From assembly GCA_049643885.1 (NCBI GenBank), contig JBARQV010000029.1, forward strand, positions 24,997-88,996: a stretch of 64,000 nucleotides of DNA. The letters run 5' to 3'. This document shows positions 1-64,000 of this stretch, piece after piece; positions within the stretch are counted from its first letter, which is position 1, and each line of letters starts with the position of its first letter. The notes beneath the pieces were generated by a model. The model did not search any database, had not been told where the DNA came from, and saw nothing but the letters and a program-made list of their open reading frames with translations. Position numbers and translations under genes: made by a program. Source of the stretch: Candidatus Omnitrophota bacterium (lineage in GTDB: Bacteria; Omnitrophota; Gorgyraeia; Tantalellales; Tantalellaceae).

Positions 1-58
1 TCATCGCCCCATTGGGCTCCTACAAGTACCGTTACCTGATCCATAAGCTCTTTTCTTC

Positions 59-799
59 CTATCTCCTTTGCGGTTGCGGCGGCAGAGGCGGAGGCTTTGG
101 CGGAGTATATACTTTCGGCGGTTCCGGCGGCGGAGAAGGAGGCTGCACGGGTTGCTGCGGCGGACGGGGTATGCTCCGTATACTCCTCATCAACTGTTCC
201 TGCTGCTGAATCTGCCTTACAAGCCTTTCCGTGTGTATCCTCGTCGCTTCGTGATTCACTCTTACGAACAACTTATATAATGTGTCCTTGTCCAGGTCCT
301 TCAGATCTACAAGGACACCTTCCGAAGAAGCATGATAATACCTCGGTTCACCTTCTTCTGTATCTTCTCCTCTTGAAAGAGACGGAATGATATCTATTAT
401 CTGAGGGTAAACCTTTAACCGCCGTTCAATGTTTTCCAACATTTTCGCTTTTGGAAGCATAGGCCTTGTTTTCTTCTCGGGAGGAGCAACTCTCTTCGGC
501 CTCTTTTCCGGTACTCTTTCAGGAGCCTTTTCCGGAACCTCCTCCGGTGCTTCCTCGGGGATCTCTTCCGGCGCAATTTCCTGAACCGGCGGCGTTTTCT
601 CCTCGATCATCCTGGCGGGTTCTTTAACCGCAACCGGTACCTTTGTCTTGGGCGCTTTTTCCTTCGCGAAACGCGCAGAAAACCTTTCCCAAAATCTTAT
701 AAGAACACCTTTTGGTCTTTCCGCATAGGCGGGAGTAGATAAGATGAGAGCCGCGCTGATCAAAAGTAAAATCAATGGATCCCTGCGGCCTCGTCTCAT
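59..799 (-). CDS. Proline-rich secreted hypothetical protein. It has an N-terminal signal peptide, PE/EEAPEE-type low-complexity repeats and a PPPPLPPQP C-terminal tail.
   Basis: 246-aa ORF. The N-terminus MRRGRRDPLILLLISAALILSTPAYA is signal-peptide-like and the rest is Pro/Glu/Lys rich. I recognise no homology. Confidence 0.45.
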   Translation of the reverse strand: MRRGRRDPLILLLISAALILSTPAYAERPKGVLIRFWERFSARFAKEKAPKTKVPVAVKEPARMIEEKTPPVQEIAPEEIPEEAPEEVPEKAPERVPEKRPKRVAPPEKKTRPMLPKAKMLENIERRLKVYPQIIDIIPSLSRGEDTEEGEPRYYHASSEGVLVDLKDLDKDTLYKLFVRVNHEATRIHTERLVRQIQQQEQLMRSIRSIPRPPQQPVQPPSPPPEPPKVYTPPKPPPLPPQPQRR

Positions 800-823
800 G
801 TTTCCAACCGATCTTCAATCATC

Positions 824-2092
824 CTATCTCTTGCCCACATCGGCCAAAGGCGACATGGTAAATATCTTCCCGGCTATGTCGGGGTATTTGGCAATGAACA
901 AAAGCTCCTCACGGATCAAAGGTTTCTGGGTATGGACGTTCGCGTAACGGACCAGCTCCAGTATCTTCACCGCTTCTTTCTCGTTCTTGAATTTGACTTC
1001 CAGCTTGTTGTAAACGTTCCTGAATCCCCTGATCCCGCTGTATTCACCGGCAGTGATATCTCTCCCTGTCTCGATGATCTCCGGATCGCCCCTTCCAAGC
1101 TCTTCGAAATCGTAAAGCTCATAGTTCCTTCTATCTTTCAGCGCGCCGTCCGCGTGTATCCCGGATTCATGCGCGAACGCGTTTGCCCCCACGCCGACCT
1201 GGTTGACCGGGATCGGTATCCCGAAAGCATAGGAAGCGTATTTGGCTATCTTCCAGGCTATTTTGAGGTTGATACGCGGGTCAAGTTTGTATTTCGGGTT
1301 GTTCGCAAAACCGCTGGAATATTTTACGGCCAGGATACAGCTGACCAGGTCCGCGTTGCCGGCCCTTTCCCCTAAACCGTTGATGGTAGTGTTGATATAA
1401 GCGTCGGCCCCGTTGTCAACGGCGGCTTTAGCGCCTGCCACTGACACAGCCACTACCATCCCCAGGTCGTTGTGACAATGGAGTTCGATAGGTATTTTTA
1501 CCGCACTGGCTATCGCGGAGACCCTGTCATAGATAGTGAAAGGATCGTCATAACCTAATGTGTCGCAATATCTGAAACGCGCCGCTCCCGCTGCTTTAGC
1601 CGCTTGGGCGAACTCTATCAGGTAACCCAGATCGCTCCTGGACGCGTCTTCCGCGTTGACCCCGGTGGCCTTAATACCTCTCTTTTTAGCCAGTTTGATC
1701 GCCTTGACAACGGAATTTATGATATCAGCCTTGCTGAGCTTCCCGCCGAACTTGTGTTTGATCATCTGGTCCGACGTCGAAATGGACATATTGAGATACT
1801 CGACATTCGTAAGCTTGGTGGCCGTCTCAACGTCCTTCTCGATAGCCCTTATCCAGCCGGAAAGCCTCATCGGGTAGATGACCTTCTTCTTTGCCAATTC
1901 AAGATTGGCATTAAGGTAATTGATCTCGTGATGAGTGAACGGAAAACCGAATTCAGACTGGAAAACACCCATCTTGTTGAGATAGATATTGACCATGGTC
2001 TTCTGGAGTTTTGACAGGCCCAGCTTGGAGGTCTGGACCCCGTCACGGTTAGTAACATCGATGATCCTGATCATATTTTTCTTCTGTGCCAT
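824..2092 (-). CDS. HMGL-like (DRE-TIM) alpha-ketoacid/acetyl-CoA condensing enzyme, short form: homocitrate, citramalate or 2-isopropylmalate synthase family.
   Basis: N-terminal motif IDVTNRDGVQ (compare DTTLRDGEQ) and an HCHNDLGM metal site. At 422 aa it has no LeuA-type C-terminal regulatory domain. Confidence 0.75.
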   Translation of the reverse strand: MAQKKNMIRIIDVTNRDGVQTSKLGLSKLQKTMVNIYLNKMGVFQSEFGFPFTHHEINYLNANLELAKKKVIYPMRLSGWIRAIEKDVETATKLTNVEYLNMSISTSDQMIKHKFGGKLSKADIINSVVKAIKLAKKRGIKATGVNAEDASRSDLGYLIEFAQAAKAAGAARFRYCDTLGYDDPFTIYDRVSAIASAVKIPIELHCHNDLGMVVAVSVAGAKAAVDNGADAYINTTINGLGERAGNADLVSCILAVKYSSGFANNPKYKLDPRINLKIAWKIAKYASYAFGIPIPVNQVGVGANAFAHESGIHADGALKDRRNYELYDFEELGRGDPEIIETGRDITAGEYSGIRGFRNVYNKLEVKFKNEKEAVKILELVRYANVHTQKPLIREELLFIAKYPDIAGKIFTMSPLADVGKR

Positions 2093-2105
2093 TCGATCGC
2101 CTCCT

Positions 2106-3701
2106 TCAGACTACGACCCTGACCTGCTTTACGCCATTTATATCTTTATACTGTAAAAGCTTTTTTATTACGCTCTTCGGGACCTCGCTGTCCACGTTCA
2201 GCAAGCTGATCGCCTGCCCCTTTTTCTTCTCCCTTCCGAAACTCATTTCGGCGATGTTGATATTATGCTTGCCCAAGATCGTCCCGATCTTACCCACGAC
2301 CCCGGGGGTGTCTTTATTTGACACTATCAGCATGTAACCCTCGGGGATGGCTTCCACGTAATACTTATCTATTTTGATTATCCTGGGTTCTTTATTGGCA
2401 AAAAGCGTTCCCATGATGAAATGCTTTTTCTTCCCGGTATCGAGCTCGACGCTTATCAGGTTCGCGAAATCGGTGATCTTTGAAGTCTTTTTCTCGATGA
2501 TCTTTATACCTCTTTCCTCCGCTATCAAAAGTGAGTTAACGTAATTTACCTGTTCCTCCAGGATCGGGTTGAAGATCCCCTTCATCAGCGCCCTGGTGAT
2601 AACAGCGACATCCACATCGGCGACCTCTCCTATGTAATTCACCTTTATGGTCTTTATGGGCTCGTCGACAAGCTGCGACTGGATAGAGCCCAGTCTTTCG
2701 GCCAGATTGACATAGGGCTGAATGGTCTCCACGGCTTCCGCTTCAACGGCCGGAACGTTCGCGGCATTGCGGTAACCCCTGCCTAGCAGAGCGTCAGACA
2801 CTGATCTGGCTATGTCTATGGCCACGTTGACCTGGGCTTCCTCTGTCGACGCTCCCAGGTGCGGCGTAGTAATGACGTTCTCCATCTTATAGACCGGGCT
2901 GTCGAGCGGAGGTTTGGCCTTCGTCTCGTAAACATCAAGCGCGGCCCCTGCAACTTTGCCCGACTTGATGTACTTGGCCAGGGCTTTTTCGTCCACGATC
3001 CCTCCCCTGGCGGCATTTACGATCCTGACCCCTGTTTTCATCTTCTGGAAGGCTTTTTCGTCGAGAAGGTGGCGGGTCTCTTCGGTAAGAGGCGTATGGA
3101 TCGTTATGAAATCTGACATTTTCAGCAAAGTATTAAAATCAACCGGCTCCGCGTTCAGGGATTTCGCTTTCTCCCCTGAAAGAAACGGGTCGTACGCGAC
3201 GACTTTCATCCCGAAGCTGAGAGCCCTTTTTGCGAATTCCGCGCCTATGCGGCCGAGCCCGATGATCCCCAGGACCTTGCCGTAAAGCTCGACTCCCATG
3301 AACTTTTTCCTGTCCCAATTTCCCTGTTTTACCGAATCGTTAGCTTGGGGAATGCTCCTTGCCAGGGACAGCATGAGGCTGAACGCGTGTTCAGCGGTCG
3401 ACATGGTATTGCCGGCAGGAGCGTTCATTACCACGATGCCTTTCTTGGACGCGGCTTTCACATCCACGTTATCAAGCCCTACACCGGCCCTTCCGACAAC
3501 CTTCAGCTTATCTGCCGCATCGATTATCTTCTTCGTGACCGTAGTTCCGCTGCGTATGATAAGAGCGTCGTATCTTTTTATTTTTTTTGCTAGTTCGCTT
3601 TCGGAAAGCTCGGATACTTCATCGACCTTGAACTTGTTATCTTTTAAGATAGCAACTCCTTCTTTCGATAATGGATCGCTTACCAGGACTTTGATGACCA
3701 T
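2106..3701 (-). CDS. serA: D-3-phosphoglycerate dehydrogenase with C-terminal ACT domain
   Basis: 531 aa with a 2-hydroxyacid dehydrogenase NAD-binding motif (GIIGLGRIG), a catalytic region and a C-terminal ACT region. Confidence 0.9.
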   Translation of the reverse strand: MVIKVLVSDPLSKEGVAILKDNKFKVDEVSELSESELAKKIKRYDALIIRSGTTVTKKIIDAADKLKVVGRAGVGLDNVDVKAASKKGIVVMNAPAGNTMSTAEHAFSLMLSLARSIPQANDSVKQGNWDRKKFMGVELYGKVLGIIGLGRIGAEFAKRALSFGMKVVAYDPFLSGEKAKSLNAEPVDFNTLLKMSDFITIHTPLTEETRHLLDEKAFQKMKTGVRIVNAARGGIVDEKALAKYIKSGKVAGAALDVYETKAKPPLDSPVYKMENVITTPHLGASTEEAQVNVAIDIARSVSDALLGRGYRNAANVPAVEAEAVETIQPYVNLAERLGSIQSQLVDEPIKTIKVNYIGEVADVDVAVITRALMKGIFNPILEEQVNYVNSLLIAEERGIKIIEKKTSKITDFANLISVELDTGKKKHFIMGTLFANKEPRIIKIDKYYVEAIPEGYMLIVSNKDTPGVVGKIGTILGKHNINIAEMSFGREKKKGQAISLLNVDSEVPKSVIKKLLQYKDINGVKQVRVVV

Positions 3702-3729
3702 ATCCGCCTTCCTTTCTATTCGGTGTTCC

Positions 3730-4860
3730 TTATTTAAAAAGTTCCTGGGCTTTTCCTACGCCCTTGCCTAACTCTACCTTATACCCCAACTGATCAAGGA
3801 CTATCTCCACTCCGGCTATGGCGGAGATGGTATCATACTCATCCATATAGCCGAGATGGGCGATCCTGAATATCTTGCCCTTGACCGAACCCTGGCCCCC
3901 GGCTATCGTCACGCTCTGTTCATCACGCATCTTTTTCACCAGCGCGGCCCCGTCCACGCCTTCGGGCACCTTCACAGCGGTAACCGCGTTCGAAGGGCGC
4001 TTTGCGAAAAGTTCCAGGCCCAGCTTCTTCATCGCTTCGCGGGTGGCTTTCGCCAGCCTGGCATGCCTGGCTAAAATATTATCCAGACCTTCACCCAGCA
4101 TCATGTCCAAAACGCCATTAAGCCCGATTATAAGCGAAATGGCCGGCGTCCACGGAGTATCATTTTTTTCATAAGCCTTTAAGGCCGCTTTCAGATCAAA
4201 ATAGTATTTCGGAAGGTCCGATTTCTCCGCGAGTTTCCTGGCCTTCTGGCTGACGCTCATGAAGCTGAGCCCCGGCGGGAGCATCAGCCCTTTCTGGGAA
4301 CCAACGACTACCACATCCACGCCCCACTCGTCGGGTTTAAGCTCATCCGCCGACAATCCGCTGACCGCGTCGACCACCAGGATCGTCCCGGTGCCCGAAA
4401 CGACTTTTGCTATTGCCTTGATATCATTCACTATCCCGGTAGACGTCTCGCATAACGTGCTGTAAACCACTTTGACGTCCGGATTTTCCTTTAAAAGCTT
4501 CTCGACGACCGAAGGGTCGGCAGCCTCGCCCCATGTAATATCATAATCTACAGTTCCGACGCCGTAAACCTGGCATATCTCGGCGAACCTCTCGCCGAAC
4601 TTACCGCCTTTGATGACAAGGGCTTTGTCATTTTTGGAAAGGAAATTCACGACAGAAGCTTCCATGGCCCCTGAACCGCTCGAAGCGAATATCAAGACCG
4701 GATTATCCGTGTTAAAGACTTTTTTAAGCTTCTCGTTGACATCCTTTATGACCGCCTGGAACTGAGGCGTCCGGTGGTGAATAATAGTATCTGCCATTTT
4801 CAATAATACTTTTTCCGGCACCGGCGTGGGCCCGGGTGACATCAATCTATACTTTCTCAT
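3730..4860 (-). CDS. Class V aminotransferase: AGXT-type phosphoserine or serine-pyruvate aminotransferase
   Basis: PLP-lysine motif GSQKGLMLPPG, and it lies immediately downstream of serA. Confidence 0.8.
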   Translation of the reverse strand: MRKYRLMSPGPTPVPEKVLLKMADTIIHHRTPQFQAVIKDVNEKLKKVFNTDNPVLIFASSGSGAMEASVVNFLSKNDKALVIKGGKFGERFAEICQVYGVGTVDYDITWGEAADPSVVEKLLKENPDVKVVYSTLCETSTGIVNDIKAIAKVVSGTGTILVVDAVSGLSADELKPDEWGVDVVVVGSQKGLMLPPGLSFMSVSQKARKLAEKSDLPKYYFDLKAALKAYEKNDTPWTPAISLIIGLNGVLDMMLGEGLDNILARHARLAKATREAMKKLGLELFAKRPSNAVTAVKVPEGVDGAALVKKMRDEQSVTIAGGQGSVKGKIFRIAHLGYMDEYDTISAIAGVEIVLDQLGYKVELGKGVGKAQELFK

Positions 4861-4884
4861 CTTTCATCCCTTTCCGCTTAAATA

Positions 4885-5478
4885 TTATTTTTTCGGAATA
4901 TTCTCTATAACGTGATCGACAATACCGTATTTTTTCGCTTCTTCCGCGGTCATGAAAAAATCCCTGTCAGTATCGGTTTTTACGCGGTCATGAGGCTGCC
5001 CGGTGTGCTTTACCAGGATCTGCTCGAGTTCTTCTTTTATCCTAATGATCTCCCTGGCCTGGATATTGATATCAATGGCCGCTCCCTGAACGCCTCCCCA
5101 GGGCTGATGCAGCATGATCCTGGAATGAGGCAAGGCGTAACGTTTGCCTTTAGTCCCCGCGGACAAAAGCACCGCGCCCATACTGGAGGCCTGGCCAACA
5201 CAATAAGTATTCACGTCCGATTTGACGAACTGCATCGTGTCATAGATCGAAAGGCCGCTTGTCACGTTCCCGCCGGGAGTATTTATATAAACGTCGATAT
5301 CCTTGTCCGGGTCTTCCATCTGAAGGAACAACAGTTCAGCGATAATAATATTCGCCACGTTGTCGTCGATCGGGGAACCTATAAAAACTATCCTGTCCTT
5401 GAGTAGCCGCGAATAAATGTCATAAGCCCTTTCGACCCTGCCTTCTTTTTCAATGACCATCGGTATTACGCTCATCAT
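4885..5478 (-). CDS. clpP: ATP-dependent Clp protease proteolytic subunit
   Basis: 197 aa with typical ClpP motifs (GxASSMGA, MIHQP). Confidence 0.95.
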
Positions 5479-5485
5479 CCCCTCC

Positions 5486-6763
5486 CTAGTCTTTTTCTGT
5501 TACTGCCGCTTCTGAAAGCAAAAAATCAAGGGTCTTCTCTTCCCTGAGTTGTTCCCTTAAACCGTCTATCAGATCTTTTTCTTCGTAATATTTCTTCACG
5601 TCCTCGAATTTTTGCCCGTAAGCCCCAGCCAGAGATCTCAACCAGTTCTCGATCTCTTCCTCTCCAACGGATATTTTTTCTTCGTCCGCGATCCGGCCCA
5701 GTATGAAATACAGTTTGACTTTATTCTCGGCATCAGCCCGCAGGCTTTGTTCCAGTTTGCTCTTTTCCGACTCTATATTTTCGGGGGCGACCCCTTTCTG
5801 TGCCAATTCGTTCCCGGCCCTCTCGACAAGAACAGCAAGCTGCCTTTTGACCATGGATTCGGGAGCAGCAAAGTCATGGTTTTTGAGCAATTGTTCCATG
5901 ATCTGGTTCATCATGTTGACTTTCTCATGGTGTTCTTTTTTTCGCTTTAACTGGTCGCGGATCTCGCCCCGGACTTCATCCATATTGCTTTTTTCCATTT
6001 TCTTAGCCAGATCCTCGCCCACCTCGGGCAGTTTTTTCTGGCGCACCTCTTTGACCTCGACATTGAACGTGGCATCCTTACCGGCATACTTCTTGTCCGG
6101 ATAGTTTTCCGGAAGCTTAACATCTATATCCTTGCCGTCGCCTTTTTTCATGCCGCAAAGTTCTTCACCCAGCCCCAGCAAAGAAGATTCCTTATCGGCC
6201 TCGATCCACATGTTCATGTGTTTTTTGCTGATCGATACGCCGGCGACGAAGGCTTCCACGTCGCAGATCCCGAAATCGCCTTTCTCTATGGAGCTGTCTT
6301 TTTCGGTATATTCGGCGTGTATATTTCGCATATGTCCAAGCGCTTCCTCGACTTCCTTGTCGCTGACATCCATTTTCCGGCCTATGACCTTCAAACCCTT
6401 ATACTTGCGCAGCTTGATCTCCGGGAAAATATCCACCTTGGCTACGAAGGTCATGCCCACGGACGGATCCAGGGAAATGTCCGATACCTCCGGATAACTT
6501 ACAGTTGAAAGGTCATGTTCCGCCAGCGCTTGCTGATAAGCGTCAGGGATCAGGCGCTTTTTTGCCTCGTCCAAAGCTTCTTTCTCATACTTCTTCCGGA
6601 TAATGTCAAGCGGGGCCTTGCCTTCCCTGAAACCGTTTATCTTAGCATTTTTTCTTATCCCTTCCAGGGTCTCATTAAGAACTGTGCTTACTTCCTCGGA
6701 AGTAAGCACCACCTCCAGCTGTCTCGCCGTGCCTCCCAGTTTCTTTAACTTGCTTTTCATCAA
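5486..6763 (-). CDS. tig: Trigger factor
   Basis: 425 aa with N-terminal ribosome-binding, PPIase and C-terminal domains, in the classic tig-clpP arrangement. Confidence 0.9.
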
Positions 6764-6782
6764 ATTCAGCCTTCCGCCTTTG

Positions 6783-7328
6783 TTAAAATTTGGGTTCGAT
6801 CAACCCGTAATTACCGTCGTTTTTCTTATACAGGACATTAACTTCTCCCGTATCAGCGTTTTTGAACATGACAAAAACCGCCTTTATGACATCCAGTTCC
6901 ATTTTTGCTTCTTCCGGCAGCATCGGTTTGGGAGCGAAAGCGCTCATCTTAATGATCACTCCTCCCTGATCCGGACTGCTCTCTTCGGATTCCCGGAAAC
7001 GGATGACCGGACCAATGATCCTGTCAAACACGGCCTTCCGCCTCCTGGACTGAAGCTTACCCCTTAATCTCCTTAACTGCTTTTTGACATTCTCTGCGGC
7101 ATTGTCGATAGAAGCGTAGATGTCCGGGGAACTTTCCCTGGCCACTATCCTTGTCTTTTTAAGGTGCAGGATAACTTCCGCTTCCTGCCTGATCTTCGCC
7201 TGTTCCAGTATGACCTCACAACTGTTTATCCGGCTGTAGATACGCCCCAGCTTATTCATCCTTTTATTTACATAATCTTTTAATGTGTCTGTCAGCTCAA
7301 TGTTTCTTCCCGTGATCGTAATTTCCAT
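6783..7328 (-). CDS. hpf: Ribosome hibernation promoting factor, long form
   Basis: 181 aa. The N-terminus MEITITGRNIELTDTLKDYV is the hallmark of RaiA/HPF, and a C-terminal dimerisation domain is present. Confidence 0.9.
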   Translation of the reverse strand: MEITITGRNIELTDTLKDYVNKRMNKLGRIYSRINSCEVILEQAKIRQEAEVILHLKKTRIVARESSPDIYASIDNAAENVKKQLRRLRGKLQSRRRKAVFDRIIGPVIRFRESEESSPDQGGVIIKMSAFAPKPMLPEEAKMELDVIKAVFVMFKNADTGEVNVLYKKNDGNYGLIEPKF

Positions 7329-7378
7329 TTTCCGGCTCCTTTGCTTACAACATCAGAACTACAAATTTAGAAGGTAAC

Positions 7379-7407
7379 AATATACCATTACGAATTTCTT
7401 TTTGCAA
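7379..7407 (-). promoter_or_regulatory. Sigma-70-like promoter for hpf: TTGCAA-N17-TATATT, read on the minus strand.
   Basis: Seen directly in the sequence. The spacing to the AAGGAG RBS and the hpf ATG at 7328 is appropriate. Confidence 0.45.
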
Positions 7408-7414
7408 TGTATTT

Positions 7415-7430
7415 TGTGAATTTTTTCACA
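7415..7430. promoter_or_regulatory. Perfect TGTGA-N6-TCACA palindrome, a CRP/FNR-family-type site, just upstream of the hpf -35.
   Basis: The exact string tgtgaattttttcaca. Whether it functions is an inference. Confidence 0.3.
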
Positions 7431-7434
7431 AACT

Positions 7435-8157
7435 TTACATAGAGAATCTCTCACCCAGATATATCTCTCGTGCCTTGGGATCGTTAATGAGCTCATCCCT
7501 TGTCCCGGCTATGAGTACCTGGCCCTCATACATTATATAGGCCCTGTCGGTTATGCTCAGGGTCTCCCTTACGTTATGGTCTGTCAGCAAGATCCCCAGG
7601 CCTATTTTCTTAAGGTCCTTTATCATTTCCTGGCAATCAAATACCGCGATCGGGTCGATCCCGCTGAACGGTTCGTCTAGCAAAATGAACATGGGGTTGG
7701 TCACCATCGACCTGGTGATCTCGAGCCTCCTTCTTTCCCCGCCCGACAGCGTATATGCTTTGTTCTTGCGCAGATGTGATATCTTGAGCTGGTTGAGCAG
7801 GATATCCAGCTGCCTCTTGCGCTCACTGCGCGGAAAATCCAGTGTCTCCATTACAGCCATGATATTCTCTTCCACTGTAAGCTTCCGGAAAATAGACGGT
7901 TCCTGGGACAGGTAACCTATCCCGGCACGGGCTCTCTGGTGTATCGGTAATTTAGTGATGTCTTTCTTATCGAATATTATGTGCCCTCTGTCCGGCCTTA
8001 CTATCCCTGTGACCATATAGAACGTAGTGGTCTTCCCAGCTCCATTCGGGCCTAAAAGACCGACGACTTCGCCTTTTCCCACGTTTATACTTACATCCCT
8101 TACTACTTTTCTGCCCCCGTATTCCTTGACCAGGTTCCTGGTTTCAAGTAAATGCAT
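7435..8157 (-). CDS. lptB: LPS export ABC transporter ATP-binding protein
   Basis: 240 aa with Walker A GPNGAGKTT and an ABC signature. A GAGGAGG RBS lies upstream. Confidence 0.9.
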   Translation of the reverse strand: MHLLETRNLVKEYGGRKVVRDVSINVGKGEVVGLLGPNGAGKTTTFYMVTGIVRPDRGHIIFDKKDITKLPIHQRARAGIGYLSQEPSIFRKLTVEENIMAVMETLDFPRSERKRQLDILLNQLKISHLRKNKAYTLSGGERRRLEITRSMVTNPMFILLDEPFSGIDPIAVFDCQEMIKDLKKIGLGILLTDHNVRETLSITDRAYIMYEGQVLIAGTRDELINDPKAREIYLGERFSM

Positions 8158-8168
8158 ATGCCTCCTCG

Positions 8169-9035
8169 CTATCTTCCCACACTCATGCCGTCAAGGTCCG
8201 CCAGTTCTTCCGGATCGATGATTATCCTGGGCCTGCCGCTGAGCTTCGCGCTTTTCGTGCTTTCGGTATAAACAGCTTTTTCGCTGATGGTATAACTTTT
8301 CCCCCTCTTGACCTTGACGTTACCTTCCGCCACTACTTCGGCGATCTTATGGGTGTCCGGGTTGAAATGGACCGTAAGCTTATCCGCAAACATGCGGCCG
8401 TCTTTGTCCTCGACCATGACATTGTCGTTGAAAACCGCCACGTTCTTATCATGGTCGACGACCAGGGGGCCGTCCGATCTTACCTTAGTATCAGGTTTTA
8501 TTTCGACCCTCACGTCTTTTTTAAGCGTCGCCTTCTTCTGCGCCGAATTTGCCTCCCCGCCTTCACCCGTTGCGATCATGTTCTCGCGTTCTATACGTAT
8601 CAGCGCATCGGAACATATCTCCTTGGTGTTCTGCGACCAGGTCGCTTTCTCCGTGGTCAGGACCGCACCTTCGCCCGAAACCACCCTGACGCTGCCGATA
8701 AGGGTCACTTCGCCTTTGTTCTTATTGTAAATACCCGTATCCGAAGTCAAATTGACTGAACCTTCTTCACTATAAGCGACAGCCTTGAGGTCATTGAAAT
8801 GGACTTTCTCTTCGATCATCTCAGCCGATGTCCCTTCAAGATGCCATTGTTTGACGCCCTTTGAGGTCCGCCCGTCAATACTGAATGATGTAAGCTTTTG
8901 TTCGAGCTCTTTCAGGTTTTCAGTGTCCTTATTACCGCCGGCCCTTACTGCTTCCGGGTTATCGCCCCGGACCCAGTAAAAGGTCAACGCAGCTGCGGCG
9001 ACGACAATGCTTAAAAAGAATATCTTCCTTTTCAT
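8169..9035 (-). CDS. OstA-like LPS transport protein, either an LptC/LptA-type single protein or a long LptC, with an N-terminal TM anchor.
   Basis: The start is probably MKRKIFFLSIVV (the ORF track begins 36 nt upstream at 9071). OstA-like beta-jellyroll sequence repeats are present, and the position between lpxL and lptB fits. Confidence 0.6.
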   Translation of the reverse strand: MKRKIFFLSIVVAAAALTFYWVRGDNPEAVRAGGNKDTENLKELEQKLTSFSIDGRTSKGVKQWHLEGTSAEMIEEKVHFNDLKAVAYSEEGSVNLTSDTGIYNKNKGEVTLIGSVRVVSGEGAVLTTEKATWSQNTKEICSDALIRIERENMIATGEGGEANSAQKKATLKKDVRVEIKPDTKVRSDGPLVVDHDKNVAVFNDNVMVEDKDGRMFADKLTVHFNPDTHKIAEVVAEGNVKVKRGKSYTISEKAVYTESTKSAKLSGRPRIIIDPEELADLDGMSVGR

Positions 9036-9919
9036 TTTTGCGTCTTCCACCTCCGGTGGACCCATACCCATTGTTCAGGATATTCTCTCACGTACTTTTC
9101 CAACAGACCCGTCCAGGCCTGGGTGTATTTCTTCACGTCCTCTTCCGTCCCGCTGCCGGCCGTGACATCTATAGGTTTTTCAACTACAAGCTTATGGGTG
9201 TCGTCTTTCTTTCTCACCACGAACACAGGAACTATCTTTGTCCTGGCCGCCATGGCCAGTTTTACCGGCGCCACCGGCGTGAACGCGGGCTTGCCAAAGA
9301 AATCCACGAATACGCCATCGACGCTTTCAACGTCCTGGTCGGGCACTATGCCGAGGATACTGCCATCCTTCAGGACTTTCAGCATCTTCCTGGGCGACTC
9401 GTCCCGATAGATGACCTTCGCGTCAAACCTGTGGCGCATCCTCGTTATGAATTTGTCGTATTTGTGGAAATATATCCTTCTCCCCACAAGTTTACCCGGA
9501 TAGCCCTTCCTCCTTAGATAAACGCCCAGGAGTTCCCAGTTCCCAAAATGGAATCCCAGGACCAGCGCGCCTTTCCCCTCGGCAAGAACACTATCCAGGT
9601 ATTCCAGCCCTTCATTTTCAGTCACAATATCATCCAGATCTTCAGGTTTCATCGAGTAAAGCTTTATCCACTCAGCACCGTTCTTCGCAAAGTTAGAGAA
9701 AACCTTTCTCGCTATTTTCACATTGGCTTCGTGATCATCGCTGAAAACTTCATCCAGATTAGATATGGCGATCTCACGGTACTTGCGAATGAACGCGAAC
9801 CCGGCTTTCCCGAAAAAATCCGCCATAGCCAGGCTTACTTTTAGCGGAATAAAGCTCATGAAAAAGAACAGGATCTTCAGCAAATAATAAACGTAATATC
9901 TCCTGTATTTTATCTTCAT
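9032..9919 (-). CDS. lpxL: Lipid A biosynthesis late (lauroyl/myristoyl) acyltransferase
   Basis: 295 aa with a C-terminal EQWVWVHRRWK motif typical of the HtrB/LpxL family and an N-terminal membrane anchor. Confidence 0.85.
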   Translation of the reverse strand: MKIKYRRYYVYYLLKILFFFMSFIPLKVSLAMADFFGKAGFAFIRKYREIAISNLDEVFSDDHEANVKIARKVFSNFAKNGAEWIKLYSMKPEDLDDIVTENEGLEYLDSVLAEGKGALVLGFHFGNWELLGVYLRRKGYPGKLVGRRIYFHKYDKFITRMRHRFDAKVIYRDESPRKMLKVLKDGSILGIVPDQDVESVDGVFVDFFGKPAFTPVAPVKLAMAARTKIVPVFVVRKKDDTHKLVVEKPIDVTAGSGTEEDVKKYTQAWTGLLEKYVREYPEQWVWVHRRWKTQK

Positions 9920-10308
9920 CCTCGACGATATTCAGCTTCCACCGATGTGGTTATGCCGCCTCTGACGTTAAAAATACCTTTTACTTTTATCCAGTGCGGC
10001 TTGCAGCTCTTTACCAGGTCATCAAGCATCCTGTTGACGACATGTTCATGAAAAATACCGATACTCCTGAAAGCGACAAGATATTCTTTAAAGGATTTTA
10101 ATTCAACGCATGAAGCGTCCGGCGAATATTCGATGAATATACGCGCGAAATCAGGGAGTCCGGTCTTCGGGCATATGCAGGTGAATTCGGGCGTGTCGAA
10201 TCTTACTACATAATCCTTGTCCTTATATTTATTCTCCCAGGTATCTATTTTAGGAAGCTTGATCTTCCTGATATTTTCCTGCAGTCCTTTGTAACTTTTC
10301 TTTTTCAT
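9916..10308 (-). CDS. queF: NADPH-dependent 7-cyano-7-deazaguanine (preQ0) reductase, type I
   Basis: EFTCICPKTGLPDFA motif. The start is probably MKKKSYKG at 10308, which is preceded by GGAGG (the ORF track extends to 10356). Confidence 0.9.
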   Translation of the reverse strand: MKKKSYKGLQENIRKIKLPKIDTWENKYKDKDYVVRFDTPEFTCICPKTGLPDFARIFIEYSPDASCVELKSFKEYLVAFRSIGIFHEHVVNRMLDDLVKSCKPHWIKVKGIFNVRGGITTSVEAEYRRG

Positions 10309-10322
10309 GCTTCCGCTTTCCT

Positions 10323-10370
10323 CCACACTCTCCCGAGTGTGGTATCCATTCCCCACACGGAGGGGTGGGG
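10323..10370. repeat. Bipartite hairpin element, family 3 copy a: a variable 8-bp stem hairpin followed by GTATCCATTCCCCAC-loop-GTGGGG.
   Basis: The same architecture and conserved GTATCCATTCCCC core appear at 23913-23960. Both copies sit a few nt upstream of a start codon and overlap its SD. Confidence 0.6.
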
Positions 10371-11057
10371 TTATTTGATCCCCAGATCCTTATGAACCTG
10401 TCCAAGAACGATGACATCCCTGGCGGTCTCTTTTTTTATATAATCCCTGAAATATCCCGTCATCTCTTCATCTGGTTCCCTGACTCGGCCATCGACCGGA
10501 GTAACCGGCTGCAAGACCACGGTGACCTTCCCTTTAAGACGCCCGATTATCGATCCCATCCGTTTCACGTCGTCCATGGTAGTGCTGTCGGTAATGACGG
10601 CTTTAGTTATCAGTTCCTTCCGCGACGCTATTTCGGCGAACCTTCGATGCTCGTCCCACAGGGCTCTATTGCCGGTCGAGGACGGGAGTTTAAAATCCAT
10701 GGCTACTACATCCACTTTGTCGACGAGTTGCTCCATCTCGTCCGGTAGCGACCCGTTGGTCTCCAGATAAACGGGTTTGGGCCTGTGGGCCTTATAAAGG
10801 GAAATAAAGCCCTCCAGGAACTCACGGTATAACAACGGTTCCCCGCCGGTGAGGGCCAGTTCACTGTAATCATCACCGAAATCCAGGACCCGGCTGAAAA
10901 GCCCCTCCCGGGTAAGCGACTTATAGCTTTCCAGGATGGTATCGCAAAAAACACAACTTAAGTTGCAGCCGAAAAACCTCACAAAGAGCTGACGGCTCCC
11001 CACATACGGGCCTTCACCCTGGCATGACAAAAAAATCTCAGAAACTTTAGCCTGCAT
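10371..11057 (-). CDS. queE: 7-carboxy-7-deazaguanine synthase (radical SAM)
   Basis: N-terminus FLSCQGEG with a CxxxCxxC-type cluster motif FGCNLSCVFCDT. Confidence 0.9.
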   Translation of the reverse strand: MQAKVSEIFLSCQGEGPYVGSRQLFVRFFGCNLSCVFCDTILESYKSLTREGLFSRVLDFGDDYSELALTGGEPLLYREFLEGFISLYKAHRPKPVYLETNGSLPDEMEQLVDKVDVVAMDFKLPSSTGNRALWDEHRRFAEIASRKELITKAVITDSTTMDDVKRMGSIIGRLKGKVTVVLQPVTPVDGRVREPDEEMTGYFRDYIKKETARDVIVLGQVHKDLGIK

Positions 11058-11742
11058 TTTCGCCGGTCGTCGGTTGTCGGTCGTCGGTCGTTAAAGGATC
11101 GGGGACTCCTGCTTCCTTAAACGCTTTGGACCGGAACTGGCACGATTCACAAGTCCCGCAGGGGGCTTTACCGCCGCGGTAACAGGACCACGTGTACTCA
11201 AAAGGAACGCCCAGGGCCTGCCCTGTCTCGATTATCTCCCTTTTTGTCTTATCCAGTATCGGCGTCATGATCATGATCTCACGGCCTTCACTGCCGGATC
11301 TTGTCCCCTTCCGGACCGTTTCCCGGAAAGTTTCGAAAAAAGACCCGCGGCAATCCGGATAATTCGAAAAATCCAGCTGGTGGGCGCCGATGAACACCGC
11401 CTCTGCCCCGATGGATTCGGCCAGTGACACCCCGTAACTCAGGAAAATCATGTTCCTGGCCGGGACATATGTCGAAGGAATGTCTCCTCCCTGACTAACA
11501 GAGCCTTCGGGCACTTCCAAACTTTCATCTAAAAGAGCACTGCCCTTCCAGGGCAAAGATATCTTCAGGACATGATGATCACAGCCCGTTTTCTCGACTA
11601 TTTTTTTCGCGCATTCGATCTCTTTCGAAGCTTTCTGCCCATAGTCGAATATGAGAGCCCTGCACTCGTAGTCCTGTTTTGCGCTATAAAGCGTAACCGC
11701 GGAATCCATTCCGCCGGATAATAACACTACTGCTTTCTTCAT
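11047..11742 (-). CDS. queC: 7-cyano-7-deazaguanine synthase
   Basis: SGGMDS PP-loop motif and a C-terminal Zn-binding cysteine cluster. Confidence 0.9.
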   Translation of the reverse strand: MKKAVVLLSGGMDSAVTLYSAKQDYECRALIFDYGQKASKEIECAKKIVEKTGCDHHVLKISLPWKGSALLDESLEVPEGSVSQGGDIPSTYVPARNMIFLSYGVSLAESIGAEAVFIGAHQLDFSNYPDCRGSFFETFRETVRKGTRSGSEGREIMIMTPILDKTKREIIETGQALGVPFEYTWSCYRGGKAPCGTCESCQFRSKAFKEAGVPDPLTTDDRQPTTGENAG

Positions 11743-11745
11743 ATT

Positions 11746-12123
11746 CTAGTGTTCAGTGTAAGTCGCGGAAGAGGTATCCGTCTCCCAGACGGTCACCTCT
11801 TCAAGGTCCAGCCCAGGTCTTTTCCCCGACATTTTCTCATAAACATACCGGGCCAGGTTCTCTGACGTCGGGTTGACTTGCTTAAAAGGCTCTACCTCGT
11901 TTAAATATTTATGATCAAACTCAGCCAACGCTTCATTAAGCAGTTGCTTGAGTTCTTTGAAGTCCAGGACCATGCCCTGGCCATCAAGGTCTTCGGCACG
12001 CGCCACGGCTTCGACGCGCCAGTTATGGCCGTGCAGATCCTCGCACTTTCCCTTGTATCCTCTAAGATTGTGGGCGCTGCTGAAGCGTCCCTGGACTTTT
12101 ATCCTGTACATGGTTTTATTCAA
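11746..12123 (-). CDS. queD: 6-carboxy-5,6,7,8-tetrahydropterin synthase
   Basis: 125 aa with a CEDLHGHNW motif. Confidence 0.9.
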   Translation of the reverse strand: MNKTMYRIKVQGRFSSAHNLRGYKGKCEDLHGHNWRVEAVARAEDLDGQGMVLDFKELKQLLNEALAEFDHKYLNEVEPFKQVNPTSENLARYVYEKMSGKRPGLDLEEVTVWETDTSSATYTEH

Positions 12124-12652
12124 AATACTTTGAGGTCACGGCGTCCCACTTACCCTGCGCTTTCAGGAGAAAATCGCAGACTTCCCTGACAGCTCCCCGG
12201 CCGCCGTTTTTTTCCGTTACTAAATGAACGTAGGATTTGACATCGGCCATGGCATTAGGCGGGCATATCGCAAGACCCACGCGCTTCAAGACCGGGATGT
12301 CTATAACGTCATCTCCCACAAAGCAAATGGCCTCGTCGTCCACTTTGAACCTTTTTTTGATCATATTGAGGGCCTTGAACTTGTAATGAAAATTATGATA
12401 AACTTTATCGATCCTGAGGGCCCTCGCCCGGTTAATAACTGCCTGAGAAGCCTTTGCCGTAAGTATGACGCATTTCAGGCCGGCCCGCTTCACAAGGGTT
12501 ATTCCCAGGCCGTCATTGACATCAAAATTCTTAAACTCCTCCCCGTAATCACCGTACACCAGCCTGCCGTCTGTCAGGACGCCGTCCACGTCCAGTACAA
12601 GGAGTTTTATCTTCTTCGCCCGTTCTATGATCTCAGGTAGATTCTTACCCAT
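12116..12652 (-). CDS. kdsC: 3-deoxy-D-manno-octulosonate 8-phosphate phosphatase (HAD)
   Basis: 178 aa with the LVLDVDGVLTDG HAD motif, within the kds cluster. Confidence 0.85.
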   Translation of the reverse strand: MGKNLPEIIERAKKIKLLVLDVDGVLTDGRLVYGDYGEEFKNFDVNDGLGITLVKRAGLKCVILTAKASQAVINRARALRIDKVYHNFHYKFKALNMIKKRFKVDDEAICFVGDDVIDIPVLKRVGLAICPPNAMADVKSYVHLVTEKNGGRGAVREVCDFLLKAQGKWDAVTSKYFE

Positions 12653-12702
12653 TTGTAACCCTTCCTAGTATCAAAGTATCATCAAATTCTGACACCCTGA
12701 CG

Positions 12703-13662
12703 CTACACCAGTCCCGCCTTGAGTATATCCTGGACATCCAGCAGTCCGATCGGCCGCCCTTTCCTGTCAACAACAGGGATCTCGTCGATCTTCCTGTCCC
12801 TTAGCATCTCAAAAGCTTCCGCCGCGAGGCGGTCTCCTGTAATAGATACCGGGGTCTTGGTCATGACATCACTTACCTTCCGGTTAAGAAGATCTCCACC
12901 TTCTTTAAAATGCCTCCGCAGGTCACCGTCGGTAAAGATCCCTATCAGTTTGCCTTTCAAGTCGACTACAGTCGCGCTGCCGGCACGGAATCTTGTTATC
13001 TTGAGAAGCACGTCTTTTACCTTCGCGCTTTCCCTGATGATCGGCGTCTTTGTCTTGGGCCTCATGATGTCTTCGACCTTTAAAAGAAGCCTTTTCCCGA
13101 GCGTGCCGCCGGGATGGAATAACGCAAAATCCTTAGGCTGAAACTTCTTCTTCTCAAGAAGAGCTATTGCCAACGCGTCGCCGAGAGCCAGCATTACCGT
13201 GGTCGATGTTGTCGGCGCCAGGCCCATCGGGCACGCCTCCCTGTCGACCGAACTGTCTAGGACATAATCGCTGTTCCTTGCCAGGGCGGAATTTTTGTTC
13301 CCGGTCACCGCTATAAGTTTGGCCCCTATCTTTTTGATTATTGGTATCAGCTTCACTACTTCTTCCGTCTCCCCGCTGTTTGAAAGAGCAAGGATGACAT
13401 CGTCTTTGGTCACCCGCCCAAGGTCGCCGTGAAGCGCCTCGGCCGGATGTAGATAAAGCGAAGGGGTCCCCGTTGAGGACATAGTGGCGGATATCTTCTG
13501 CGCAATGAACCCGGGTTTTCCCATTCCGGTAACGATGACCCGGCCATCGTTCTTGGCCAGGAGCCTGACGACCCTGGCAAAGGTCCCGTCCACTCGGCCG
13601 GCAAGTTTTGCGATGGCTTTGCTTTCGTTGATCAGAACTCTTTTGGCACTGGAAATACTCAT
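12703..13662 (-). CDS. kdsD: Arabinose-5-phosphate isomerase (SIS plus tandem CBS)
   Basis: 319 aa with an SIS domain (VTGMGKPGFIAQK) and C-terminal CBS pairs. Confidence 0.9.
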   Translation of the reverse strand: MSISSAKRVLINESKAIAKLAGRVDGTFARVVRLLAKNDGRVIVTGMGKPGFIAQKISATMSSTGTPSLYLHPAEALHGDLGRVTKDDVILALSNSGETEEVVKLIPIIKKIGAKLIAVTGNKNSALARNSDYVLDSSVDREACPMGLAPTTSTTVMLALGDALAIALLEKKKFQPKDFALFHPGGTLGKRLLLKVEDIMRPKTKTPIIRESAKVKDVLLKITRFRAGSATVVDLKGKLIGIFTDGDLRRHFKEGGDLLNRKVSDVMTKTPVSITGDRLAAEAFEMLRDRKIDEIPVVDRKGRPIGLLDVQDILKAGLV

Positions 13663-13664
13663 GG

Positions 13665-14525
13665 CTACCTTGCCACCTTCTCAAGTTTTTTGACCTGGAC
13701 TATAAGATCTTCCAGTTCATTTAATCCGAGCATATTAGGCCCGTCACTCATGGCCTTGCCCGGATCTTCGTGCACTTCCACGAATAGCGCATCCGATCCG
13801 CATGCTACCGCGGCTTTTGAAAGAGGCAGGATATACTGCGCTTCTCCTCCGCTGGAGGTGCCCCTGCCGCCGGGTTTCTGGACTGAATGCGTCGCATCAT
13901 ACACGACAGGGTAACCCGTCTCTCCCATTATGACTATCGACCTGAAATCAGTTACCAGCGTGTTATATCCAAAACTCGTGCCCCTTTCGGTAAGGAGAAT
14001 GCTGCGGTTTCCGGTCGACTCTATCTTCTCGATGACATTGCTCATCTCATCAGGCGACATAAATTGCCCCTTCTTAACGTTCACCGGTTTGCCGGTAGAA
14101 GCAGCTTTAACGATAAGATCGGTCTGCCGGCATAAAAAAGCCGGGATCTGCAGGCAATCCAGGACTTCCGCGGCTCTCTCCACCTCTTCCACGGAATGGA
14201 CGTCGCTCAAGACCGGCACGCCCAGCTCCTCGCGTACTCCCGACAGGATCTTGAGTCCTTTTTTTAGTCCGGGTCCCCTGTAAGATCCTATTGAAGAACG
14301 GTTGGCTTTATCATAACTGGATTTATAGATGAAGGGAATGCCCAGCTTGCCGGTTATTTCCTTCAATCTTCTGGCATGCTCCAGAGCGCTTTCCTCAGAC
14401 TCGATAACGCAAGGACCGGCTATTAAAGCCAGTGGCTTTCCCTTCCCGATCGTTACGTTCCCTATCTTTACCGTTTTTCCTTCCATCCTATCCTCCAGCA
14501 TCCAGTATCTAACTACCCTCGCCAC
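13665..14525 (-). CDS. kdsA: 2-dehydro-3-deoxyphosphooctonate aldolase (KDO8P synthase)
   Basis: GPCVIESEE motif. The true start may be MEGKTVKIGNV, 39 nt downstream of the ORF-track start. Confidence 0.9.
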   Translation of the reverse strand: MARVVRYWMLEDRMEGKTVKIGNVTIGKGKPLALIAGPCVIESEESALEHARRLKEITGKLGIPFIYKSSYDKANRSSIGSYRGPGLKKGLKILSGVREELGVPVLSDVHSVEEVERAAEVLDCLQIPAFLCRQTDLIVKAASTGKPVNVKKGQFMSPDEMSNVIEKIESTGNRSILLTERGTSFGYNTLVTDFRSIVIMGETGYPVVYDATHSVQKPGGRGTSSGGEAQYILPLSKAAVACGSDALFVEVHEDPGKAMSDGPNMLGLNELEDLIVQVKKLEKVAR

Positions 14526-15291
14526 TCGTGCGCATTATCTCCTTTACCTTCTCCAGATCCTCCGGGGTATCGACACCGATGGTATCATATCTCGTTTCAA
14601 CAGTCCTTATCTTATACCCGTGTTCCAGTACGCGCAGCTGCTCCAAACCTTCTTCTACTTCCAGCGTGGATTTCGGAAAATTGGTGAAGGTCAGAAGAAA
14701 ATCCTTCGTGTACGCGTAAAGGCCTATGTGCTTGAAATAACTCCCGCTGACATTTTCAAGATCGGCGGAAAAAGCTTCGCCCTCAGGTTCTTTCTCGCTG
14801 CGCCTGATAAAAGGTATCGAGCTTCTTGAAAAATATATAGCAAATCCTTTCCTGTCTATGACGACTTTTACTACATTAGGATCGGTGATCTCTTCTTTAT
14901 TGTGGATCCTCTTTATCAAAGTAGCCATCTGGACATTGCGTTCATACTCAAAGACCTGTGCCAGTTCGTCGATCATCATGGGGTGGATCAGAGGTTCATC
15001 TGCCTGGACATTGATGAACACGTCAGCGTCTATCGACCTTGCGACCTCAGCCACTCTATCGGTCCCGGAAGGTTCTTCCTGAGAAGTAAAAACCGCTTTT
15101 CCACCAAAAGCCTCAACGGCCTTGAAAACCTTCTCTTTGTCCACGGCCACGATAACATCATCGACGTCATGAGCCTGCCTGACCCTTTCCCAGACATGCT
15201 GGACCATGGGCTTCCCGTTTATGTCCGCCAGGACCTTGCCTTTAAACCTGGTTGAATCCCATCTTGCCGGTATGACCGCGATGATCTTCAT
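14509..15291 (-). CDS. kdsB: 3-deoxy-manno-octulosonate cytidylyltransferase (CMP-Kdo synthetase)
   Basis: N-terminus MKIIAVIPARWDSTRFKGK. Confidence 0.9.
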   Translation of the reverse strand: MKIIAVIPARWDSTRFKGKVLADINGKPMVQHVWERVRQAHDVDDVIVAVDKEKVFKAVEAFGGKAVFTSQEEPSGTDRVAEVARSIDADVFINVQADEPLIHPMMIDELAQVFEYERNVQMATLIKRIHNKEEITDPNVVKVVIDRKGFAIYFSRSSIPFIRRSEKEPEGEAFSADLENVSGSYFKHIGLYAYTKDFLLTFTNFPKSTLEVEEGLEQLRVLEHGYKIRTVETRYDTIGVDTPEDLEKVKEIMRTSGEGS

Positions 15292-16295
15292 TTTTTCACC
15301 CTTCCCGTCTCTTGCTTTAATTTGCTTAAAAGCTCGCTTTTATTCACTACCGCGGTGCCGACCCTGCCGACAACGATTCCCGCGGCGCAATTCGCGATGT
15401 GAGCGGCAAGAAGAGGCGAACCGCCGCTTACGACCGACAACGCATATGTGGCAATGACGGTATCGCCTGCACCGGAAACATCAAACACTTCCTGGGCTAC
15501 CGTGGGGATCTTGTAGGGTTTTTTCTCTTTTTCAAAAAGCATCATACCTTCTTCTCCCAAGGTGATAAGGACCACATCGGACTTTAGTTTCTTGAGAAGT
15601 TTTTCTCCCGCCTTTTTTATGGCTTGATCGCTGCTAAGCGGAAAACCCACGACTTTCTCGGCTTCGTGGCGGTTAGGCGTGACTACGCTGACCTTCTTGT
15701 AATAGGAAAAATGGTTCTCTTTCGGGTCGACCGCTACAACCTTACCATGCCTCTTGGCCAGAGGTATGATCTTTCCAAGCAATGGCGCGGTAATAAGCCC
15801 TTTCCCGTAGTCTTCGATGATCAACCCGTCGATATCGTGTATCTTCTGCCTGACATGATCTTCGATCTTTCCGGCGATGTTCCAGGAAAGAGCATCGATG
15901 CTTTCCCTGTCGATCCTCACCACCTGCTGGTGATGGCCGATAACCCGGGTCTTGAGGGTGGTGGGCCTTCTCTTGTCAGAAATGACCCCGCCCGTATCGA
16001 TATTCCTTTCCTTGAGCAGGTCCATCAACTTGTCAGCCTTCTCGTCCTCACCTACGATCCCGACGATCGAGACCCGGGCGTCCAGAGCCGCCAGGTTATT
16101 GGCAACGTTACAGGCGCCGCCCGGCATGAAATCTTCTCTTTTTACCCATACCACGGGAACCGGCGCTTCAGGCGAAATGCGGGAAACCTCGCCCCAGATG
16201 AACTGGTCCAAAAGAAGGTCCCCGATCACCATAACCCTTTTCCCGGAAAACCTTTTTACAATATTCGCTAAAGTGGAATAATTAAACCGCTTCAC
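15288..16295 (-). CDS. hldE: D-glycero-beta-D-manno-heptose-7-phosphate kinase (RfaE domain I only, PfkB fold). GTG start.
   Basis: Ribokinase-like GAGD motif with RfaE1-type sequence, and no adenylyltransferase domain. The start is GTG, preceded by GGGAGGGG. Confidence 0.8.
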   Translation of the reverse strand: MKRFNYSTLANIVKRFSGKRVMVIGDLLLDQFIWGEVSRISPEAPVPVVWVKREDFMPGGACNVANNLAALDARVSIVGIVGEDEKADKLMDLLKERNIDTGGVISDKRRPTTLKTRVIGHHQQVVRIDRESIDALSWNIAGKIEDHVRQKIHDIDGLIIEDYGKGLITAPLLGKIIPLAKRHGKVVAVDPKENHFSYYKKVSVVTPNRHEAEKVVGFPLSSDQAIKKAGEKLLKKLKSDVVLITLGEEGMMLFEKEKKPYKIPTVAQEVFDVSGAGDTVIATYALSVVSGGSPLLAAHIANCAAGIVVGRVGTAVVNKSELLSKLKQETGRVKK

Positions 16296-16377
16296 CGGTT
16301 ACACCCCTCCCATATTATGTTTGTTTATGCCATAACATATAGCAAGCGGGTATTTTATCACGCATTCAAACATGATG

Positions 16378-16698
16378 TCAAAGATGTTTTTCCATCTTGG
16401 AAACAAGATCCGCTTTGGGGACCGCTCCCGTTATTTTTTCCACGATTTCGCCGTTCTTGAAGATCGCCAGCGTCGGTATGCTCATGACCTGGTACAGAGA
16501 AGCCGTGAGCCTGGCTTCGTCAACGTTCAGCTTGCAGACCTTGAACTTGCCGTTATATTCTTCGGCTATCTCCCCTATGACAGGGGCGATCATGCGGCAG
16601 GGCATGCACCAATCCGCCCAAAAATCCACCAGAACAGGAACTTCCGCTTCCAGCACTTCCTGTTTGAAATTCGTATCATCGACTATTACTTCCGACAT
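16378..16698 (-). CDS. trxA: Thioredoxin with the variant active site WCMPC
   Basis: 106 aa with a thioredoxin fold. I read the active site [14 protein letters not shown] directly from the codons. Confidence 0.85.
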
Positions 16699-16720
16699 CC
16701 TACTCTCCTTCTGTTCGAGA

Positions 16721-17752
16721 TTATTTTTCCATTATTTTTGATACTGCCTCTACGGCATCCTCGACGGAAACCGCGCTGAGGCATTTGAAACCTTTGTCGC
16801 AATAATGCGCTAGGCATTTTTCACAGCCAACGTCTTTATGCAAAACCACGTCCCTGTCCCCCATCGGCCCCCACCTTTTCGGCGAAAGTCCTGGATCTTT
16901 CCTGCCGAATATGACAACGACCGGGGTATTCACGGCCACACTTACATGCACCGGACCGGAATCATTGGATATGAACACACTGCACCTGGAAAGAAGCTCG
17001 GCAAGTTCCCCTATCCTCAGCATCCCGGTCAGGTCCACAGCTTTGCTTCTCATGTTAGATAAGACCGACTTGCTGAACTCCTCGGTCTGGTCACCCCCGA
17101 CAATGACTATGCGGCAACCGTACTTACCGGCGAGAACATCCGCGACTTCGGCGAATCTTTCCGGCATCCACCTTTTTGAAGGACAACTGGCACCAGGGTG
17201 TATGGCAATAAGCGTCCCGTTTATGCCGGAATCCCTGAAAACCGAATCTACAAGACGCTTATCGCTTTCGGACATGGTCATATACGGCTTGCGGACCGCT
17301 CCCGAAACATCGAACCCGGCTTTTTCTAAAAGGTCAAAATTATAATCTACTTCGTGCCTTGCGCCACCCTGTTTGATGTGTCCGATCCGCCGGGTCAGCA
17401 TCCATCCCAGTTTCCGGTCGTAACCTATCCTTACCGGGATGCCGGCCAGAAGCATCATCACATGGACCCTGTTGGTCGGGTGAAGGGCTATACCGATATC
17501 GAACTTTTTCTTCCGGAGTTGCAGCGCGAATTTTACCGTGCTCCAGAAACTCTTCTGCAGTCCGTATTTATCATACAATATCACTTCGTCAAGATGGGGA
17601 TTATTAGCGACCAGATCCCTGTTTTCAGGCCTTACCATGAATGCTATGTGCGCGCCGGGAAACAACTTACGCATATGGCGTATCACTGGCGTGGAGAGAA
17701 CGACGTCCCCTAACCTGTCAGTCCTTGTGATCAATATCTTTTTCGGCTTCAT
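16721..17752 (-). CDS. ADP-heptose:LPS heptosyltransferase (GT9)
   Basis: GT9 family, as in WaaC/WaaF/WaaQ. The start is probably MMKPKKILI. The ORF track extends 21 nt into the upstream repeat, to 17773. Confidence 0.8.
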
Positions 17753-17776
17753 CATAAACTTAACATCCAGCATCCA

Positions 17777-17866
17777 GTGTGCGGGTCCTGTCGCTCAGTG
17801 CCCTGCGCGCCTCCGCGCCACTGGCTTGTGCGATGCTCGGACACTGTAGCGCCACCCGCCCCCACG
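17777..17866. repeat. GC-rich structured element, family 1 copy 1 (about 90 bp), in the 5' leader of a GT9 gene.
   Basis: About 90% identical to 19578-19665. It has an imperfect long dyad (GCGGGT...CAGTG/CACTG...ACCCGC) around an internal GCGCG-GAG-GCGCGC stem. Confidence 0.7.
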
Positions 17867-17873
17867 AATCCAA

Positions 17874-17902
17874 ATTCTAAACAATACCAAATTTCTATAC
17901 AA
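17874..17902 (-). promoter_or_regulatory. Candidate sigma-70 promoter TTGTAT-N17-TAGAAT, read on the minus strand, that would transcribe repeat copy 1 as the 5' leader of the GT9 gene.
   Basis: Hexamers and spacing read from the sequence. I have no expression evidence. Confidence 0.35.
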
Positions 17903-18069
17903 AGGTCATCAGGGAATCAGATTACCAGGAAGCAGGATTCTGGATATCAGGCAAGAATTCTTCCTAATAAACTGATCATCTGATATCCTGCCCCCTGATA
18001 CACTGTTAACCTGATATCCCATTTTATATCCAATATCCGCTATCTGTCTTCTGCCTTCTGTCTTCTGAA
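17903..18069. promoter_or_regulatory. Repeat-rich noncoding region: three CCTGATATCC/GGATATCAGG motifs, an AAGAATTCTT palindrome, and the direct repeat CAGAAGACAGA x2 when read on the minus strand.
   Basis: Seen in the sequence. A noncoding gap of about 165 bp is large for this compact region. Confidence 0.3.
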
Positions 18070-18582
18070 CTACTCACTCCTTGTCAACTCCTCGTATACT
18101 TTCAGGTACACGTGATAATCGCTTTCACTGAAACATATATACCTGATCTCGTTAAAATCTTTCTGGAACCTCAACCCTTCTTCAAGAGCTATCCACGTAG
18201 CTTTCTCTACCGGGTACCCGTACACGCCCGTGCTTATCGCCGGAAAAGCAATGGTCCTGAGGCCGTGCTTTATCGCGAGTTTAAAACTGTTTGAATAACA
18301 GTTCGCCAGACTCTCCGCCTCGCCATGTTCCCCTCCCTGCCAAACCGGACCGGGAGTATGGATCACTTTTTTAGCTTTAAGGTTTCCCGCGTTTGTGATC
18401 ACAGCATGGCCGGTGATGCAGCCCCCTATATCCATACACTCTTTGAGCAGGGGAGGACCGGCCGCCCGGTGGACCGCACCGTCGACTCCGCCTCCTCCGC
18501 GAAGACTGGTATTGGCGGCGTTAACTATCACATCAACGTCTTCTTTCGTAATATCGCCCCGCGTGATAATTATTTTGCCCAT
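18070..18582 (-). CDS. Macro domain protein (MacroD/YmdB-like ADP-ribose or O-acetyl-ADP-ribose hydrolase)
   Basis: 170 aa with NAANTSLRGGGGVDGAVHRAAG and a G(I/V)YGYP motif. Confidence 0.85.
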   Translation of the reverse strand: MGKIIITRGDITKEDVDVIVNAANTSLRGGGGVDGAVHRAAGPPLLKECMDIGGCITGHAVITNAGNLKAKKVIHTPGPVWQGGEHGEAESLANCYSNSFKLAIKHGLRTIAFPAISTGVYGYPVEKATWIALEEGLRFQKDFNEIRYICFSESDYHVYLKVYEELTRSE

Positions 18583-18583
18583 C

Positions 18584-19558
18584 TTATCCCCCCAACAGCT
18601 CTTTCGCTGCTTTAAAAACTTCCTCGACAGTAATCCGACTTATGCATCCCTCGTCGGGGCCAATAGAACATAATGCCTTCCCGCAAGGACGGCATGATAG
18701 CAATGGTTTGATGACCTTGCTTTTCTCAGATAAAGGTCCGTACCTTTCTTCGTCAGAAGGTCCGAAAATAGCTACCGTTGCAACGTTGGCCATGCTGGCC
18801 ATATGCAGCGGGGCGCTGTCGTTAGTTATAACCAGGTCGCAGCGCCTCATGATCTCAAAAAGACTGCCCAGGGTCGTCCTGCAACAAAGATCCTGCACCT
18901 TACTTTTAACGGAACTTACCACCTTCCGGACAGTTTCCCTGTCATCCTCATTTCCGCAAACCAGAACATCGCAATCAAGTTCACTCACAAGCCTGTCCGC
19001 AAGAGCGGCGAACTTACCGGAATCCCATCTTTTAAGGTGGCTCTTGGCGCCGGGATTCAAAGTCACAGTTTTCTTTTTGCGTCCGGAAGATAAAACCTGG
19101 TCAGCGAAACGCCTGTCTTCGTCCAAAACGGGGAGAAAAAACCTTATCCTGGAAAAAGGCTCGATCCCGAGCCCCGCGAGTTTCGCAAGATGTTCCTTGC
19201 TTTTATGGCGTCTTCTATTTGAAAGATCGAAAATACCCGTCCTGAAACGGGCGCCGGAAAGATACGGGATAAGTGAATTTTTCAGATCGACCACCATATC
19301 GTATTTCTTACGCCGTATTTCAAGGATATTCTTCAATCTATCTGCTAATGATGAACGTTTTTTGTGCACTTTGACCTCGCGGACCTTGGGATGCGCTGCA
19401 AATATATCCCGTCCCGGGGAACCTGTGATAATGTCAACGCTTGCCCCGGGAAACTCATCACAAAGTTTCTCCAAAACCGGAGTAGTGAGCAGGATATCGC
19501 CGAGATTGCTCAGTGTAATGAATAGAATCGATTTCACGTTGTTTTTATCGGGTTTCAT
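18584..19558 (-). CDS. ADP-heptose:LPS heptosyltransferase family glycosyltransferase (GT9)
   Basis: GT9 fold. The start is probably MKPDKNNVKSILFI. The ORF-track N-terminus (to 19675) is read-through of repeat copy 2. Confidence 0.8.
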   Translation of the reverse strand: MKPDKNNVKSILFITLSNLGDILLTTPVLEKLCDEFPGASVDIITGSPGRDIFAAHPKVREVKVHKKRSSLADRLKNILEIRRKKYDMVVDLKNSLIPYLSGARFRTGIFDLSNRRRHKSKEHLAKLAGLGIEPFSRIRFFLPVLDEDRRFADQVLSSGRKKKTVTLNPGAKSHLKRWDSGKFAALADRLVSELDCDVLVCGNEDDRETVRKVVSSVKSKVQDLCCRTTLGSLFEIMRRCDLVITNDSAPLHMASMANVATVAIFGPSDEERYGPLSEKSKVIKPLLSCRPCGKALCSIGPDEGCISRITVEEVFKAAKELLGG

Positions 19559-19577
19559 GTCTAATCCAGTCTCAATT

Positions 19578-19665
19578 GGGCGGGGCCTGTCGCTCAGTGT
19601 CCTGCGCGCCTCCGCGCCACTGGCTTGTGCGGTGCTCGGACACTGCCGCGCCACCCGCCCCCCCC
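19578..19665. repeat. GC-rich structured element, family 1 copy 2, in the 5' leader of a second GT9 gene.
   Basis: About 90% identity to 17777-17866, including the flanking TTGGAT. Confidence 0.7.
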
Positions 19666-19682
19666 AATGATCCAACTACAAA

Positions 19683-20699
19683 CTACTTTAGTACTTTTCT
19701 CACCGCGTCCAGCACTTTCTCCACCGTTATCTTTCTCATGCAAATATAATCTTTATCGCAATTCTCCACATAACAGGGCACTTCACAATCAACATCCTCG
19801 GCAATGACAATGTTACTTCCTCTTCCCCTGGGACCGGTGATATTGTAAGAGGTCGGCCCAAAAAGTCCGATGGTAGAAACACCTACAGCCGAAGCTAGAT
19901 GAAGCGGGCCGGAATCAGCGCTGATAACAAGGTCACTCTTCTTAAAAAGAACGGCCAGCTCGTTAAGTCTTGTTCTGCCGGCAGTCGTATAACATTTGTC
20001 ATTCCCGACCTTCTCTACGATATTATTACAAAGTTCGACATCTTTGGCGGCCCCCGATATCATGACTTCGACGTCTTCAAAAGAAGCCAGGATCTTTTTT
20101 GCCAGGGCAACAAAATTATCCGCGGGCCATCTCTTAGGCTCCCAGTTGGCGCCCGGGTTGATCGTCACTGTCCGGTACTGGCCTCCTCCAAGCTCATGAA
20201 GCAAGGCGTCCGCCCGCTCCCTGTCCTCGACGCTGGTGAAATATTCGTATGTACCGTCCGCCCGCGTCACGTCCGCTGGACCGGCCAGTGCCAGGATCTG
20301 GTCCACGCGGTGCAGGTTCCCTGAAGGCATTTCAACTTCTTCGGTCAACGGAGCCTTTTTCCCTGCGAACCCTATACGTTCAGGGATCCCGGCCAAAAGA
20401 GCCATTACCGTTTTTGTCGCCGAGGGTTTAAGAAAAAAACACGTATCGTAATCTTCTTTCCGGATCATGCTGATAAACGCAAGCTTCTCTCCCAATGAAG
20501 TGACGCGGTTATCATCCGAAAGCGCATGGACGCAATTTACCCAGGGGTTATTAGCCAGCAGCTCAACATACCGGGGCACTACAACGCAGGATATATAGGC
20601 ATCCGGGAATGCTTTCCTGATAGCCCGTATGAACGGAAATGAAAACAGGATATCACCCATCCAGTTAAGCTCAAAAATAAGTATCCTCTTACCGATCAT
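19683..20699 (-). CDS. ADP-heptose:LPS heptosyltransferase family glycosyltransferase (GT9)
   Basis: 338 aa of GT9 type, including a CEVPCYVENC-like C-terminal motif. Confidence 0.8.
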   Translation of the reverse strand: MIGKRILIFELNWMGDILFSFPFIRAIRKAFPDAYISCVVVPRYVELLANNPWVNCVHALSDDNRVTSLGEKLAFISMIRKEDYDTCFFLKPSATKTVMALLAGIPERIGFAGKKAPLTEEVEMPSGNLHRVDQILALAGPADVTRADGTYEYFTSVEDRERADALLHELGGGQYRTVTINPGANWEPKRWPADNFVALAKKILASFEDVEVMISGAAKDVELCNNIVEKVGNDKCYTTAGRTRLNELAVLFKKSDLVISADSGPLHLASAVGVSTIGLFGPTSYNITGPRGRGSNIVIAEDVDCEVPCYVENCDKDYICMRKITVEKVLDAVRKVLK

Positions 20700-20715
20700 A
20701 ACCGATTTCTAATTT

Positions 20716-21819
20716 CTATTTTGTAACTACTTTCTCATACACATTGATCGTCTTCCTCACGCTGTCTTCTATCGAAAATTCGCTCAACGCCTTTTTGCGC
20801 GCTTCCTGCCCGATCCGTTTCCGGAGCTGGTCGTCTTCCGCCAGTCTCATTATACCCCGGCTTAAAGCCTCCGGGTCCTTCGGCGGAACCAATATCCCGT
20901 CCTCTTCCGGAGTGATCAGTTCAACCGGTCCGCCGATACTACTGGCAACGCAAGCCCGGCCGGCAGCCATGGCTTCCATCAGCGATAGTCCCAGCCCCTC
21001 GGATACGGAAGGCAAGCAAAAAATATCCATAAGTAATAAAAATTTTCCCAGCGGCGCTTCTTTTCCACTGGCAAAAAATACATTATCGGAGACGCCTTCG
21101 CGCAAGACTTGCTCTTCCAGAGACGCTTTTTCAGGCCCCTCCCCCACGAGAAGAAGCTGCATCCGTGAATCCCTGTCCATCGCCTTTTTAAAAGCACTGA
21201 CAAGATAATTCAACCCCTTCACAGGGGAAAGCCGTCCGACCGCTCCCACCAGAAGAACTTCCTTTGACAACCCGATGTTCCTTAAAAGCCTGTCGTCTTT
21301 TTCGCCGATATCTGAATAACGGCCTGTTTCTACGCCGTTATATACCAGTTGGACCCTGTCGCCGGGAAGACGAAAATCCCCGATAAGATGCTTGCGCACG
21401 CTATCACTTATGGCTATCACTTTCCGTCCCCAGCACGGGAAAAGCTTTCTTCCCAGCCTGTGGTGTTTGAAAAAACCGTGGCATGTTGAGATAAAAGGAA
21501 CGCCGGTTTTACGCTCCACGAGGCAGCCAAGAACCTGCGCGACCCTGGTCTGCGCGTGGACAATATCGAACCCCTCCGCTTTCACCATTCGGGATAAAAG
21601 ATGAGAAGCCTTCCAGACCTTCAAGCCGAATTCAGACTTGGTCTTTATGTCTAGGGTCAGGTGGGGAATGATGTTATCCACTAATACCTTTTTCATGTCC
21701 CCGCCGCCGGATGCGACGGTTACATCCACTCCAGCCTTTTTCAGATACCTGGCCAGGCTCACGGTGTAAACGGCTATGCCGCCGGTATTCAAATGCGTGG
21801 TCAGAAGCAATACCTTCAT
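20716..21819 (-). CDS. Glycosyltransferase family 4 (RfaG/WaaG-like)
   Basis: 367 aa, GT4 GT-B fold, with an EGLGLSLMEAMAAG motif. Confidence 0.8.
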   Translation of the reverse strand: MKVLLLTTHLNTGGIAVYTVSLARYLKKAGVDVTVASGGGDMKKVLVDNIIPHLTLDIKTKSEFGLKVWKASHLLSRMVKAEGFDIVHAQTRVAQVLGCLVERKTGVPFISTCHGFFKHHRLGRKLFPCWGRKVIAISDSVRKHLIGDFRLPGDRVQLVYNGVETGRYSDIGEKDDRLLRNIGLSKEVLLVGAVGRLSPVKGLNYLVSAFKKAMDRDSRMQLLLVGEGPEKASLEEQVLREGVSDNVFFASGKEAPLGKFLLLMDIFCLPSVSEGLGLSLMEAMAAGRACVASSIGGPVELITPEEDGILVPPKDPEALSRGIMRLAEDDQLRKRIGQEARKKALSEFSIEDSVRKTINVYEKVVTK

Positions 21820-23909
21820 CTCATCACTTCCATTACCGCGTTAAAAACTTCCTGCGGCTCAACTGAACTTATACACTTCACTCCCTTGCGGCACACCGGC
21901 TTGTAACAGGGCGAGCACTTTATCTTTTTATATATGACCCTGCATTTTTTCGCCGGCGGGAGGTGCTTGTCAGGATCAGTCGGACCGAAAATGGCCACGA
22001 ACGGCGTCCCGGTCGCTATCGCGACATGCATGGGAGAACTGTCACCTGTCACCAGCGCGTTGCACCGTTTAACAAGACTCACCAGCCGCGCAATATTCGT
22101 CTTGCCCACGGCGTTGATGGGTTTGGCCGTGGTCATCTTCATGAATTCCTGCGCTTTCCTCTCATCGTCTTTTGTCCCGAGAAGGACGACCCGCGTCCCT
22201 TCCTTCTCGGCAAGAAGTTCTGTCAGCTCTACCATCTTTTCCGGTTCCCAGTTCTTCGTCTTCCACCTTCGACTGGCGGAAAGACTGAGGGCTACCAGCT
22301 TCTGGTCTTTTTTTAGCCAGTTATCTCTCAAGAAACTTTCCGCCCAGACCCCGCTTTTGCTGTCTTCCCATAACTCGAGATCATGTTCCAGGTTCATTAT
22401 GCCCAAAAGCCCCAAAACGCGGGCCTGATGTTTTATCGGTTCCACCGACTTATCAGGCAGGCTGATCTTATGATTCAAAAGAAAACTCAGCTTACGGTTA
22501 TCATACCCATATCTTCCGGGGATGCCGCTCAAAAAAGCCAGCAAATGGCTTTTCCGGTTATTCTGCAGATCTATGGAGATATCGAATTCTTCCGAGCACA
22601 ACCTTCTGGCCAGGGCCAGGAACCCGGGGCCCCGGTCCCGTCCCCTGAAATCACAGGTCAGAACATCGTCTATGTACGGACAATGATCGAGGACCTCCCT
22701 GAACCTGACATCTACCAGGACTTTTATCTCGGCTTTCTTGAATTTGTTCCTCATGGCTTTGAGCGAAGGAATACTCAGGATCACGTCTCCGAGGGCGCTT
22801 ATCTTGAACACAAGTATTCTCTTTGTCTCCAGGACCTGTCTATACGTCTCCAGGGTCATGTCCATTACTTTGGATAATGAAAAATTTTCCTCGACGCGTT
22901 TCCTGGCATTCTGGGCTATTTTCTGCATCAGCCCGGGATCATCCAGGTAACCCATGATCTTTTCCGCCATATCACTCGGGTTGCCTGGTTCGCATAAAAG
23001 GCCGGTAACGCCGTCATCAATGTTCTCCGCCGCGCCGCCGACCCGGGTAGCGACAACCGGGACTCCTCTGGCCATGGCTTCTATTATCGACCGGCCGAAT
23101 GCTTCCTGCTCCTTGTTCGCTGAAACAAGGATGTCGACTTCCTTAAGGACCTCTGCCACGTCTTTGCCGCTTTCAATGAACTTTACGTTCCCTTCAAGCG
23201 TAAAACGCCGTATGGCAAAGTCGATCTTCTTCATGTAATCACTGCCGGCAGAATACCGGTCCCCCATAAGTATTATTTCGACGTTGTTCTTCTTCCTTAA
23301 AACACGGGAAGCAGCCTTCAGGAAGTCAAGGTGCCCTTTCAGCGGGACAAAACGTGATATCATGGCTACCCGGAAAACCTTGTCTTTTCTGCTTGAGGGA
23401 GAGATGAAAGAATACTTTTCCAGGTCCACTCCTCTCGGAATGATCTTCATCTTCCCCGGCTGGACACCAAAATTATCTTTCATGTGCCGGGCCATCATTT
23501 CGCCGGCCACGATGACTACCCTGCCCCATCCCATCACCCGGCTGATAAGATGCTTCTTGTAATGCCCGTGCGCAGTGGTCACGAACTTCCTCCGCGTGGA
23601 ACGAGCGGCAAAATACCCGGTAAGGGCGGGAATCCTGCTCCTAGCATGGACTATATCGATATTCTCCCGCCTGATTATTCCGCGTAATTTAAAATAGCAA
23701 TAGACCATGGTGAAAGGATTCTTGCGGCCTACCGGCAGAATATACTGCCGCGCGCCGATGGCGGCAAGATCCCGTTCCAATCTTCCTCCCCCGGAAACGA
23801 CCACGGCCTTATGGCCGTTTAATGCGAGGTGCCTGGCGACTTCGACAGTGCTCTTCTCAACACCGCCGATATCCAGTTTTGGAACTAATTGTAATACGTT
23901 CATAGCCAT
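21816..23909 (-). CDS. Bifunctional glycosyltransferase: N-terminal GT4 domain fused to a C-terminal GT9 heptosyltransferase-like domain.
   Basis: 697 aa. Residues 1 to about 350 are GT4-like (EAFGRSIIEAMARGVPVV). Residues from about 355 to 697 are GT9-like (ILVFKISALGDVILSIP ... CSPCYKPVC). Confidence 0.75.
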   Translation of the reverse strand: MAMNVLQLVPKLDIGGVEKSTVEVARHLALNGHKAVVVSGGGRLERDLAAIGARQYILPVGRKNPFTMVYCYFKLRGIIRRENIDIVHARSRIPALTGYFAARSTRRKFVTTAHGHYKKHLISRVMGWGRVVIVAGEMMARHMKDNFGVQPGKMKIIPRGVDLEKYSFISPSSRKDKVFRVAMISRFVPLKGHLDFLKAASRVLRKKNNVEIILMGDRYSAGSDYMKKIDFAIRRFTLEGNVKFIESGKDVAEVLKEVDILVSANKEQEAFGRSIIEAMARGVPVVATRVGGAAENIDDGVTGLLCEPGNPSDMAEKIMGYLDDPGLMQKIAQNARKRVEENFSLSKVMDMTLETYRQVLETKRILVFKISALGDVILSIPSLKAMRNKFKKAEIKVLVDVRFREVLDHCPYIDDVLTCDFRGRDRGPGFLALARRLCSEEFDISIDLQNNRKSHLLAFLSGIPGRYGYDNRKLSFLLNHKISLPDKSVEPIKHQARVLGLLGIMNLEHDLELWEDSKSGVWAESFLRDNWLKKDQKLVALSLSASRRWKTKNWEPEKMVELTELLAEKEGTRVVLLGTKDDERKAQEFMKMTTAKPINAVGKTNIARLVSLVKRCNALVTGDSSPMHVAIATGTPFVAIFGPTDPDKHLPPAKKCRVIYKKIKCSPCYKPVCRKGVKCISSVEPQEVFNAVMEVMR

Positions 23910-23912
23910 CCT

Positions 23913-23960
23913 CTACAGGCTTACGCCTGTAGTATCCATTCCCCCCACGAAAGTGTGGGG
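23913..23960. repeat. Bipartite hairpin element, family 3 copy b: CTACAGGC-TTAC-GCCTGTAG followed by GTATCCATTCCCCCCAC-GAAAGT-GTGGGG.
   Basis: It shares the GTATCCATTCCCC core and the two-hairpin layout with 10323-10370, and sits directly upstream of the ATG of the GT4-GT9 gene. Confidence 0.6.
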
Positions 23961-25901
23961 TCAAAATAGTTTGTACATTTTTTCCAGAATACGTTTGTCG
24001 TCTTCCGGCAAAACGTGTTCGATCTTGCCATTAATATAATTTTCCGCCGCTTCGGGTATACGCTCGGGATCGACGACTTTAAGATACTTCTTCTTCTCAA
24101 GACCCCTGACAAACCTTTCGTACTTTGTCAGGCGGCTCTTTTTCTTGTCCGGCATGAACACCAGAACCGGCTTACCGGAAGAGACGGCTTCCGAGACCAT
24201 TGAAATACTCTCACCCGAAACAACTACCACGTCGCTGAAAGCAAGTATCTTTTCCACGGTGTGCTTGTCCGGGTCATCCTTACCGGAAACAAACTTTAGA
24301 CAACGGGGGTAACCTCCGAAAGTTTCCTTGATAACAGCCTCGGCCGCGTCAGGTGTTCTCCTGGAGGTCGTCACGTAAAAAAACCCGTCCACCCGTTCGC
24401 CTGCTCCTTTGATGCCAGAGACCACCGAGCGCATAAGCCCTTCCCCGAAACTGAAATACTGATTGTCTCCTCCGAGCAGCACCCCTATGCGCGCTCCCTC
24501 CTTCGCTTCTTGCTCTTGCCCGGACCGGGTGCCCCATGAAGCGATCTCATCGGGCTCAATGGAATTCGGAGCAAGGTCCGTCATAATGACATTCTCTCCC
24601 TTGATCTTCCTGGCAAGACAATCGTGCCTGGGGATCACTACAAGGTCGAATTTCCTGCGGCTCCAGGCCCCGGGATCCAGGACAGCAAGGTTACGGGCGT
24701 TGTTTTCTATCTTCAAGAACAGATTCACTCCGGACAAGGTCGAACCGCAGCTGATAACGACATCCGCGTAACGGCCCACCGCCTCCTCGTAGCTTTTTCT
24801 TTCCAGAAACCAGGAAAGACGTCTTGCCTCGCCCTGGCAATCAAAGGTAAAAAGCGGATTCAAAAGATTGAACACGGCCTTGGCGAACTTGTTCTTGAAT
24901 CTGATCTCGACGATATCCACCTGGGTCTGGTCGGGTGAAAAACCTTCGTTTTCGCGATAACGCTTAAGCTGCTTTACCACCGCGAGAGACTGTTTCAGGT
25001 GCCCTTTCTTTCCGTCATCGAGGACCAGTATCTTTTTCACTGGGGTAAGCTTCCACTTCTTATGCATCCAGAACCATTGCTCCGGATGTTCTCTGACGTG
25101 CTTTTCAAGAAGACGGTGGTATTCTTCCATATAAGGCACAATGTCTTCTTTTTTGCCTATTATCATCGGTTTTTCCAGGATTATCTTTTGATATGGGCCT
25201 TTGATCCTGTGAATAAAAGCCGGTACGACCCAGGCCCCGCTTGACTGGGCGAAACGGAAAGGACCCACGGCAGTTGACGCGGGACGGTCGAAAAGTTCCA
25301 AAAGTTTACCGTTTTGGCCTGCATTCTGGTCTCCCAATAACCCCACGCCGCCTCCATTTCGCAGGATACGGAAAACATTTTTTATATCCATACCTTTCCG
25401 AATAACAAAATTGCCTTTTGACTCGCGCAATAAGTTAAAAAGCTCATTAAGGCGTTTCATCTTCTGATCCCTTGCCACAAGATGAAGTGGATACCCGTTC
25501 ATCACGCTTTCCACGCACATCAGCTCCCAGTTACCAAAATGCGCAGAAATTAGCAGCATCCCGTTCGGGTTTTTTGCCGCCTGATCAATATACTCCCTGT
25601 TTTGAGTTTCGATGTATTTGTCAAGATAAGCTTTATCCACTTTCGTCATTGAAATCAATTCAATCAAAGTCTGGCCCGCGTTCCTGTAAACTTCCTTTGT
25701 AAGGCGTTTTATTTCCAGCGGGCTTTTCCCCCGCCAAAAAGCAGCCTTGAGATTGGCATAAGTTATTCTTTTCCTTTTGCCGTTCAGGTAATACGCAAGA
25801 TTTCCGAGGTTGCGTCCAACCCAAAGGTTAAACCTCATCGGCATCAGATGAAAAATTTTATTAGCCCCTATCGCCAGATATGACGCTATTAAGTCTATCA
25901 A
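23961..25901 (-). CDS. Lipid A late acyltransferase (LpxL/HtrB family, N-terminal about 300 aa) fused to an uncharacterised C-terminal domain of about 340 aa, possibly a GT-B-like ELM1/DUF1022-like domain.
   Basis: The N-terminal half has the LpxL hallmarks HFGNWE and EQWFWMHKKWK. The C-terminal half begins ILVLDDGKKGHLKQSLAVV, has Rossmann-like segments (VVVVSGESISMVSEAVSSGKPVLVF) and no P-loop. The ELM1-like assignment is from memory, so its confidence is moderate. Confidence 0.65.
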   Translation of the reverse strand: MIDLIASYLAIGANKIFHLMPMRFNLWVGRNLGNLAYYLNGKRKRITYANLKAAFWRGKSPLEIKRLTKEVYRNAGQTLIELISMTKVDKAYLDKYIETQNREYIDQAAKNPNGMLLISAHFGNWELMCVESVMNGYPLHLVARDQKMKRLNELFNLLRESKGNFVIRKGMDIKNVFRILRNGGGVGLLGDQNAGQNGKLLELFDRPASTAVGPFRFAQSSGAWVVPAFIHRIKGPYQKIILEKPMIIGKKEDIVPYMEEYHRLLEKHVREHPEQWFWMHKKWKLTPVKKILVLDDGKKGHLKQSLAVVKQLKRYRENEGFSPDQTQVDIVEIRFKNKFAKAVFNLLNPLFTFDCQGEARRLSWFLERKSYEEAVGRYADVVISCGSTLSGVNLFLKIENNARNLAVLDPGAWSRRKFDLVVIPRHDCLARKIKGENVIMTDLAPNSIEPDEIASWGTRSGQEQEAKEGARIGVLLGGDNQYFSFGEGLMRSVVSGIKGAGERVDGFFYVTTSRRTPDAAEAVIKETFGGYPRCLKFVSGKDDPDKHTVEKILAFSDVVVVSGESISMVSEAVSSGKPVLVFMPDKKKSRLTKYERFVRGLEKKKYLKVVDPERIPEAAENYINGKIEHVLPEDDKRILEKMYKLF

Positions 25902-26916
25902 CTAAAGCCTCCTTGCCTTCGACAATATCCATCTCGATGTCCAAAACGAGCAATCTTTCTTCGATAGCTGAAAGGTCTAATGCCCGCATTTTTACATAAT
26001 CCTTTTTTGTGGTGACTATGCTGTCGATCCCGCTGTTGCGGCAATCGGCGCTGATCCTGTCGATATCTTTCTGATTATAACTATGATGGTCGGCATAATC
26101 ATGCCGCAGGACCGGCAATGCCCCGAGATCCTCTACGGCGCGGACAAAATATCCAGGGTCCGCTATGCCGCTTATCAGGCATGCTTTCTGTCCTTTCAGG
26201 GTTTCCGCGGAATAGACCGCCCCCGTCACATCGTTCAGAAAGGTCGGCCTGTGCCTGGCAGTAACGATCAGCTTCCCCGGAAAGCTGTTCTGCAGCTTCC
26301 GGATGATATCATTTTTCCCCTTATCGTCCATCTTATCTATTTTCGACAAGACCAGGATATCAGCCCGCTTTAAAGAAGATACCGGCTCCCTCAATATCCC
26401 CCTGGGGAAAAGATACCCATCACCGAAAACCGAACCGCTGTCAAGCATCACGATACTCAGGTCTCGGCCGATCCTCCGGTGCTGGAACCCGTCATCAAGA
26501 ACGAGAATGTCTCTTCCGTCCCTGGCGGCCGCTAAAGCACTGGCCACCCTGTCCTGTCCCGAGAAAACCGGCACTTCCGGCATCTCGTCTCGGAGCATCC
26601 TTCTCTCGTCATCCCCGTATCCTCTTATAAGCACAGCGGGCTTTTTTCCGGAAGACGAAAGATAATTCGCAAGAAATATCGTAAAGGGAGTCTTGCCGGT
26701 CCCGCCCAGGGTGATATTGCCCACACTGATGACGGGGATATTTTTTATCTTGTGAACGCGCCTTAACCCTGACCGGTAAGCCCAGTCCACGATCCTTATC
26801 GCCAGAGCATAGACCCAGGACAAGACGCGCAGCACTGACCTTAAAAGTGCGGCGACAAAACCCTTCTTCTGGCCCCTCATGACAGACAGCATGTACATTT
26901 TAAATGCGGAACTCAT
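25861..26916 (-). CDS. lpxK: Tetraacyldisaccharide 4'-kinase
   Basis: P-loop VGNITLGGTGKTP with an N-terminal membrane helix. Confidence 0.85.
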   Translation of the reverse strand: MSSAFKMYMLSVMRGQKKGFVAALLRSVLRVLSWVYALAIRIVDWAYRSGLRRVHKIKNIPVISVGNITLGGTGKTPFTIFLANYLSSSGKKPAVLIRGYGDDERRMLRDEMPEVPVFSGQDRVASALAAARDGRDILVLDDGFQHRRIGRDLSIVMLDSGSVFGDGYLFPRGILREPVSSLKRADILVLSKIDKMDDKGKNDIIRKLQNSFPGKLIVTARHRPTFLNDVTGAVYSAETLKGQKACLISGIADPGYFVRAVEDLGALPVLRHDYADHHSYNQKDIDRISADCRNSGIDSIVTTKKDYVKMRALDLSAIEERLLVLDIEMDIVEGKEALVDRLNSVISGDRG

Positions 26917-28184
26917 GACAGGTATTTTCCTATTTTGTCCATGGTCTTTTCGAGCGCCCCGGAATTTTGATCGATGATCTTTTTTGCGTTGACGGACATA
27001 TTTTCCCTTTTATCCGTGTCTTCCAAGAGGTCCTCCAGCACTGATTTTAGTTCATTCTTGTCTTTTACGGCTACCGCACCGCCGCCTTCGGTGAATATGC
27101 CCGCTACTTCCCTGAAATTGAACATGTGAGGCCCGAAAACCACGGCCTTTCCCCACCGGGCTCCCTCGATCGGGTTCTGCCCTCCTTTTCTGGCCAGGCT
27201 GCCTCCCACGAAGATCAGGGTAGCGACGCTATAGATATCCTTAAGGTGTCCGATCGTATCCACAAGGATGACATCTTTACCCGGGGGCCGTATCTTCTTG
27301 CCGGATAAGATATCCGAAAAACGCTGGTACCCGATACCGGCTTTTTCGATATATGATCCTACAGTGTCCACTCTCTCGATGTGCCTGGGAGCAAGGACCA
27401 GCTTCAGGCCGCTCCGTTTCTTCCTGAGTTCCCTGTAAACGTCGACTATCGTTTCCTCCTCCGGAGAATGGGTGCTGCCCGCAACAAGGATCTCGTCTTT
27501 CTCGCCGAAACCGAAATCCTCCTTCCGGAACGCGCCTGATACCGGGAAATCGCCTGTCTGGTCGAACTTGATATTCCCGGTCACAAAAACTTTTTCCGCA
27601 GGGGCGCCCAGCTGCTTTATCCTCAGGGCGTCTTTTTCCGACTGCATGCAGAAACGCTCTACGTCCTTCAGTATCCGCCTGGTAATAAACCCTATTCTTC
27701 TGTAATTCACGAAAGAAGAATCGGATATCCTGCCGTTCACAAGGACCACCGGAACACCTCTTGAAGATAACTCTTCCAGAAGATTAGGCCATAGTTCCGT
27801 CTCTACCATCAGGTAAAGGCGGGGGTCGATACTCCTGACGACCCGGGACACCACGGCCCTAAAATCGACAGGGAAATAAAAAACCGCGTCTACCGCTCCG
27901 GGCTTGAATTTGCGGGCCATATCATTGCCTGTCCTGGTCGTGGTCGAGATTACTACAGGCACGCCCGGGAAACGCTTTTTGATCACTCCTGAAAGTTTTC
28001 CCGCCAGGGCCGCCTCCCCGACGCTTACCGCGTGTATCCACACGGGTCTCTCAAGACCCGTAACTTCGTCAGGCAAAAACGAGAACCTCTGTAAAAAATC
28101 TTTATGTGCCTTCCTCTTGACCAGTAGATAAGGCAGGTAAACAACGCTGAAAATTAGAAAAAATAGATCGTATATGAGTCTCAT
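26913..28184 (-). CDS. waaA: 3-deoxy-D-manno-octulosonic acid (Kdo) transferase
   Basis: 423 aa, KdtA family. Confidence 0.9.
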   Translation of the reverse strand: MRLIYDLFFLIFSVVYLPYLLVKRKAHKDFLQRFSFLPDEVTGLERPVWIHAVSVGEAALAGKLSGVIKKRFPGVPVVISTTTRTGNDMARKFKPGAVDAVFYFPVDFRAVVSRVVRSIDPRLYLMVETELWPNLLEELSSRGVPVVLVNGRISDSSFVNYRRIGFITRRILKDVERFCMQSEKDALRIKQLGAPAEKVFVTGNIKFDQTGDFPVSGAFRKEDFGFGEKDEILVAGSTHSPEEETIVDVYRELRKKRSGLKLVLAPRHIERVDTVGSYIEKAGIGYQRFSDILSGKKIRPPGKDVILVDTIGHLKDIYSVATLIFVGGSLARKGGQNPIEGARWGKAVVFGPHMFNFREVAGIFTEGGGAVAVKDKNELKSVLEDLLEDTDKRENMSVNAKKIIDQNSGALEKTMDKIGKYLS

Positions 28185-28192
28185 GTTTTATT

Positions 28193-28231
28193 TGATCCCG
28201 GATCCCGCTTTTGGCGGGTCCGGGATGACAT
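28193..28231. repeat. Palindromic hairpin element, family 2 copy D: TGATCCCGGATCCCGC-TTTTG-GCGGGTCCGGGATGACAT.
   Basis: The conserved termini GATCCCGG / CCGGGATGACAT recur at five or more sites. The inner stem varies with compensatory changes. Confidence 0.7.
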
Positions 28232-28264
28232 ATTTTTATTTTTCGACGAATTATGTGATCCTTC

Positions 28265-29137
28265 TCATGCTCTGGGGTGCGCCTTAATATACATCTCCTT
28301 GATCTTTTGCGTTCCAAGATGCGTGTAGATCTGCGTGGTCGACAGATTCTTATGTCCCAACAGTTCTTGGACGCTTCTCAGGTCGGCTCCGTTATTAAGC
28401 AAATGGGTCGCGAAAGAATGCCGGATCGAATGGGGGGATATTTTCTGTTCTATACTGCACTGCCGTATATATTTGTCCACAATACGACGGACGCTCCTGT
28501 CCGTAAGCCGGGTCCCCAATTTGTTCAGGAAAAGCGCGTTTGGCTTATGATGACCGGCCCGCTGTCTTTCCTTCATATAGCCGTCAAGTGCGCGCTGGGC
28601 CTCCTTCCCCAGCAGGGTAATCCTTTCTTTTTTCCCTTTTCCCCTGACCTTAGCCACGCCGGATATGTGGTCGACATCCTCCTGATTCAGGCCGACCAGC
28701 TCGCTTACCCGCATGCCCGTTGAATACAATATCTCCAAGATAGCCCTGTCCCTCAAGCTTTTGATGTCATCCCCGGCCGGGGCCGTTATAAGTCTTATGA
28801 TCTTCTCGGAATCAAGAAATTCCGGAAGTTTCTTGTCAAGTTTAGGAGTAAAAACACTGTCGGTCGGGTTGGTCTTTATATATTTTTCCCTGGAAAGGAA
28901 ACGGAAGAAAGACCGTATAGCCCCGAGCTTCCTCACCACCGTGCGCTTGGCGTATTTTTTCTGCTTGAGTTCAGCCAGATAACGTCTCAGGTGAAGGTGC
29001 GTTACGCTTTTGGGGCCCTTGTTCTGCAAAAAAAGGGCCAGTTCTTTCAGGTCTGACCTGTAGCATCTCACGGTGTGTTCCGAGTAATTTTTCTCTATCT
29101 TCAGGTAGTTCGAGAATTTCTCGATGAAGCGTTCCAT
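28265..29137 (-). CDS. Tyrosine recombinase XerC/XerD
   Basis: 290 aa with the conserved recombinase residues (R...HxxR...Y). Confidence 0.85.
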   Translation of the reverse strand: MERFIEKFSNYLKIEKNYSEHTVRCYRSDLKELALFLQNKGPKSVTHLHLRRYLAELKQKKYAKRTVVRKLGAIRSFFRFLSREKYIKTNPTDSVFTPKLDKKLPEFLDSEKIIRLITAPAGDDIKSLRDRAILEILYSTGMRVSELVGLNQEDVDHISGVAKVRGKGKKERITLLGKEAQRALDGYMKERQRAGHHKPNALFLNKLGTRLTDRSVRRIVDKYIRQCSIEQKISPHSIRHSFATHLLNNGADLRSVQELLGHKNLSTTQIYTHLGTQKIKEMYIKAHPRA

Positions 29138-29139
29138 CT

Positions 29140-31209
29140 TTAATCTTCTTTATCCTCCGCCGCGCCCGTGTTGCTCTCAAGCTCTTCGACGTCCCGGGGG
29201 AGCTTCTTGGAGGTATATGTACATTTCGGATACTTGGTGCACCCGTAAAAATTACCTCTCCTTGACTTGCGTTCGACTAATTCGCCGCCACACCCTTCTA
29301 TCGGGCATGGTACACCGGTCGTTATGGGTTCAGCGTACCTGCATGACGGAAAACCGGAACAACTCAGGAACTTGCCGCGGGACCCCCATTTAATGACCAT
29401 TTTCCTGCCGCATTTCTTGCAGGTCTTGTCGGTCTCTATGGCCTGCTTCTTCACGCTCTTCATTTTTTCTTTCGCCGTTTCCATCTGATCCTTGAACGAA
29501 GAGTAAAACTCATCCATTACCTTTTCCCATTGCATCTTCCCTTCTTCGATCTCGTCCAGTTCGTTCTCCATATTCGCGGTAAAGGCTACGCCGATGATAT
29601 CGGGGAAATTCTCCACAAGCAGGGCGTTGACCAGTTCACCCAGCTCGGTGGGATGAAAATACCGGCTGACGCGTTTGACATAATTGCGATTGATGATAGT
29701 CCTTATAATAGGGGCGTAAGTCGACGGACGGCCTATGCCTTTTTCCTCGAGAATCTTGACCAGGGAAGCATCCGAATAACGCGGAGGCGGCTTGGTAAAA
29801 CACTGCTGCGGTTTCAACTCCACAAGATCCACCACTTCTCCGGTTTCGAGCGGCGGTATCGGGAGCATCTCCTCCTGCTGTTTCCTGTCCCCGGCGTAAA
29901 CCCGCAGAAAACCGTCGAATATAAGAGTCCCCCCTCCGGCCCTGAACCTGTATTCGCCGGCGTCGATATTTATCGTCAAAACGTTGTACACCGCGCTTTC
30001 CATCTGACTGGAAACGAACCTCTTCCATATCAGGCTATATAGTTTGAATTCATCCGGGCTCAAATATTTCTCAACCTGGCTGGGATCACGCAGGGGCAGG
30101 GTGGGCCTGATCGCCTCATGGGCCTCCTGCGCGCTCTTTCTGGATTTATATTTCACCGGCGATTTGGGCAGGTATTTATCCCCGTACTCGTTCTGGATAT
30201 GCTGGCGGAGCTCCTTCAGGGCGTCTCCGGATACGCGAACGGAGTCGGTACGCATGTAAGTAATAAGACCCACGCTGCCTTCTTCGCCCAGTTCGATGCC
30301 TTCATAAAGTTCCTGAGCTATCTTCATGGTCTTGCTGGCGGAAAAATTCAGTTTATTGAACGCGTCCTGCTGCAAGAGCGAAGTGGTATAAGGCGAACGG
30401 GGATAACTCTTTTTTTCTTTTTCCGATATATCTTTTATTACATACTTTTCCTTCTCAAGCTCGGAAAGGACCTTATCCGCGATCTTTTTGTCGGAGATAT
30501 GTATTTTCTCACCCTTGTGTTTCACAAGCTTGGAGATGAATGTCCTTTCCTCCTCCGGAAGCGGGCCGCCTTTCTTTCTTAACAGCGCTTCTATGTTCCA
30601 GTATTCCTGGGACTTGAACTTGCGTATCTCCTCTTCTCTTTCGACGATCAACCTGACGGCCACGGACTGGACCCTGCCGGCGCTCAGTCCCCTGGTGATC
30701 TTGGACCACAACAGCGGGCTGAGAGAGTACCCTACGATCCTGTCAAGGACCCTTCTGGCCTGCTGGGCGTTGACTTTGTTCATGTCCAGCGGCGCCGGAT
30801 GCTCAAAAGCTTCCCGCACGGCTTTTTCAGTGATCTCTTCAAAACTTACACGGGACATCTCGGCGCCCTCCTTCTGGAGCTGATTGCTGATATGCCAGCA
30901 AATAGCCTCTCCTTCACGGTCGGGGTCGGCGGCCAGGTATATGGCCTTGGTCCCTTTTGCGTCTTTTTTCAAATTGCTTAAATATTTATTCCGGCCTTTG
31001 ATAATGACATATTCAGGCTTGAATTCGTTATCAAAATCGATGCCCATCCGGTCTGGAGGAAGATCCACAATATGACCCATACTGGCCACGACTTTATAAT
31101 CTTTCCCCAGGATCTTATTGATGGTCTTCGCCTTTGCCGGTGATTCGACGATCACCAGGTATTTAACTCCGGATGTTTCCATTTTTTTCTTGCTCTTCTT
31201 GGTCGGCAT
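29140..31209 (-). CDS. topA: DNA topoisomerase I with C-terminal zinc ribbons
   Basis: 689 aa with a TOPRIM N-terminus (LVIVESPAKAKTI) and a C4 zinc ribbon. Confidence 0.9.
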   Translation of the reverse strand: MPTKKSKKKMETSGVKYLVIVESPAKAKTINKILGKDYKVVASMGHIVDLPPDRMGIDFDNEFKPEYVIIKGRNKYLSNLKKDAKGTKAIYLAADPDREGEAICWHISNQLQKEGAEMSRVSFEEITEKAVREAFEHPAPLDMNKVNAQQARRVLDRIVGYSLSPLLWSKITRGLSAGRVQSVAVRLIVEREEEIRKFKSQEYWNIEALLRKKGGPLPEEERTFISKLVKHKGEKIHISDKKIADKVLSELEKEKYVIKDISEKEKKSYPRSPYTTSLLQQDAFNKLNFSASKTMKIAQELYEGIELGEEGSVGLITYMRTDSVRVSGDALKELRQHIQNEYGDKYLPKSPVKYKSRKSAQEAHEAIRPTLPLRDPSQVEKYLSPDEFKLYSLIWKRFVSSQMESAVYNVLTINIDAGEYRFRAGGGTLIFDGFLRVYAGDRKQQEEMLPIPPLETGEVVDLVELKPQQCFTKPPPRYSDASLVKILEEKGIGRPSTYAPIIRTIINRNYVKRVSRYFHPTELGELVNALLVENFPDIIGVAFTANMENELDEIEEGKMQWEKVMDEFYSSFKDQMETAKEKMKSVKKQAIETDKTCKKCGRKMVIKWGSRGKFLSCSGFPSCRYAEPITTGVPCPIEGCGGELVERKSRRGNFYGCTKYPKCTYTSKKLPRDVEELESNTGAAEDKED

Positions 31210-31219
31210 GATCCTCCCT

Positions 31220-32245
31220 TTATCTTGTCTTCAATGTGTACCTGCCCCCGGCGCGCGCTTCAACAAGCCCTTTAAGCTCTAATTTGAGCAGAACACCCGC
31301 CAAGTCCGGAAAATCTATCCCTGTCCGGCTCGAGATCTGGTCGACATGCACCGGTCTCCCCTTTCCTATAGCTTCCAATATTTCACTGTGTTCTTCGGCC
31401 GGCATCTCTTCAGCTATCGCTTTTTCTTTCTTTTCCGGGCATATATCCAGTTCTTCCAGTATATCGTCTACACCGGTCACAAGCTTCGCGCCGTCCTGAA
31501 GAAGCTTGTTTGTGCCGATCGATGAGTGACTGTCTATCCTCCCGGGAACGGCGAACACTTCCTTGCCCTGTTCCAGGGCATAATCGACTGTTATCAGGGC
31601 CCCGCTTCTCGCTGCCGCTTCTACCGCTACAACTCCCTTGACCAGACCGCTGATGATCCTGTTCCGCCTGGGAAAGTTCCCCTTCGCGGGCTCGATCCCT
31701 GATAAATACTCGGTCAAAACCGCCCCGCTGCCCATAATCCGGGAAGCCAGCTTCACGGCCTGAGGCGGATATATATGCCTGAACCCGCTGCCCATAACAG
31801 CTACGGTGCGTCCCTTCGCTCTCAAGGCGCCCCGGTGGGCAGCCGTATCTATTCCGTTGGCCATACCGCTTACGACAACCACGCCTCTTTCGGCAAGGTC
31901 GAACGCTATTCTTTCGGCTACCTGCAGCCCATACGGGGTGCACCGCCTGGACCCTACAATGGCCACGGCGTTCGTGTCCCGGGGGCAAAGTTCGCCTTTA
32001 TAAAAAAGGACCGGCGGCGGATCATATATATTTTTCAAAGCTTCCGGGTAATCCTCATCAAGACAACTGACAGGCCTTATCCCTTCTTTCTCCAAGTATT
32101 CCAGCTCTTCGGCGAAATCCGGCGACGTCATGACAGGTTCTATCTCATCGTCTTTTATGCCTTCTTTCACCCTGGCCATGATCTTTCTCGGCCCCATACC
32201 GGGAACCATGCTCAAAGCTATGATCTTGCGGCAGAATTCATTCAT
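31220..32245 (-). CDS. dprA: DNA processing protein A (Smf)
   Basis: Rossmann-fold core VVSGMANGIDTAAHRGAL with a C-terminal wHTH-like domain. Confidence 0.9.
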   Translation of the reverse strand: MNEFCRKIIALSMVPGMGPRKIMARVKEGIKDDEIEPVMTSPDFAEELEYLEKEGIRPVSCLDEDYPEALKNIYDPPPVLFYKGELCPRDTNAVAIVGSRRCTPYGLQVAERIAFDLAERGVVVVSGMANGIDTAAHRGALRAKGRTVAVMGSGFRHIYPPQAVKLASRIMGSGAVLTEYLSGIEPAKGNFPRRNRIISGLVKGVVAVEAAARSGALITVDYALEQGKEVFAVPGRIDSHSSIGTNKLLQDGAKLVTGVDDILEELDICPEKKEKAIAEEMPAEEHSEILEAIGKGRPVHVDQISSRTGIDFPDLAGVLLKLELKGLVEARAGGRYTLKTR

Positions 32246-33257
32246 GACTCTTCTTTTTCGATCTTTTTTTCCTTACCATATCGATGAATTTACCGGTAAG
32301 ATCAGGATCGAATTTTCTTCCTTTTTCCGCTTCGATGATGGCCACGGCTTCCGCTTTGGCAAACGCCTTTCGGTAGGGACGATCCGAGGTCAACGCCTCG
32401 AAAACATCAGCAAGGCTGAGTATTCTTGCTTCAAGAGGTATTTTCTCGCCCTTTATGCCGTGCGGATAACCGGTCCCATCATAGTTTTCGTGATGGCTCT
32501 GGATTATAAAAATAATATCCCTCAAAAAATATAGCGGCCGGATCATCTCGACCCCTTTGAGGGGGTGGCTCTTGATCCTCTCATATTCTTTTTTTGTAAG
32601 CGGGCCTTTTTTGTTCAATATGGTATCGCTTATGGCCAACTTCCCTATATCGTGGAGATAAGAAGCTATTTTCAATCTTTCTACGTTTTTCTTGGTCATT
32701 TTCAGCCTTTTAGCCAATTCTACTGCCAGAGAAGTCACCCTCACCGAATGCTCCGCGATGTCGGGATCTATGATCTTTGAGATGACAAAGATCATAGCGA
32801 TCGCTTCCGCGTAAGTCGCTTTCGCGGTAGTAGTGGGAATACACTTTCTCGAGGGCCCGATATTCACGGCCGGTTTTCCGATATAGGTCAGAAAAAATTC
32901 TTTGTCCTTTTCAAGAAGGATACCCAGCCACTGGAGAAGTTTTATCCGCCTCCTGGCCACTTTTACGGCGGCGTTGAATTTGAAACAGCTGGTCCCCTTC
33001 TTCTTGGCTGCACAGAACATCTTACGCGCCGCCTCGCGTTCATCGTCTGGCATGAAATCCTCGATCCAGTTCTTCCCTATCAGGATCTGTCCGGGCATGC
33101 CGAAATACTCCCGGTAACTGTTATTGACGAAAATTATGCTGCCTTCCTTATCGGTCACTACGACCGGCAGCAAAGCTTTTTTGAGCATCTTATTGAAAAA
33201 CAATTCCCAAACCGCGAACCTTTTTCCGGATGCTGTCTTTTTCTCCTGAGTTTTCAT
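32238..33257 (-). CDS. PAS-domain HD-GYP phosphodiesterase (predicted c-di-GMP phosphodiesterase)
   Basis: N-terminal PAS-like region and an HD-GYP signature HHENYDGTGYP. Confidence 0.8.
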   Translation of the reverse strand: MKTQEKKTASGKRFAVWELFFNKMLKKALLPVVVTDKEGSIIFVNNSYREYFGMPGQILIGKNWIEDFMPDDEREAARKMFCAAKKKGTSCFKFNAAVKVARRRIKLLQWLGILLEKDKEFFLTYIGKPAVNIGPSRKCIPTTTAKATYAEAIAMIFVISKIIDPDIAEHSVRVTSLAVELAKRLKMTKKNVERLKIASYLHDIGKLAISDTILNKKGPLTKKEYERIKSHPLKGVEMIRPLYFLRDIIFIIQSHHENYDGTGYPHGIKGEKIPLEARILSLADVFEALTSDRPYRKAFAKAEAVAIIEAEKGRKFDPDLTGKFIDMVRKKRSKKKSHE

Positions 33258-33769
33258 GAGTTCCCTTTTCTGTCGACTATTCTTTTTATCTCTTCCACTA
33301 TGCTTCCTATGTCCCCGGTGCTGGTGTCCACATGGAAGTCGGCCTTTTCGTAAAAAGGCCTTCTGTGATCTAAAAGTTCCGTTATGCGTTTTTTCGGGTC
33401 TTCAACGTCAAGAAGAGGACGGTGCTTGTATTTTTTAGTCCGCTCACATATCGTATCCGGGTCGGCCCAGAGACATATTACTATGCCTGTCATTCTCAGA
33501 TTCTCCATGTTCTCCGGGTCCAGGACAACCCCTCCCCCGGCGTCTATGACCTGATCAGCCTGGCGGCTTGCTTCCTTTATGACCTCCTTTTCGACTTTCC
33601 GGAAGTACGCCTCGCCGTCATCTTTGAAAACATCGTTAATACTTTTCTTTTCTCTTGATTCTATAAGATCGTCAGTATTGACATACTTCTTTCCCAGGCT
33701 TCTGGCCAGGACCTTGGCTATCGTCGTCTTGCCGGTACCCATAAAACCTACCAGCACTATGTTCTTCAT
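33254..33769 (-). CDS. aroK: Shikimate kinase
   Basis: 171 aa with P-loop GFMGTGKTT. Confidence 0.9.
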   Translation of the reverse strand: MKNIVLVGFMGTGKTTIAKVLARSLGKKYVNTDDLIESREKKSINDVFKDDGEAYFRKVEKEVIKEASRQADQVIDAGGGVVLDPENMENLRMTGIVICLWADPDTICERTKKYKHRPLLDVEDPKKRITELLDHRRPFYEKADFHVDTSTGDIGSIVEEIKRIVDRKGNS

Positions 33770-33773
33770 GCGT

Positions 33774-34901
33774 TCACATCTCCTTCAGGTGTTTCGTGTA
33801 GGCGCTGGAATTCCTGTATACTTCGGCCATGGAATCCCCGCCGAACTTATCCAGCAACGCAGAAGCCAACTCAAAAGCCACAGCGGATTCAGCGACCACC
33901 CCGCAGGCGGCTACCGCGGTTATGTCGGCGCGTTCCCTGGAAGCGCAGGCTTTCTTCTTGGTGTCGATGTCCACTGACATGAGCGGTTTACCCAGCGTCG
34001 CGATCGGTTTCATGAACCCTTTCACGATCACCGGCGCTCCATTGGTCATCCCGCCTTCCAGCCCCCCGGCATTGTTCGAAAGTCTCGTGAACGTTTTTCC
34101 GATCTTGTCATAGGCTATCGCGTCATGGGTCTCGGACCCTCTTCTGCCGGCACACTCTATGCCTTTGCCGACCGACACGGCCTTGACCGCCGGTATCGAC
34201 ATTACCGAACGGGCCAGGGCGCCGTCCAGTCTCATGTCCCACTGGGCGTAGCTGCCAAGCCCGGGAGGAACGCCGATGGCTATGACTTCAAAAGAACCCC
34301 CGAGGGTGTCTCCCTCTTCTTTGGCTCTGTCTATTTCTTCGCACATCTTTTTCGAGGCGATTTTGTCCGCGCATCTTACCTCAGACTTTTCGGCGATCTT
34401 CAGGATCTCCCCGAAGGAGAGTCCTTCCGTCCGGGCTTCGACCGGTCCTATACTCGTAACGTGGCTCAGTATCTTTATGCTGAACTCTGCGAGAATAAGC
34501 TTGGCGACGGATCCTACGGCCACGCGCGCCACTGTTTCCCTGGCACTCGCCCTTTCCAGGACATCACGGGCGTCCTTCAGGCCGTATTTCATTATCCCCG
34601 CCAGGTCGGCATGACCCGGCCTGGGGTTTTTTACGCCCGGCAATTTGTCGATCTTGAAATCCTTATTGGCGATCACCATTCCTATAGGACTGCCGATCGT
34701 AACGTCCTTGCGGCAACCTGCCGCGATCTCGACCTTGTCCTTCTCGATGCTCATCCGTTTGCCGCGGCCATACCCCACCATCCTGCGGGCAAGTTCCTTA
34801 TTGATGAAGTTCCTGTCCATCTTCAGTCCTGCGGGAACCCCGTCTAAGATGGCCATCATGGCCTTTCCATGCGACTCACCTGCGGTCATGTATCGCAACA
34901 T
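33774..34901 (-). CDS. aroC: Chorismate synthase
   Basis: 375 aa with N-terminus MLRYMTAGESHG. Confidence 0.95.
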   Translation of the reverse strand: MLRYMTAGESHGKAMMAILDGVPAGLKMDRNFINKELARRMVGYGRGKRMSIEKDKVEIAAGCRKDVTIGSPIGMVIANKDFKIDKLPGVKNPRPGHADLAGIMKYGLKDARDVLERASARETVARVAVGSVAKLILAEFSIKILSHVTSIGPVEARTEGLSFGEILKIAEKSEVRCADKIASKKMCEEIDRAKEEGDTLGGSFEVIAIGVPPGLGSYAQWDMRLDGALARSVMSIPAVKAVSVGKGIECAGRRGSETHDAIAYDKIGKTFTRLSNNAGGLEGGMTNGAPVIVKGFMKPIATLGKPLMSVDIDTKKKACASRERADITAVAACGVVAESAVAFELASALLDKFGGDSMAEVYRNSSAYTKHLKEM

Positions 34902-34914
34902 CTCTCACCTCACT

Positions 34915-35685
34915 TTACATGGTAAAAAATAAATATTTTAGGATCTTATCCCCGTATAACAAACTGATAAACGCGCCGAGCGAAAGATACGGCGCGTAAG
35001 GGATCATTTCCCTTTTCTTGAAAAGTTTCATGTACAATCCAAATCCCAGGCCCAGGACCGGCGCCATGAAAAAAGCCAAAATAACGAGTTTCCAGCCCAG
35101 AAATGCCCCGACCATGGCCATGAGCTTTACGTCTCCGCCTCCCAGGCTTTCCTTCCTGAATATCATCTCTCCCATGAAACCCAGCAGGAACATGCTACCT
35201 CCCCCAGCTACCACGCCGGTCAGGGAGTTCAAAAGAGCTTTCCAGACCACCCCGCCGGATAGAAAAGCGGAAACGCCCACCAATATGATCCCGAGAGGGA
35301 TACCCGGCAGGCTGAGGACATCCGGCACCTCCTGCTTTTCTATGTCTACGAACACGATGATGATCAAAATATACGTCAAGATCAAGTAAGCAAAAAACTG
35401 GGCGGAAAGCGAAAAATAATATAAAAGAACGATCGTGCTCAGGGCGGAAACCATCTCCACCAGAAAATATCTCAGCGATATCCTTATGCCGCAATAATGG
35501 CACTTGGCTCCCAGGACAATGTAGCTTACCAAGGGTACGTTATCATACCACCGGATCGGGTTCCTGCATTCCGGACAGTATGAACGGGGTTTGACTATAG
35601 ACCTACCCCTCGGTATACGGTAGATGCACACGTTCAGGAAACTGCCTATTATTGCACCGAATATAAACGCTATTACGTATTCCAT
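34915..35685 (-). CDS. pilD: Prepilin (type IV leader) peptidase / N-methyltransferase, A24 family
   Basis: 256 aa with a zinc-binding CPxC...CxxC N-terminus and multiple TM helices. Confidence 0.85.
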   Translation of the reverse strand: MEYVIAFIFGAIIGSFLNVCIYRIPRGRSIVKPRSYCPECRNPIRWYDNVPLVSYIVLGAKCHYCGIRISLRYFLVEMVSALSTIVLLYYFSLSAQFFAYLILTYILIIIVFVDIEKQEVPDVLSLPGIPLGIILVGVSAFLSGGVVWKALLNSLTGVVAGGGSMFLLGFMGEMIFRKESLGGGDVKLMAMVGAFLGWKLVILAFFMAPVLGLGFGLYMKLFKKREMIPYAPYLSLGAFISLLYGDKILKYLFFTM

Positions 35686-35695
35686 AACCAGACAT

Positions 35696-35840
35696 ATGTC
35701 ATCCCGGACGAGCCCGGAAATAATATGTCATCCCGGAATCGCGCCAAAGGCGCGATATCCGGGACCAAGTAAAATTATTATTTGATCCCCGCTTTCGCGG
35801 GGATGACATACTTCTAAATCGGCGAATTCCGGGATGACAT
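35696..35840. repeat. Composite palindromic element, family 2 copy A (about 145 bp), with four GTCATCCCGG/CCGGGATGACAT termini and nested hairpins.
   Basis: It shares ATCCGGGACCAAGTAAAATTATTAT(T/G)TGATCCC with copy B at 45279-45375, and fills the pilD-aroE intergenic gap up to the aroE stop. Confidence 0.7.
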
Positions 35841-36730
35841 CAAATGTTTATTCCCTCTTCCTTCAGGGCCTGTCGCATTATTTTTTTTGTCTCTTCAAGA
35901 GGTTTTTCCGTCCAGATGTTGAATGCCACAGCGCCCTGATTTACCAGCATTCCTAAACCGTTCGCGGCGACAAATCCTTTGGCTCTCGCGAACCTGACCA
36001 ATTCGGTCTCCCTGCAATAGACCAGATCATAGACCACCGTGCCGTCGCGAAGATCAGCCAGGGAAACGGGCATCCTGTCACCCTCTTTTGCGCCGATCGG
36101 CGTGGCGTTCACAAACAGGTCGCACCCCGCGATCTTGTCCGTTAGGTCGTTCGGACCGGCAGGAACGAATTTTCCGAACGGAAAATTCTCGTCGAAAGCG
36201 GTTTTCAAGGATGATAATTTCTTTTTATCTATATCATAAGCGCTTATCTCCCACGGCGCTTTACCCGAAAGGGATGCCATGAACAAACAGATCGCCCTTG
36301 CGGCGCCGCCGGCGCCTAGAACAAAGACTTTTTTGCCGCGGGGATCGAATCCCGTATCATCAAGAAGCGCCTCATAAAATCCCCTGCCATCGGTATTGTA
36401 CCCGACCAGACCTTCTCCCTCGGCCTTTACCGTATTCACCGCACCCAACACCTTTGCGCTGCCTTTAACGGAACAGCCGGGAAGCTTTTCTATCATCTCC
36501 TTTATCTTTACCTTGTACGGCACGGTCACGTTTATGCCGCACACCTTCCCGCCCAATACCGTGTCATGGAAGAATTCGTCGAGTCCGCGCTCTTCTATAT
36601 CGAAAAGCTTATATTCGGCAGGGATGCCAAAATGCCTGAAAGCGGCATTGTGCATTACGGGAGAAAGGGAATAGCTTATATTCCGTCCTAGAAGACCGTA
36701 AGTTTTCCTGTTTTCTTTTACATCTGCCAT
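35840..36730 (-). CDS. aroE: Shikimate dehydrogenase
   Basis: 296 aa with substrate-site motif SLSPVMHNAAF. Confidence 0.85.
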   Translation of the reverse strand: MADVKENRKTYGLLGRNISYSLSPVMHNAAFRHFGIPAEYKLFDIEERGLDEFFHDTVLGGKVCGINVTVPYKVKIKEMIEKLPGCSVKGSAKVLGAVNTVKAEGEGLVGYNTDGRGFYEALLDDTGFDPRGKKVFVLGAGGAARAICLFMASLSGKAPWEISAYDIDKKKLSSLKTAFDENFPFGKFVPAGPNDLTDKIAGCDLFVNATPIGAKEGDRMPVSLADLRDGTVVYDLVYCRETELVRFARAKGFVAANGLGMLVNQGAVAFNIWTEKPLEETKKIMRQALKEEGINI

Positions 36731-36776
36731 AATGATCTAAGTGAAAAAACATCGCGCCAAGCCGGGAACAAATTGC

Positions 36777-38330
36777 TTATTTTTTAGTTTTCCTGCTTTT
36801 CTGGAACAAACGATTAATAGCCTTAAGATAGGCCAGGACGCTGGCTTCAATAACATCGGTGCTTGTCCCTCTTCCAATAACTACATCACCGGTAAAATCG
36901 ACCTTTACGTAGGCCTCTCCAAGGGCATCCTTGCCCCTTGTGACGGCGTTCACCTTGTAATCGACAAGCTTCCCTTTCCGGCCGATGGCTTTATCGATCG
37001 TCTTGAAACACGCGTCTATGGGGCCGTCCCCTGTCGCGGTAGCGCTCAGTTTCTCTCCTCCCTTCTCCAGGTCTACTGTCGCCGAGGGGGAGATCCTGTT
37101 CCCACTTATCACCTGGAAGTTCTCAAGCTTGTACTTCTCCGGGATCGTGGCCAGTTCGTCCTCGACTATGGCCGCAAGGTCCTCATCATAGATCTTCGCT
37201 TTTTTATCCGCCAGGGCCTTGAACTTTGAAAACGCCTGCTCCAGTTCTTCTTTCGAAAGGTCATACCCAAGCTCCTTGAGCCTGTTCGAAAAAGCGTGGC
37301 GTCCGGAGAGCTTGCCGAGGACCAGCGTGCTACCTTTAAAACCCACGTCCTGCGGTTTTATTATTTCATAGGTGACCCTCTTCTTTAATATGCCGTCCTG
37401 GTGGATCCCCGCTTCATGGCTGAACGCGTTATCACCTATAATGGCCTTGTTAGGCTGGATCACTATACCCGTAAGCTTACTGACCAGACGGCTTGTCTTG
37501 TACAGGCCCTGTGTCTTTATGTTCGTGTCGATATTCCTGAAGATGTCCTTTCTCAACCTGATCCCCATAACGATCTCTTCAAGGGAAGCGTTCCCCGCCC
37601 TCTCACCAAGGCCGTTCATGGTGCACTCCACCTGTCTGGCGCCGTTCAGTACAGCTGCCAGTGAATTACTGACCCCGAGACCCAGATCATTATGACAATG
37701 GACGCTTATAACCGCTTTATTGATATTATCGACATTTTCCATGAGATGTTTTATTACATTCCCGAATTCCGCCGGAACAGAATATCCCACCGTATCAGGG
37801 ATATTCACGGTATTCGCGCCGGCATTTATCACAGCTTCCACGACCTGGGTAAGAAAATCCAGTTCGGTGCGCGAAGCGTCTTCCGGAGAGAACTCGATAT
37901 CAGACATCTTTTTCTTGGCGTACTTTACAGCCTCGACGGCGGTTTTCAGTATCTCTTCCTTGGCCTTTTTGAGCTTGTACTTCATGTGTATCTTGGAAGT
38001 GGCCAGGAAGACATGGATCCGCGGCTGCCTAGCTTTCTTGAGCGCTTCATAGGCGTCATCGATATCTTTTTTCACCGCCCTTGCCAAGCCGCAAATAACC
38101 GGCCTTTTGACATGCCTGGCCACGGTCTTTACCGCCTCCAAATCACCCGGGCTTGTCCTGGGGAAACCGGCTTCGATTATATCTACGCCGAGCTTGTCCA
38201 ACTGCAGAGCTATCTTTACTTTTTCATTCACGTTGAGGCTTGCCCCGGGAGTCTGCTCCCCGTCCCTTAACGTGGTATCGAATATGAGTATTTTATCTTT
38301 CTTCATCTTGTCCTCACTCACTCTAGCCAA
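36777..38330 (-). CDS. 2-isopropylmalate synthase or (R)-citramalate synthase, long form with C-terminal LeuA-dimer regulatory domain
   Basis: 517 aa with [10 protein letters not shown] and HCHNDLG motifs, at the end of the ilvBNC operon. Confidence 0.85.
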
Positions 38331-39307
38331 GGCATCATTTTCCGGAGGGTCTCCCCGATCTTTTCCACCGGATGCTGTTTTTCTTCTTCGGTGATCTTGT
38401 TATAGTTCGGCCTTCCTTCCTTGTTTTCCTTTATCCATTCTTCGGCGAACTTACCGGACTGTATCTCCTCAAGTATCCTCTTCATTTCCTGGCGTGTTTC
38501 CTGGTTGATGACCCGCTTACCCCTGGTGATATCACCGTACTCGGCAGTATCCGAAACCCTTTTCCGCATGCCGTAGATGCCGTACTTGTATATGAGATCA
38601 GTAATGAGTTTCAGTTCATGCAGGCATTCGAAATAAGCGATCTCCGGCTGGTATCCCGCGTTGACAAGGGTGTCGAAACCCGCTTTTATAAGTTCAGATG
38701 CACCGCCGCAAAGAACGGCCTGTTCACCGAAAAGATCCGTCTCTGTCTCTTCTTTGAAAGTCGTTTCGATCACGCCCGCTCTCGTCCCTCCGATACCTTT
38801 GGCGTAAGCCAGGGCCTTATCCTTGGCTTTTCCCGAAAAGTCCTGGAACACGGCTATGAGGCAGGGAACGCCTTTGCCCTGCTCGTACATCTCCCTGACC
38901 AGGGATCCCGGGCCTTTCGGCGCCACCATGAATACGTCCACGTTCTTGGGCGGCACTATTTGTTTAAAATGAATGTTGAAACCATGTGAAAAGACAAGCG
39001 ACTTGCCTTCGGCAAGGTTGGCCTCGATGGATCTCTTGTAGACGTCGGCCTGCACATGGTCCTGGGTCAGTATCTGGATGATACCGGCCTGTTTCGACGC
39101 GTCTTCCGCCGGAACAACATTGAAACCGTCTTCTACGGCTTTATCGTGATTCGGTGTGCCTTCCAGTTCGCTGACCAGGACATCGATCCCGCTGTCTCTC
39201 AGATTCAAAGCCTGCCCGCGGCCCTGTATGCCGTAACCTATGATAGCTACCTTTTCTGTTTTGATAACGTCCAAGTTGGCATCTTTATCGTAATACATTT
39301 TCGCCAT
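38318..39307 (-). CDS. ilvC: Ketol-acid reductoisomerase
   Basis: 329 aa with [17 protein letters not shown]. Confidence 0.95.
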
Positions 39308-39341
39308 GATCTTCCTCCCCTTACTAACTATCCACTATCCA

Positions 39342-39830
39342 TTAAACATCTGACTGTAACGCGATCTTCCCGGTTCTTGCTATCTCAAGGATCCCGTACG
39401 GCCTCAAAAGCTCGACAAGAGCTTTGATCTTATGCTCATCTCCTGTTTCCTCTATGGTGATGGTCTTTTTCCCAATATCGATCACTTCGGCTCCGGTCGA
39501 GTCGACGATCTGTATTATTTTTTCGCGGATCTTTACGTTTTCGGCCTTGACCTTGATAAGGATAAGCTGCACATCGACATATTTTCCGTGAGTGAAATCC
39601 TGCACCCTTATAACGTCAATGAGCTTGTTCAACTGTTTCTTCACCTGTTCAAGGATCTTCTCATCAGCGTCGACCACTATGGTCATCCTTGAAACAGTCG
39701 GATCTTCGGTCTCTCCGACAGCAAGTGAATCGATGTTGAAACCGCGCGCGCTGAAAAGGCCCGCCACCCTGGCAAGAACACCGAACTTATTCTCGACTAA
39801 AACCGACAAAACAAATTTCTCCATCCCCAT
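39342..39830 (-). CDS. ilvN: Acetolactate synthase small (regulatory) subunit
   Basis: 162 aa with ACT domain VLSVLVENKFGVLARV. Confidence 0.9.
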   Translation of the reverse strand: MGMEKFVLSVLVENKFGVLARVAGLFSARGFNIDSLAVGETEDPTVSRMTIVVDADEKILEQVKKQLNKLIDVIRVQDFTHGKYVDVQLILIKVKAENVKIREKIIQIVDSTGAEVIDIGKKTITIEETGDEHKIKALVELLRPYGILEIARTGKIALQSDV

Positions 39831-39851
39831 CTCCTCTGTCTGAAGTCTGAA

Positions 39852-41546
39852 CTACGCGAGCCCATGTATCATGCGATCGATAGCTTCGCCGGCCGGAACC
39901 ATGGGAAACACGTTCTCTTCTCTTTCGATAAGAAAATCTACGACTACCGGGCCTTTTGTATTTAACGCCGTCCCAATGGCTTTCTTTACTTCGCTTTTCT
40001 TTGTGACCCTTATGCCCTTGGCACCGTAACTTTCGGCAAGCTTCACGAAATCAGGGCATATCGTGCAGCCCTTGTTAGCCAGTTTGGTGAAAGCATACCT
40101 TTTTTGGTAAAAGAGCTCCTGCCACTGGCGCACCATACCGAGATACCCGTTATTGAGTATCATTATCTTTACCGGTATCTTCTCTATAACGGCTGTCGCG
40201 AGTTCCTGTATGTTCATCTGGATGCTTCCGTCGCCTGCTATATCAATGACTATACTTTCGGGCTTGCCTACCTGCGCTCCGATAGCCGCGGGGAAACCAT
40301 ACCCCATAGTCCCGAGCCCGCCTGAAGATATCCAGGTCCTCGGCTTAGTATAGGCGTAGAATTGCGCGGCCCACATCTGGTTCTGTCCCACCTCGGTAGC
40401 AATGATCGCATCTTTATCTTTCGTCGCCTCGTTTATCTCTTCTATGATGTATTGAGGACGCAGATGTTCATCTTTTTTATATTTGAGCGGCAGCTCCTTC
40501 TTCCACTTGCTTATCGTTTTATGCCAGGCAGAGTAATCGCCTTTTTTCACCATCTTATTAAGTTCTTTCAGGACCATCTTGGCATCCCCGATAACAGGGA
40601 TATCTACCCTAACGTTTTTACCCACGCTTGAAGGGTCGATATCTATATGAGCTATGGTAGCGTTGGGCGCAAAATCTTCTACCCTACCGGTCACCCTGTC
40701 ATCAAACCTCGCGCCGACAGCTATAATAAGATCGGCGGCCTGGACCGCGTGATTCGCGTAAGCCGTCCCGTGCATCCCCAGCATGCCCAGACTGAGCGGG
40801 TCATCCCCGGGAAAAGCCCCCAGACCCATCATGGTCATTGTCACGGGTATATTCGTTTTCCTGACAAGCATGCTAAGCTCATCGCTTGCCTCCGAGAGTA
40901 TAACTCCTCCGCCGACATACAGGAGCGGTTTCTTGCTTCTTTCAATCGCTTTTGCTATTCTTTTTATCTGGCCGATATGACCTTTGTAAGTCGGCTTGTA
41001 CCCTCTTATATCTATCGATTTCGGGTATTTGAATTCCGCTTCATGCAGCTGGACATCGACCGGAAGATCGATAAGGACCGGGCCAGGCCTTCCTGTCCTA
41101 GCGATATGGAACGCTTCTTTTACGGTCCTGGCGAGTTCTTTCACGTCCTTTACAAGATAATTATGCTTGGTAATAGGACGGCTGATACCAACCATATCGG
41201 CTTCCTGGAAAGCATCGTTGCCTATGAGAGTAGACCTTACTTGTCCTGTTATGGCGACTATCGGCACGGAATCCATATAAGCCGTAGCTATACCCGTAAC
41301 CAGGTTTGTCGCTCCGGGACCGGATGTAGCCATGCAAACGCCGACCTTTCCGGTTGCGCGCGCGTATCCATCCGCCGCGTGCGCGGCACCCTGTTCATGT
41401 CTGGTCAATATGAATTTAAGTTTTTTTTCGCCGTAAAGCTTGTCAGTCAGAGGGATGACCGAACCGCCGGGATATCCAAAAATATGCGTCACGCCCTCTT
41501 CCAAAAGACTCTTGATCAATATCTCGGATCCTGTAATTTTCGCCAT
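39852..41546 (-). CDS. ilvB: Acetolactate synthase large subunit (ThDP-dependent)
   Basis: 564 aa with a ThDP motif (GDGS...NN) and an SD GGAGA 8 nt before the ATG. Confidence 0.9.
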
Positions 41547-41616
41547 TATGCAGTCTCCTACCCTATATTATTCTAGGTTATAATAGATAAAACTTCTATT
41601 CCTCATATGTCTAAAT

Positions 41617-41645
41617 AGTATATCCATATAGCAAAATTTTGTCAA
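41617..41645 (-). promoter_or_regulatory. Sigma-70 promoter TTGACA-N17-TATACT for the ilvBNC-leuA operon, read on the minus strand.
   Basis: Consensus -35, 17-nt spacer and a near-consensus -10, leaving about 70 nt of leader to the ilvB ATG. Confidence 0.5.
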
Positions 41646-41658
41646 GTGAAGTGAGACC

Positions 41659-41691
41659 CAGACTTAGCGAACGCCAGTGAAGCTAAGTCTG
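41659..41691. terminator. Perfect 10-bp-stem hairpin CAGACTTAGC-N13-GCTAAGTCTG downstream of alr. It could be an alr terminator or an insulator placed ahead of the ilv promoter.
   Basis: The inverted repeat is seen directly. The 3' flank on the minus strand is only weakly U-rich. Confidence 0.3.
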
Positions 41692-41700
41692 CCGGCCGAA

Positions 41701-41740
41701 CTTCATCCCGGGCGAGGCCGTTAGGCCGAGTCCCGGGATC
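41701..41740. repeat. Family 2 hairpin element, copy E, in inverted orientation: CTTCATCCCGGGCGAGGCCGTTAGGCCGAGTCCCGGGATC.
   Basis: Its reverse complement matches copy B's GATCCCGGATCTCGGCCTACGGCCTCGCCCGGGATGACAT. Confidence 0.6.
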
Positions 41741-41783
41741 TCTCCTATACATAAAGACAACTTATGAGGACGGGATTCTTCCA

Positions 41784-42923
41784 TCATTTGTAAATGCGGG
41801 GGACTCTGTCCGTTATGGACGATACGATCTCATAAGGTATGGTACCGGCAAGTCTTGCGACTTTCTCTACAGGGACATAAGACTTGCCCTGCCTTCCGAT
41901 CAACACCACTTCATCGCCTATCTTGACGTCTTTGACATGCCCTACGTCCAGGAGCGCCTGGTCCATGGTGACCACCCCTACTACCTTAACATGCTTACCC
42001 TTCACCAGGGCTTCGGCTTTATTCGAAAGTATGCGTCCATAACCGTCGGCATAGCCGATCGGGATAGTGGCGATCTTTGTATCTTTCCGGGTAATATGTG
42101 TTCTCCCGTAACTTATCGATCTGCCCGCCGGCGTGTCTTTGAGATAGACTATCCTGGTCTTAAGGTTCATTACCGGTTTGAGCTTGAACTTCATCCGGAA
42201 ACTTTCTTTCGGATATATACCATAAATAAGTATCCCCGGCCTTACCAGGTTCAGGTGCGATCCTTTCCAGTCGACTACCGCGATACTGTTAGCTGCGTGT
42301 TTATGTTTGACCCGGATGTCCTCTTTTTCCAGTTTTTCGATAATTTTTTCAAAATGATTGATCTGTGAACGGGTAAAGGATTTATCCCTGCCGGCGGAAG
42401 AAAAATGCGTATAAATACCTTCCAGCTCTATCGCTTTTTTCCCGCTGACTTTCTTTATAAATTCAAGAGCTTCCTCGTGCCATATACCTATCCGTCCCAT
42501 TCCGGTATCGATCTTTATATGAACTTTCGGACGTCTTTTTAACTTTTTGGCTATGGCCATAAGGTCCTTTAGCAACCTCTCATCGGCTAGCGTAAGTGTG
42601 ATCCCGCGCTTCACGGCCGCTTCGGCTTCGTCTTTAAGCACCGACCCCATGGCCAGTATGGGAACTTTTATGCCTGAAGCCCGCAGCTTAAGCGCTTCAT
42701 CGACTGTAGCTACCCCGAGGTAAGTTATCCCGTTCTCGACAAGGACCTTGCTTACCCGGCATATACCATGACCGTAAGCGTTAGCTTTGACTACCGCCAT
42801 TATCCCAACGTCCCCGCTCAACAGCTCACGGATACGGTCCAGGTTATAGCTGATCGCCTTCAGATCTATTTCCGCCCACGTAGGCCTGTAACTTCCGTTC
42901 TTCATATCCATTACCCATTCCAT
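41784..42923 (-). CDS. alr: Alanine racemase
   Basis: 379 aa with PLP-lysine motif AVVKANAYGHG. The true start may be 12 to 18 nt inside, at MDMKNG. Confidence 0.9.
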   Translation of the reverse strand: MEWVMDMKNGSYRPTWAEIDLKAISYNLDRIRELLSGDVGIMAVVKANAYGHGICRVSKVLVENGITYLGVATVDEALKLRASGIKVPILAMGSVLKDEAEAAVKRGITLTLADERLLKDLMAIAKKLKRRPKVHIKIDTGMGRIGIWHEEALEFIKKVSGKKAIELEGIYTHFSSAGRDKSFTRSQINHFEKIIEKLEKEDIRVKHKHAANSIAVVDWKGSHLNLVRPGILIYGIYPKESFRMKFKLKPVMNLKTRIVYLKDTPAGRSISYGRTHITRKDTKIATIPIGYADGYGRILSNKAEALVKGKHVKVVGVVTMDQALLDVGHVKDVKIGDEVVLIGRQGKSYVPVEKVARLAGTIPYEIVSSITDRVPRIYK

Positions 42924-42924
42924 T

Positions 42925-43067
42925 GTGCGGGTCCTGTCGCGAGGTGTCCTGCGCGCATCCGCATTTCATTTGTGCTGTACCCGGGTGCAAGCTATACAGT
43001 GCAGTATATTCCCTACCAGGGCCCCTCCGCCCGGTGTGGATCCTCCCTGTACGGGAACATACTGCAC
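42925..43067. repeat. Family 1 copy 3 in the alr leader: the first 39 bp or so match copies 1 and 2 (GTGCGGGTCCTGTCGC.AGGTGTCCTGCGCGC.TCCGC), followed by a unique highly structured segment.
   Basis: Shared core as stated. The unique part has inverted repeats GTGCAGTATATTCCC / GGGAACATACTGCAC and CTGTA...TACAG. Confidence 0.55.
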
Positions 43068-43120
43068 TATACTCTTTACTCCTTTATGTATGCACTCGAT
43101 CATCGAATACCCAACATCCA

Positions 43121-43798
43121 CTATCTTCTATCTCCCGTGATATTGCATTCCTTCGCATGCAAATATAACGGCTCTATCGTTTCCGGGTCATCTTTCATAT
43201 AACACGACCGTTTAAGCCCTATCCTCCCGATATGAGATGCCTTCGGGTACCAGTCAACGTTCTTATCGTAACTGACCAAAGGATGCCCCGCCAGCTTATC
43301 CTCGTACCTGTCCACACCATCGCCAAAAAACACCACTTCTTCTTCAAGGCTTTCCAATAGTTCCTCGACTGTCACCAAAAGGTAGTCGGTGATCCTCCTC
43401 GCCCCTTCGCCGGAACGGTCGTAAATGCAGGAATAAACTTTACCCTTGCGCGCGTCAAGCAAGGGAGCGATATTTTTTTCACTGGACGGAAAGTTCAAGG
43501 CCATCGCGTCCATCGAAGGGACACCCACTAATTTATTCTTAATGACCGCTGCCAAACCTTTGACCGTCGCTACCGCTATGCGCAGTCCGGTAAAAGAACC
43601 CGGCCCGATCCCAACGCACACCAGGTCTATGCCGGTGATCTTCCAGTCGAGTTTTTCCAATAGACCCTTAAAGGTCGGCACCAGGATCTCACTGTGCCCG
43701 ATGCCGACATCTTTATGAAATTCGGCTTTGACTTCCTCCCCTTCAAGGCAGGCAATGGTCAAATATTTCGTCGATGTATCAAAAGCAAGCGTCTTCAT
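43121..43798 (-). CDS. tsaB: tRNA threonylcarbamoyladenosine biosynthesis protein TsaB (YeaZ)
   Basis: 225 aa, a Kae1/YeaZ fold without the metal-binding HH. It overlaps tsaE by 4 nt. Confidence 0.85.
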   Translation of the reverse strand: MKTLAFDTSTKYLTIACLEGEEVKAEFHKDVGIGHSEILVPTFKGLLEKLDWKITGIDLVCVGIGPGSFTGLRIAVATVKGLAAVIKNKLVGVPSMDAMALNFPSSEKNIAPLLDARKGKVYSCIYDRSGEGARRITDYLLVTVEELLESLEEEVVFFGDGVDRYEDKLAGHPLVSYDKNVDWYPKASHIGRIGLKRSCYMKDDPETIEPLYLHAKECNITGDRR

Positions 43799-44250
43799 AA
43801 TCTTTCAATAACCGCTCTATACCGTTCTCCTACCGGATTGAACTCAAAGCGCCGTTTGGTCATATCTTCATGCGTGATCCTGATCTCCAAATACTCTTCC
43901 GGAAGAAGATCTTTTATCTTTTCGGCCCATTCGATGACCACGATGCCTTCATCATAAAAATAACGTTCATAGTCCAGCGTATCACTGAAACTACTCCGTT
44001 CCAGACGGTAGACATCAAAGTGATACAGTTTCTTCCTTCCGGAATATTCCTTCACGATGACAAAGGAAGGACTGTTCACGTAAAGATGATCCCCGACATC
44101 CAGCCCCTTAGCCAGGCCTTTCACGAACATGGTCTTTCCGGTCCCGAGATCGCCTATCAAGGCTATCACGTCACCGTTCTCCAGGCTGCCGGCTAGCCTG
44201 GCAGCTATGTCGATCGTCTCTTCAGGTGAATTCGTCGTTAACGTCTTCAT
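43795..44250 (-). CDS. tsaE: tRNA threonylcarbamoyladenosine biosynthesis ATPase TsaE (YjeE)
   Basis: P-loop GDLGTGKT. The start is probably MKTLTT, and the ORF-track extension to 44292 reads through the repeat. Confidence 0.8.
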   Translation of the reverse strand: MKTLTTNSPEETIDIAARLAGSLENGDVIALIGDLGTGKTMFVKGLAKGLDVGDHLYVNSPSFVIVKEYSGRKKLYHFDVYRLERSSFSDTLDYERYFYDEGIVVIEWAEKIKDLLPEEYLEIRITHEDMTKRRFEFNPVGERYRAVIERL

Positions 44251-44264
44251 ATCAATTTGGATGT

Positions 44265-44345
44265 ATGTCATCCCCGCGAAAGCGGGGATCACATAATAAT
44301 CTTACTTGATCCCGGATCCCGCCTGAGGCGGGTCCGGGATGACAT
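44265..44345. repeat. Family 2 element copy C: ATGTCATCCCCGCGAAAGCGGGGATCACAT ... TGATCCCGGATCCCGC-CTGAG-GCGGGTCCGGGATGACAT.
   Basis: Two hairpin modules with the conserved termini, in the tsaE-thiL intergenic region. Confidence 0.7.
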
Positions 44346-44368
44346 ATTTTCATTTCCTTCCAACTTCC

Positions 44369-45268
44369 TCAAAAGTGCCTAAACCCCTCGGCCCTAAGTT
44401 TGCTTACTTTCCCCTCTTTACCAACAAGAACAAGACCTTCTCGCTTGGGCCTTATTTCACCAATAATAAAATAATTCATCCTCCTGTTTTTCTGCAATTT
44501 CATATCAATAAAGAGCTTACGGGCTTCTCCAACCCTCATAGTGAAAAGCAGTTCAAAACTTTCCCCGTAGTAAAGTGCGTCTTCAAGTGAAAGCCCTTTT
44601 GAAAGAGGAACAGCCCCGCTATAAACAACACCGCCTGTTCCGCTTTCCTCGCATATGTGCCCCAGATCGGGACCGATACCATCGGAGACGTCTATCATCG
44701 AATTGATCTTATAATTTTTAGTAAGAAAACGGGCTTCCTCAAGCCGTGGAATAAAGGTCAGGTGCGTTTTTCTTCCATCTCTGACCGGCCCGGTCACCAG
44801 CACCAGATCTCCCGCCTTTGCGCCGGAACGCTCGACCAGGCGTTTCTTTTCCACTAAACCCATGATAGAGACGTCAATGACAAGTTTTTTTGACCTGTCG
44901 GTATCGCCGCCTATTATCTTGATGCCGTACTCCGAACATATATCAAAAACGCCGTCGCAGACAGCACGGATCGACCCCTGGCTCATCCCCGGGGGGATCC
45001 CCAAGGTCATCGAAATGTATTTCGGCACACCCCCCATCGCCGCAATATCGCTGACATTGACCGCGACCGCTTTCCTTCCTATTCTTTTACAGCCGTCTTT
45101 CTTTATGTTAAAATGCGTGCCTTCCACAAGCATGTCCGTACCCCAGAGAAGATATTTCTCTTTATTATATTCAAGGACGGCACAATCGTCTCCGATACCT
45201 GATTTTACAGGTTTTCCGGGCTTTCCCGCCCTTTTCTTTATCTCCGCGATCAGATCTCGTTCCCTCAT
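44369..45268 (-). CDS. thiL: Thiamine-monophosphate kinase
   Basis: AIR synthase-related fold with motif GDDCAVLEY. The start is probably MRERDLIAEIKK; the ORF track continues 18 nt further into repeat B, to 45286. Confidence 0.85.
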   Translation of the reverse strand: MRERDLIAEIKKRAGKPGKPVKSGIGDDCAVLEYNKEKYLLWGTDMLVEGTHFNIKKDGCKRIGRKAVAVNVSDIAAMGGVPKYISMTLGIPPGMSQGSIRAVCDGVFDICSEYGIKIIGGDTDRSKKLVIDVSIMGLVEKKRLVERSGAKAGDLVLVTGPVRDGRKTHLTFIPRLEEARFLTKNYKINSMIDVSDGIGPDLGHICEESGTGGVVYSGAVPLSKGLSLEDALYYGESFELLFTMRVGEARKLFIDMKLQKNRRMNYFIIGEIRPKREGLVLVGKEGKVSKLRAEGFRHF

Positions 45269-45278
45269 ATCTCCACTA

Positions 45279-45375
45279 GATGTCATCCCGGACGAGCCCG
45301 AAGGGCTCGATCCGGGACCAAGTAAAATTATTATGTGATCCCGGATCTCGGCCTACGGCCTCGCCCGGGATGACA
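45279..45375. repeat. Family 2 composite element, copy B (about 97 bp).
   Basis: ATGTCATCCCGGACGAGCCC-GAA-GGGCTCGATCCGGGACCAAGTAAAATTATTATGTGATCCCGGATCTCGGCCTACGGCCTCGCCCGGGATGACAT. It overlaps the mtnA 3' end and the thiL ORF-track start. Confidence 0.7.
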
Positions 45376-46398
45376 TGCTTTACGTATCTTCTCCCTGTCC
45401 GGTTTCCTGATTGTCCCCCGCTCCGTGATGATCGCCGTGATCAATTTCGCCGGTGTCACGTCGAACGCGGGATTCTTTACATCCACATTTTTCGGCATTA
45501 TGTATTCTTTTCCTATTTTCCTGACCTCAGATGCAGGGCGCTCTTCGATGGGTATCGCCGAGCCGCCGGGCAACGCGAGGTCAAATGTAGAAACAGGAGC
45601 CGCGACGTAAAATGGTATCTTGTGATAAGCGGCCAATACGGCCAGGTTGTACGTGCCTATTTTGTTCGCCGTGTCACCGTTAGCGGCGATGCGGTCTGCC
45701 CCCACTATGACGGCATCGAATTCTCTCTTACCCATCAAAGAAGCCGCCATGTTATCGCATATAACCGTTACCGGCACGCCCTCTTTCATCAGTTCCCACG
45801 CGGTAAGTCTGGCCCCCTGCAGCCTTGGCCGCGTCTCGTCGACGTAAACCCTGCGAACCTTCTTTCCGGCAGAGAAAACCACGCCCAGGGCCGTGCCGTA
45901 TCCGCCCGTGGCCAGCCCTCCCGCGTTGCAGTGAGTCAGGACAACCGCTCCTTCCGGTATCAACTTTTTGCCGTATTCTCCTATCCTGCGGCAGACCCGC
46001 GTATCTTCTCGAAGTATCGAATGGGCTTCTTCCAGAATGATCTTCTTGATCCGCTCTACCTTCTTTTCCCTGTTCCTGACAACTACACTGGCCACGCGTT
46101 CAAGGGCCCAAAAAAGATTACGCGCGGTCGGCCGGGCGCCGGCAAGATATTTTATCGTTCTATCCAGGTCCCTGCTAAAAGCGGAAAAAGTCTTCGCCCT
46201 GCTTTTCCTCGCGCCCAAGTATACCCCGTACGCGCCGGCTATGCCGATCGCCGGCGCTCCACGGACCTTCATCTCCCTTATGGCTTCGAACACGTCTTTC
46301 ACATTTCTGCAGGCGATATAACTGGTCTTGCCGGGAAGGAGCCTCTGGTCTATCAACTCTAATTTTGCGTTTTTCCAGCGGATCGGTTCAACCTTCAT
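45331..46398 (-). CDS. mtnA: S-methyl-5-thioribose-1-phosphate isomerase (eIF-2B alpha/beta/delta-like)
   Basis: 355 aa with motif GAPAIGIAGAYG. The last approximately 15 codons run through repeat B. Confidence 0.8.
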   Translation of the reverse strand: MKVEPIRWKNAKLELIDQRLLPGKTSYIACRNVKDVFEAIREMKVRGAPAIGIAGAYGVYLGARKSRAKTFSAFSRDLDRTIKYLAGARPTARNLFWALERVASVVVRNREKKVERIKKIILEEAHSILREDTRVCRRIGEYGKKLIPEGAVVLTHCNAGGLATGGYGTALGVVFSAGKKVRRVYVDETRPRLQGARLTAWELMKEGVPVTVICDNMAASLMGKREFDAVIVGADRIAANGDTANKIGTYNLAVLAAYHKIPFYVAAPVSTFDLALPGGSAIPIEERPASEVRKIGKEYIMPKNVDVKNPAFDVTPAKLITAIITERGTIRKPDREKIRKACHPGRGRRPRSGIT

Positions 46399-46411
46399 GC
46401 ATTTTCCTTGT

Positions 46412-47509
46412 CTAAGTCCCTATACTCCTGGCAAGAAACACCAGGATGACCATTCCTATGTTATGAGCGATATGCACCGACATGCAGGAAATAAGCGAAC
46501 CCGTCTTCTCATACAAAAAGGCCAGGAGAAGCCCCAGCATCATGATCGGTAAAAATCCAACAACGTGAGTATGTAAAATTGAAAAAACAGCCGATGTAAT
46601 GATCATCGCCCAGAATATACCAAAAGTCTTCTTAATAGCGCCGTACATGAACCCGCGGAAAAAGATCTCCTCGGCGATAGGGCCGAATATAGCCGCGAAA
46701 AGCGTGGACATCAAGAGGATGGTAGGTTCCTTCTCTTTCATAAAGATCTCCACGATAGGCTGGACCGGCGGTTCGTAGGCGAACCATTTGATCACGAAAT
46801 ACGTGACCAGCATTATGCCCAGGAGGATAGGGACAAGCGTCACGTAACCGATCATAGCGTAAAAGACGTTTTTCGCAAACCCTTTCAGGGTAAGGCCGAT
46901 AGCGTTTATACTCTGCCTGTACTTCTTTACGATAAAATAGAATATGACGCTTATCCCGACTACGTTCATCATAGCCGTGTCGAATACCATCCGGAAATTT
47001 TCGTTCTTCAGGATCGGGATCCACCGGGCTATCATAGCCTGGAGGATCACGAAAACATACCCGAAAGACAGGAATATCAAGGTGACCCGGACGACATCGG
47101 CTACCGTCCACTTCGCGGATTCCGGCCTGTTAGTCCCGATATCAAGAGGTTTACGGCGCAGCCATCTGCCGAGGAAATATCCATCCAAAAGAAGGCCCAT
47201 GAATATCACAAAAAGTATGAAAAGGTTAAGTACAGCTACGAAAAAGTATAACCGCGGATCCGTCTTGGCCAGTTCTTCTATTCTTTTCTCCCTTTCCTTG
47301 GACGCTTCATCGGAATAGTAGTCTTTTTCTTCCTGGGGAGCAGGCTTCTCTTCGACCTGCTGCTGTACGACCGTCGGCTCCTCAATGCTCTCATCAGACT
47401 CTTTGCCCACAAAAACCGCCGTGTTTATCAATATGATAAACACGACCAGAACGGCGTATAATTTGTTTTTCCTTATTATTCCCAAGATCTTTCTAAGAAA
47501 CATATTCAA
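46412..47509 (-). CDS. CPBP family (CAAX/Abi) intramembrane glutamic metalloprotease
   Basis: Motifs EExxFRG, FxxxH and HxxxN (AEEIFFRGF, FSILHT, HIAHN) across multiple TM helices. Confidence 0.8.
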   Translation of the reverse strand: MNMFLRKILGIIRKNKLYAVLVVFIILINTAVFVGKESDESIEEPTVVQQQVEEKPAPQEEKDYYSDEASKEREKRIEELAKTDPRLYFFVAVLNLFILFVIFMGLLLDGYFLGRWLRRKPLDIGTNRPESAKWTVADVVRVTLIFLSFGYVFVILQAMIARWIPILKNENFRMVFDTAMMNVVGISVIFYFIVKKYRQSINAIGLTLKGFAKNVFYAMIGYVTLVPILLGIMLVTYFVIKWFAYEPPVQPIVEIFMKEKEPTILLMSTLFAAIFGPIAEEIFFRGFMYGAIKKTFGIFWAMIITSAVFSILHTHVVGFLPIMMLGLLLAFLYEKTGSLISCMSVHIAHNIGMVILVFLARSIGT

Positions 47510-47510
47510 A

Positions 47511-48884
47511 CTACCCCACTACATTAAAATGTCTCAGCCGGAAACTCGCGCCAAGCTCTTCGGCTATACGGCGGCACCCGCTGACACCCTCCCCCGCCAG
47601 GTCGAGGCACGTCACTTCTACACCGATGCCCTCTTTTCTGCAGCCCTGGATGAACTCAAGGATGGCATCATACGCGTTTTCCCCGAAAACCGACCGGCAA
47701 AGCCTATCATATGCCGCGGCGTCGGGGGCGTTCAAGCTGACGGATACATCGTCGATCAGCCCGGCCAGTTCTGATATTATCGGCCTCCGGGCGATCAAGC
47801 TCCCTTCGCCGTTCGTCACCATCCGTACCTTAACGCCCTTTTCTTTAACGTAAGAAGCTATTTTTTTAACGGCGCCCAATCGAAGTGTCGGTTCGCCGAA
47901 ACCGCAGAACGTAACTTCATCATAACCGGAAATATCACCCATGGCCGCGATTATTTCTTCAACAGAAGGTTCCTTCTCGAGTTTGAGGTTATGTCCTTTG
48001 ACAAAATTCGATATGTAACGGGTGCAGAACGTGCACCCGTTGGTGCACCTGTTGGTAATGTTCAGGTATAGAGAATTTCTTATCGCGTAAGCCGCCTTGC
48101 TCTTTTCCTCGATCCCGAGCCTGAACAGGTAATTGGCGTTATGAGTGGTGATCCTTGCTATGTCTTCCGCCGTAAGGTTGTACAGGCCGGAGTAGACTTC
48201 GAGAAGGTGCCGGACATTCCCAGGTTCGTTCCTTTTTCCCCTGGCCGGTTCGGGTGAAATATACGGGGAATCCGTCTCCAGCATCAGCCGTTCCACCGGC
48301 ACAGACTTGACCAGATCTCTAATATCTCCGGCTTTATCAAACGTTATGTTCCCGGCGAACGAGACGAACATCCCGAGCTCCAGTATCTCCTCTAAAAACT
48401 TATTGTCCCCTGAAAAACAATGGACGACCCCGCGTATCCCGGAGAACTCGGCTTCTTTCAAAATGGACAAAAAGTCCTTACCGGCCGCACGGTTATGCAG
48501 GATCACCGGCAGGCCAAGTTCTTTCGCGACAGACAAACATCCCCTGAACAGCTTCTTCTGGTTTTCGGGGCTGGAATATTTCCTGTAATAATCAAGGCCT
48601 ATCTCACCGATAGCAATTATCTTATCCTTACCGATAGCGATATCGCGCAGCCTGGATATATCGTCATCGCCAGTCTTGTCGGCATCATGAGGATGTATCC
48701 CGGCGGCAGCGAACACCGCGGGATATTTTCCGGCCAGTTCCGCCGACCTCTCGGTGCTGGCAACGTTCGTCCCCGGGGATATCACGCGGACAACACCCGC
48801 CTCTTCGCACCTTTTAAGGACGTCGGTAAGGTCTTCTTTGAAATCCGGAAAATCAAGATGACAATGTGTATCGACTAAACGCAT
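47511..48884 (-). CDS. TatD-family metal-dependent hydrolase (N-terminal about 260 aa) fused to a radical-SAM domain (C-terminal about 200 aa, CTNGCTFCT cluster).
   Basis: The N-terminus is MRLVDTHCHLDFPDF (TatD). The C-terminal part has a CxxxCxxC motif and resembles the TatD-associated radical SAM family, which is normally a separate gene. The ORF track runs to 49031, overlapping ogt. Confidence 0.7.
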   Translation of the reverse strand: MRLVDTHCHLDFPDFKEDLTDVLKRCEEAGVVRVISPGTNVASTERSAELAGKYPAVFAAAGIHPHDADKTGDDDISRLRDIAIGKDKIIAIGEIGLDYYRKYSSPENQKKLFRGCLSVAKELGLPVILHNRAAGKDFLSILKEAEFSGIRGVVHCFSGDNKFLEEILELGMFVSFAGNITFDKAGDIRDLVKSVPVERLMLETDSPYISPEPARGKRNEPGNVRHLLEVYSGLYNLTAEDIARITTHNANYLFRLGIEEKSKAAYAIRNSLYLNITNRCTNGCTFCTRYISNFVKGHNLKLEKEPSVEEIIAAMGDISGYDEVTFCGFGEPTLRLGAVKKIASYVKEKGVKVRMVTNGEGSLIARRPIISELAGLIDDVSVSLNAPDAAAYDRLCRSVFGENAYDAILEFIQGCRKEGIGVEVTCLDLAGEGVSGCRRIAEELGASFRLRHFNVVG

Positions 48885-49180
48885 CTTATGCCTTCTTTTT
48901 CCAGCAGTTGTCTTTTTTTCTTTATCCCTTCCGAGTAACCCCCGATCGTACCATCGGCTAATATGACCCTGTGGCACGGCACGTGAGGAGCATAAGGATT
49001 CTTTCCCAGCGCCTGCCCCACAGCCCGGCAAGCCCCCGACGACCCCGCCTTTTCAGCTACCCAGGAATAGGAACGCACCTTGCCTTCGGGAATATCCAGG
49101 ACCGTTTTGAGAACTTTCTTCTGAAATAGCGTAAGGCCGGGATCCTTATCGATCTTTACGCGGAAAAAACTTTTCTTCAT
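48875..49180 (-). CDS. ogt: Methylated-DNA-protein-cysteine methyltransferase family protein (DNA-binding domain, PCHRV active site)
   Basis: About 100 aa from MKKSFF, with motifs PCHRV and YSWVAEKAG. Confidence 0.75.
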   Translation of the reverse strand: MKKSFFRVKIDKDPGLTLFQKKVLKTVLDIPEGKVRSYSWVAEKAGSSGACRAVGQALGKNPYAPHVPCHRVILADGTIGGYSEGIKKKRQLLEKEGIRCV

Positions 49181-50772
49181 TTGATTCTCATGAACAGAGG
49201 CTCGCCTTTGGCCACCTTTATGCCGGGCGGGAAATCTTTCCAAAATGCTTTATCCTTTCTCTGCTGGACTTCTTCCACTATTTCTTCACCGATCTCTGTT
49301 TGTCCCGCATCTTTGAACAGCGATCCCAGTCCGAGCTGTTTCCACATTTTCGCGGCCGTAGAGGGCATGAACGGTGAAATACATAAGGCAGTGACTCTCA
49401 AAACTTCCAAAAGGTCCGATATGACGAGTTTGATCGCTTCGATATTGCCCTTTTTCGAATGTTCCCACGGGGCCGACTCCTCGATGTATTTATTGGCCTT
49501 CCCGACGGCCAGCATGATGGATTCCAGGGCTTCCTTGAGCATCAGCCTGGGACTGGCCAGGTTCTTGTCGACCCAGTTGAACGTCTGCTCGACCACGGAA
49601 CGCAGTTCGTTGCTGAGTTCTTTCTGCCTGAAGTCGTCGACATCTTCCCTGGTTTCCGGTGAAACACCGTCAAAATATTTTTCTACCATGGTAAGGGTCC
49701 TGTTCAAAAGGTTACCGAGATCATTCGCGAGATCGCTGTTATACATGGCGACCAGAGCATCTTCCGTGAACGATCCGTCCATCCCGAAATTTATGGCTTT
49801 CAGGACAAAATAGCGAAGAGGATCTTCCCCGTACTTTTCTTTAAGCTTTATCGGATCAACAATATTTCCTTTGGATTTTGACATCTTCTCTTCGCCCATC
49901 TTCCACCACCCGTGGGCGAATATTGTCTTTGGTAATTCCATGCCGGCGCTTTTAAGCATTATCGGCCAGTAGACGGCGTGGTGCCTCAAGATATCTTTTG
50001 CTATCACGTGGAAATCCGCCGGCCACATCTTCTCAAATATACCGTTCTTCTTGGGCCCGGATGTATAATTAATAAGGGCATCATACCAGACATAGACAAC
50101 ATAACCCTTATCGAACGGGAGCTCTATGCCCCAAGACAACCTCTCTTTGGGCCGCGATATGCAAAGATCGTTAAGTTTCTCCCGTAAAAAACCCAGCACC
50201 TCATTACGGCGGAAATCAGGCATAACAAACGACGGGTTCCTATCTATGTACTCGATCAGCCAATCCTGGTATTTGCTCATCTGGAAAAAATAATTCTTCT
50301 CTTTAAGTCTCTCCACGGGCCGCTTGCATTCCGGGCATACGCCTTCTTCGGCCTGGGTATCGGTCCAGAAAGTCTCGCACGGCGTGCAGAACCACCCGTC
50401 ATATTCACCCGGGTAAATATCTCCGCTGTCATACATTTTCTGGAGAAAATCCTGAACTTCCTTCTCGTGCTCCTTGTCGGTCGTGCGTATAAAATCGTCA
50501 TATTTTATATTAAGTACTTCCCATGCCTTTTTGAAATTCGGAACGATCGTATCAACGAATTTTTTCTCTTCACCCTTTTTGAAACCGGCCTTTATGCATG
50601 CTTCCTCTATCTTTTCACCGTGTTCGTCCGTGCCGGTGAGAAAGAACACTTCATCACCCAGCATCTTGTGATATCTGGCTACCGCGTCGACCGCTATCTG
50701 CGTGTAAGCGTGCCCTATATGAGGGTTGGCGTTGACATAATATATGGGAGTAGTGATGTAAAATTTCCCCAT
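49177..50772 (-). CDS. metG: Methionyl-tRNA synthetase (short form, no C-terminal tRNA-binding domain)
   Basis: 531 aa with PYVNANPHIGHAY (HIGH) and KMSKS motifs. Confidence 0.95.
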   Translation of the reverse strand: MGKFYITTPIYYVNANPHIGHAYTQIAVDAVARYHKMLGDEVFFLTGTDEHGEKIEEACIKAGFKKGEEKKFVDTIVPNFKKAWEVLNIKYDDFIRTTDKEHEKEVQDFLQKMYDSGDIYPGEYDGWFCTPCETFWTDTQAEEGVCPECKRPVERLKEKNYFFQMSKYQDWLIEYIDRNPSFVMPDFRRNEVLGFLREKLNDLCISRPKERLSWGIELPFDKGYVVYVWYDALINYTSGPKKNGIFEKMWPADFHVIAKDILRHHAVYWPIMLKSAGMELPKTIFAHGWWKMGEEKMSKSKGNIVDPIKLKEKYGEDPLRYFVLKAINFGMDGSFTEDALVAMYNSDLANDLGNLLNRTLTMVEKYFDGVSPETREDVDDFRQKELSNELRSVVEQTFNWVDKNLASPRLMLKEALESIMLAVGKANKYIEESAPWEHSKKGNIEAIKLVISDLLEVLRVTALCISPFMPSTAAKMWKQLGLGSLFKDAGQTEIGEEIVEEVQQRKDKAFWKDFPPGIKVAKGEPLFMRIK

Positions 50773-50778
50773 AACCCG

Positions 50779-51585
50779 TTACTTCGCCTCCTTTTCTTCT
50801 ACTACCATGTCCTTTATCCTTCCTTCCCCGAGGTCTACCGTTACCATCCTTTTCAGGGGATTGACGGCAATGATCCTACCCTTTCCCATTTCGGTCTTTA
50901 TCTCCCTGCCTATCTTGGGCATCCCCTTGTAAAGCTCCCTGTAACATTTGGATTCGTACCCCAGGCAGCACATGAGCCTGCCGCAGAGACCCGATATCTT
51001 AGAGGGGTTCAAGGGCAGATTCTGTATCTTGGCCATCTTTATCGTCACAGGGTTGAAGTTCCTCAAAAACGACATGCAGCATAGCTGGCGGCCGCAAGGG
51101 CCGAAACCGCCGAGCAAACGCGCCTCGTCCCTTACCCCGATCTGCCTCAACTCGATCCTTACCCTGAAAATACTGGCCAGGTTCTTTACCAGATCACGAA
51201 AATCGACGCGGCCCTCCGACGTGAAATAAAAAATGATCTTGGACCGGTCAAAAGAATATTCCGCATCGACCAGTTTCATGGGAAGATTATGTTCCTTGAT
51301 CTTCTGTTCACATATATTCATAAGGTCCTTTGTCTTTGCCTTGTTCTTGGCGATCTGTTTCTCATCCCAGGGGTTGGCTTTCCTTATGATCTTCCGCAAA
51401 GGCCTTTCGATGGAACTTACATCGGTGACCTTCTCGGCATGTGACGCGACTTCTCCGCACTCAAGGCCCCTGTCGGCCTCGACTATGACCTTGTCTCCCG
51501 TATTGAACTTCATGCTGCCGGTCAGGAAATACTTCACCTCTCCGGCAGTCCTTAGCTGCACCAGAACGACTTCTTGCGCATGCAT
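50779..51585 (-). CDS. PSP1 C-terminal domain protein (YaaT/RicT-like)
   Basis: 268 aa with PSP1 domain cysteines (CGRQLCC, CGRLMCC), located downstream of holB as in Firmicutes. Confidence 0.8.
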   Translation of the reverse strand: MHAQEVVLVQLRTAGEVKYFLTGSMKFNTGDKVIVEADRGLECGEVASHAEKVTDVSSIERPLRKIIRKANPWDEKQIAKNKAKTKDLMNICEQKIKEHNLPMKLVDAEYSFDRSKIIFYFTSEGRVDFRDLVKNLASIFRVRIELRQIGVRDEARLLGGFGPCGRQLCCMSFLRNFNPVTIKMAKIQNLPLNPSKISGLCGRLMCCLGYESKCYRELYKGMPKIGREIKTEMGKGRIIAVNPLKRMVTVDLGEGRIKDMVVEEKEAK

Positions 51586-51641
51586 GTTTCACCTCTATAT
51601 GTTTATCAAAAGACAGAAAAATCTGTCCTCTGTTTTCTGGA

Positions 51642-52634
51642 CTATCGCAGCACTCCAGGCAACACCTGGGCGACAAGCTTTGGATTGGCGTTTCCCATGA
51701 GTGCCCATTTAAGTTCTATCAGTTTTTCGACTACTTCCGATATCCTCGATACCGGGTACTTTTCATAGAACCGGCACATGTCTCTGTCTACCAGTTCTTT
51801 GTCCAGGACCAGTTCTTTCAGTCCTTCCTTCTCAAGAGCGACATCCCGGAAAAACATGATCAAAAGTTCAATGTCCTCCAGAAGGGCGTCCTTGCCTTCC
51901 TTGTCCCATCCCAGGCAGGCCGCGTTTTCTTCCAACGCTATTCTCTCCAGCATATCCGCTATATCCTGCCTTCTTTTCAGGATCCCTTCGTCGATCACTT
52001 CCAGGGCGCGCCCCGGAGACCCTTCCGTAAAACCGGCCAGGAAAAAAGCGGATTTCTCATCGATGTCGGAAGAATTCATTATGATGTCCTTCGTTTGCAC
52101 CAGGGAAAGGGAATTGAATTTCACCTCCGCGCACCGTGATATGACAGTCGGGAGCAAAAGTTCCTTTTTGCCTGATATAAGGATCAGCAAAGACTGCGCC
52201 GGGGGCTCTTCCAGTATCTTTAAAAGCGCGTTCGAAGCTTCCACCGTCATCATGTGCGCGTCCTCTATGACGCAAGCATTCACCGGGGCCTCGTAAGGTT
52301 TCAGGTTGAGTACGTTCCTGGCCTTGCGGATCTCTTCGATCTTTATCTTCCTGTTCCTGCCTGGTTTTATCCACATGATATCCGGGTGGGCAAGCCCCTC
52401 CACCCTCCGGCAGGAATGGCACCGGCCGCACGCCTTATCGGGCTCGCCTTCTTCTCTGCAAACGAGAGCCATGAGAAAAGCTTTCGCGGTCAATGCCCGA
52501 CCAACCCCTTCCGGACCGTAAAACAAATAACCATTGGCCCTTCTTCCCGAAGAAAGGCTTTTGGAAAGATATTTGACGGCGTTACCCTGTCCCTGTATAT
52601 CGTTCAATAAGACCATAAACCGCTTCCCGGACAA
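51642..52634 (-). CDS. holB: DNA polymerase III delta' subunit
   Basis: AAA+ clamp-loader fold with motif GPEGVGR and a Zn module CGRCHSC. Confidence 0.85.
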   Translation of the reverse strand: MSGKRFMVLLNDIQGQGNAVKYLSKSLSSGRRANGYLFYGPEGVGRALTAKAFLMALVCREEGEPDKACGRCHSCRRVEGLAHPDIMWIKPGRNRKIKIEEIRKARNVLNLKPYEAPVNACVIEDAHMMTVEASNALLKILEEPPAQSLLILISGKKELLLPTVISRCAEVKFNSLSLVQTKDIIMNSSDIDEKSAFFLAGFTEGSPGRALEVIDEGILKRRQDIADMLERIALEENAACLGWDKEGKDALLEDIELLIMFFRDVALEKEGLKELVLDKELVDRDMCRFYEKYPVSRISEVVEKLIELKWALMGNANPKLVAQVLPGVLR

Positions 52635-53241
52635 GCTCGTAAGTCTTGTCTTTATCGTCCTTCACTTCTATTACGCTTATCCTGTCGGAAAATCTTTTCG
52701 CCAGTTCAAGGTAACCCTGCCGGACCTTCACATGAAACTCGTTTCCCCGTTTTTCCATCTTATCGGCGGGGTGGTTAGCCGTGGCGCGGGCCAGGCCCGT
52801 AGCCGTGTCGATATCCATTAAAAGCGTCAGGTCGGGTTCGAGGCCCCCCGTGGCCATGCTGTCTATTTCTTCGATCTTTTTCAGGTCCATCCCGAGACCG
52901 TATCCCTGGTAGGCGAAAGTAGCGACATTGAAGCGGTCACAAAGGACTATTTTCTTAGCCTCAAGAGCCGGCAATATCACTTCCGCCACGTGCTGTGCGC
53001 GGTCGGCTTCAAAGAGAAGAAGTTCCGCTTTTTGTACTACACTTATGGGGGCGGCACCGTATCCAAGCAGTATACCCCTCAACTTCTCACCAAGGTTCGT
53101 CCCTCCGGGTTCAGCAGTATGGATAACATCGTATCCCTGGGATAAAAGGTCCTCGTGTATCCGGCGGGAGTGCGTGCTTTTGCCGCTTCCTTCAGGGCCT
53201 TCAAACGCTATAAAAATACCTTTGGTCAGCTTTTTCGCCAC
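52582..53241 (-). CDS. tmk: Thymidylate kinase
   Basis: P-loop FEGPEGSGKST. Confidence 0.9.
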   Translation of the reverse strand: MAKKLTKGIFIAFEGPEGSGKSTHSRRIHEDLLSQGYDVIHTAEPGGTNLGEKLRGILLGYGAAPISVVQKAELLLFEADRAQHVAEVILPALEAKKIVLCDRFNVATFAYQGYGLGMDLKKIEEIDSMATGGLEPDLTLLMDIDTATGLARATANHPADKMEKRGNEFHVKVRQGYLELAKRFSDRISVIEVKDDKDKTYELVREAVYGLIERYTGTG

Positions 53242-54698
53242 ACAGGGCCTTCCGGGGTATCCTCTACGACCACCCCTTTTTCCATAAGTTCAGTCCGCAA
53301 TTTATCAGCGGCAGAATAATCCTTATTTTTCCTGGCCTCTTCCCTGCGCTCCACGAGTTCCTCGATCTGGGCGGTCTCTTTTTCATCAAGCCTGACCTGC
53401 CTGAGCGATAAGCCCAGCAGGTTGCAGAACCGCAATATAAAATTTTTCATGACACCGGCCCGATGAGTCTTTTCCGCCGGCTGCATTTTCTCGTCCGCCA
53501 TAAAATCGTTTCCCATGTGAACCGCTTCAAATATAACGGAAAGCGCCGAGGAAGTATTGAAATCGTCATCCATGGCGTTCTCAAATCTCTCCTGCAGTTC
53601 ATTCACTGTCCTCTGGGCCTTATCCATCACTTCCAGGTCTACATATCCTTCCGGAATGGCGTAATTCTCAGATATCCTTAACGCTTTATCGATGAATATC
53701 ATTATCCGTTCCTTTGAACGGCGGGCCTCTTCTATCTTCTCATCGCTGTAGTCCACCGGGCTGCGGTAATGGCTGCTAAGAAAAAATATCTTTAAAAGGT
53801 CCGGATCCTTATACTTGTCAAGGAAACCGGAGATGGTGATAAAGTTCCCGAGCGACTTCGACATCTTCTCACCGTCCACGCTCAAGAGACCGTTATGCAT
53901 CCAGTAGTTGGCGAATTTCATGCCGGTAGCCGCCTCGGCCTGGGCGATCTCGTTCTCGTGATGAGGAAAAATAAGATCAAGGCCTCCGCCGTGTATATCG
54001 AATTCGGACCCGAGCAACCCCGTGCTCATCACGGAACATTCTATGTGCCAGCCGGGCCTCCCTTTTCCCCAGGGGCTGTCCCAACAAGGTTCGTCTTCTT
54101 TGGATTCTTTCCACAATGCGAAATCAAGGGGATGCTCTTTCCTTTCGTCAGGGCTGATCCTGACGCCATGCATCATCTGTTCCTTGTCCTGCCTTGAAAG
54201 TTTCCCGTATTCCTTGAATTTCTCAACACTGAAATAAACGCTGTCTCCGACCACGTACGCGTATCCCTTCTCGATCAAGGTTTCGATGAATTTGATCATA
54301 TCATTTATGTTCTCGGTCGCCCTGGGTTCGACGCTCGGGGGCCGGATACCCAGCATGTCTATTTCCCGGTGATAGATATCAAGGTACCTGGCCGCTACAT
54401 CTTTCACTCTTTCCCTGAGCTGGGCCGCTGAATATCCTTTACTTATCTCCTGCAGCTCGTCTGAAGCCTTTTTTATGATCTTGTCATCCACGTCGGTGAC
54501 GTTCCTCACAAAAAATATCTCATACCCGGCATGTTCGAAATATCTTGTTATGACATCGAAAACGAACGCGCTCCTGGCATGACCGATATGGGGGACATCA
54601 TATACAGTCGGGCCGCAGACATACATTTTGACCTTTCCTTTTTCCAAGGGCGTGAATTCTTCCTTCTCCCTGGTAAGGGTGTTATACAGATGGATCAT
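53226..54698 (-). CDS. cysS: Cysteinyl-tRNA synthetase
   Basis: 490 aa with HIGH and KMSKS motifs. Confidence 0.95.
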   Translation of the reverse strand: MIHLYNTLTREKEEFTPLEKGKVKMYVCGPTVYDVPHIGHARSAFVFDVITRYFEHAGYEIFFVRNVTDVDDKIIKKASDELQEISKGYSAAQLRERVKDVAARYLDIYHREIDMLGIRPPSVEPRATENINDMIKFIETLIEKGYAYVVGDSVYFSVEKFKEYGKLSRQDKEQMMHGVRISPDERKEHPLDFALWKESKEDEPCWDSPWGKGRPGWHIECSVMSTGLLGSEFDIHGGGLDLIFPHHENEIAQAEAATGMKFANYWMHNGLLSVDGEKMSKSLGNFITISGFLDKYKDPDLLKIFFLSSHYRSPVDYSDEKIEEARRSKERIMIFIDKALRISENYAIPEGYVDLEVMDKAQRTVNELQERFENAMDDDFNTSSALSVIFEAVHMGNDFMADEKMQPAEKTHRAGVMKNFILRFCNLLGLSLRQVRLDEKETAQIEELVERREEARKNKDYSAADKLRTELMEKGVVVEDTPEGPVWRKS

Positions 54699-55426
54699 TC
54701 GCTCTTTTCCTTTTTCTTCTCGTGATATTCGCCTATCTCGTGTTCGATATGATCGATCTCGTGCTGCAGCCTTTCCAGTGCCTGTTGAAGAGGGTCAGGC
54801 AGCGATGAATGGTCCAGATTTATACCGGCCGGGAGGCGCTCACCGCGCTTTTTAGCGACCCGTCCGGGAACGCCTACCACCGTCGAATCATCCGGGATAT
54901 CGCGGATCACAACGGCATTCGCCCCTACCATGACATCGTTCCCTACAGTGATATTGCCGAGGATCTTAGCCCCCGCGCCTACGACCACATTATCCTTGAG
55001 CGTAGGATGGCGCTTGCCTTTTTCCTTCCCGGTCCCGCCAAGGGTGACCCCCTGGAACAGGGTAACGTTCTCCCCGATAATGGTAGTCTCCCCGATGACC
55101 ACACCCATGCCGTGATCGATGAAAAAGCCCTTGCCGATCTCGGCGCCGGGATGGATCTCTATACCGGTTATCCACTTGCCGAACTGGGATAAGAAACGCG
55201 GCATAAAAGGAACTTTCCATTTTCTCAAAGTATGAGCGGCCTTGTAGAACATAAGGGCGTGCAGACCGGAATACGTGAAAATGACTTCCGCGTAATTTGA
55301 AGCCGCCGGATCTCTTTCCATGGCCGCCTTGATCTCATCCTGGAAAAACACGCAGGCGGTCAAATAAAAGATCAACCCCAGCGCTAAAAGAACAAAGATT
55401 ATCATAATAAAGGTTACCATTATCAC
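54695..55426 (-). CDS. cysE: Serine O-acetyltransferase (left-handed beta-helix hexapeptide repeats)
   Basis: Hexapeptide repeat core GAEIGKGFFIDHGMGVVIGE. The N-terminal hydrophobic extension may not be translated. Confidence 0.85.
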   Translation of the reverse strand: MIMVTFIMIIFVLLALGLIFYLTACVFFQDEIKAAMERDPAASNYAEVIFTYSGLHALMFYKAAHTLRKWKVPFMPRFLSQFGKWITGIEIHPGAEIGKGFFIDHGMGVVIGETTIIGENVTLFQGVTLGGTGKEKGKRHPTLKDNVVVGAGAKILGNITVGNDVMVGANAVVIRDIPDDSTVVGVPGRVAKKRGERLPAGINLDHSSLPDPLQQALERLQHEIDHIEHEIGEYHEKKKEKSE

Positions 55427-55441
55427 TCCTTCCGGATGATA

Positions 55442-55915
55442 CTAAATTTCTTCCAGTAAAACTACCGCATATGAAGCGATAGCTTTCCCTTCGCCGATCT
55501 CGCCGACCTTTTCGGCCGTTTTGGCTTTTATGTTGATCCTGTCCGTCGGGATATCCAGTATATCGCTGATCTCCCCGCTAATGCTTTCACGATAAGGCCC
55601 GATCTTCGGTTCTTCAGCAATAATAACGCAATCCAGGTTCCCGACGGTAAACCCACCAGCATCCATCAGGCCTTTTACGTCCTTTAAAAGCTTCTTGCTC
55701 GAGATATCCTTGTATTTCGGGTCCGTATCCGGATATCTCATGCCTGTATCTCCGCTTCCCAGGGCTCCCAGGATAGCGTCGCATATGGCATGGAGAAGCG
55801 CGTCAGCGTCGGAATGCCCTTCCAAGCCCCGGGGGTATGGGATGTTCACTCCTCCCAGAACAAGAGGCCTGCCTTCAACCAGCCTGTGTATATCGTATCC
55901 AATCCCTATCTTCAT
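55442..55915 (-). CDS. ispF: 2-C-methyl-D-erythritol 2,4-cyclodiphosphate synthase
   Basis: 157 aa with GIGYDIHRL and GHSDADALLHA motifs. Confidence 0.95.
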   Translation of the reverse strand: MKIGIGYDIHRLVEGRPLVLGGVNIPYPRGLEGHSDADALLHAICDAILGALGSGDTGMRYPDTDPKYKDISSKKLLKDVKGLMDAGGFTVGNLDCVIIAEEPKIGPYRESISGEISDILDIPTDRINIKAKTAEKVGEIGEGKAIASYAVVLLEEI

Positions 55916-55938
55916 CTCAAATATCTAACATCCAACAT

Positions 55939-56625
55939 CTAACTTCCAATATCCAATATCGCCTCAGCCAGAGCCAAATCCTCAGGTACCGTCACCTTGA
56001 TATTCTTCTTGTCACCCGGAACTATGCGGACTTCCGCACCCAGACGTTCCACAAAACTGGAGTCATCAGTCGCATCCGACTCCTCAAACCTTTCATAAGC
56101 CTTTCTGATGATCCCGTACCTGAACGCCTGAGGGGTCTGGGCTTCCCAGAGAGCACTCCTGTCAACGGTCCCTTCGATAATACCTCCGTTTGCCACTTTC
56201 TTTACCGTAGATGTACAGGGAATACCCAATATAGCGGCCCCGGACCTGCGGGCCTCTTCCACCACTGACCGTATCGATTTTTCCGTCAAGAAAGGACGTG
56301 CCCCGTCGTGTATCAGGATGATATCGTCATCAGCGGCCTTTATTTTTTTCAGGCCGTTGACAACGGACTTTGTCCTTGTCGCACCGCCGGGAACTATACC
56401 AGTGACCTTTTTCAACCCGTATTTATCGACCGCTTGCTGCGCTTCCCGGATATATTTTTCTTTGACGACCAGGATCACGTCATCGATAAGGCCGGACTTC
56501 TCCAGCGATGACAAAGCGTAAAAAATAAGCGGCCTGTTCTTAAGTTCTAAAAAGGGCTTATCGTCCCTCTTGTTAGACATTCTCCGACCGGAACCCGCTG
56601 AGGGGATTATAGCTCTGACTCTCAT
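55939..56625 (-). CDS. ispD: 2-C-methyl-D-erythritol 4-phosphate cytidylyltransferase
   Basis: 228 aa with IIPSAGSGRRM. Confidence 0.9.
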   Translation of the reverse strand: MRVRAIIPSAGSGRRMSNKRDDKPFLELKNRPLIFYALSSLEKSGLIDDVILVVKEKYIREAQQAVDKYGLKKVTGIVPGGATRTKSVVNGLKKIKAADDDIILIHDGARPFLTEKSIRSVVEEARRSGAAILGIPCTSTVKKVANGGIIEGTVDRSALWEAQTPQAFRYGIIRKAYERFEESDATDDSSFVERLGAEVRIVPGDKKNIKVTVPEDLALAEAILDIGS

Positions 56626-56640
56626 ATCATCGACCTGTTA

Positions 56641-57861
56641 TCAAGACTGCTGATGTTTTTGCCCGGGTTGCTGGTCTCTTTGCCCTGGCTGCTGGTCTCT
56701 TTGCCCTGGCTGCTGGTCTCTTTGCCCTGGCTGCTGGCCTCTTTGACCTGGCTGCTGGCCTCTTTGCCCTGGCTGCTGGCCTCTTTGCCCTGGCTGCTGG
56801 CCTCTTTGACCTGGCTGCTGGCCTCTTTGCCCTGGCTGCTGGCCTCTTTGAACGGGTCCTTCGACCAGGTTGGCGAATATCATTCTGCCCGCAGAGGTCT
56901 GGAGCACGCTCGTCACGGTCACATCGACGTTTTTCCCGATGAGCCTCTTGGCATTATCTATTACGATCATTGTCCCATCATTCAGAAAGGCCAGGCCCTG
57001 ATTTTTTTCCTTACCCTCTTTCCTTATAGAGACGGTCATCTGCTCCCCCGGAAGGACTACAGGCCGCAGTGCGTTGGCCAGGTCGTTGATGTTAAGGACC
57101 GAGACCCCTTCAAGCTTTGCGACCTTGTTCAGATTGAAATCGTTAGTCAATACCGGGCAATCCAGGACTTTCGACAACCGCACGAGTTTTGCGTCCACTT
57201 CCCTGATCTCGGGGAAAGATTCGTCATGTATTATAACTTCAGAACCGGGGATTTGTTTCAGCCTGTTCAGCATGTCCAACCCCCTGCGTCCCCTGGCTCT
57301 TTTTGACTCATCGGAGCTGTCCGCGACTTGCTGCAGCTCCTGGAGTATAAAACGGGGGACGACAAGTTTCCCTAACAGGAACCCCGTTTCGCAGATGGAC
57401 GCGATCCTCCCGTCTATGATGACGCTGGTATCGAGCAGAAAGAACTGTTCCCTCTGGTCTTCCCGCGAAAACCTCACGTAAGGAATGATGAGGTTGAATT
57501 CGTCTTTGCCCTTTATCGAAATGATCATTCCCAGATAGCAGAACACGACGGTGAAAATTATCTGAAAGGTAGAATAAATACTTTCCTCCATCGGTATCAG
57601 GCGTATGATACGGGTCAACATCCAGGCGATAAAAAAACCGAATACCAGGCCGAACACCGTGACCGAAAGGTTCCTCAGCGAAACACGCCTTAATTTCACT
57701 TCAACAAATATGATGCACATCGCCACGAAAAAACCTATACCGGCGCCGAGCATGGCGCCTTTAGAGGTAAGGTCCGTAAGGACATACCCCAGGTAATACC
57801 CGCATACAACGCTAAGAATTGTGAAAAATATCCGTAAAAATGTGATTGTAAACACTTTCAC
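56641..57861 (-). CDS. Membrane-anchored PIN plus TRAM domain protein (YacL-like) with a C-terminal 9x heptapeptide repeat QRGQQPG.
   Basis: N-terminal TM helices, a PIN core (FLLDTSVIIDGRI) and a TRAM-like beta-barrel segment. It sits upstream of ispD-ispF, as yacL does in Bacillus. Confidence 0.75.
   Translation of the reverse strand: MKVFTITFLRIFFTILSVVCGYYLGYVLTDLTSKGAMLGAGIGFFVAMCIIFVEVKLRRVSLRNLSVTVFGLVFGFFIAWMLTRIIRLIPMEESIYSTFQIIFTVVFCYLGMIISIKGKDEFNLIIPYVRFSREDQREQFFLLDTSVIIDGRIASICETGFLLGKLVVPRFILQELQQVADSSDESKRARGRRGLDMLNRLKQIPGSEVIIHDESFPEIREVDAKLVRLSKVLDCPVLTNDFNLNKVAKLEGVSVLNINDLANALRPVVLPGEQMTVSIRKEGKEKNQGLAFLNDGTMIVIDNAKRLIGKNVDVTVTSVLQTSAGRMIFANLVEGPVQRGQQPGQRGQQPGQRGQQPGQRGQQPGQRGQQPGQRGQQPGQRDQQPGQRDQQPGQRDQQPGQKHQQS
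56662..56850. repeat. Nine tandem copies of a 21-bp coding repeat (consensus CCCTGGCTGCTGGCCTCTTTG), encoding (QRGQQPG)9 on the minus strand.
   Basis: Seen directly. The units differ by 1 or 2 nt. Confidence 0.9.
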
Positions 57862-57887
57862 CTCCTTCTGTTAAATAAAAAAATAAA

Positions 57888-58574
57888 TCATTTCTTCTTT
57901 GGTTTTTGGAACAATTTCCAGGGATGTGCCTTGATATCGGCTATAAAATCTTCCAGTTGATTATAAAGACCGTCATCTGTCAGAAGTTTCCCTATAGTTC
58001 CTTCTCCGTTCCTTATTTTCCCGAAAATGGCTTTCCAGTCTTCGTAAAGGGCGTCATCCGTGAGAAGCTTCCCGAACGTACCTTCGCCCCTGTCAAGACG
58101 TCCCAGAACTTTTTCGATGTAGTTGGCTATCTTGTGAAGTTCCTCCATCTGCTGCCCGACTTTCATAGGATTCCGGCCGACCATGATCTCTTCCGGTTTA
58201 AAAAATCGATTTTCCGTGCCGGGATCTATTTCCAGATACCGTTCTCCCAATAGACCCAAAGTATTGATCCTGGCTATGGCGTCTTTTTCGATCTGGACAT
58301 CTTTCCTGATCCGCAAGTTCAGCGCGACCCGGGTTATCTTTGCCTCATCGTCATAGAACAGGTCGATGTTTTTGACCTCGCCGACGTCAACGCCGGCAAA
58401 CCTCACCGGAGCGTCCTTTGTTATCCCGTTCACATAGTCAAAGACCACTTTGAGGTTATACCCTTTTTCGAACGGATAGAGGTCGCCTATGGAAAAAACT
58501 ATCAAAAACATCAGGAATAATCCGATCCCGATGAATATCCCGACCTTCATCTCCAGTTTTTCGTCCCTGAACAT
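57888..58574 (-). CDS. mlaD: MCE-domain phospholipid transport substrate-binding protein
   Basis: 228 aa with an N-terminal TM helix and an MCE domain. Confidence 0.85.
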   Translation of the reverse strand: MFRDEKLEMKVGIFIGIGLFLMFLIVFSIGDLYPFEKGYNLKVVFDYVNGITKDAPVRFAGVDVGEVKNIDLFYDDEAKITRVALNLRIRKDVQIEKDAIARINTLGLLGERYLEIDPGTENRFFKPEEIMVGRNPMKVGQQMEELHKIANYIEKVLGRLDRGEGTFGKLLTDDALYEDWKAIFGKIRNGEGTIGKLLTDDGLYNQLEDFIADIKAHPWKLFQKPKKK

Positions 58575-58619
58575 ATATAAATCCTCCTTTTCAAAAAACG
58601 GTTAGTAGTTCGCAATTTG

Positions 58620-59366
58620 TCATATTTTCGTAATGGGTCCTTTTGCGTTTCCTGTTATAAACTGCTGAACGATCGCATTCTCGCAATTTTTCATCTCTTC
58701 CGGAGAACCGACCTCGATTATGCTCTTGTCATAAAGCATGGCTATACGGTCAGCGATCTTATACGCGCTTTTCATGTCATGAGTGACGGTTATCGAGGTC
58801 ACGTTCAGTGATTCATGCAAGTGTCTGATCAAGTCGTTGATTATGTCACCCATTATAGGGTCCACACCGGTGGTCGGCTCATCAAATAATATTATTTTCG
58901 GGTCCATGCATATCGCCCGGGCTAACCCTACTCTCTTTTTCATACCCCCGGAAAGTTCCGCCGGTTTGACATACTCGATATTTTCAAGCCCCACCATCTT
59001 GAGCCTTTCCGCGACGCACTGCTTTATATCATCCAGGCTTCTGTCCGTGTATTCAATAAGCTGGAACCCCACGTTCTCAAGCACGTTCAGCGAGTCAAAA
59101 AGCGCCGCCCCCTGGAAAAGCATTCCGAAATCCATACGTATCTTATTCAGTTCTTTGGAATTCAGCTCGGTTATATCCGTCCCGTCGATGATAACGCTGC
59201 CGGAATTTGGCCTCATTATCCCGATAATATGCTTCAGGAGCACGCTCTTACCGCACCCGGACCTGCCGATAATGACCATGGATTCCCCTGTATTGATCGT
59301 CAGGTTAAGGTCCTTAAGGACCTGGAGACCGTTGAAAGATTTACACAAATTCTTAAGCTCTATCAT
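58620..59366 (-). CDS. mlaF: Phospholipid ABC transporter ATP-binding protein
   Basis: Walker A GRSGCGKS. Confidence 0.9.
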   Translation of the reverse strand: MIELKNLCKSFNGLQVLKDLNLTINTGESMVIIGRSGCGKSVLLKHIIGIMRPNSGSVIIDGTDITELNSKELNKIRMDFGMLFQGAALFDSLNVLENVGFQLIEYTDRSLDDIKQCVAERLKMVGLENIEYVKPAELSGGMKKRVGLARAICMDPKIILFDEPTTGVDPIMGDIINDLIRHLHESLNVTSITVTHDMKSAYKIADRIAMLYDKSIIEVGSPEEMKNCENAIVQQFITGNAKGPITKI

Positions 59367-59404
59367 GTCTTTTCTTCAGAAATTAGTTATTAGTTTTTAG
59401 TTGT

Positions 59405-60205
59405 TTATTTCATTACAAAATAAAACAGCGCCGTGAAAAAACAATCGGCTACAATGATCAATATAAAACTCCTGACCACGCTAGCCGTCGTTGCCCGGCC
59501 GACCCCCTCGGCTCCGCCCTCGGTCCTCATGCCTTCATAGCAGGATATAACGCAGATTATCACCGCGAACGAAATGCTCTTGATGAGACCGGTCGCGATA
59601 TCCTTGATCTTCAAGGGATCGAACGTCATTTTTACGTACATAAAATGGGAAATGTTCAGCTTTCCGACCCCTATCAGGTATCCTCCAAGCATACCGAAGA
59701 AATCAGCGTAGATCGTCAAAAGCGGAACCATGATCAAAAGCGCGAAGAAACGCGGAACGACCAGGTATTTGACCGGATTGGCCGAGAGCGTCTCCAGGGC
59801 GTCGACCTGCTCGGTGACCTTCATCGTCCCCACTTCAGCGGTTATCGCCGCACCGCACCTTCCCGCAATGATCAAAGCCGTCAATACCGGACCCAGCTCG
59901 CGCGTCAGGGAAAGCGCGACCAGCGACGCGATATACATCTCGGCCGCCACCTTCTGCATCTGGTAGGCGCTTTGCAAGGCCAGCACTATACCCGTAAACA
60001 AACTTATCAAGAGCACTATCGGGAAACTTGCCACGCCTATCTTGTTCATCTGGTCAAGCGTCTGCCATCTCCTGAAAGGAGGAATGAATGTCCAGAAAAC
60101 GGTCTTTCCGAGCAGGACAGCCAGTCCTCCGATATACGAGAAGAAATTTACCACTTTCCGCTTAGTATAAAGAGCTGTTCTTCTTCCGATCTGTTTCAAA
60201 CGCAT
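59405..60205 (-). CDS. mlaE: Phospholipid ABC transporter permease
   Basis: 266 aa polytopic permease of the MlaE/YrbE family. Confidence 0.9.
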   Translation of the reverse strand: MRLKQIGRRTALYTKRKVVNFFSYIGGLAVLLGKTVFWTFIPPFRRWQTLDQMNKIGVASFPIVLLISLFTGIVLALQSAYQMQKVAAEMYIASLVALSLTRELGPVLTALIIAGRCGAAITAEVGTMKVTEQVDALETLSANPVKYLVVPRFFALLIMVPLLTIYADFFGMLGGYLIGVGKLNISHFMYVKMTFDPLKIKDIATGLIKSISFAVIICVISCYEGMRTEGGAEGVGRATTASVVRSFILIIVADCFFTALFYFVMK

Positions 60206-60215
60206 GTTGCCCTTT

Positions 60216-62684
60216 CTACGCCATGTTAGCCCGCGCTTGGCTTGACTTAAACGCGAGTTCTTCTTTTTCCTTGAAATGTGTCACCTTGATCTTCGTCCCG
60301 TCTTTGAACGCGCCGGCCAGGATCTCCTCGGCCAGGGGATTCTCAAGATACCTCTGGATGGTCCTCTTGAGCGGGCGTGCCCCGAAGACCTTGTCAAATC
60401 CCTTGGTTATCAAGAAATCTTTGGCTAACTTATCTAGAGTGATATCTATATTCTTTTCTTTAAGCCTCTCTTCGACCTCTTTCACTTCTATTTCCACTAC
60501 CTTCTGGAGGTCCGCCCTGTTCAATGCCCGGAAGACAATAACTTCATCTACCCTGTTAAGAAATTCCGGTTTGAAAGTCTTTTTCACTTCGTCCAGAAGA
60601 CGCGCTTTCATATCCTTATATGTCTCCTCTTCCTGCTGTGACTTGAAACCTATGGCGCCCTGTTTTTTAAGAAGGTTCGCCCCTATGTTAGACGTCATGA
60701 TAAGAACGGTGTTCTTGAAATCCACCTTCCGGCCATAGGAATCGGTAAGGCGCCCTTCATCGAGAACCTGCAGAAGTATATTGAAAACATCGGGGTGGGC
60801 CTTCTCTATTTCATCCAGGAGGACGACCGAATAAGGCCTTCTTCTGACCTTTTCCGTAAGCTGCCCACCTTCCTCATATCCGACATAACCCGGAGGCGCT
60901 CCCACGAGCCTGGATACATTGAATTTCTCCATATATTCCGACATGTCGATCTGTATGATCGCGTCCTCATTACCGAACAAAACCTCGGCCAGTTTCCGCC
61001 CCAACAGCGTTTTGCCGACGCCCGTGGGCCCCATGAAGATGAACGTCCCTATCGGGCGATTGGGCGATTTTATCCCCGCCCGGGACCTTCTCACCGCGTG
61101 AGCTATGGCGTTTATGGCTTCTTCCTGGCCTATGACCCGCTCACTGAGATGTTCATCCAGTTTCAGGTATTTTTTCGAGTCTTCTTCCTCTACCCTCACC
61201 AGGGGAATACCTGTCCAGTCGGACACGATATTGGCGATATCGTCCTCGTCGACGATGACCTTTTTCTTGCGCTGGCTGCTTTTCCATTCCTCCATCTTCT
61301 TTTCCTGATCTTCTTTCGCTTTTCTCTCCGCGTCCCTAAACCGGGCTGCTTTCTCGAAATCCTGGTCTTTTACCGCTACTTCCTTTTCTTTACGGTATTC
61401 CTCTATCCTTTTTCCTTCGTCCTTCAATTCCAGAGGCAGGATCATAGTGGATAGCCTTGCCCTTGAACCGGCTTCATCTATCAGGTCGATCGCCTTATCA
61501 GGAAGAAAACGCCCGCTGATATAACGGTTCGAAAGCTTGGACGCCGCTTCGAGCGCCTTGTCTGTGAACTCGACCCCGTGATGGGCCTCGTATTTATCTC
61601 TCAGGCCCTTCAGGATATCGATAGTCTGCTCGACCGTCGGGGGATCGACGATAACGGGCTGAAAACGTCTTTCAAGGGCCGCGTCTTTCTCGATGGTCTT
61701 GCGATATTCGTCAAGCGTCGTCGCACCTATGCACTGGAACTCACCGTGCTGTAAAGAAGGTTTCAATATGTTGGAAGCGTCTATAGCTCCTTCAGCGCCG
61801 CCGGCGCCCACAAGGGTATGGATCTCATCGATAAAGACGATAACATCCGGAGATTCCTTGATCTCCTTCATGACCGCTTTTATGCGTTCCTCGAACTGCC
61901 CGCGGTACTTAGTGCCGGCTATCATCCCCGCCAGGTCGAGGATCAACAATCTCCTGTCTTTGAGTAACTCGGGGATATCACCGGTTTCGATCTTATGCGC
62001 CAGCCCTTCGACAATGGCGGTCTTGCCCACGCCGGCTTCTCCTATCAGAACGGGGTTGTTCTTCTTGCGCCTGGAAAGGATCTGGATCACCCTCTGGATC
62101 TCTTTGTCGCGACCGATCACGGGATCCAGTTTATCCTGGCTGGACATTTCGGTCAGGTTGGTGGCAAACGAATCCAGCGCCGGGGTCTTTGTCTTCTTCT
62201 TGCGTTTGCTGTTACCCATTGAAATGCCGTATCCCGGGACAGAAGATCCCAGCAGATTCAACACCTCGTCGCGGACCGTCTTCAGGTCCAGTCCCATGTT
62301 GATAAGGACCTGACTCGCGACCCCTTCCCCTTCCCGGATAAGTCCAAGTAGGATATGTTCCGTCCCTATATAGTTGTGTCCCAAGTTCCTGGCCTCATCC
62401 ATGGCCAGTTCTATTACTTTTTTCGCCCTGGGCGTAAAAGGTATGTCCCCCCCGATAGGGGCGCCCGCGCCCGGCTGGACGAGCCTCTCGGTTTCCTGCC
62501 TTATGCTTTCGAACTCAAGGCCGAGACTGGTCAGGACCGCTGCTGCCACGCCTTCGCCTTCCTTGACCAGCCCCAAAAGCAGATGCTCGGTGCCTATGTA
62601 ATCGTGATTGAACCTTTTTGCCGCTTCCTTGGCTAAAAGGATCACTTTCCTAGCTCGTTCGGTAAATCTGTCAAACCCTGGCAT
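60216..62684 (-). CDS. clpC: ATP-dependent Clp protease ATP-binding subunit ClpC (Clp_N repeats, two AAA+ modules, UVR-like middle domain)
   Basis: 822 aa with N-terminus MPGFDRFTERARKV, two Walker A motifs and a UVR-like segment between D1 and D2. Confidence 0.9.
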   Translation of the reverse strand: MPGFDRFTERARKVILLAKEAAKRFNHDYIGTEHLLLGLVKEGEGVAAAVLTSLGLEFESIRQETERLVQPGAGAPIGGDIPFTPRAKKVIELAMDEARNLGHNYIGTEHILLGLIREGEGVASQVLINMGLDLKTVRDEVLNLLGSSVPGYGISMGNSKRKKKTKTPALDSFATNLTEMSSQDKLDPVIGRDKEIQRVIQILSRRKKNNPVLIGEAGVGKTAIVEGLAHKIETGDIPELLKDRRLLILDLAGMIAGTKYRGQFEERIKAVMKEIKESPDVIVFIDEIHTLVGAGGAEGAIDASNILKPSLQHGEFQCIGATTLDEYRKTIEKDAALERRFQPVIVDPPTVEQTIDILKGLRDKYEAHHGVEFTDKALEAASKLSNRYISGRFLPDKAIDLIDEAGSRARLSTMILPLELKDEGKRIEEYRKEKEVAVKDQDFEKAARFRDAERKAKEDQEKKMEEWKSSQRKKKVIVDEDDIANIVSDWTGIPLVRVEEEDSKKYLKLDEHLSERVIGQEEAINAIAHAVRRSRAGIKSPNRPIGTFIFMGPTGVGKTLLGRKLAEVLFGNEDAIIQIDMSEYMEKFNVSRLVGAPPGYVGYEEGGQLTEKVRRRPYSVVLLDEIEKAHPDVFNILLQVLDEGRLTDSYGRKVDFKNTVLIMTSNIGANLLKKQGAIGFKSQQEEETYKDMKARLLDEVKKTFKPEFLNRVDEVIVFRALNRADLQKVVEIEVKEVEERLKEKNIDITLDKLAKDFLITKGFDKVFGARPLKRTIQRYLENPLAEEILAGAFKDGTKIKVTHFKEKEELAFKSSQARANMA

Positions 62685-62717
62685 TTTATTTCCTCCCTGC
62701 CGTTCCCTGCTACGGCA

Positions 62718-63770
62718 TTATTTTTCACAAAATTTTTCGCGTATAAAATCAGCTCGTTTTACGTCCCTCTCATTCGGGTTCAGCTTTTTCCCGAAGATCT
62801 TCTGGAGATGCGCGGGTTGGCTGAGCAAAATGACCTCATTGACCAATGCAGTATCGATATCCTTGATCAACCCGAGATCCGTCCCCAGCCTTACCGCGGA
62901 CAAAAGCTTGATGGTCTCGGCCGATGTTATTATCCTCGCGCTTTTCAGAGTCCCATACGACCTGAACACCTGGTCCGAGACTTCCTGTTTCCTTTTCTTC
63001 ACCAACATATCCCTGGTAGATTCCTCTTTTGAAATAACTTTGTTTATGATCTTTTCCAGGTTATCCAGAATATCCGGTTCGGAATGCCCCAGGGCTACCT
63101 GATTGGATATCTGGAAAAAATCTCCCGAGGCTTCGGTACCTTCGCCGTAAAACCCCCTTATGGTCAGCCCGAGCTTTGATATCGCTTCGTACACATTCTT
63201 CACCTGCCCGGTGATGACCAGCGCCGGTAAATGCAGCATCACCGAAGCCCTGAGCCCGGTCCCTGTATTAGTTGGACATGATGTAAGATACCCGAACCGG
63301 TCGGAAAAATCAAACGTAAGATGCTGCTCTAGATCTGAATCGATATCATCTACGATCCTCCAGGCTTCCATGATGTTAAAGCCCGGTTGTAACACCTGGA
63401 GCCTCATGTGATCCTCTTCATTTATCATCACGCTGACCATTTCAGTTTCTTCTACCGCCAGCCCCTTATGTTTCACGTCCGTCATGTGCTCCCGGCTCAT
63501 CAGGTAACGTTCGACCAGAAAACACCTGTCTATTTCGTCGGTGTTTTTCATCCTCAGGAAAAGAGCCTTTTTCAGGAACTTCGTATCTTTCAGCGCCGAC
63601 TCGACCACCTTCAGGGTCTCTTCTTTCTGCGTATCGCTTGCCCATTCAAAGAACAAATGACCTTTCACGTTCCTGGCCACCCTCACCCTGGACGATATCA
63701 CGATATTGGATTTCGGGCCTTCGCCTTTAAGCCACACGCTCTTTTTGTGAACAAAATTATCCAGTTTCAT
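62718..63770 (-). CDS. mcsB: Protein arginine kinase (ATP:guanido phosphotransferase)
   Basis: Phosphagen-kinase-like C-terminal domain. The start is probably MKLDNF at 63770, and the ORF track offers an alternative at 63842. It overlaps the mcsA stop by 14 nt. Confidence 0.8.
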   Translation of the reverse strand: MKLDNFVHKKSVWLKGEGPKSNIVISSRVRVARNVKGHLFFEWASDTQKEETLKVVESALKDTKFLKKALFLRMKNTDEIDRCFLVERYLMSREHMTDVKHKGLAVEETEMVSVMINEEDHMRLQVLQPGFNIMEAWRIVDDIDSDLEQHLTFDFSDRFGYLTSCPTNTGTGLRASVMLHLPALVITGQVKNVYEAISKLGLTIRGFYGEGTEASGDFFQISNQVALGHSEPDILDNLEKIINKVISKEESTRDMLVKKRKQEVSDQVFRSYGTLKSARIITSAETIKLLSAVRLGTDLGLIKDIDTALVNEVILLSQPAHLQKIFGKKLNPNERDVKRADFIREKFCEK

Positions 63771-64000
63771 TTGTCGTATTTTTCCTGCCCAGTTTATCCT
63801 CAAGGTCACGTATTCTGTCCCTGAGCACTGCGGCTTTTTCAAATTCTTCTTTTTTCACGAGTTCCCCGAGCTCCTTCCTCATGCGCTCAAGATCCTCCTG
63901 GTTCCGGTACGCCTTCTCCCCCTTGAAAGGAACCTTGCCAACGTGCCGGTCCGATCCATGGATCTTTTTGAGTAAGTCCGCAAGATTTTTACCGAAGGCC
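63757..64000 (-). CDS. mcsA: McsA (activator of McsB, UVR-domain protein), 5'-partial because it runs off the window end.
   Basis: I translated the minus strand myself: ...HVGKVPFKG...EDLERMRKELGELVKKEEFEKAAVLRDRIRDLEDKLGRKNTTNETG*, with a UVR-like EEFEKAA motif. It is not in the ORF track because it is truncated. Confidence 0.6.
   Translation of the reverse strand, partial: AFGKNLADLLKKIHGSDRHVGKVPFKGEKAYRNQEDLERMRKELGELVKKEEFEKAAVLRDRIRDLEDKLGRKNTTNETG

Follow-up and report, generated by a model that had tools for sequence, protein, structure and literature searches.

REPs are extragenic palindromes of 20–40 bp that form a stem-loop and are marked by a terminal unpaired tag, GTAG or CGTC (PMC3733652), and REPINs are inverted pairs of them. 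Such systems comprise tens to hundreds of copies per genome and a single-copy RAYT gene with repeats on either side, and REP families are already known in the PVC group (PMC3733652, PMC3116915, PMC5581495). PATEs (palindrome-associated transposable elements) are ORF-less derivatives of IS200/IS605 (PMC7290912, PMC6006769), while Quentin et al. 2018 (PMC6006769) describe as subclass 1.2 of the TnpA-Y1 proteins a group closely related to IS200 transposases but without the behaviour of insertion sequences. The window analysed here, a 64,000-nt stretch of a Candidatus Omnitrophota genome (contig JBARQV010000029.1, positions 24,997–88,996), contains two 48-nt features which, with a probability of roughly 0.7, are REPIN/PATE-like miniature non-autonomous mobile DNA elements derived from the 3' end of an IS200/IS605 (Y1, HUH) tnpA gene. 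They would represent a family of repeats, hitherto undescribed, from uncultured bacteria of the PVC group (Omnitrophota and Phycisphaerae) that is tied to its parent gene; a literature search by element sequence returned primers only, and searches on Omnitrophota repeats returned no description of this family.

Both features lie on the minus strand and share the order stop codon-P1-AAUGGAUA-P2-AGGA-start codon, where P1 and P2 are hairpins and P2 consists in each case of an 8-bp stem and a GNRA loop. Element 1 starts directly (0 nt) behind the TAA stop codon (10371–10373) of a gene for a QueE-like radical-SAM protein (10371–11057) and comprises P1 (10351–10370; CCCCAC-CCCUCCGU-GUGGGG, a 6-bp stem with an 8-nt loop), the invariant single-stranded linker AAUGGAUA (10343–10350) and P2 (10323–10342; CCACACUC-GGGA-GAGUGUGG). 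It is followed by the tail AGGAAAGCGGAAGC (10309–10322), where an SD-like AGGA (10322–10319) stands 10 nt upstream of the AUG (10308–10306) of queF (9916–10308; preQ0 reductase, 130 aa), and the motif GGAGGA has its first GG in common with P2. Element 2 likewise starts 0 nt behind a stop codon, the TGA (23961–23963) of an LpxL-ELM1 fusion gene (23961–25901), and comprises the P1 block (23941–23960; CCCCAC-ACUUUC-GUGGGG plus GG), the same invariant linker AAUGGAUA (23933–23940), P2 (23913–23932; CUACAGGC-GUAA-GCCUGUAG) and the tail AGGAUGGCU (23904–23912), whose SD-like AGGA (23912–23909) ends 5 nt before the AUG (23903–23901) of a GT4-GT9 fusion glycosyltransferase gene (heptosyltransferase II-like; 21816–23903). 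The ORF finder places the start of this gene at an in-frame upstream AUG (23909); the AUG at 23903 is probably the true start, because the N-terminus that it would give (MNVLQLVPKL) resembles MNILQLVPKL of a relative. The two elements align without gaps (53 nt at 77% identity by the repeat finder), the differences between their P2 stems are all compensatory, and GTATCCATTCCCC occurs exactly twice in the window.

A covariance model trained only on copies from other genomes, with the window copies left out, scores 73.5 and 72.9 bits at the two sites (rough E-values of about 1e-15), and the runner-up match on the sense strand of the window reaches 12.5 bits. The 48-mers are predicted to fold with energies of -24.2 and -25.3 kcal/mol, for which comparison with shuffled sequences gives z = -2.6 and -5.4. 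The first-pass annotation had described two 48-bp elements of like layout on the minus-strand RNA, with two hairpins, a conserved single-stranded core and a 3' arm of P2 running into the SD at a cistron junction, and all of this is confirmed, as are its assignments of the flanking genes (QueE-like radical SAM/QueF and LpxL-ELM1 fusion/GT4-GT9 fusion). The P1 hairpin CCCCAC-loop-GUGGGG that it reported is present, but in element 1 it has only 6 bp with an 8-nt loop, and fold prediction in a 90-nt context shows a competing pairing with the end of queE. Its view that these are not terminators also holds, as P2 is followed by AGGA and not by a U-tract, and no terminator-like site is found on the minus (sense) strand at either element.

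About 60 copies, representing 32 distinct 48-mers, are present in MAGs of Omnitrophota and Phycisphaerae, so the 48-nt elements are not the chance local duplication that the first-pass annotation had considered in case no further copies existed and relatives lacked the element. The closest relatives do lack it at both junctions. Scanning with a 17-mer, with each species represented by one genome, returned 103 stretches, about 26 of them with both hairpins and all of these from Phycisphaerae, Sedimentisphaerales, Planctomycetota, Omnitrophota or Tritonobacter MAGs, and a metagenome scan added about 29 further copies. Exact 17-mer matches number 4–6 per representative MAG, and the density in genome fragments is 2 copies per 64 kb in the window and 4 per 19.5 kb in contig Ga0209515_10000045. 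The 17-mer also occurs in 7 viral contigs, none of which contains the element (at most 21.6 bits). The canonical copies lie 0–23 nt past a stop codon and 3–54 nt ahead of a start codon. The genes downstream of the other copies are unrelated housekeeping genes, including those of V-ATPase subunits, trpD, pyrB, hisI, asd, accB, dapB and glycosyltransferases.

Across the copies, each of the two hairpins is a palindrome of 20 nt, built of an 8-bp stem and a 4-nt loop, and 99% of the cells are paired in both helices. Compensatory changes are found at 3/8 pairs of the P2 stem, its loop is GNRA in 29 of the 32 distinct copies, and the central bases of the P1 and P2 loops co-vary with each other (A-U in 25, C-G in 11 and unpaired in 0 of 36 distinct sequences). 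In the Phycisphaerae copies, comparison by eye shows P2 to agree with the reverse complement of P1 at 17 of 20 positions, and P2 may be regarded as approximately P1 in inverted form, the arrangement of a REP doublet. A long single hairpin is nearly as stable there as the two hairpins (-27.3 vs -28.8 kcal/mol), whereas it is disfavoured in the window copies (-15.5 and -1.6 vs -23.8 and -24.3 kcal/mol). For annotation, the family is a warning that structured-RNA-like signals with covariation and GNRA loops can stem from mobile DNA.

Judged from the alignments, the 48-nt element arose by deletion from the 3' end of a tnpA gene of IS200 type. P1 together with AAT codes for T-P-H-L-R-V-G-N, and GGATA together with P2 codes for R-I-P-H-T-stop, so that in the intact gene P2 is formed by the last codons (I-P-H-T) and the stop codon. 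Both retained hairpins derive from the last 125 nt of tnpA, and the approximately 85–96 nt deleted between them encode the catalytic-tyrosine helix; AAUGGAUA is the deletion joint itself, where the codon AAT (Asn) meets AGG-ATA (Arg-Ile). In the canonical Phycisphaerae element, the two halves are identical to the 3' end of tnpA (26/26 and 29/29 positions) on the two sides of an 85-nt gap. Element 1 of the window, whose P1 is homologous to the codons T-P-H-L-R-V-G, matches at 25/29 and 26/29 positions, and element 2, whose P2 is of the Omnitrophota type, matches the tnpA of an Omnitrophica genome (L157) with the same type of P2 at 22/24 and 23/28. Three different and independent deletion joints are found, namely the canonical joint AATG|GATAC, a second in L006 (7195–7262), which retains CAG..AAAAAG and is identical at 24/24 positions to an L149-type P2, and a third in L130 (AATTATA|ATTCTAC), which derives from an L157-type gene.

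The parent ORF (L096:2817–3179; 120 aa) was located by tblastn with approximate IS200 and IS608 TnpA sequences as queries, and its family assignment therefore rests on matches to Pfam, NCBIfam and PDB. It scores 100 bits with Y1_Tnp (PF01797) and 86.8 bits with the NCBIfam IS200/IS605 transposase model (NF033573; cut-off 55), as against 30.6 bits with the RAYT model NF047646 (cut-off 80), and it aligns with IS608 TnpA (2a6m) over residues 4–115, where the HUH motif (DHVH) and the catalytic-tyrosine motif VRRY-V-REQ are in place. TPHLRVGN and the C-terminal IPHT/M are conserved across the tnpA subfamily, the Omnitrophica member included, and the C-terminal signature reads Y-[IV]-R-x-Q-K-x-I-P-H-[TM]. 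The tnpA-bearing insert measures only about 390–400 nt and is a sense cistron of housekeeping operons (V-ATPase and opp). P2 forms its right end and P1 is internal, with mutually inverted loops, while no left-end hairpin is found in the 15–32 nt upstream of the intact tnpA genes. This arrangement, with hairpins in the coding 3' end of an IS200-type tnpA that is itself a cistron of V-ATPase and opp operons, is unusual. The gene keeps the same locus in three related genomes (L096, L132 and L143) and in 17 contigs for P0260.

As in IS200/IS605 elements, the parent gene is thus a genuine Y1_Tnp with HUH and tyrosine motifs, and as in PATEs two hairpins of about 20 nt are kept while the ORF is lost by internal deletion (PMC7290912, PMC6006769); IS608-type elements differ in having a hairpin at each of their ends, left and right, both on one strand and beyond the ORF. 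The tnpA family resembles subclass 1.2 in its short core, its low copy number, the lack of the typical terminal IS200 hairpins and a Y motif with a conserved signature C-terminal to it (Y---Q--HH in subclass 1.2; PMC6006769). However, subclass 1.2 is reported mostly from Cyanobacteria and Bacteroidetes and without REP association (PMC6006769).

The likeness to REP doublets (REPINs and BIMEs) lies in the palindromes of about 20 nt arranged as an inverted pair around a short conserved spacer (PMC3733652, PMC3116915, PMC5581495), which, as in REPINs, can form either separate hairpins or one long hairpin. Like REPs, the elements are extragenic and presumably transcribed and lie mostly just 3' of coding regions within operons, and, as in REP/RAYT systems, a linked Y1/HUH transposase relative keeps one locus across related species. 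On the other hand, there is no unpaired GTAG/CGTC tag (GUAG is confined to the end of the Omnitrophota-type P2, where it is paired, and Phycisphaerae copies have GUGG), the associated protein scores as an IS200/IS605 TnpA and not as a RAYT, and the hairpins are part of the 3' coding region of the transposase gene instead of flanking it. The element is further distinguished by its length of only 48 nt with an 8-nt spacer, by its occurrence in two phyla, and by a canonical form which is always sense and carries an SD-like tail.

Evidence for insertion is obtained from junctions without the element. In the four closest available relatives (QueF 78–84% identical), queE and queF overlap by 4 nt (ATGA) or 1 nt, while the LpxL-ELM1/GT junction reads TGA-TC-ATG with a 2-nt spacer in L148 and carries a different heptamer repeat in L147; no element copy is found in 80 kb of sequence from these relatives. 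The window lineage thus carries a 57–62-nt block (the 48-nt element and an AGGA-containing tail) inserted exactly from stop to start at two junctions, and the tail of element 1 arrived with the insertion, as it is absent in the relatives. It is a concrete case, at the level of sequence, of a tiny transposase-derived palindrome which splits two translationally coupled genes and is nevertheless tolerated, the insert bringing with it a stop-adjacent hairpin and a putative new ribosome-binding site. The idea that the element is a regulator proper to queF or to the glycosyltransferase gene is contradicted by the relatives that lack it, by the unrelated genes downstream of other copies and by the derivation of its sequence from tnpA.

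In the proposed mechanism, the mini-element was probably moved by the transposase of the parent tnpA, and copies would spread in trans through the putative action of this Y1 enzyme on single-stranded DNA hairpins. Against this stand the lack of a tnpA of the parent subfamily within the 64-kb window (best tblastn match E = 8.5) and of a left-end hairpin upstream of the intact tnpA genes. Copies would survive mainly between cistrons, where they are harmless, and each would be transcribed as part of the operon mRNA and fold into two stable hairpins, the AGGA tail presumably now providing the downstream gene with its ribosome-binding site. For the host this would mean the loss of ATGA translational coupling, a hairpin directly behind the stop codon and a 5' hairpin beside the SD, effects which are likely to be by-products and may have been exapted. 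The insertion could plausibly influence translational coupling, attenuation at the stop codon or RNA processing, with which the sense orientation and slow evolution of the copies are compatible, and the element may play a part in translation or mRNA stability of the host.

The strongest alternative, which is itself doubtful, is that of a dedicated or exapted cis-acting RNA module, where P1 behind the stop codon and P2 before the SD would set the translation of the neighbouring cistrons, and the single-stranded AAUGGAUA would be recognised or cleaved by an endonuclease, with the cut ends being protected by P1 (upstream 3' end) and P2 (downstream 5' end). It comes near the interpretation of the first-pass annotation and is compatible with a mobile origin. 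In E. coli, REPs act as 3' stabilisers of polycistronic mRNA, a REP within 15 nt of a stop codon lowers upstream translation, and the RNase III sites of phage T7 are intercistronic processing stem-loops. The elements resemble such stabilising or processing stem-loops in their location between cistrons, in the stable hairpin right after the stop codon and in the lack of a U-tract, but with stems of only 8 bp the two hairpins fall short of canonical RNase III sites. The canonical copies are all sense to their flanking genes at about 27 distinct junctions, close to stop and start codons, and 6 of the 12 Omnitrophota-type copies adjoin the stop codon. At orthologous Phycisphaerae junctions the element is 94–100% identical, compared with 62–82% at neighbouring third codon positions (P down to 3e-9), so it evolves more slowly than these. 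Together with the stable folds, the P2 pairing kept through double changes and the prevalent GNRA loops, these features favour the RNA module; sense orientation, slow evolution and the co-variation of the loop centres suggest selection on RNA or in situ beyond selfish spread. However, the closest relatives manage both junctions without the element, overlapping genes being sufficient, the downstream genes share no function, and the true SD and start codon of Phycisphaerae copies lie 14–54 nt beyond P2, which consequently does not touch them. Descent from tnpA codons accounts for the whole sequence with its conserved core, and two variant copies of L130 are antisense to their operon. The sense bias may also follow from the general property of IS200/IS605 elements (IS608, ISDra2) of inserting into the lagging-strand template, which gives a sense bias too for genes that run with replication.

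Descent from tnpA can also be combined with host use in a more far-reaching proposal, which is regarded as improbable. Here the IS200-like transposase would be domesticated as a single-locus cistron of housekeeping operons, and its 48-nt offspring would be exapted stop-hairpin-hairpin-SD cassettes under purifying selection which reset expression at cistron junctions, where the P1 and P2 tetraloops would touch via their co-varying centres and AAUGGAUA would be read by a conserved factor, e.g. an endonuclease. Should host selection indeed act on the copies, these would amount to natural cassettes for expression between cistrons.

An operator of CsrA or another RNA-binding protein, which would repress the downstream gene, is very improbable. 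It is suggested by two GGA motifs about 26 nt apart and bridged by P2, one in the linker (AUGGAU) and one over the SD (GGAGGA), and by the near-isoenergetic long hairpin of the Phycisphaerae copies, which would display AAUGGAUA as a loop. In the window copies, however, this hairpin is strongly disfavoured, and the first GGA is predicted to lie in the linker between the helices and not in a loop. A weak CsrB match is limited to element 1 (12.9 bits vs a gathering score of 71), with no CsrB-like match at element 2, and the linker sequence is accounted for by tnpA codons. Moreover, CsrA sites are not known to take the form of a 48-nt block that is conserved as a whole.

Little probability is likewise given to a DDE-type MITE, whose 8-bp terminal inverted repeats would be the outer arms CCCCACAC...GUGUGUGG and which would be mobilised by an unrelated, target-duplicating transposase. 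The outer arms are inverted repeats, and the two 10-nt flanks of a Phycisphaerae copy resemble each other more than they resemble flanks from other loci (means of 4.6 vs 3.9 matches; P = 0.019), with a single perfect pair (L096:7412–7421 and 7470–7479, both AGGAAAGAAA). This likeness is nevertheless weak, all flanks being purine-rich (cross-locus mean 3.9/10), and both halves of the element lie within the Y1 transposase gene. Target-site duplication is absent from the Omnitrophota copies (permutation P = 0.76), as expected for insertion of the IS200/IS605 type. Elements of this type insert 3' of a fixed tetra- or pentanucleotide; here the only near-invariant flanking base is an A directly before P1 (at least 90%), and TAA or TGA stands directly 5' of P1 in 9 of 15 representative Omnitrophota-type junctions.

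A small riboswitch or self-cleaving ribozyme, e.g. a preQ1 sensor, which the compact pair of helices with an invariant junction, the GNRA loop, the co-varying loop centres and the copy ahead of queF might suggest, is rejected, since the window contains no Rfam match at gathering score and only irrelevant, chance-level matches appear around both elements at E up to 10, other copies precede unrelated genes and relatives lack the element before queF.

Three further observations were set aside. An excess of G-U over A-C mismatches (15 vs 5) is not taken as proof of RNA-level selection, as the count is confounded by search patterns that fixed the G/U-rich arm. A relay of alternative pairings between the 3' arm of P1 and the 5' arm of P2 could form in element 1 and in the Phycisphaerae copies, but element 2 does not allow it, and the relay is thus not general. 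A leader mini-ORF from the AUG in AAUGGAUAC was rejected, because its length varies from 8 to 219 codons across 26 copies, sometimes in frame with the gene, so that there is no consistent leader peptide or stop position; in the window, it stops at or beside the downstream start codons.

At both window sites the minus strand reads, in the same order, stop codon, 5' hairpin (P1), AAUGGAUA, 3' hairpin with a GNRA loop (P2), AGGA and start codon. Element 1 (10370–10323, minus strand) separates queF from a QueE-like radical-SAM gene that ends in TAA; element 2 (23960–23913, minus strand) follows the TGA stop of an LpxL-ELM1 fusion gene and precedes a gene for a GT4-GT9 glycosyltransferase (genes by Pfam). 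The two copies align without gaps (53 nt, 77% identity by repeat finder), share the 13-mer GTATCCATTCCCC, which occurs exactly twice in the window, and differ in the P2 stem by compensatory changes in every case. A covariance model (R2), built from copies in other genomes with the window copies left out, scored 73.5 and 72.9 bits at the two sites and at most 12.5 bits at all other sense-strand sites. The predicted folding energies of the 48-mers are −24.2 and −25.3 kcal/mol (z = −2.6 and −5.4), and a long hairpin pairing P1 with P2 is disfavoured in both (−15.5 and −1.6 kcal/mol). Alignment, model scores and folds thus bear out the shared two-hairpin layout of the 48-bp elements described in the first-pass annotation; for element 1 the layout holds, but its P1 has no more than 6 bp, with an 8-nt loop, and in context competes with pairing to the queE 3' end. 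The view that the elements are not terminators is likewise upheld, as no terminator-like site was found on the sense strand at either of them. On the plus strand, the antisense P1 of element 1 followed by TTATTTGATC (10351–10380) scores as terminator-like. The AGGA tail is the sole SD-like sequence ahead of queF and likewise ahead of the glycosyltransferase gene, which has two in-frame AUGs (23909 and 23903; window 23901–23909). As judged from a homologue in another genome (MNILQLVPKL, locus L148), AUG 23903 is probably the true start, which would place AGGA 5 nt upstream of it.

The queE-queF spacer is identical in five other contigs of the window's species, an uncultured member of Candidatus Omnitrophota. 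The element does not belong to these gene junctions in relatives: it is absent from the queE/queF junction in all four of the closest available ones (QueF 78–84% identical), where queE and queF share 4 nt (ATGA) or 1 nt. The LpxL-ELM1/GT junction reads TGA-TC-ATG in one relative (73% identical) and holds a run of TAGGTTA heptamers in another (75%). A covariance-model search of 80 kb from these relatives found no copy. As relatives lack the element at both junctions, the window lineage has acquired insertions of 62 and 57 nt, which consist of the 48-nt element and the AGGA-containing tail and fit precisely between the stop and start codons. At these or adjacent junctions, other Omnitrophota hold TAGGTGT/TAGGTTA heptamers and AGCTGTAAGCTATAAGCT tandems (L147:1238–1282; L109:4634–4724, 5744–5833 and 6910–6940), and cistron junctions of this phylum seem to accumulate short repeats.

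A scan for GGGGAATGGATACYACA across one genome per species gave 103 stretches, close to the chance expectation, with both hairpins present in about 26. The latter all come from Phycisphaerae, Sedimentisphaerales, Planctomycetota, Omnitrophota or Tritonobacter MAGs, several genomes having more than one copy, and a metagenome scan added about 29 further copies. The two scans combined yield 32 distinct 48-mers, and a chance local duplication is therefore rejected. The consensus is CCCCACAC-UUAC-GUGUGGGG AAUGGAUA CCACACAC-GUGA-GUGUGUGG AGG, with 99% pairing in each of the P1 and P2 helices and three P2 pairs changed on both sides (e.g. C-G to U-A in 12/36 and A-U to G-C in 11/36 sequences). Elements score 71–88 bits on the sense strand versus 20–41 bits on the reverse. 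Rfam contains no family matching the element, and no published description of it was found in the literature searched. Contig Ga0209515_10000045 (L130) carries four elements within 19.5 kb; L130:9995–10054 and L130:11376–11435 are variants without an SD-like tail, antisense to the operon around them, in which the palindromic linker AATTATAAT(T/A) replaces AATGGATA.

In 50 unique contexts, the genes flanking canonical copies (those with the standard linker joint) are almost always on the element's own strand, with the element 0–23 nt past the stop codon and 3–54 nt ahead of the next start. Omnitrophota-type copies occupy the whole spacer, abutting the stop codon in 6 of 12, with AGGA 5–10 nt ahead of the start; they precede asd, accB, dapB, iscS-like, glycosyltransferase and other genes. 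Phycisphaerae copies occur at nearly all junctions of a V-type ATPase operon (subunits E, C, A, B and D) and elsewhere ahead of trpD, pyrB, hisI and others. As no pathway is common to the downstream genes, the element is not a metabolite-specific switch.

When all element-bearing loci were searched by tblastn with approximate IS200 and IS608 TnpA sequences, matches were found in L096, L132 and L143, at the site of a 'split' element copy seen earlier. The ORF in L096 (2817–3179, 120 aa), here termed tnpA, is flanked by the genes for V-ATPase subunits E and C, which share its strand, and matches Pfam Y1_Tnp (100 bits) and the NCBIfam IS200/IS605 transposase model (86.8 bits, cut-off 55), while it scores below the cut-off of the RAYT model (30.6 against 80 bits). 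Its product aligns with residues 4–115 of IS608 TnpA (2a6m), with DHVH on the HUH motif and VRRY-V-REQ on the IS608 helix bearing the catalytic tyrosine. P1 and the linker start are coding within this gene (AAA-ACC-CCA-CAC-TTA-CGT-GTG-GGG-AAT, K-T-P-H-L-R-V-G-N), as are the rest of the linker, the P2 5' arm and the P2 loop (AGG-ATA-CCA-CAC-ACG-TGA, R-I-P-H-T-stop). The canonical element is identical to both segments (26/26 and 29/29 positions), which lie on either side of an 85-nt gap that includes the tyrosine helix. Since the protein alignment has no additional residues at P1, the hairpins are native to the gene and not inserted. The narrow subfamily has 68 cluster representatives, mostly of about 120 aa, with conserved TPHLRVGN and C-terminal IPHT/M; in the DNA of one member annotated as Omnitrophica, P1 is present together with a P2 of Omnitrophota type (CUACACAC-GUAA-GUGUGUAG), the loop of which contains the stop codon.

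Intact tnpA genes of IS200 type (120–122 aa) are sense cistrons in housekeeping operons, only 15–32 nt from the neighbours on either side (L096:2817–3179, L132:~6235–6576, L143:~2700–3036 and L149:2501–2869). The first three occupy the same V-ATPase E/C position in related, Phycisphaerae-type genomes, and another member is known from a single locus, oppD|tnpA|oppF, in 17 contigs. In L132 (6565–6689) the tnpA 3' module is tandemly duplicated (...ACAGAAAAGGATAC-P2-AGGACAA) directly ahead of the V-ATPase C subunit start, and L157:7340–7650 holds a tandem pair of units, roughly 220 nt long, in which a tnpA fragment with P1 (CTATTGGAG..CCCCACACTTACGTGTGGGGAATG..) gives way to unrelated GC-rich sequence; Rfam has no match there.

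By sequence comparison, the element is a descendant of the tnpA 3' end. Three different deletion joints link P1 to P2: AATG|GATAC in canonical copies, a joint retaining CAG..AAAAAG in L006:7195–7262 (24/24 match to P2 of an L149-type gene), and AATTATA|ATTCTAC in L130, with an L157-type gene as its source. P1 and P2 are retained in every derivative, which points to them as the parts important for propagation. This origin and a mobile-element reading are jointly assigned a probability of about 70%. A Y1 transposase would spread the mini-element in trans via single-stranded DNA hairpins; TnpA acts on hairpins at IS200/IS605 ends, and RAYTs are thought to do likewise on REPs (PMC6006769, PMC5581495). 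The tnpA gene itself probably behaves as a resident gene, which is reminiscent of RAYTs and of subclass 1.2 (non-IS) of Quentin et al. In its workings the element would resemble a PATE or a REP doublet (REPIN, BIME), and its inverted P1/P2 arrangement is that of REPINs (PMC3116915; REP dimers, PMC3733652). Unlike REPs, it has neither an unpaired GTAG or CGTC tag nor a flanking RAYT, and it differs from IS608-type ends in that both hairpins derive from within the gene's 3' coding region, with loops in mutually inverted orientation, and in that no left-end hairpin was found in the 15–32 nt upstream of intact tnpA genes. Phycisphaerae P2 resembles an inverted P1 at 17/20 positions, the long hairpin (−27.3 kcal/mol) being close to two hairpins (−28.8 kcal/mol). 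No target-site duplication was detected in Omnitrophota copies (permutation P = 0.76), the two flanks of a Phycisphaerae copy are only slightly more alike than flanks from different loci (P = 0.019), and one Phycisphaerae copy is bracketed by a perfect 10-nt direct repeat, AGGAAAGAAA (L096:7412–7421 and 7470–7479). The element is absent from the viral contigs examined. In the window, it would be carried on the operon mRNA, folding as two hairpins by prediction, and a 57–62-nt spacer of predicted structure has replaced an ATGA overlap or 2-nt spacer; loss of translational coupling, disturbed termination at the hairpin-abutting stop and 3'/5' end protection are plausible effects.

Several points do not fit a purely selfish element, and an exapted RNA function is thus kept as the main rival, although it is considered rather improbable. 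Sense orientation holds for every canonical copy (about 27 distinct junctions). Between orthologous Phycisphaerae junctions, element identity is 94–100%, against 62–82% for adjacent third codon positions (P down to 3e-9). P1 loop base 3 and P2 loop base 2 covary perfectly (A-U 25, C-G 11, unpaired 0), a UUAC loop in P1 being accompanied by GUGA or GUAA in P2, and a UUCC loop by GGAA or GGGA. The bias, slow evolution and loop covariation may reflect RNA selection, constraints of two-strand transposase recognition, or copy correction. Equally doubtful is the reading that the transposase is domesticated and the elements are intercistronic cassettes exapted by the host. Strand-specific insertion into the lagging-strand template, which is known for IS608 and ISDra2, could produce the sense bias, but in L130 the two antisense variants share their operon with a canonical copy in sense orientation. 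Neither a CsrA-type operator nor a DDE-type MITE is a likely identity. A conserved leader peptide is excluded, as are a riboswitch, ribozyme or terminator as far as Rfam and terminator searches reach.

The window also contains separate intergenic palindromes, ATGTCATCCCGGA...TCCGGGATGACAT with CCCCGC-TTTC-GCGGGG hairpins, unrelated to the element (28188–28241, 35696–35800, 44264–44355 and 45280–45350). A three-copy direct repeat of 62–105 nt (17755–17869, 19554–19668 and 42901–42962; 76–89% identity) includes in its third copy the source of a weak 12-bit covariance-model match (42881–42935), and nine 21-nt units are repeated in tandem at 56605–56877.

Follow-up and report, generated by a model that had tools for sequence, protein, structure and literature searches.

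The window (the complete 64,000-nt stretch of DNA analysed here) carries about 61 genes, all of them on the minus strand and separated by a median spacer of 15 nt. Ten spacers are of at least 70 nt, and most of these ten contain a repeat of one family or another. The repeat under study, named F1, has two copies in an LPS-core cluster whose order, in the direction of transcription (decreasing coordinates), is GT4, hepIII, hepII, a macro-domain protein gene (macro), hepI, thioredoxin (trx), rfaE, kdsB and kdsA. Copy 2 occupies almost the entire 124-nt spacer that runs from the stop of hepIII (19683) to the start of hepII (19558). Copy 1 forms the start-proximal portion of the 314-nt macro-hepI spacer, and copy 3 that of the 215-nt tsaB-alr spacer. 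A fourth copy was found outside the window, in a divergent spacer upstream of a comF-family gene. The assignment of the genes downstream of the window copies as two GT9 heptosyltransferases and alr, made in the initial annotation, was confirmed. The features considered were:

16721..17755, minus strand: hepI, GT9 heptosyltransferase gene downstream of copy 1, called as 344 aa in NCBI MAGs, with a weak SD
17772-17885, minus strand: F1 copy 1, full length, in the macro-hepI spacer (nhmmer E = 7.6e-37)
17779-17866, minus strand: GC-rich hairpin core of copy 1
17872-17885, minus strand: AT-rich 5' end of copy 1, TTTAGAATTTGGAT
17874..17902, minus strand: putative promoter TTGTAT-N17-TAGAAT, with TAGAAT inside the conserved 5' end of F1 and TTGTAT in flanking DNA
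18584..19558, minus strand: hepII, GT9 heptosyltransferase gene downstream of copy 2
19568-19681, minus strand: F1 copy 2, full length, in the hepIII-hepII spacer (nhmmer E = 6.5e-36)
41784..42923, minus strand: alr (alanine racemase), downstream of copy 3, with candidate ATGs at 42923, 42911 and 42905
42984..42919, minus strand: F1 copy 3, 66 nt, 3' part (model positions 49-116), 5' of alr (nhmmer E = 1.4e-7)
L034:10026-10111, sense to the comF-family gene: F1 copy 4, 5' part only (model positions 6-87; nhmmer E = 3.9e-18)
GTGNGCGGGNCC / GGGGCGGGTGG: F1 sequences to compare with the inverted repeats of a candidate parent IS

F1 is a real repeat: a 44-nt probe taken from copy 1 matched copy 2 at all but two positions, and in 100 shuffles that preserved dinucleotides no match arose. 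A repeat search of the window indicated 89% identity between copies 1 and 2 across 105 nt, and BLAST about 94% over an 83-nt core, in agreement with the value of about 90% proposed initially for the segments 17777-17866 and 19578-19665. The repeat search also returned a three-member 62-nt family with 42901-42962 among its members. The third copy, first described as a 39-nt segment at 42925-42963, is present, but its length had been underestimated; the 66 nt detected correspond to the 3' 60% of the element. Since the likeness of copies 1 and 2 continues 5' into an AT-rich end (TTAGAAnTTGGAT), the F1 unit is about 110-114 nt long, its limits being set by an HMM built from these two copies. The F1 cores contain 73-78% G+C, compared with 50% for the window.

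Copy 4 was found with a profile of F1 translated in one sense frame and run against 1.84 billion representative proteins. The sole useful match, P0121, is a spurious 37-aa ORF on a contig that corresponds to scaffold_54 (L034) of the ENA assembly holding the window proteins. Over 52 nt, copy 4 was 96% identical to copy 1 and 94% identical to copy 2. L034 has 49% G+C and carries an ATCCCGG...CCGGGAT repeat also seen in the window, which places it in the same genome or in a very close one. The presence of a copy on another scaffold indicates that F1 is more than a local duplication. The F1 copies known from about 98 kb of this genome number four, each at its own locus, and are spread over two scaffolds. 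No further copies were found 7.6 kb and 6.2 kb past the window ends, and nhmmer --max at E up to 100 revealed no weak extra copies in the window, in L010-L033 or in L034. Exact patterns for the 3' and 5' halves had zero matches in 185,579 species-representative genomes, JGI metagenomes and IMG/VR; these scans detect exact matches only and would miss diverged relatives. Six-frame concatenated F1 peptides had no match in a 5.8-billion-protein index, a search so insensitive that it also missed P0001, a public partial protein with 23 residues identical to the query. A second translated query, made from three other open frames and also run as an insensitive word-index search, gave one candidate and no match. 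As far as public data show, F1 appears to be restricted to one Candidatus Omnitrophota lineage.

In each of the three window copies, 18-22 nt separate the end of the GC-rich core from a plausible ATG of the minus-strand gene that follows, bearing out their reported position directly upstream of minus-strand starts. All four F1 copies lie in sense orientation 5' of a start codon. This bias rests on n = 4 copies and runs in the direction that a functional leader would predict; however, where all genes point one way and spacers are of about 15 nt, an insertion that is tolerated can hardly avoid landing 5' of a start, and orientation carries little information. The upstream or downstream placement of additional elements varies between the F1 copies. 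The four downstream genes (two GT9, alr and comF family) are functionally unrelated. Three of them, hepI, hepII and alr, are envelope-related; the fourth belongs to the comF family.

The repeat also disturbs gene-start calls. The likely start of hepI is the ATG at 17755/17752 (MMKPKK), and the ATG at 17773 abuts the repeat. The true start of hepII is at 19558 (MKPDKNN), and ORFs of 356 to 363 aa run through the repeat. A 356-aa HepII is called by one pipeline, and P0001 begins with 29 repeat-derived residues; the initial annotation had anticipated such automated N-terminal extensions.

The SD complementarity of the four genes downstream of F1 is weak (-3 to -5 kcal/mol; comF at L034:10220, +1.8), the window median being about -7 kcal/mol. 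In relatives, orthologous hepII genes reach -6.4 to -7.2 kcal/mol. This difference suggests that F1 insertions may affect the expression of the downstream genes. Weak SDs were also seen at tsaE (44292), at thiL (45286) and at 35685, each directly after repeat modules. A separate feature of the window spacers is the motif TGGAT, found 18 times in sense and 4 times in antisense orientation; its density of 6.9 per kb compares with 1.5 per kb for coding sequence. Its enrichment is comparable with that of GGAGG, and it often lies 0-15 nt before starts, including those of all F1-flanked genes. TGGAT, which is present near both ends of F1, was considered as an F1 target-site duplication and dropped, since its distance from the F1 ends varies and it is enriched in all spacers.

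The window proteins were found, identical, on contigs of one ENA metagenome assembly and in several NCBI MAGs labelled Candidatus Omnitrophota. Of nine contigs from these independent assemblies, five break off inside copy 2 and one more does so within about 20 nt of it; further contigs stop at family B (described below) or at the ATCCCGG family. The contig ends at copy 2 fit a multi-copy repeat, although two nearby copies alone could explain breaks at short k-mers.

The nearest other HepII among 5.8 billion proteins was 69% identical. Three relatives, L010, L033 and L011 (69%, 67% and 58% amino-acid identity in HepII, respectively), keep the order GT4-hepIII-hepII-macro-hepI-trx-rfaE. In L010 and L011, the hepIII-hepII and macro-hepI junctions range from overlapping genes to gaps of about 25 nt, and F1 is absent. 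In L033 these junctions hold about 57 nt and 24 nt, respectively, of unrelated purine-rich sequence, again without F1. Both sites are filled in all assemblies of the same species. The absence of F1 from both orthologous junctions argues that copies 1 and 2 were inserted in this lineage, the comparison being made with relatives 58-69% identical, a distance at which exact insertion junctions are invisible. The HepI and HepII proteins are 28% identical to each other and the repeats about 94%, which rules out that F1 was duplicated along with the GT9 paralogs. The flanks of the F1 copies share nothing outside the element.

The hepIII-hepII junction of other Omnitrophota contains GC-rich hairpin repeats unrelated to F1 (L031:715-815, with GGGCAGGCCCCTGTGCCTGCCCTTGCCC present twice, and L032:4212-4310), which gene callers render as N-terminal extensions of HepII (P0014 and P0023). 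Their presence shows that such junctions accept insertions repeatedly.

On the sense strand, copy 1 forms the long imperfect hairpin that had been described for it (MFE -46.6 kcal/mol, z = -1.95), and copy 2 also folds into an imperfect hairpin (MFE -54.4 kcal/mol, z = -3.8). The plus strand folds equally well (z = -2.0 and -4.2), and copies 3 and 4 show no significant fold (z = +0.78 and -0.38). RNAalifold applied to copies 1 and 2 gave 28 consensus pairs in imperfect arms of about 25 nt. These copies differ by one compensatory pair (U-A to G-C) and by one U-A to U-G change that is paired on the sense-strand RNA only; across two full copies, such changes are an anecdote and no evidence of covariation. 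The whole window had no match in Rfam 15 at the gathering threshold. At E up to 10, the element regions gave sub-threshold matches only, none of them overlapping an F1 copy, and several were to miRNA-precursor (long-hairpin) families. No terminator-like site with a U tract was found at the F1 copies (3' flanks CACUGGAUGC, AAUUGAGAC and AAUGGAAUG), and a terminator or attenuator role was dropped because no U tract follows the stem. A coding role was also dropped, since the frames differ between copies and copies are truncated; the frames are open owing to G+C alone, and translated searches gave no protein family.

Copies 3 and 4 are complementary fragments of F1, each fused to a module of a second repeat, named family B. 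The copies of family B and of two other repeat families are:

42992-43078, minus strand: family-B hairpin repeat directly adjoining the 5' side of copy 3 (z = -7.1)
L034:10128-10214, plus strand: family-B copy
L034:10986-11066, minus strand: family-B copy
Window 28188-28241, 35681-35819, 41700-41720, 44255-44355 and 45280-45376: ATCCCGG REP/dRS3-like family
L025:1386-1480 and L034:8690-8795: ATCCCGG REP/dRS3-like family
Window 10319-10371 and 23909-23961, minus strand: D12, a two-copy family lying directly upstream of starts

At copy 3, a complete B hairpin is followed by the 3' part of F1; at copy 4, the 5' part of F1 is followed by the 3' half of B and then by a full B. Copy 4 turns into family B after ...GCGCGGAGG, the junction lying at a common GCGGAGG. 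Each of the three family-B copies forms a hairpin of about 85 nt (z = -6.3 to -7.1), and the 47-nt core is 100% invariant among them. The outer stems differ and yet pair, 7 of 28 pairs being compensatory among the three copies; family B therefore shows real covariation and is structurally more striking than F1. One family-B site lies at the 3' end of lptFG and two lie 5' of genes. The family is absent from Rfam, and its core pattern had zero matches in IMG/VR. SD-like GGAG loops were considered as a common functional motif and dropped, their pairing being inconsistent in family B.

Several further repeats were observed. The ATCCCGG family is abundant and REP- or dRS3-like (ATGTCATCCCGGA...(GC hairpin)...TCCGGGAT), occurring singly or as inverted doublets. 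It takes up several of the longest spacers, contig ends fall at it, and the tsaE ORF begins with its spurious translation product, the peptide 'IPAFAGMT'. D12 consists of two short hairpins with AAUGGAUA between them; the stems differ between the two copies and pair in both, and the 3' arm of the second hairpin provides an SD (GGAGGA / GAGGA). The remainder of the macro-hepI spacer (17890-18040, minus strand) contains a hairpin of about 150 nt (GGATATCAGG...CCTGATATCC, z = -2.4), preceded at 18040-18065 by a purine-rich repeat, CAGAAGACAGAAGGCAGAAGACAGA, with similar short repeats in spacers of L032 and L033. A tandem array of a 21-nt unit lies at 56605-56877 (nine overlapping 105-nt registers, 65-91% identity). 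It spans a stop-free stretch from the 5' end of ORF 55939-56625 to the 3' end of ORF 56641-57861, and a repeat of seven residues is its probable product, with putative gene boundaries in this stretch. Finally, the comF-lptG spacer holds an AT-rich long inverted repeat of about 230 nt (L034:11079-11308; AACAGCTCCACAAAAACAATAAAACC ... GGTTTTATTGTTTTTGTGGAGCTGTT), probably another MITE-like element.

According to the MITE definition used (PMC3184786), F1 has terminal inverted repeats around a short core with a stable fold, and its unit of about 110 nt is shorter than 400 bp and lacks a transposase gene. The four-copy alignment revealed no consistent direct repeat at the F1 ends that could be a target-site duplication, and no transposase was noticed among the called genes of about 98 kb of this genome. 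Copies 3 and 4 join modules of different families in varying order, as in mosaics of the BIME/NIME type. As for REPIN features, the hairpin and half copies are present, and GTAG occurs in copy 1 and is absent from copy 2. The marks of a riboswitch or leader, conservation upstream of orthologous genes together with covariation, were not seen for F1 in the relatives examined and the two full copies.

Taken together, these observations make it likely that F1 is a short, non-coding, species-restricted dispersed mosaic repeat of the MITE / ERIC / REPIN-BIME kind. This reading follows from the lineage-specific insertion and from near-identical copies beside unrelated genes on two scaffolds, as well as from the truncated and recombined copies, the palindrome, the lack of coding potential and the lack of a known RNA family. 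Of the two roles offered initially, the MITE-like insertion is the better supported, given the empty sites in relatives, the truncated mosaic copies and the copy on a second scaffold. F1 copies have been added to formerly tight gene junctions, and they decay or recombine with family B into mosaics. They are probably transcribed within the operon mRNA, as they lie between co-directional genes and are followed by no terminator. In that mRNA, each full copy would fold into a stable stem-loop located 18-22 nt ahead of the following start codon. If F1 behaves like ERIC, REP/BIME and Correia elements, its likely effects would be incidental: altered mRNA processing or stability, through an entry for RNase III or RNase E or through protection from exonucleases, and weakened translational coupling. 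Such effects would not amount to ligand- or signal-responsive control. Spread might occur through a transposase acting in trans (MITE style), through a RAYT/IS200-like single-strand mechanism, or through recombination.

The other role offered initially, a cis-regulatory leader RNA (a riboswitch, attenuator or protein-binding site) coordinating envelope genes through its sense-strand hairpin, is improbable. The sense orientation of all four copies 5' of start codons would agree with it, as would the envelope-related nature of three downstream genes out of four (hepI and hepII, for LPS heptosyltransferases, and alr), the weak SDs downstream, and a stable hairpin in which copies 1 and 2 differ by one compensatory pair and by one change that G-U pairing accommodates. 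However, F1 is missing from the same junctions in all relatives examined, nothing in Rfam matches it, copies 3 and 4 lack one arm and are unfolded, the plus strand folds as well as the sense strand, and the fourth downstream gene is of the comF family. Sense orientation is itself hardly informative where all window genes share one strand, and near-identical copies beside paralogs that are 28% identical point to recent spread rather than ancient conservation. A leader RNA is thus unsupported, F1 being unconserved across species and placed before unrelated genes.

Just as improbable is that F1 is a mobile expression module, in which the TAGAAT of F1 acts as a -10 and, with a -35 in the flanking DNA, forms a promoter, and/or the hairpin replaces the displaced SD in translation initiation. 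Genes receiving an insertion would thereby gain independent expression, as with some Correia elements. The conserved 5' end does contain a -10-like hexamer (TAGAAT in copy 1, TAGAAA in copy 4 and TGTAGT in copy 2), TTGTAT lies 17 nt upstream at copy 1, a transcript from that promoter would begin at the 5' edge of the hairpin, and the downstream genes are without a good SD. Yet TTGTAT-N17-TAGAAT, initially considered a plausible sigma-70 promoter, agrees with 8 of 12 consensus positions and was not flagged by a promoter scan, and promoter-like sites occur at the rate seen in shuffled sequence. Further, no matching -35 was seen at copies 2 or 4, and copy 3 is wholly without the 5' end.

A broader view, to which we give still less weight, is that F1, family B and the other hairpin families are mobile structured 5'-leader modules put to use by the cell. 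Sense insertion before starts that have lost a normal SD would then set translation or mRNA half-life gene by gene, within operons of a compact Omnitrophota genome that are otherwise tightly coupled. Selection at the RNA level would be suggested by the covarying family-B stems and by G-U pairs that form on the sense strand only. Weak SDs, a -10-like hexamer and the covariation of family B leave a modest probability for a role in expression; a sensor RNA is unsupported.

Least probable of all is that the copies are non-mobile relics of a few segmental duplications or gene conversions between spacers, with recombination maintaining their similarity. In favour of this view, just 1.8 kb separates copies 1 and 2, the F1/family-B junctions at GCGGAGG microhomology suggest recombination, no target-site duplication was found and few copies are known (translated searches gave almost none). 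Against it, the flanks have nothing in common outside F1, copy 4, from a different scaffold, matches copy 1 as closely as copy 2 does, and the four sites lie beside unrelated genes.

F1 has its main practical importance in assembly breaks and gene-start calls. It fragments MAG assemblies, and public protein sets contain wrongly extended N-termini and spurious small ORFs that derive from it (P0001 and P0121). Its copies could serve as strain markers. A compact Omnitrophota genome, with a median spacer of 15 nt, tolerates several families of structured mosaic intergenic repeats, and F1 has been inserted in the middle of an LPS-core operon, where it separates genes whose coupling in relatives is tight. 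Should the hairpins change processing or translation, such insertions would offer a quick route to rewired operon expression in an uncultured phylum.

F1 adds to a well-known kind of element in a host phylum that is poorly studied. The ERIC/IRU elements of Enterobacteriaceae are imperfect palindromes of about 127 bp, listed as MITEs (PMC3184786). F1 resembles them in size (about 110-127 nt), in being an imperfect palindrome that would give a long hairpin, in occupying intergenic spacers within transcription units and in having truncated or interrupted copies; its action, if any, would likewise be expected through mRNA processing or stability. Unlike ERIC, F1 has a much higher G+C content and belongs to a different phylum; the two show no evident sequence relationship, neither TA flanks nor a target duplication were seen for F1, and its known copies number four in about 98 kb. 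Effects on processing, stability or translational coupling are documented for ERIC, REP and Correia elements (PMC3184786).

F1 shares with REP, REPIN and BIME elements the form of extragenic GC-rich stem-loops and a hairpin of roughly 100 nt made of two inverted arms (PMC3116915, PMC3337134, PMC3184786). 'Singlet' half copies, mosaics with other motifs and the lack of an obvious target duplication are further traits in common with REPIN/BIME. The REPIN/RAYT system comprises two inverted short REP palindromes, a conserved GTAG, a RAYT gene and tens to hundreds of copies; in contrast, the arms of F1 are not two copies of a short palindromic REP. F1 copies also lie 5' of genes, whereas REP sequences mostly occupy 3' ends or the spacers of convergent gene pairs.

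Correia elements (CREE) are flanked by a TA target duplication and carry defined 26-nt terminal inverted repeats as well as an IHF site; F1 showed none of these features and has no sequence similarity to Correia elements. In architecture the two are alike, with a length of 100-150 nt and inverted ends. Correia elements are co-transcribed with their neighbours and can form promoters with flanking DNA; the former probably holds for F1 as well, and the latter might. Neisserial intergenic mosaic elements (NIMEs) combine repeat modules of different families. F1 resembles Correia elements and NIMEs in forming mosaic arrays with a second short inverted-repeat family, and the ATCCCGG...CCGGGAT family of the same genome is reminiscent of the neisserial dRS3.

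Follow-up and report, generated by a model that had tools for sequence, protein, structure and literature searches.

A MacroD/YmdB-type macrodomain gene kept between GT9 glycosyltransferase genes in one Omnitrophota subclade

In a Candidatus Omnitrophota MAG, a macrodomain (macro) gene lies within a lipid A/Kdo/heptose supercluster, flanked on both sides by GT9 glycosyltransferase genes. Our analysis indicates that it probably encodes a canonical YmdB/MacroD-type hydrolase whose location is a historical accident since fixed, and not the mark of a role with ADP-heptose. For this reading we count as established the identity of the protein, its motifs, the synteny pattern, the single-origin phylogeny and the fusion partners; we infer that the protein is enzymatically active, that its gene is co-transcribed and that it has no part in LPS synthesis. 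Positions in Table 1 and in the text are those of the window, the whole 64-kb stretch of DNA that was analysed.

Table 1. Position of the macro gene and of the features around it in the window.
Feature	Coordinates	Strand	Description and basis
HldA, D-glycero-beta-D-manno-heptose-7-phosphate kinase	15288..16295	-	TIGR02198 391.2 bits, cutoff 345
Thioredoxin gene, between GT9a and HldA	16378..16698	-	106 aa; PF00085 E=1e-31
GT9a, GT9 glycosyltransferase downstream of macro, heptosyltransferase II type	16721..17773	-	350 aa; PF01075 E=6.8e-40; TIGR02195 137.5 bits, above cutoff 134.6
Macro-GT9a spacer	17774..18069	-	296 nt; long imperfect hairpin
Macro gene	18070..18582	-	ATG-initiated ORF spanning exactly this interval; 170-aa single-domain MacroD/YmdB-type protein by PF01661, NF001664 and YmdB alignment
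GT9b, GT9 glycosyltransferase upstream of macro	18584..19558	-	324 aa; PF01075 E=4.2e-30; TIGR02195 124.1 bits, below cutoff 134.6
GT9c, third GT9 gene of the cluster	19683..20699	-	PF01075 E=2e-31; TIGR02195 137.5 bits, above cutoff 134.6
GT4-GT9 fusion, upstream of GT9b, beyond GT9c	21816..23909		GT9 domain match

By profile, motifs and equivalog score, the protein is a MacroD/YmdB-type macrodomain, as a sequence-only reading of this DNA had proposed. It aligns with 117 of the 118 model positions of Pfam Macro PF01661 (E=2.7e-43) and scores 203.3 bits against the NCBIfam equivalog NF001664 'O-acetyl-ADP-ribose deacetylase', a narrow margin over the cutoff of 200. Scores against the sibling equivalogs NF001663, NF001660 and NF001661 all fall under their cutoffs. 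Of solved structures, E. coli YmdB (1SPV/5CB3; E=2e-48) is the closest, with 51% identity over 167 aa; it and a MacroD2 structure (E=5e-46) both align over the full length. Furthermore, an identical protein is annotated 'O-acetyl-ADP-ribose deacetylase' in NCBI Omnitrophota MAGs.

The motifs of the family are intact: N21-A-A-N24, G29-G-G-G-V-D34-G-A-V-H38 and S117-T-G-V-Y121-G-Y-P. All six catalytic and ligand residues described for YmdB, N22, N25, G32, D35, H39 and Y126 (PMC8120803), are kept as N21, N24, G31, D34, H38 and Y121, and these conserved residues predict hydrolase activity. Judging by the structure and mutagenesis of the E. coli enzyme (PMC8120803), the ADP-ribose moiety would be bound between two loops, G29-G32/V33-D34 and S117-T-G-V-Y121-G. 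A water molecule would be positioned by Asn24 and Asp34 (N25/D35 in YmdB), and this water would strip the 2''-O-acetyl group from sirtuin-made O-acetyl-ADP-ribose; alternatively, the enzyme may take mono-ADP-ribose off modified proteins or nucleic-acid ends.

We aligned 87 macros (12 GT9-linked, 4 close unlinked and 71 distant) and found the motif columns 94–100% conserved, the sole motif lapse being Y121 to F in the unlinked relative L002. No pocket substitution specific to the GT9-linked clade was found among the 87. The few clade-specific substitutions (T25, P77, E135, G136, Y148 and Y163) all fall outside the catalytic motifs and, with the exception of E135, each is shared by two or more of the four unlinked relatives, mainly by L005, L006 and L009.

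The surroundings of the gene agree in outline with the sequence-only reading, which had placed it inside a heptosyltransferase cluster and 1 nt from a GT9 gene on the same strand. The embedding stands, and is conserved across an Omnitrophota subclade. The 1-nt spacing also stands, with the upstream GT9b as partner (stop codon TAA at 18586-18584, macro ATG at 18582-18580), while GT9a lies 296 nt downstream. GT9b itself most likely starts at 19558, as in the gene calls of identical contigs, and a 363-aa ORF starting at TTG is disfavoured. A G6A purine run in the 3' end of GT9b lies 5–11 nt ahead of the macro ATG, and the last GT9b codons (GGG GGA) provide the macro gene with a Shine-Dalgarno-like run. 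This run and the 1-nt spacing make co-transcription with GT9b and translational coupling of the two genes probable. The shared orientation is uninformative, since the minus strand carries nearly all of the ~63 genes of the window. Around the macro gene, neither promoter-like sites (6 versus 4.3 ± 2.1 in shuffles) nor terminator-like sites (7 versus 3.8 ± 2.0) were significantly enriched, the excess being ~1–1.5 sd over the shuffle mean.

GT9b, GT9a and GT9c all match PF01075 and are predicted heptosyltransferases, with ADP-heptose as the putative donor; HldA lies beside the GT9 genes, which makes the use of ADP-heptose in this cluster plausible. We found no gmhA, gmhB, hldC or hldD among the scanned ORFs of the window, and no ADP-ribosyltransferase gene in domain scans of its called ORFs. 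A sirtuin gene was not found in the 64-kb window either, by tblastn with the Sir2 of L002 or by the same kind of domain scan, which is a point against the canonical reading of the macro. A plus-strand ORF, 'orf135' (16372-16779), was considered as a conserved unknown gene and rejected as the antisense shadow of the thioredoxin gene, which is called at the equivalent position in L161-L166.

The sequence-only reading had gone further and suggested a macro dedicated to ADP-heptose or another ADP-sugar, a proposal that gained support in none of the tests run. On this account the protein would bind or hydrolyse ADP-heptose or a derivative, for example by dephosphorylating ADP-heptose-7-phosphate, and so control the donor pool of the GT9 enzymes. 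Its attractions are the position of the gene between predicted ADP-heptose-dependent GT9 genes and near HldA, the fact that KdsC is the sole small HAD protein of the window, where no gmhB-like phosphatase was found, and, as an analogy, the ability of macro domains to act as ADP-ribose-1''-phosphatases. In addition, a viral macro domain is reported, in one isothermal titration calorimetry study, to bind ADP-glucose at the micromolar level, without the enthalpy signature of ADP-ribose (bioRxiv 10.1101/2020.03.31.014639), and the literature searched, which gave no link between macrodomains and ADP-heptose, leaves the idea undisproved. However, the distal-ribose pocket residues are the same as those of YmdB and of the unlinked macros. 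The two ligands also differ in sugar ring and linkage: ADP-heptose has a pyranose whose C1 is joined to the beta-phosphate, and ADP-ribose a furanose linked via C5. To our knowledge, the ADP-sugar hydrolases known so far are Nudix enzymes, which speaks against a macrodomain in this role. ADP-glucose gave no detectable inhibition of the MacroD-like SARS-CoV-2 Mac1 (PMC13408504), which by analogy would also weigh against the proposal. The genomic pattern described below points the same way, as co-occurrence with GT9 is limited to one clade and the sister lineages, which have the same set of GT9 genes, have no macro at the junction. We regard action on ADP-heptose as extremely improbable.

The spacer between the macro and GT9a raised a different explanation, in which the macro modulates RNase III and so tunes the processing of long hairpins in the polycistronic LPS transcript. 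In E. coli, YmdB is known to bind RNase III and to inhibit it (PMC4329070), and immediately 3' of the macro lies a very stable hairpin (minimum free energy of the spacer -107.4 kcal/mol, z=-4.96). Hairpins are also present in the equivalent spacer of L004, L007, L008, L081 and L084. However, this spacer is not alone in having such a structure, which most of those in the window share (7 of the 10 that measure 60 nt or more have z<=-2.8). Among relatives, the hairpins are unrelated in sequence, or the spacer is replaced by a 4-nt overlap of macro and GT9a and the hairpin is gone. An Rfam search of the spacer gave no match. We therefore rejected the hairpin as a macro-specific RNA element; it is a generic trait of the spacers of this genome. 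Since control of RNase III by YmdB has been demonstrated in E. coli only, and nothing connects RNase III activity to the location of the gene, a role in RNA processing is very improbable.

The arrangement GT9b-macro-GT9a is confined to one Omnitrophota subclade (L001, L003, L004, L007, L008, L081, L082, L084, L092 and L161-L166), every sampled member of which keeps it (11 non-redundant loci). Throughout the subclade a block of ~20 kb from XerC to LptC is collinear, including thioredoxin and queCDEF, which as unrelated genes act as internal controls for the embedding. The spacing between macro and GT9b is mostly -8 to +21 nt, with a maximum of +70 nt, and four loci have the macro overlapping GT9a by 4 nt. 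Retention in all 11 loci at such tight spacing is a point against an accidental location. Median identity is 69% for the macro, compared to 56.5% for GT9b, 64.7% for GT9a and 56.8% for GT4. The macro is thus better conserved than the flanking glycosyltransferases, and hence a selected gene of the operon and not decaying cargo; this too counts against the accidental reading.

Outside the subclade, in the nearest outgroup locus, L085, GT9b adjoins GT9a directly without a macro, and the same is seen in all eight loci of a sister clade. Furthermore, ~47 protein clusters are GT9b-GT9a fusions with no intervening macro; in other Omnitrophota GT9a is fused to the C-terminus of GT9b homologues. In a neighbour-joining tree of GT9a (neither this tree nor that of the macros carries bootstrap support), the macro-linked clade is monophyletic, L085 is its sister, and the eight-locus macro-less clade falls outside both. 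Monophyly, together with macro-less pairs in the outgroup, the sister clade and the fusions, fits a single insertion into the GT9b|GT9a junction as the origin of the Omnitrophota linkage.

Orthologous macros in L002, L005, L006 and L009 are located away from the GT9 pair. The L002 macro is 66% identical to the window protein, falls in the sister group of the GT9-linked macros in the macro neighbour-joining tree, and lies directly behind Sir2 and acetyl-CoA synthetase in an Acs-Sir2-macro arrangement. The sequence-only reading had named absence from this locus in relatives, with presence elsewhere, as the pattern that would speak against it; that is largely what we find (L085 and the eight sister loci; L002, L005, L006 and L009), but one subclade has kept the gene throughout. 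On its suggested check, co-occurrence of macro and GT9 genes in relatives, we saw no recurrence across lineages: no GT9 gene lies within ±10 kb of the macro in any of the 71 more distant loci, the Omnitrophota linkage amounts to one clade and one inferred event, and a possible second case comes from Ignavibacteria-like contigs. A macro 1.2 kb from a GT9 pair in L130 was rejected as a chance neighbour, being convergent on the opposite strand with one gene between.

Protein fusions were searched with a concatenated GT9b+macro+GT9a query, for which the best 8000 word-sharing candidates were scored. Among the matches listed there was no fusion of a macro with GT9 or with heptose-pathway domains. 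The fusion partners of the macro in these matches are mostly ARH (PF03747), PARG-like (PF10021), NADAR (PF08719) and PGI (PF00342), with macro domains 40–61% identical to the window protein.

Conservation within the subclade raises a further possibility, that the macro supports the neighbouring GT9 enzymes by stabilising them or increasing their levels, or removes an inhibitory ADP-ribosyl group from an LPS-core enzyme, with no ADP-heptose chemistry involved. The tight embedding across the subclade (4-nt overlaps with GT9a included) and the conservation of the macro above that of its neighbours are consistent with such a factor. There is also a precedent for YmdB-type help to an envelope enzyme, in E. 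coli, where ClsC levels rise, by a mechanism that is unknown, when ymdB is cloned together with the adjacent clsC (PMC8027125); it stands as a point against a purely canonical role. A second lineage may repeat the adjacency: in two of five sampled Ignavibacteria-like loci a macro of another subtype directly precedes GT9-WaaA. Such a hint of independent recurrence likewise sits awkwardly with an accident, but the commoner neighbour in that lineage is a GAF histidine kinase (3/5, versus 2/5 for GT9). On the other side, neither the nearest outgroup nor the sister clade nor the fused forms have a macro with their GT9b/GT9a pair, one origin only is inferred for the Omnitrophota linkage, and the embedding of thioredoxin and queCDEF, which are unrelated genes, is conserved in the same way. 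Nor was an ADP-ribosyltransferase found in the window. We consider an accessory factor unlikely. A broader proposal, that the subclade recruited the macro into its heptosyltransferase module, either as a helper of the YmdB-ClsC kind or to act on an ADP-linked sugar (by ADP-heptose binding or ADP-heptose-7-phosphate dephosphorylation), appears decidedly improbable to us.

Under the canonical reading, which we prefer, the macro would have entered the ancestral GT9b|GT9a junction by a single insertion, in the common ancestor of the Omnitrophota subclade that now carries it. The macro would thereafter have been carried within a large, single-strand, gene-order-frozen LPS supercluster, and its operon position may give it steady housekeeping-level expression, like that of the embedded thioredoxin and queCDEF. 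If this is right, the result is mainly a caution. Tight operon embedding in compact, single-strand, order-frozen genomes such as these of Omnitrophota does not imply a common function; thioredoxin and queuosine genes share the same LPS block.

Nothing that we found favours an ADP-heptose or envelope role. Were the macro nonetheless a recruited part of the heptosyltransferase module, it would provide the first link of macrodomains to nucleotide-sugar or LPS metabolism, and would carry macrodomain biology beyond ADP-ribose, to ADP-sugar or envelope biosynthesis. It might then be a regulator of ADP-heptose, which is an innate-immune agonist.

Among characterized proteins, the macro resembles E. 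coli YmdB (PDB 1SPV, 5CB3), an O-acetyl-ADP-ribose deacetylase/mono-ADP-ribosylhydrolase, in its single domain, its size (170 versus 177 aa) and its N-x6-GGVD and GVYG motifs. It shares subfamily and catalytic motifs with human MacroD1/MacroD2 and Oceanobacillus iheyensis MacroD (PDB 4IQY, 2X47, 5FUD; E=1e-41 to 5e-46), but is a bare domain, whereas eukaryotic MacroD1/MacroD2 have N-terminal extensions or targeting sequences. The pairing of Sir2 with a macro is a classic producer-consumer arrangement for O-acetyl-ADP-ribose. The L002 relative, with its Acs-Sir2-macro order, resembles such sirtuin-macro pairs (CobB/Sir2 with a YmdB-type macro; SirTM-macro operons), while the window macro differs from them in having glycosyltransferases as neighbours, with no sirtuin found within 64 kb. 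The Af1521-like macro of the Ignavibacteria-like contigs (L158 and L172) parallels the window macro in its place directly before a GT9 gene, here followed by waaA (Kdo transferase), but is only 35% identical to it and has neither the catalytic Asp nor the catalytic Tyr (GSGVAGAI, TGVGGF). Finally, as in the ymdB-clsC pair of E. coli, a YmdB-type macro gene adjoins the gene of an envelope-lipid biosynthesis enzyme; there the partner is a PLD-type cardiolipin synthase, whereas in Omnitrophota the macro has a predicted LPS core operon as its setting, with a GT9 gene on either side.

By its sequence, the macro gene is a canonical YmdB/MacroD-type gene, and it is already in databases under this name. 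The ORF aligns with Pfam Macro (PF01661) over its full length (E = 2.7e-43), and the protein scores 203.3 bits against the NCBI equivalog NF001664 'O-acetyl-ADP-ribose deacetylase' (cutoff 200). A 100% identical protein has been deposited under the NF001664 name in Candidatus Omnitrophota MAGs (e.g. GCA_049644805.1 and GCA_049642145.1). Among solved structures, E. coli YmdB (1SPV, 5CB3; E = 2e-48, 51% identity over 167 residues, full length) comes nearest, followed by MacroD2, MacroD1 and Oceanobacillus MacroD. A review names N22, N25, G32, D35, H39 and Y126 as important residues of YmdB, with the motif N-GGVD-GVYG (PMC8120803); their counterparts in the window protein are N21, N24, G31, D34, H38 and Y121.

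We aligned 12 GT9-linked macros, 4 close macros without GT9 neighbors, 71 more distant macros and YmdB. The motif columns (GDIT, NAAN, GGGGVDGAIH, T63, H75, G78-P79 and S-T-G-x-Y-G-Y-P) are essentially invariant. Six positions are clade-specific in the linked macros (T25, P77, E135, G136, Y148 and Y163), all of them off-motif, and each one but E135 is also found in two or more of the four unlinked relatives, chiefly those at loci L005, L006 and L009. The alignment therefore gives no hint of a ligand pocket reshaped for another ADP-linked sugar.

The tight adjacency of the macro gene to a GT9 gene, described in the sequence-only reading, was borne out. The minus-strand junction reads ...GAG CTG TTG GGG GGA TAA G ATG..., leaving 1 nt between the stop codon of the upstream GT9 gene (GT9b) and the macro ATG; it is this upstream gene, GT9b, that is the 1-nt neighbor. 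A G6A run lies 5–11 nt 5' of the ATG, and together the spacing and the run suggest an arrangement typical of translational coupling. Co-orientation of the macro and GT9 genes was also observed, but it has no evidential value given the strand bias of the window. The minus strand carries nearly all of the window's ~63 called genes, and their junctions are very short or overlapping, so co-orientation and tight spacing are uninformative in this genome.

Features of the window around the macro gene, with spacers that fold into hairpins
Feature	Position	Strand	Description
queF, queE, queC, queD	9916-12123	-	between lpxL and kdsC
Thioredoxin	16378-16698	-	PF00085, E = 1e-31, 106 aa
GT9a	16721..17773	-	downstream GT9 gene, start 296 nt past macro stop
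Macro ORF	18070..18582	-	ATG start, 170 aa
GT9b	18584..19558	-	best model, 324 aa; upstream of macro
GT4-GT9 fusion glycosyltransferase	21816-23909	-	697 aa; 61-67% identity across clade
LpxL-ELM1-like fusion	23961-25901	-	646 aa; PF03279 lipid A late acyltransferase + PF06258 'mitochondrial fission ELM1'
Hairpin spacer	17774-18069
Hairpin spacer	28185-28264
Hairpin spacer	35686-35839
Hairpin spacer	41547-41783
Hairpin spacer	42924-43120

In transcription order, the macro gene is preceded by WaaA, LpxK, the LpxL-ELM1-like fusion, the GT4-GT9 fusion, GT4, GT9c (the third GT9 gene of the cluster) and GT9b, and followed by GT9a, thioredoxin, HldA (heptose-7-phosphate kinase), KdsB, KdsA, KdsD and KdsC. 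Further downstream in the same minus-strand block are QueD, QueC, QueE and QueF, then LpxL, LptC/A and LptB. Scans of the 64-kb window turned up no sirtuin, ADP-ribosyltransferase, gmhA, gmhB, hldC or hldD. Thioredoxin and the queuosine genes queCDEF, two modules with unrelated functions, sit within the same LPS supercluster; as internal controls, they gauge how much weight such embedding deserves in this genome. Every syntenic relative keeps thioredoxin between GT9a and HldA; a 135-aa plus-strand ORF (16372-16779), the longest in the gap, is its antisense shadow and has no family match. The queuosine genes, for which we know of no LPS role, hold the same position in relatives (L001, L003, L007, L008 and L081-L084). 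Also noted in the window were the PF03279-PF06258 fusion, which is ~59% identical in relatives, and a 506-aa protein (47511-49031, minus strand) with an unusual pairing of a TatD-type DNase (PF01026) and radical SAM (PF04055).

To locate macro orthologs, a genome collection was scanned with the macro protein, returning 80 loci with flanks of up to 10 kb per side. Only five of these have a GT9-flanked macro (L001, L003, L004, L007 and L008; 68-79% identity to the window macro), all in Omnitrophota. Four close macro loci have no GT9 neighbor: L002 (66%), L005 (62%), L006 (67%, on a short contig) and L009 (67%, binned as Auribacterota). At ≤57% identity, 71 macro loci were examined over up to 10 kb on each side, and none has a GT9 neighbor. 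GT9b-macro-GT9a was found in all six further homologs from public assemblies (L161-L166, 64-71% identity). At L002 (6664-9891), acetyl-CoA synthetase is followed by Sir2 and then by the macro gene, which overlaps the end of Sir2. Acetyl-CoA synthetase-Sir2-macro is a classic arrangement for sirtuin/O-acetyl-ADP-ribose function, and an O-acetyl-ADP-ribose deacetylase gene would be expected in a string like that of L002. In the macro neighbor-joining tree, which carries no support values, the GT9-linked macros have L002 and L005 as their sister group, whereas L006 and L009 are placed among the linked macros.

The reverse scan, of metagenomes with GT9a, also returned 80 loci. Where GT9a is at least 58% identical, the macro gene lies between GT9b and GT9a at all loci except L085 (GT9a 62%, GT9b 52%), where the GT9b and GT9a matches are only ~165 nt apart and the macro is absent. 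In a sister clade of eight loci (GT9a 48-51%), GT9b directly abuts GT9a without a macro gene, and the upstream order LpxL-ELM1, GT4-GT9, GT4, GT9c, GT9b, GT9a is retained. In the GT9a neighbor-joining tree (like all our trees, without bootstrap), macro-bearing loci are monophyletic, with L085 as their sister and the macro-less clade outside. The most parsimonious account has a macro gene entering the GT9b/GT9a junction once, in one Omnitrophota subclade.

A fusion search with concatenated GT9b+macro+GT9a returned ~47 Omnitrophota protein clusters (P0121-P0167; 657-702 aa) that look like GT9b-GT9a single-chain fusions. In all ten clusters aligned, the N-half resembles GT9b (31-42% identity) and the C-half GT9a (39-52%), with no macro between. 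These fused macro-less forms in other lineages indicate that GT9b and GT9a are a functional pair that works without the macro. No Macro+GT9 protein was among the matches listed. Multidomain partners of this macro type (40-61% identical) are mostly ADP-ribosylglycohydrolase (PF03747), PARG-like (PF10021), NADAR (PF08719) and glucose-6-phosphate isomerase (PF00342); with the exception of the isomerase, the recurrent partners are ADP-ribose-processing rather than GT9 or heptose-pathway domains. One further protein, P0172 (571 aa), has an N-terminal GT9 fused to HAD-family phosphatase domains (PF13419, PF00702 and PF08645) and possibly unites a heptosyltransferase with a heptose-pathway phosphatase.

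Inside the subclade, the GT9b-macro-GT9a association is solid. Across 11 non-redundant loci (redundant pairs L001/L092, L003/L163, L082/L162 and L084/L161; orthology and neighbors assigned by tblastn), GT9b-to-macro spacing ranges from -8 to +70 nt, mostly ≤21 nt, and macro-to-GT9a spacing from a 4-nt overlap (four loci) to +296 nt (the window). Median identity to the window proteins is 69% for the macro, 56.5% for GT9b, 64.7% for GT9a, 63.7% for GT9c, 56.8% for GT4 and 72-74% for KdsA and KdsB. This conservation of identity and spacing indicates that the macro gene is under purifying selection. The ~20-kb XerC-to-LptC block is wholly collinear in the subclade loci, thioredoxin and queCDEF included, and retention of the macro is no more striking than that of block genes without an LPS role. 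Once inserted in the GT9 pair, the macro gene would have been carried along inside a frozen LPS supercluster.

A long hairpin forms in the 296-nt spacer between macro and GT9a (z = -4.96), and in several relatives the same spacer also has hairpins, of unrelated sequence. Unusually stable hairpins (z -2.9 to -10.4) occur in seven of the ten window spacers that are 60 nt or longer; stable folding is a genome-wide habit and was rejected as a feature specific to the macro gene. Rfam, promoter and terminator scans gave nothing significant. The window hairpins may be REP-like or transcript-stabilising elements.

A possible second association was seen at L158, a distant, Ignavibacteria/Bacteroidota-like GT9 locus where a macro lies 82 nt upstream of GT9-WaaA. 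This macro is of a different subtype (35% identical, lacking the catalytic Asp and Tyr), which we read from its motifs as Af1521-like. Among four homologs looked up, one (L172) has GT9 and WaaA downstream, so that these follow the macro at two of five such loci (L158 3-4090 and L172). A GAF-HisKA histidine kinase is upstream of the macro in three of the five (a set including L158, L171, L172 and L173), and downstream genes vary. The case amounts to one further event at most, and to an unstable one; it does not establish a general macro-GT9 association, though a weak one may exist. At L130, the macro gene and a GT9 pair 1.2 kb away are convergent, with another gene between, and their proximity was regarded as chance.

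The sequence-only reading proposed that the macro protein binds or hydrolyses ADP-heptose or another ADP-sugar. Pocket residues, phylogenetic distribution, fusion partners and chemistry all leave this unsupported, and co-occurrence of macro and GT9 genes in the loci examined is confined to one Omnitrophota subclade plus the unstable Ignavibacteria-like case. ADP-heptose carries a pyranose joined through its anomeric carbon to the beta-phosphate, whereas ADP-ribose carries a furanose joined via C5; a pocket identical to that of YmdB would therefore not be expected to accept ADP-heptose. Our literature search found no paper containing both 'macrodomain' and 'ADP-heptose'. MacroD-like SARS-CoV-2 Mac1 showed no detectable inhibition by ADP-glucose, which the authors ascribed to steric bulk or polarity at the distal-ribose site (PMC13408504). 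In earlier ITC with Mac1, ADP-glucose binding was micromolar, like that of ADP, and lacked the ADP-ribose enthalpy signature (bioRxiv 10.1101/2020.03.31.014639).

The macro type is a known one, and its gene context here is lineage-specific. The E. coli ymdB-clsC pair, in which ymdB-clsC clones had raised ClsC levels (PMC8027125), is a precedent for an unexplained effect of a YmdB-type gene on its neighbor.

Follow-up and report, generated by a model that had tools for sequence, protein, structure and literature searches.

An LpxL-type acyltransferase fused to an ELM1/KdoT-family glycosyltransferase domain in the lipid A gene clusters of Omnitrophota

The closest described system for the C-terminal half of the protein studied here is KdoT of Acinetobacter baumannii (also GtrOC1, A1S_2903), a PF06258 protein that acts as a CMP-Kdo:Kdo2-lipid IVA Kdo transferase (VanOtterloo, Voss, Trent, JBC 2025, PMC12856342). 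The in vitro proof that KdoT attaches a third Kdo, donated by CMP-Kdo, to Kdo2-lipid IVA dates from December 2025 (PMC12856342) and overturned the view of WaaA as the only builder of the Kdo region. The purified enzyme suffices for catalysis in vitro, is inactive on lipid IVA and prefers a tetra-acylated substrate. In A. baumannii the third Kdo is placed at O5 of Kdo I, the position taken by heptose in enteric bacteria. Mutagenesis shows that R180 of the SRRT motif is needed for activity, and that the D8A, H13A, H109A and D110A mutants are still active (PMC12856342). A distant Rickettsia homolog complements KdoT. Acinetobacter also has other outer-core paralogs in PF06258 (GtrOC14, 19 and 22), and Kdo may therefore not be the donor for every member of the family. 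The Pfam name of the family derives from plant ELM1, an adaptor of the outer mitochondrial membrane for dynamin-related proteins without a known glycosyltransferase role. For the N-terminal half, the described counterparts are the late lipid A acyltransferases LpxL, LpxM and LpxP (PF03279; LpxM is PDB 5KN7).

The window, meaning the whole 64-kb stretch of DNA that was analysed, places the gene encoding both halves between a cluster of GT4 and GT9 glycosyltransferase genes on one side and lpxK and waaA on the other, as a reading of the sequence alone had described. The main features of the locus are as follows.

9032-9919, a second LpxL paralog, standalone
16721-23909, the GT4/GT9 cluster
21816-23909, minus strand, a GT4::GT9 fusion gene of 697 aa (Pfam GT4 and GT9), the conserved downstream neighbour
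23961-25901, minus strand, the lpxL::kdoT-like (LpxL::ELM1) gene, 646 aa plus a TGA stop, one uninterrupted open reading frame
25861-26916, minus strand, lpxK (tetraacyldisaccharide 4'-kinase), which adjoins and overlaps the fused gene on its upstream side (PF02606, E 1.2e-73; TIGR00682 above cut-off)
26913-28184, minus strand, waaA (Kdo transferase, GT30), two genes upstream of the fusion (PF04413, E 1.2e-58; NCBIfam PRK05749 models)

The gene order topA-xerC-waaA-lpxK-lpxL::ELM1-GT4::GT9-GT4-GT9 is constant, and in almost every related locus the gene that carries ELM1 is followed by the GT4::GT9 gene. The locus holds four GT9 (heptosyltransferase-family) domains. The operon that contains waaA and lpxK also includes kdsA, kdsB, kdsD and a kdsC-like gene, so that CMP-Kdo synthesis is encoded alongside the fusion. 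No lpxB was found within the 64-kb window.

The coordinates given for the gene by the sequence-only reading match a single 646-aa reading frame of the minus strand exactly, and a Pfam search finds PF03279 and PF06258 in that one frame. A protein identical to the 646-aa fusion (P0001) is present in public assemblies. The same reading had put an overlap with lpxK of about 40 nt down to the use of the first ATG. The overlap is real (41 nt), but it arises from a TTG codon at 25901; the first ATG, at 25844 (residue 20), lies 16 nt past the lpxK stop. The TTG is the better-supported start, judged from the sequence, because a Shine-Dalgarno-like AAGGAGG stands at a spacing of 6 nt and because residues 1-19 of the protein are kept among homologs, with D3 in at least 90%. 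The signals and domains of the fused gene are listed below.

25908-25914, minus strand, Shine-Dalgarno-like AAGGAGG, 6 nt from the TTG, read from the sequence
25899-25901, minus strand, TTG start codon, giving the 41-nt overlap with the end of lpxK
25038-25901, minus strand, LpxL/LpxM-type late lipid A acyltransferase domain, residues 1-288 (PF03279)
25524-25541, minus strand, HFGNWE, the H-x4-(D/E) catalytic motif with H121 and E126, invariant in 46 homologs
23964-25037, minus strand, ELM1/GtrOC1/KdoT-family GT-B glycosyltransferase domain, residues 289-646
24999-25019, minus strand, DDGKKGH, past the first β-strand; D296 and H301 align with KdoT D8 and H13
24621-24632, minus strand, PRHD; H426 and D427 align with KdoT H109 and D110
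24354-24365, minus strand, SRRT (S513-T516), equivalent to KdoT S178-T181, with R515 as KdoT R180
24186-24218, minus strand, SGESISMVSEA, the helix start of the C-terminal Rossmann lobe, aligned by BLASTP with KdoT TEDSVSMVFEA

The motifs that had been quoted from the translation are all present: HFGNWE at residues 121-126, EQWFWMHKKWK at 274-284 and ILVLDDGKKGHLKQSLAVV at 291-309.

The N-terminal half belongs to the late acyltransferases, as had been proposed for the first 300 residues or so. PF03279 (Lip_A_acyltrans) matches residues 7-284 with an E value of 4.5e-45 and 154.5 bits against a cut-off of 22.3, covering positions 16-294 of the 295 in the profile, and the invariant H121-x4-E126 lies within this match. 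In Foldseek comparisons the predicted model of this half resembles A. baumannii LpxM (5KN7/5KNK; E 3-5e-11, target TM-score 0.65-0.68) and PatA (target TM-score up to 0.84). The half thus resembles LpxL, LpxM and LpxP in its near-full profile match, its H-x4-E motif and its fold, but the protein differs from them in carrying a C-terminal extension of 358 aa and in scoring under the equivalog cut-offs. All 17 NCBIfam matches to LpxL, LpxM or LpxP equivalogs fall below their cut-offs, the best being NF006270 with 135.3 bits against 248, and for this reason the acyl chain and its position are not assignable.

The C-terminal half had been likened in the sequence-only reading to ELM1/DUF1022, and the search of residues 300-646 with profile HMMs that it recommended does return this family: PF06258 (Mito_fiss_Elm1) matches residues 300-611 with an E value of 5.4e-47 and 160.8 bits against a cut-off of 27, over profile positions 2-279 of 304. 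The full-length model of the fusion has a pLDDT of 88.8 and a pTM of 0.85. In it the C-terminal half is predicted to have a GT-B fold, with two Rossmann-like lobes and a cleft, and the Foldseek matches are GT-B enzymes, in keeping with the Rossmann or GT-B-like segments noted earlier. Inspection of the sequence of this half found no Walker-type P-loop, also as noted, and the WaaA profile PF04413 (Glycos_transf_N, GT30) has no match in the fused protein. One Foldseek match, the Rickettsia africae glycosyltransferase 7MI0, is a generic GT-B match rather than a relative, since sequence searches of the PDB with the domain alone and with a 20-sequence profile yielded no related solved structure. 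The description of the half as a domain of unknown function no longer holds at the level of the family, of which KdoT is a characterised member.

The comparison with KdoT was made with a sequence taken from chromosome-sized A. baumannii records in PLSDB, whose identity was checked by the neighbouring ilvE and by the published residue numbers (D8, H13, H109, D110, S178-T181); each of the OCL1-type records searched has one PF06258 locus. By BLASTP the two domains align end to end with 25% identity over 305 columns (E 5e-13), and KdoT scores 119 bits against an HMM of 93 Omnitrophota-type domains. All eight named residues of KdoT (D8, H13, H109, D110, S178, R179, R180 and T181) are identical in the window protein. 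Among the 93 ELM1 domains, SRR is invariant in every architecture and T516 is present in 92; H426 is found in 93 of 93 and D427 in 92 of 93, while S565, M568, S570 and E571 are found in all. SGESISMVSEA is a putative nucleotide-sugar donor site by analogy with the general architecture of GT-B enzymes. The conserved equivalents of D8, H13, H109 and D110 are no proof of catalysis, because the corresponding KdoT mutants are still active. The two proteins share the PF06258 family, the GT-B fold, the ES-SM-EA helix motif and a position in a gene cluster for LPS core or lipid A. However, KdoT is a standalone protein of 296 aa encoded beside ilvE in an outer-core locus, whereas the window domain is fused behind LpxL and has some 60 additional residues, with inserts around 340-375 and 455-470. 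The locus here is rich in heptosyltransferases, while Acinetobacter lacks heptose.

These comparisons make it fairly probable that the protein is a bifunctional enzyme, in which LpxL-type acylation of the WaaA product is combined with a further glycosylation of that product, by Kdo from CMP-Kdo. The earlier suggestion of lipid A acylation joined to a possible sugar-transferring domain is supported by both family memberships, the GT-B fold and the homology with KdoT. Both enzyme families are known; their combination in one protein is unreported, and it does not amount to a new type of enzyme. The fusion would work at the cytoplasmic face of the inner membrane during lipopolysaccharide assembly. 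Its N-terminal 288 residues, through H121 and E126, would place an acyl chain onto the Kdo-substituted lipid IVA made by WaaA. The C-terminal 358 residues would bind CMP-Kdo in the C-terminal lobe, with R515 positioning the Kdo carboxylate, and would add a further sugar, probably Kdo by analogy with KdoT, to the same Kdo2-lipid IVA acceptor. WaaA, which is also a GT-B enzyme and would likewise transfer from CMP-Kdo to a lipid A-based acceptor, would then not complete the Kdo region by itself. In the order of reactions that we infer, both steps follow WaaA, so that two enzymes with a common lipid acceptor would be joined in one polypeptide at 1:1 stoichiometry. The fusion may also tether the ELM1 domain to a membrane-associated partner and favour channelling, since this domain lacks its own anchor and starts at its first β-strand like the standalone KdoT. 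The membrane-anchor part of this rationale is weak, because the predicted helix of residues 2-19 is only moderately hydrophobic (mean Kyte-Doolittle 1.31, against 1.9 in the standalone LpxL paralog). Since the locus has four GT9 domains and O5 of Kdo I is the heptose position in enteric bacteria, either the acceptor position would differ from that in Acinetobacter or the core would be built differently.

The choice of Kdo as the donor sugar is where the proposal meets its strongest rival. The ELM1 domain might transfer another sugar, such as a hexose, hexuronic acid or heptose, to the Kdo region or lipid A, and so not be an orthologue of KdoT. The identity of only about 25%, the GtrOC14, 19 and 22 paralogs and the SRRT motif, which is family-wide and therefore does not discriminate donors, all leave room for this. 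We nevertheless regard it as unlikely, if by no means negligible: the sole characterised member of the family uses CMP-Kdo, the distant Rickettsia homolog can replace KdoT, all 93 domains keep the arginine with a proposed role in binding the Kdo carboxylate, and the genes for CMP-Kdo synthesis share the operon. In addition, action at the Kdo2-lipid IVA stage would be consistent with the fusion of the domain to LpxL or, in some relatives, to LpxK.

It is improbable that the domain is non-catalytic and instead scaffolds or gates the enzymes of lipid A assembly in the manner of an adaptor or a regulatory module. The adaptor function of plant ELM1 in recruiting dynamin-related proteins, the activity of the four KdoT mutants in candidate catalytic bases and an 'assistive' role raised in mBio 2024, before the biochemistry of KdoT, could be cited for it. 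However, purified KdoT catalyses the reaction alone, and the predicted donor-site motifs GG, SRRT and ES-SM-SEA are invariant or nearly so in the 93 domains, the pattern of an active enzyme. Even less credible is an alternative lipid A disaccharide synthase, analogous to LpxB, which was raised by the LpxK fusions (LpxK takes the step after LpxB) and which the shared GT-B fold and the lack of lpxB in the window might favour; the half neither matches the PF02684 (GT19) profile nor has its closest structural similarity to LpxB. Structure prediction and Foldseek, which the sequence-only reading had recommended while naming an LpxB match as a possible refutation, thus give a GT-B domain other than LpxB. 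In Oryzomonas, moreover, a standalone ELM1 copy follows lpxL-lpxA-lpxB, and the replacement of LpxB is rejected on all three grounds.

The fusion itself is real, old and phylum-wide in Omnitrophota. Both domains occur together in more than 120 sequence clusters at 90% identity and in 112 of 148 representatives at 50% identity, and the LpxL::ELM1 architecture is found in 71 of the 83 genome loci. The two halves are conserved among homologs, with mean identities of 60% and 50%. A sequencing, assembly or gene-calling artefact, or a frameshift joining two adjacent genes, is scarcely conceivable, since hundreds of independent assemblies from varied sources share the same continuous frame and a conserved five-residue junction of fixed length, and since the one locus with the halves as separate open reading frames (L010) owes this to a single in-frame stop within the ELM1 domain. 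L010, the sole apparent split among the orthologous loci, is thereby ruled out as a natural two-gene arrangement. Several 'standalone' ELM1 representatives of about 350-380 aa are truncated fusions that start with the C-terminal LpxL motif (…YLWxYKxWK…), and genuine standalone forms are few (Oryzomonas and a Planctomycetota MAG).

In seven loci ELM1 is fused to LpxK instead of LpxL (for example P0136, P0239 and locus L035 on chromosome CP070837.1). The domain is again C-terminal, with waaA upstream and GT4::GT9 downstream, but its partner is the 4'-kinase and not the acyltransferase. These forms are nested within LpxL::ELM1 in a rough NJ tree and appear to have arisen at least two times. A broader reading, which is doubtful and put forward tentatively, is that Omnitrophota physically link the extension of the inner core with late lipid A assembly through an obligatory module with ELM1 at the C-terminus of LpxL or, secondarily, LpxK; because of the four GT9 domains, the sugar or linkage may differ from Kdo III of Acinetobacter. 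If so, acylation and extra glycosylation of Kdo2-lipid IVA would reside on one enzyme, with an undescribed inner-core chemistry and a built-in checkpoint of LPS maturation in ultra-small bacteria.

The KdoT family, hitherto documented in Acinetobacter and Rickettsia only, now extends to an uncultured phylum. The LpxL and LpxK fusions supply independent genomic evidence of the Rosetta-stone type that KdoT-type enzymes act at the Kdo2-lipid IVA stage beside late acylation, and this agrees with the finding that KdoT prefers a tetra-acylated substrate in vitro. For structural studies of this family, which has no solved structure, the fusion is in addition a ready-made natural construct on a single polypeptide. 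The current annotations each describe one part of the protein: NCBI naming covers the ELM1 half only, and JGI naming covers the LpxL half only.

The gene at 23961-25901 on the minus strand is a single open reading frame of 646 amino acids, located at exactly the coordinates proposed by the sequence-only reading, and the motifs named there lie at residues 121-126 (HFGNWE), 274-284 (EQWFWMHKKWK) and 291-309 (ILVLDDGKKGHLKQSLAVV). A Pfam search of the protein places Lip_A_acyltrans (PF03279) on residues 7-284 (E 4.5e-45) and Mito_fiss_Elm1 (PF06258) on residues 300-611 (E 5.4e-47); the two matches do not overlap and both are far above their gathering scores. Since Pfam assigns PF06258 to the C-terminal half, its proposed identity as an ELM1/DUF1022 domain was right. 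By sequence comparison, the LpxL half is a family member without a specific equivalog assignment. The N-terminal helix of the fused protein is only moderately hydrophobic, which makes a membrane anchor there less certain. The G+C content is ~0.43-0.48 in the LpxL half versus ~0.50-0.55 in the ELM1 half. The genes of the region all run on the minus strand:

29140-31209, minus strand, topA
28265-29137, minus strand, xerC-like recombinase gene
26913-28184, minus strand, waaA
25861-26916, minus strand, lpxK
23961-25901, minus strand, the fused gene lpxL::ELM1
21816-23909, minus strand, GT4::GT9 fusion gene (697 aa)
20716-21819, minus strand, GT4 gene
19683-20699, minus strand, GT9 gene
18584-19675, minus strand, GT9 gene
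18070-18582, minus strand, Macro-domain gene (PF01661, E 2.7e-43)
16721-17773, minus strand, GT9 gene
15288-16295, minus strand, PfkB kinase gene
12116-15291, minus strand, kdsB, kdsA, kdsD and a kdsC-like gene

The order topA, xerC, waaA, lpxK, lpxL::ELM1, GT4::GT9, GT4, GT9, GT9 is repeated in related loci. The proposed overlap of about 40 nt with lpxK exists (41 nt), but it arises from a TTG start at 25901 and not from the first ATG, which lies at 25844, 16 nt past the lpxK stop. The TTG is the likely start codon, as AAGGAGG stands upstream of it with a 6-nt spacer and residues 1-19 are kept in homologs.

A word-indexed search gave 378 homologs of the fused protein. Both Pfam domains are present in each of the 120 top-ranking clusters (one identical in sequence, the others at 42-77% identity), and the named clusters among these are nearly all Candidatus Omnitrophota. 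An exhaustive HMMER search with the C-terminal domain alone gave 2542 relatives; among the top 148 representatives, taken at 50% identity, 112 have both domains. Scanning species-representative genomes revealed at least 582 related loci, the best 80 of which all bear the label Omnitrophota or 'uncultured Planctomycetia'. These 80, with three loci fetched separately, make a set of 83, in which the few 'ELM1-only' cases are mostly cut by contig ends and seven carry LpxK::ELM1. The same LpxL::ELM1 fusion as in the window is found in 71 of them, and the junction (…WMHKRWK-x-TP-x-KK-ILVLDDGKKGH…) is conserved and fixed in length. Mean identities to the window protein are 60% and 50% for the two halves. 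A frameshift or assembly artefact, the explanation against which the earlier reading had cautioned, is excluded by the shared frame of the homologs, the fixed-length junction and the conservation of both halves. The sole apparent split of lpxL and ELM1, in the Omnitrophota-type MAG locus L010, is one in-frame stop inside the ELM1 domain (~6040-6055, just past a DDGRRGHLKQS motif) in an otherwise intact frame, which could reflect a pseudogene, an assembly error or recoding.

The characterised relative of the C-terminal domain is GtrOC1 of A. baumannii, a Mito_fiss_Elm1 protein encoded beside ilvE, in a family that has other paralogs (PMC4172580). When the gene is deleted, a Kdo2 core remains (PMC10936431). 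The protein received the name KdoT in December 2025, in a study that showed it to move Kdo from CMP-Kdo to Kdo2-lipid IVA in vitro; a tetra-acylated acceptor was preferred over a hexa-acylated one, and lipid IVA was not used. An SRRT motif occurs in all homologs examined, its R180 is required, and the mutant is complemented by a homolog from Rickettsia (PMC12856342). That study names homologs from Acinetobacter and Rickettsia only and does not mention fusions (PMC12856342). The KdoT sequence was taken from chromosome-sized A. baumannii records in PLSDB. The retrieved gene (296 aa, immediately following ilvE) bears the annotation 'nucleoside-diphosphate sugar epimerase' and has D8, H13, H109, D110 and S178-R179-R180-T181, matching the published positions. 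KdoT aligns over its full length with the window domain (25% identity, E 5e-13), scores 119 bits against an HMM built on 93 domains, and shares the same amino acid with the window protein at all eight named positions (D296, H301, H426, D427, S513-T516). Across the 93 domains, which span all architectures, SRR, H426, GG477-478, S565, M568, S570 and E571 are invariant, and position 516 is T in 92. KdoT stands alone and starts directly at the first beta-strand, where the ELM1 domain of the fusion likewise starts. The A. baumannii source records, of 0.56-4.1 Mb, are filed as plasmids yet carry chromosomal ilvE and the OC locus (CP040041.1 83000-83890, where the epimerase annotation persists; NZ_CP104448.1; NZ_CP077849.1; NZ_CP064203.1).

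The LpxK::ELM1 proteins (~700 aa; L002, L024, L029, L030, L035, L036 and L043, one of them on a complete 1.55-Mb Omnitrophota chromosome) replace the lpxK / lpxL::ELM1 pair; all seven loci have the neighbouring genes seen around LpxL::ELM1, and their flanks, covered for 6-8 kb on each side, contain no lpxL. Six of the seven cluster in a single clade within the LpxL::ELM1 forms of a rough NJ tree, and the seventh lies elsewhere. This placement suggests an LpxL::ELM1 ancestor and at least two losses of the LpxL module. A genuine standalone gene of the ELM1/KdoT family lies directly behind lpxL-lpxA-lpxB in Oryzomonas sp. (Geobacterales; L003 8001-9125, GCA_031292255.1). In the same rough tree its closest company is a copy labelled Planctomycetota and two other standalone copies, in a group adjacent to the clade holding the window protein. 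Genes for an Rce1-like protease, several GT2 and GT4 glycosyltransferases and an ArnT/PMT-like protein lie downstream of the Oryzomonas copy. The LpxK fusions and the Oryzomonas copy show that the ELM1 domain is persistently linked to late cytoplasmic lipid A assembly and coexists with LpxB.

WaaA would supply Kdo2-lipid IVA. E. coli LpxL needs the Kdo disaccharide on its acceptor in the Raetz pathway. KdoT needs Kdo2-lipid IVA and favours the acceptor prior to late acylation (PMC12856342). Given these two requirements, the LpxL and ELM1 domains would act on one common acceptor at one point of the pathway. Fusion would co-localise them in fixed stoichiometry and tether the ELM1 domain, which itself lacks an anchor, to a partner associated with the membrane; we infer this to be the rationale of the fusion. 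Both partners, LpxL and LpxK, are enzymes with an anchor at the N terminus, and in fusions with either the ELM1 domain invariably forms the C-terminal part. The donor sugar is probably Kdo, judging by the single characterised homolog (25% identity); the acceptor position probably differs from Acinetobacter's O5 of Kdo I, considering the heptosyltransferase-rich context. The architecture and family assignment carry high confidence; that the protein is a bifunctional LpxL-type acyltransferase and KdoT-type, probably Kdo, transferase is the reading favoured on balance. The original observation is confirmed and its interpretation supported, with corrections.

The searchable literature contains no description of the LpxL::ELM1 combination, and public names cover one half only ('ELM1/GtrOC1 family putative glycosyltransferase' at NCBI, 'KDO2-lipid IV(A) lauroyltransferase' at JGI). 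Both halves are members of known families; the fusion chiefly provides independent genomic support for the split Kdo-transfer pathway and a wide phylogenetic extension of it, of interest to LPS specialists.

In almost every related Omnitrophota locus the gene that carries the ELM1 domain is followed by the GT4::GT9 gene; in the window copy the GT4 domain is N-terminal and the C-terminal GT9 domain exceeds the heptosyltransferase II equivalog cut-off. KdoT in A. baumannii is functionally coupled to the GT4 enzyme GnaT/LpsB, and by analogy the GT4 half might perform the next step after the KdoT-like domain. The Macro-domain gene is embedded among the GT9 heptosyltransferase genes, and the related locus L001 has a thioredoxin gene in the corresponding part, after the third GT9. 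Further genes of the window are:

9032-9919, minus strand, second LpxL paralog, a standalone acyltransferase of 295 aa with HFGNWE (PF03279, E 6.4e-56)
8169-9071, minus strand, LptC (PF06835) and LptA/LptD_N (PF03968) domains in one 300-aa protein
7435-8157, lptB, after the LptC/LptA-type gene
6783-7328, hpf, after lptB

With the standalone LpxL paralog in addition to the LpxL half of the fusion, the organism has two late acyltransferases. The paralog, whose N-terminal helix is clearly hydrophobic, adjoins the lpt genes and overlaps the start of the lptC-like gene, itself a possible further fusion in the LPS pathway. All family-matched ORFs in those parts of the window that were sampled are on the minus strand, and GC skew is negative in every interval of the profiled 20-30 kb stretch, which points to a long co-directional stretch on one replichore.
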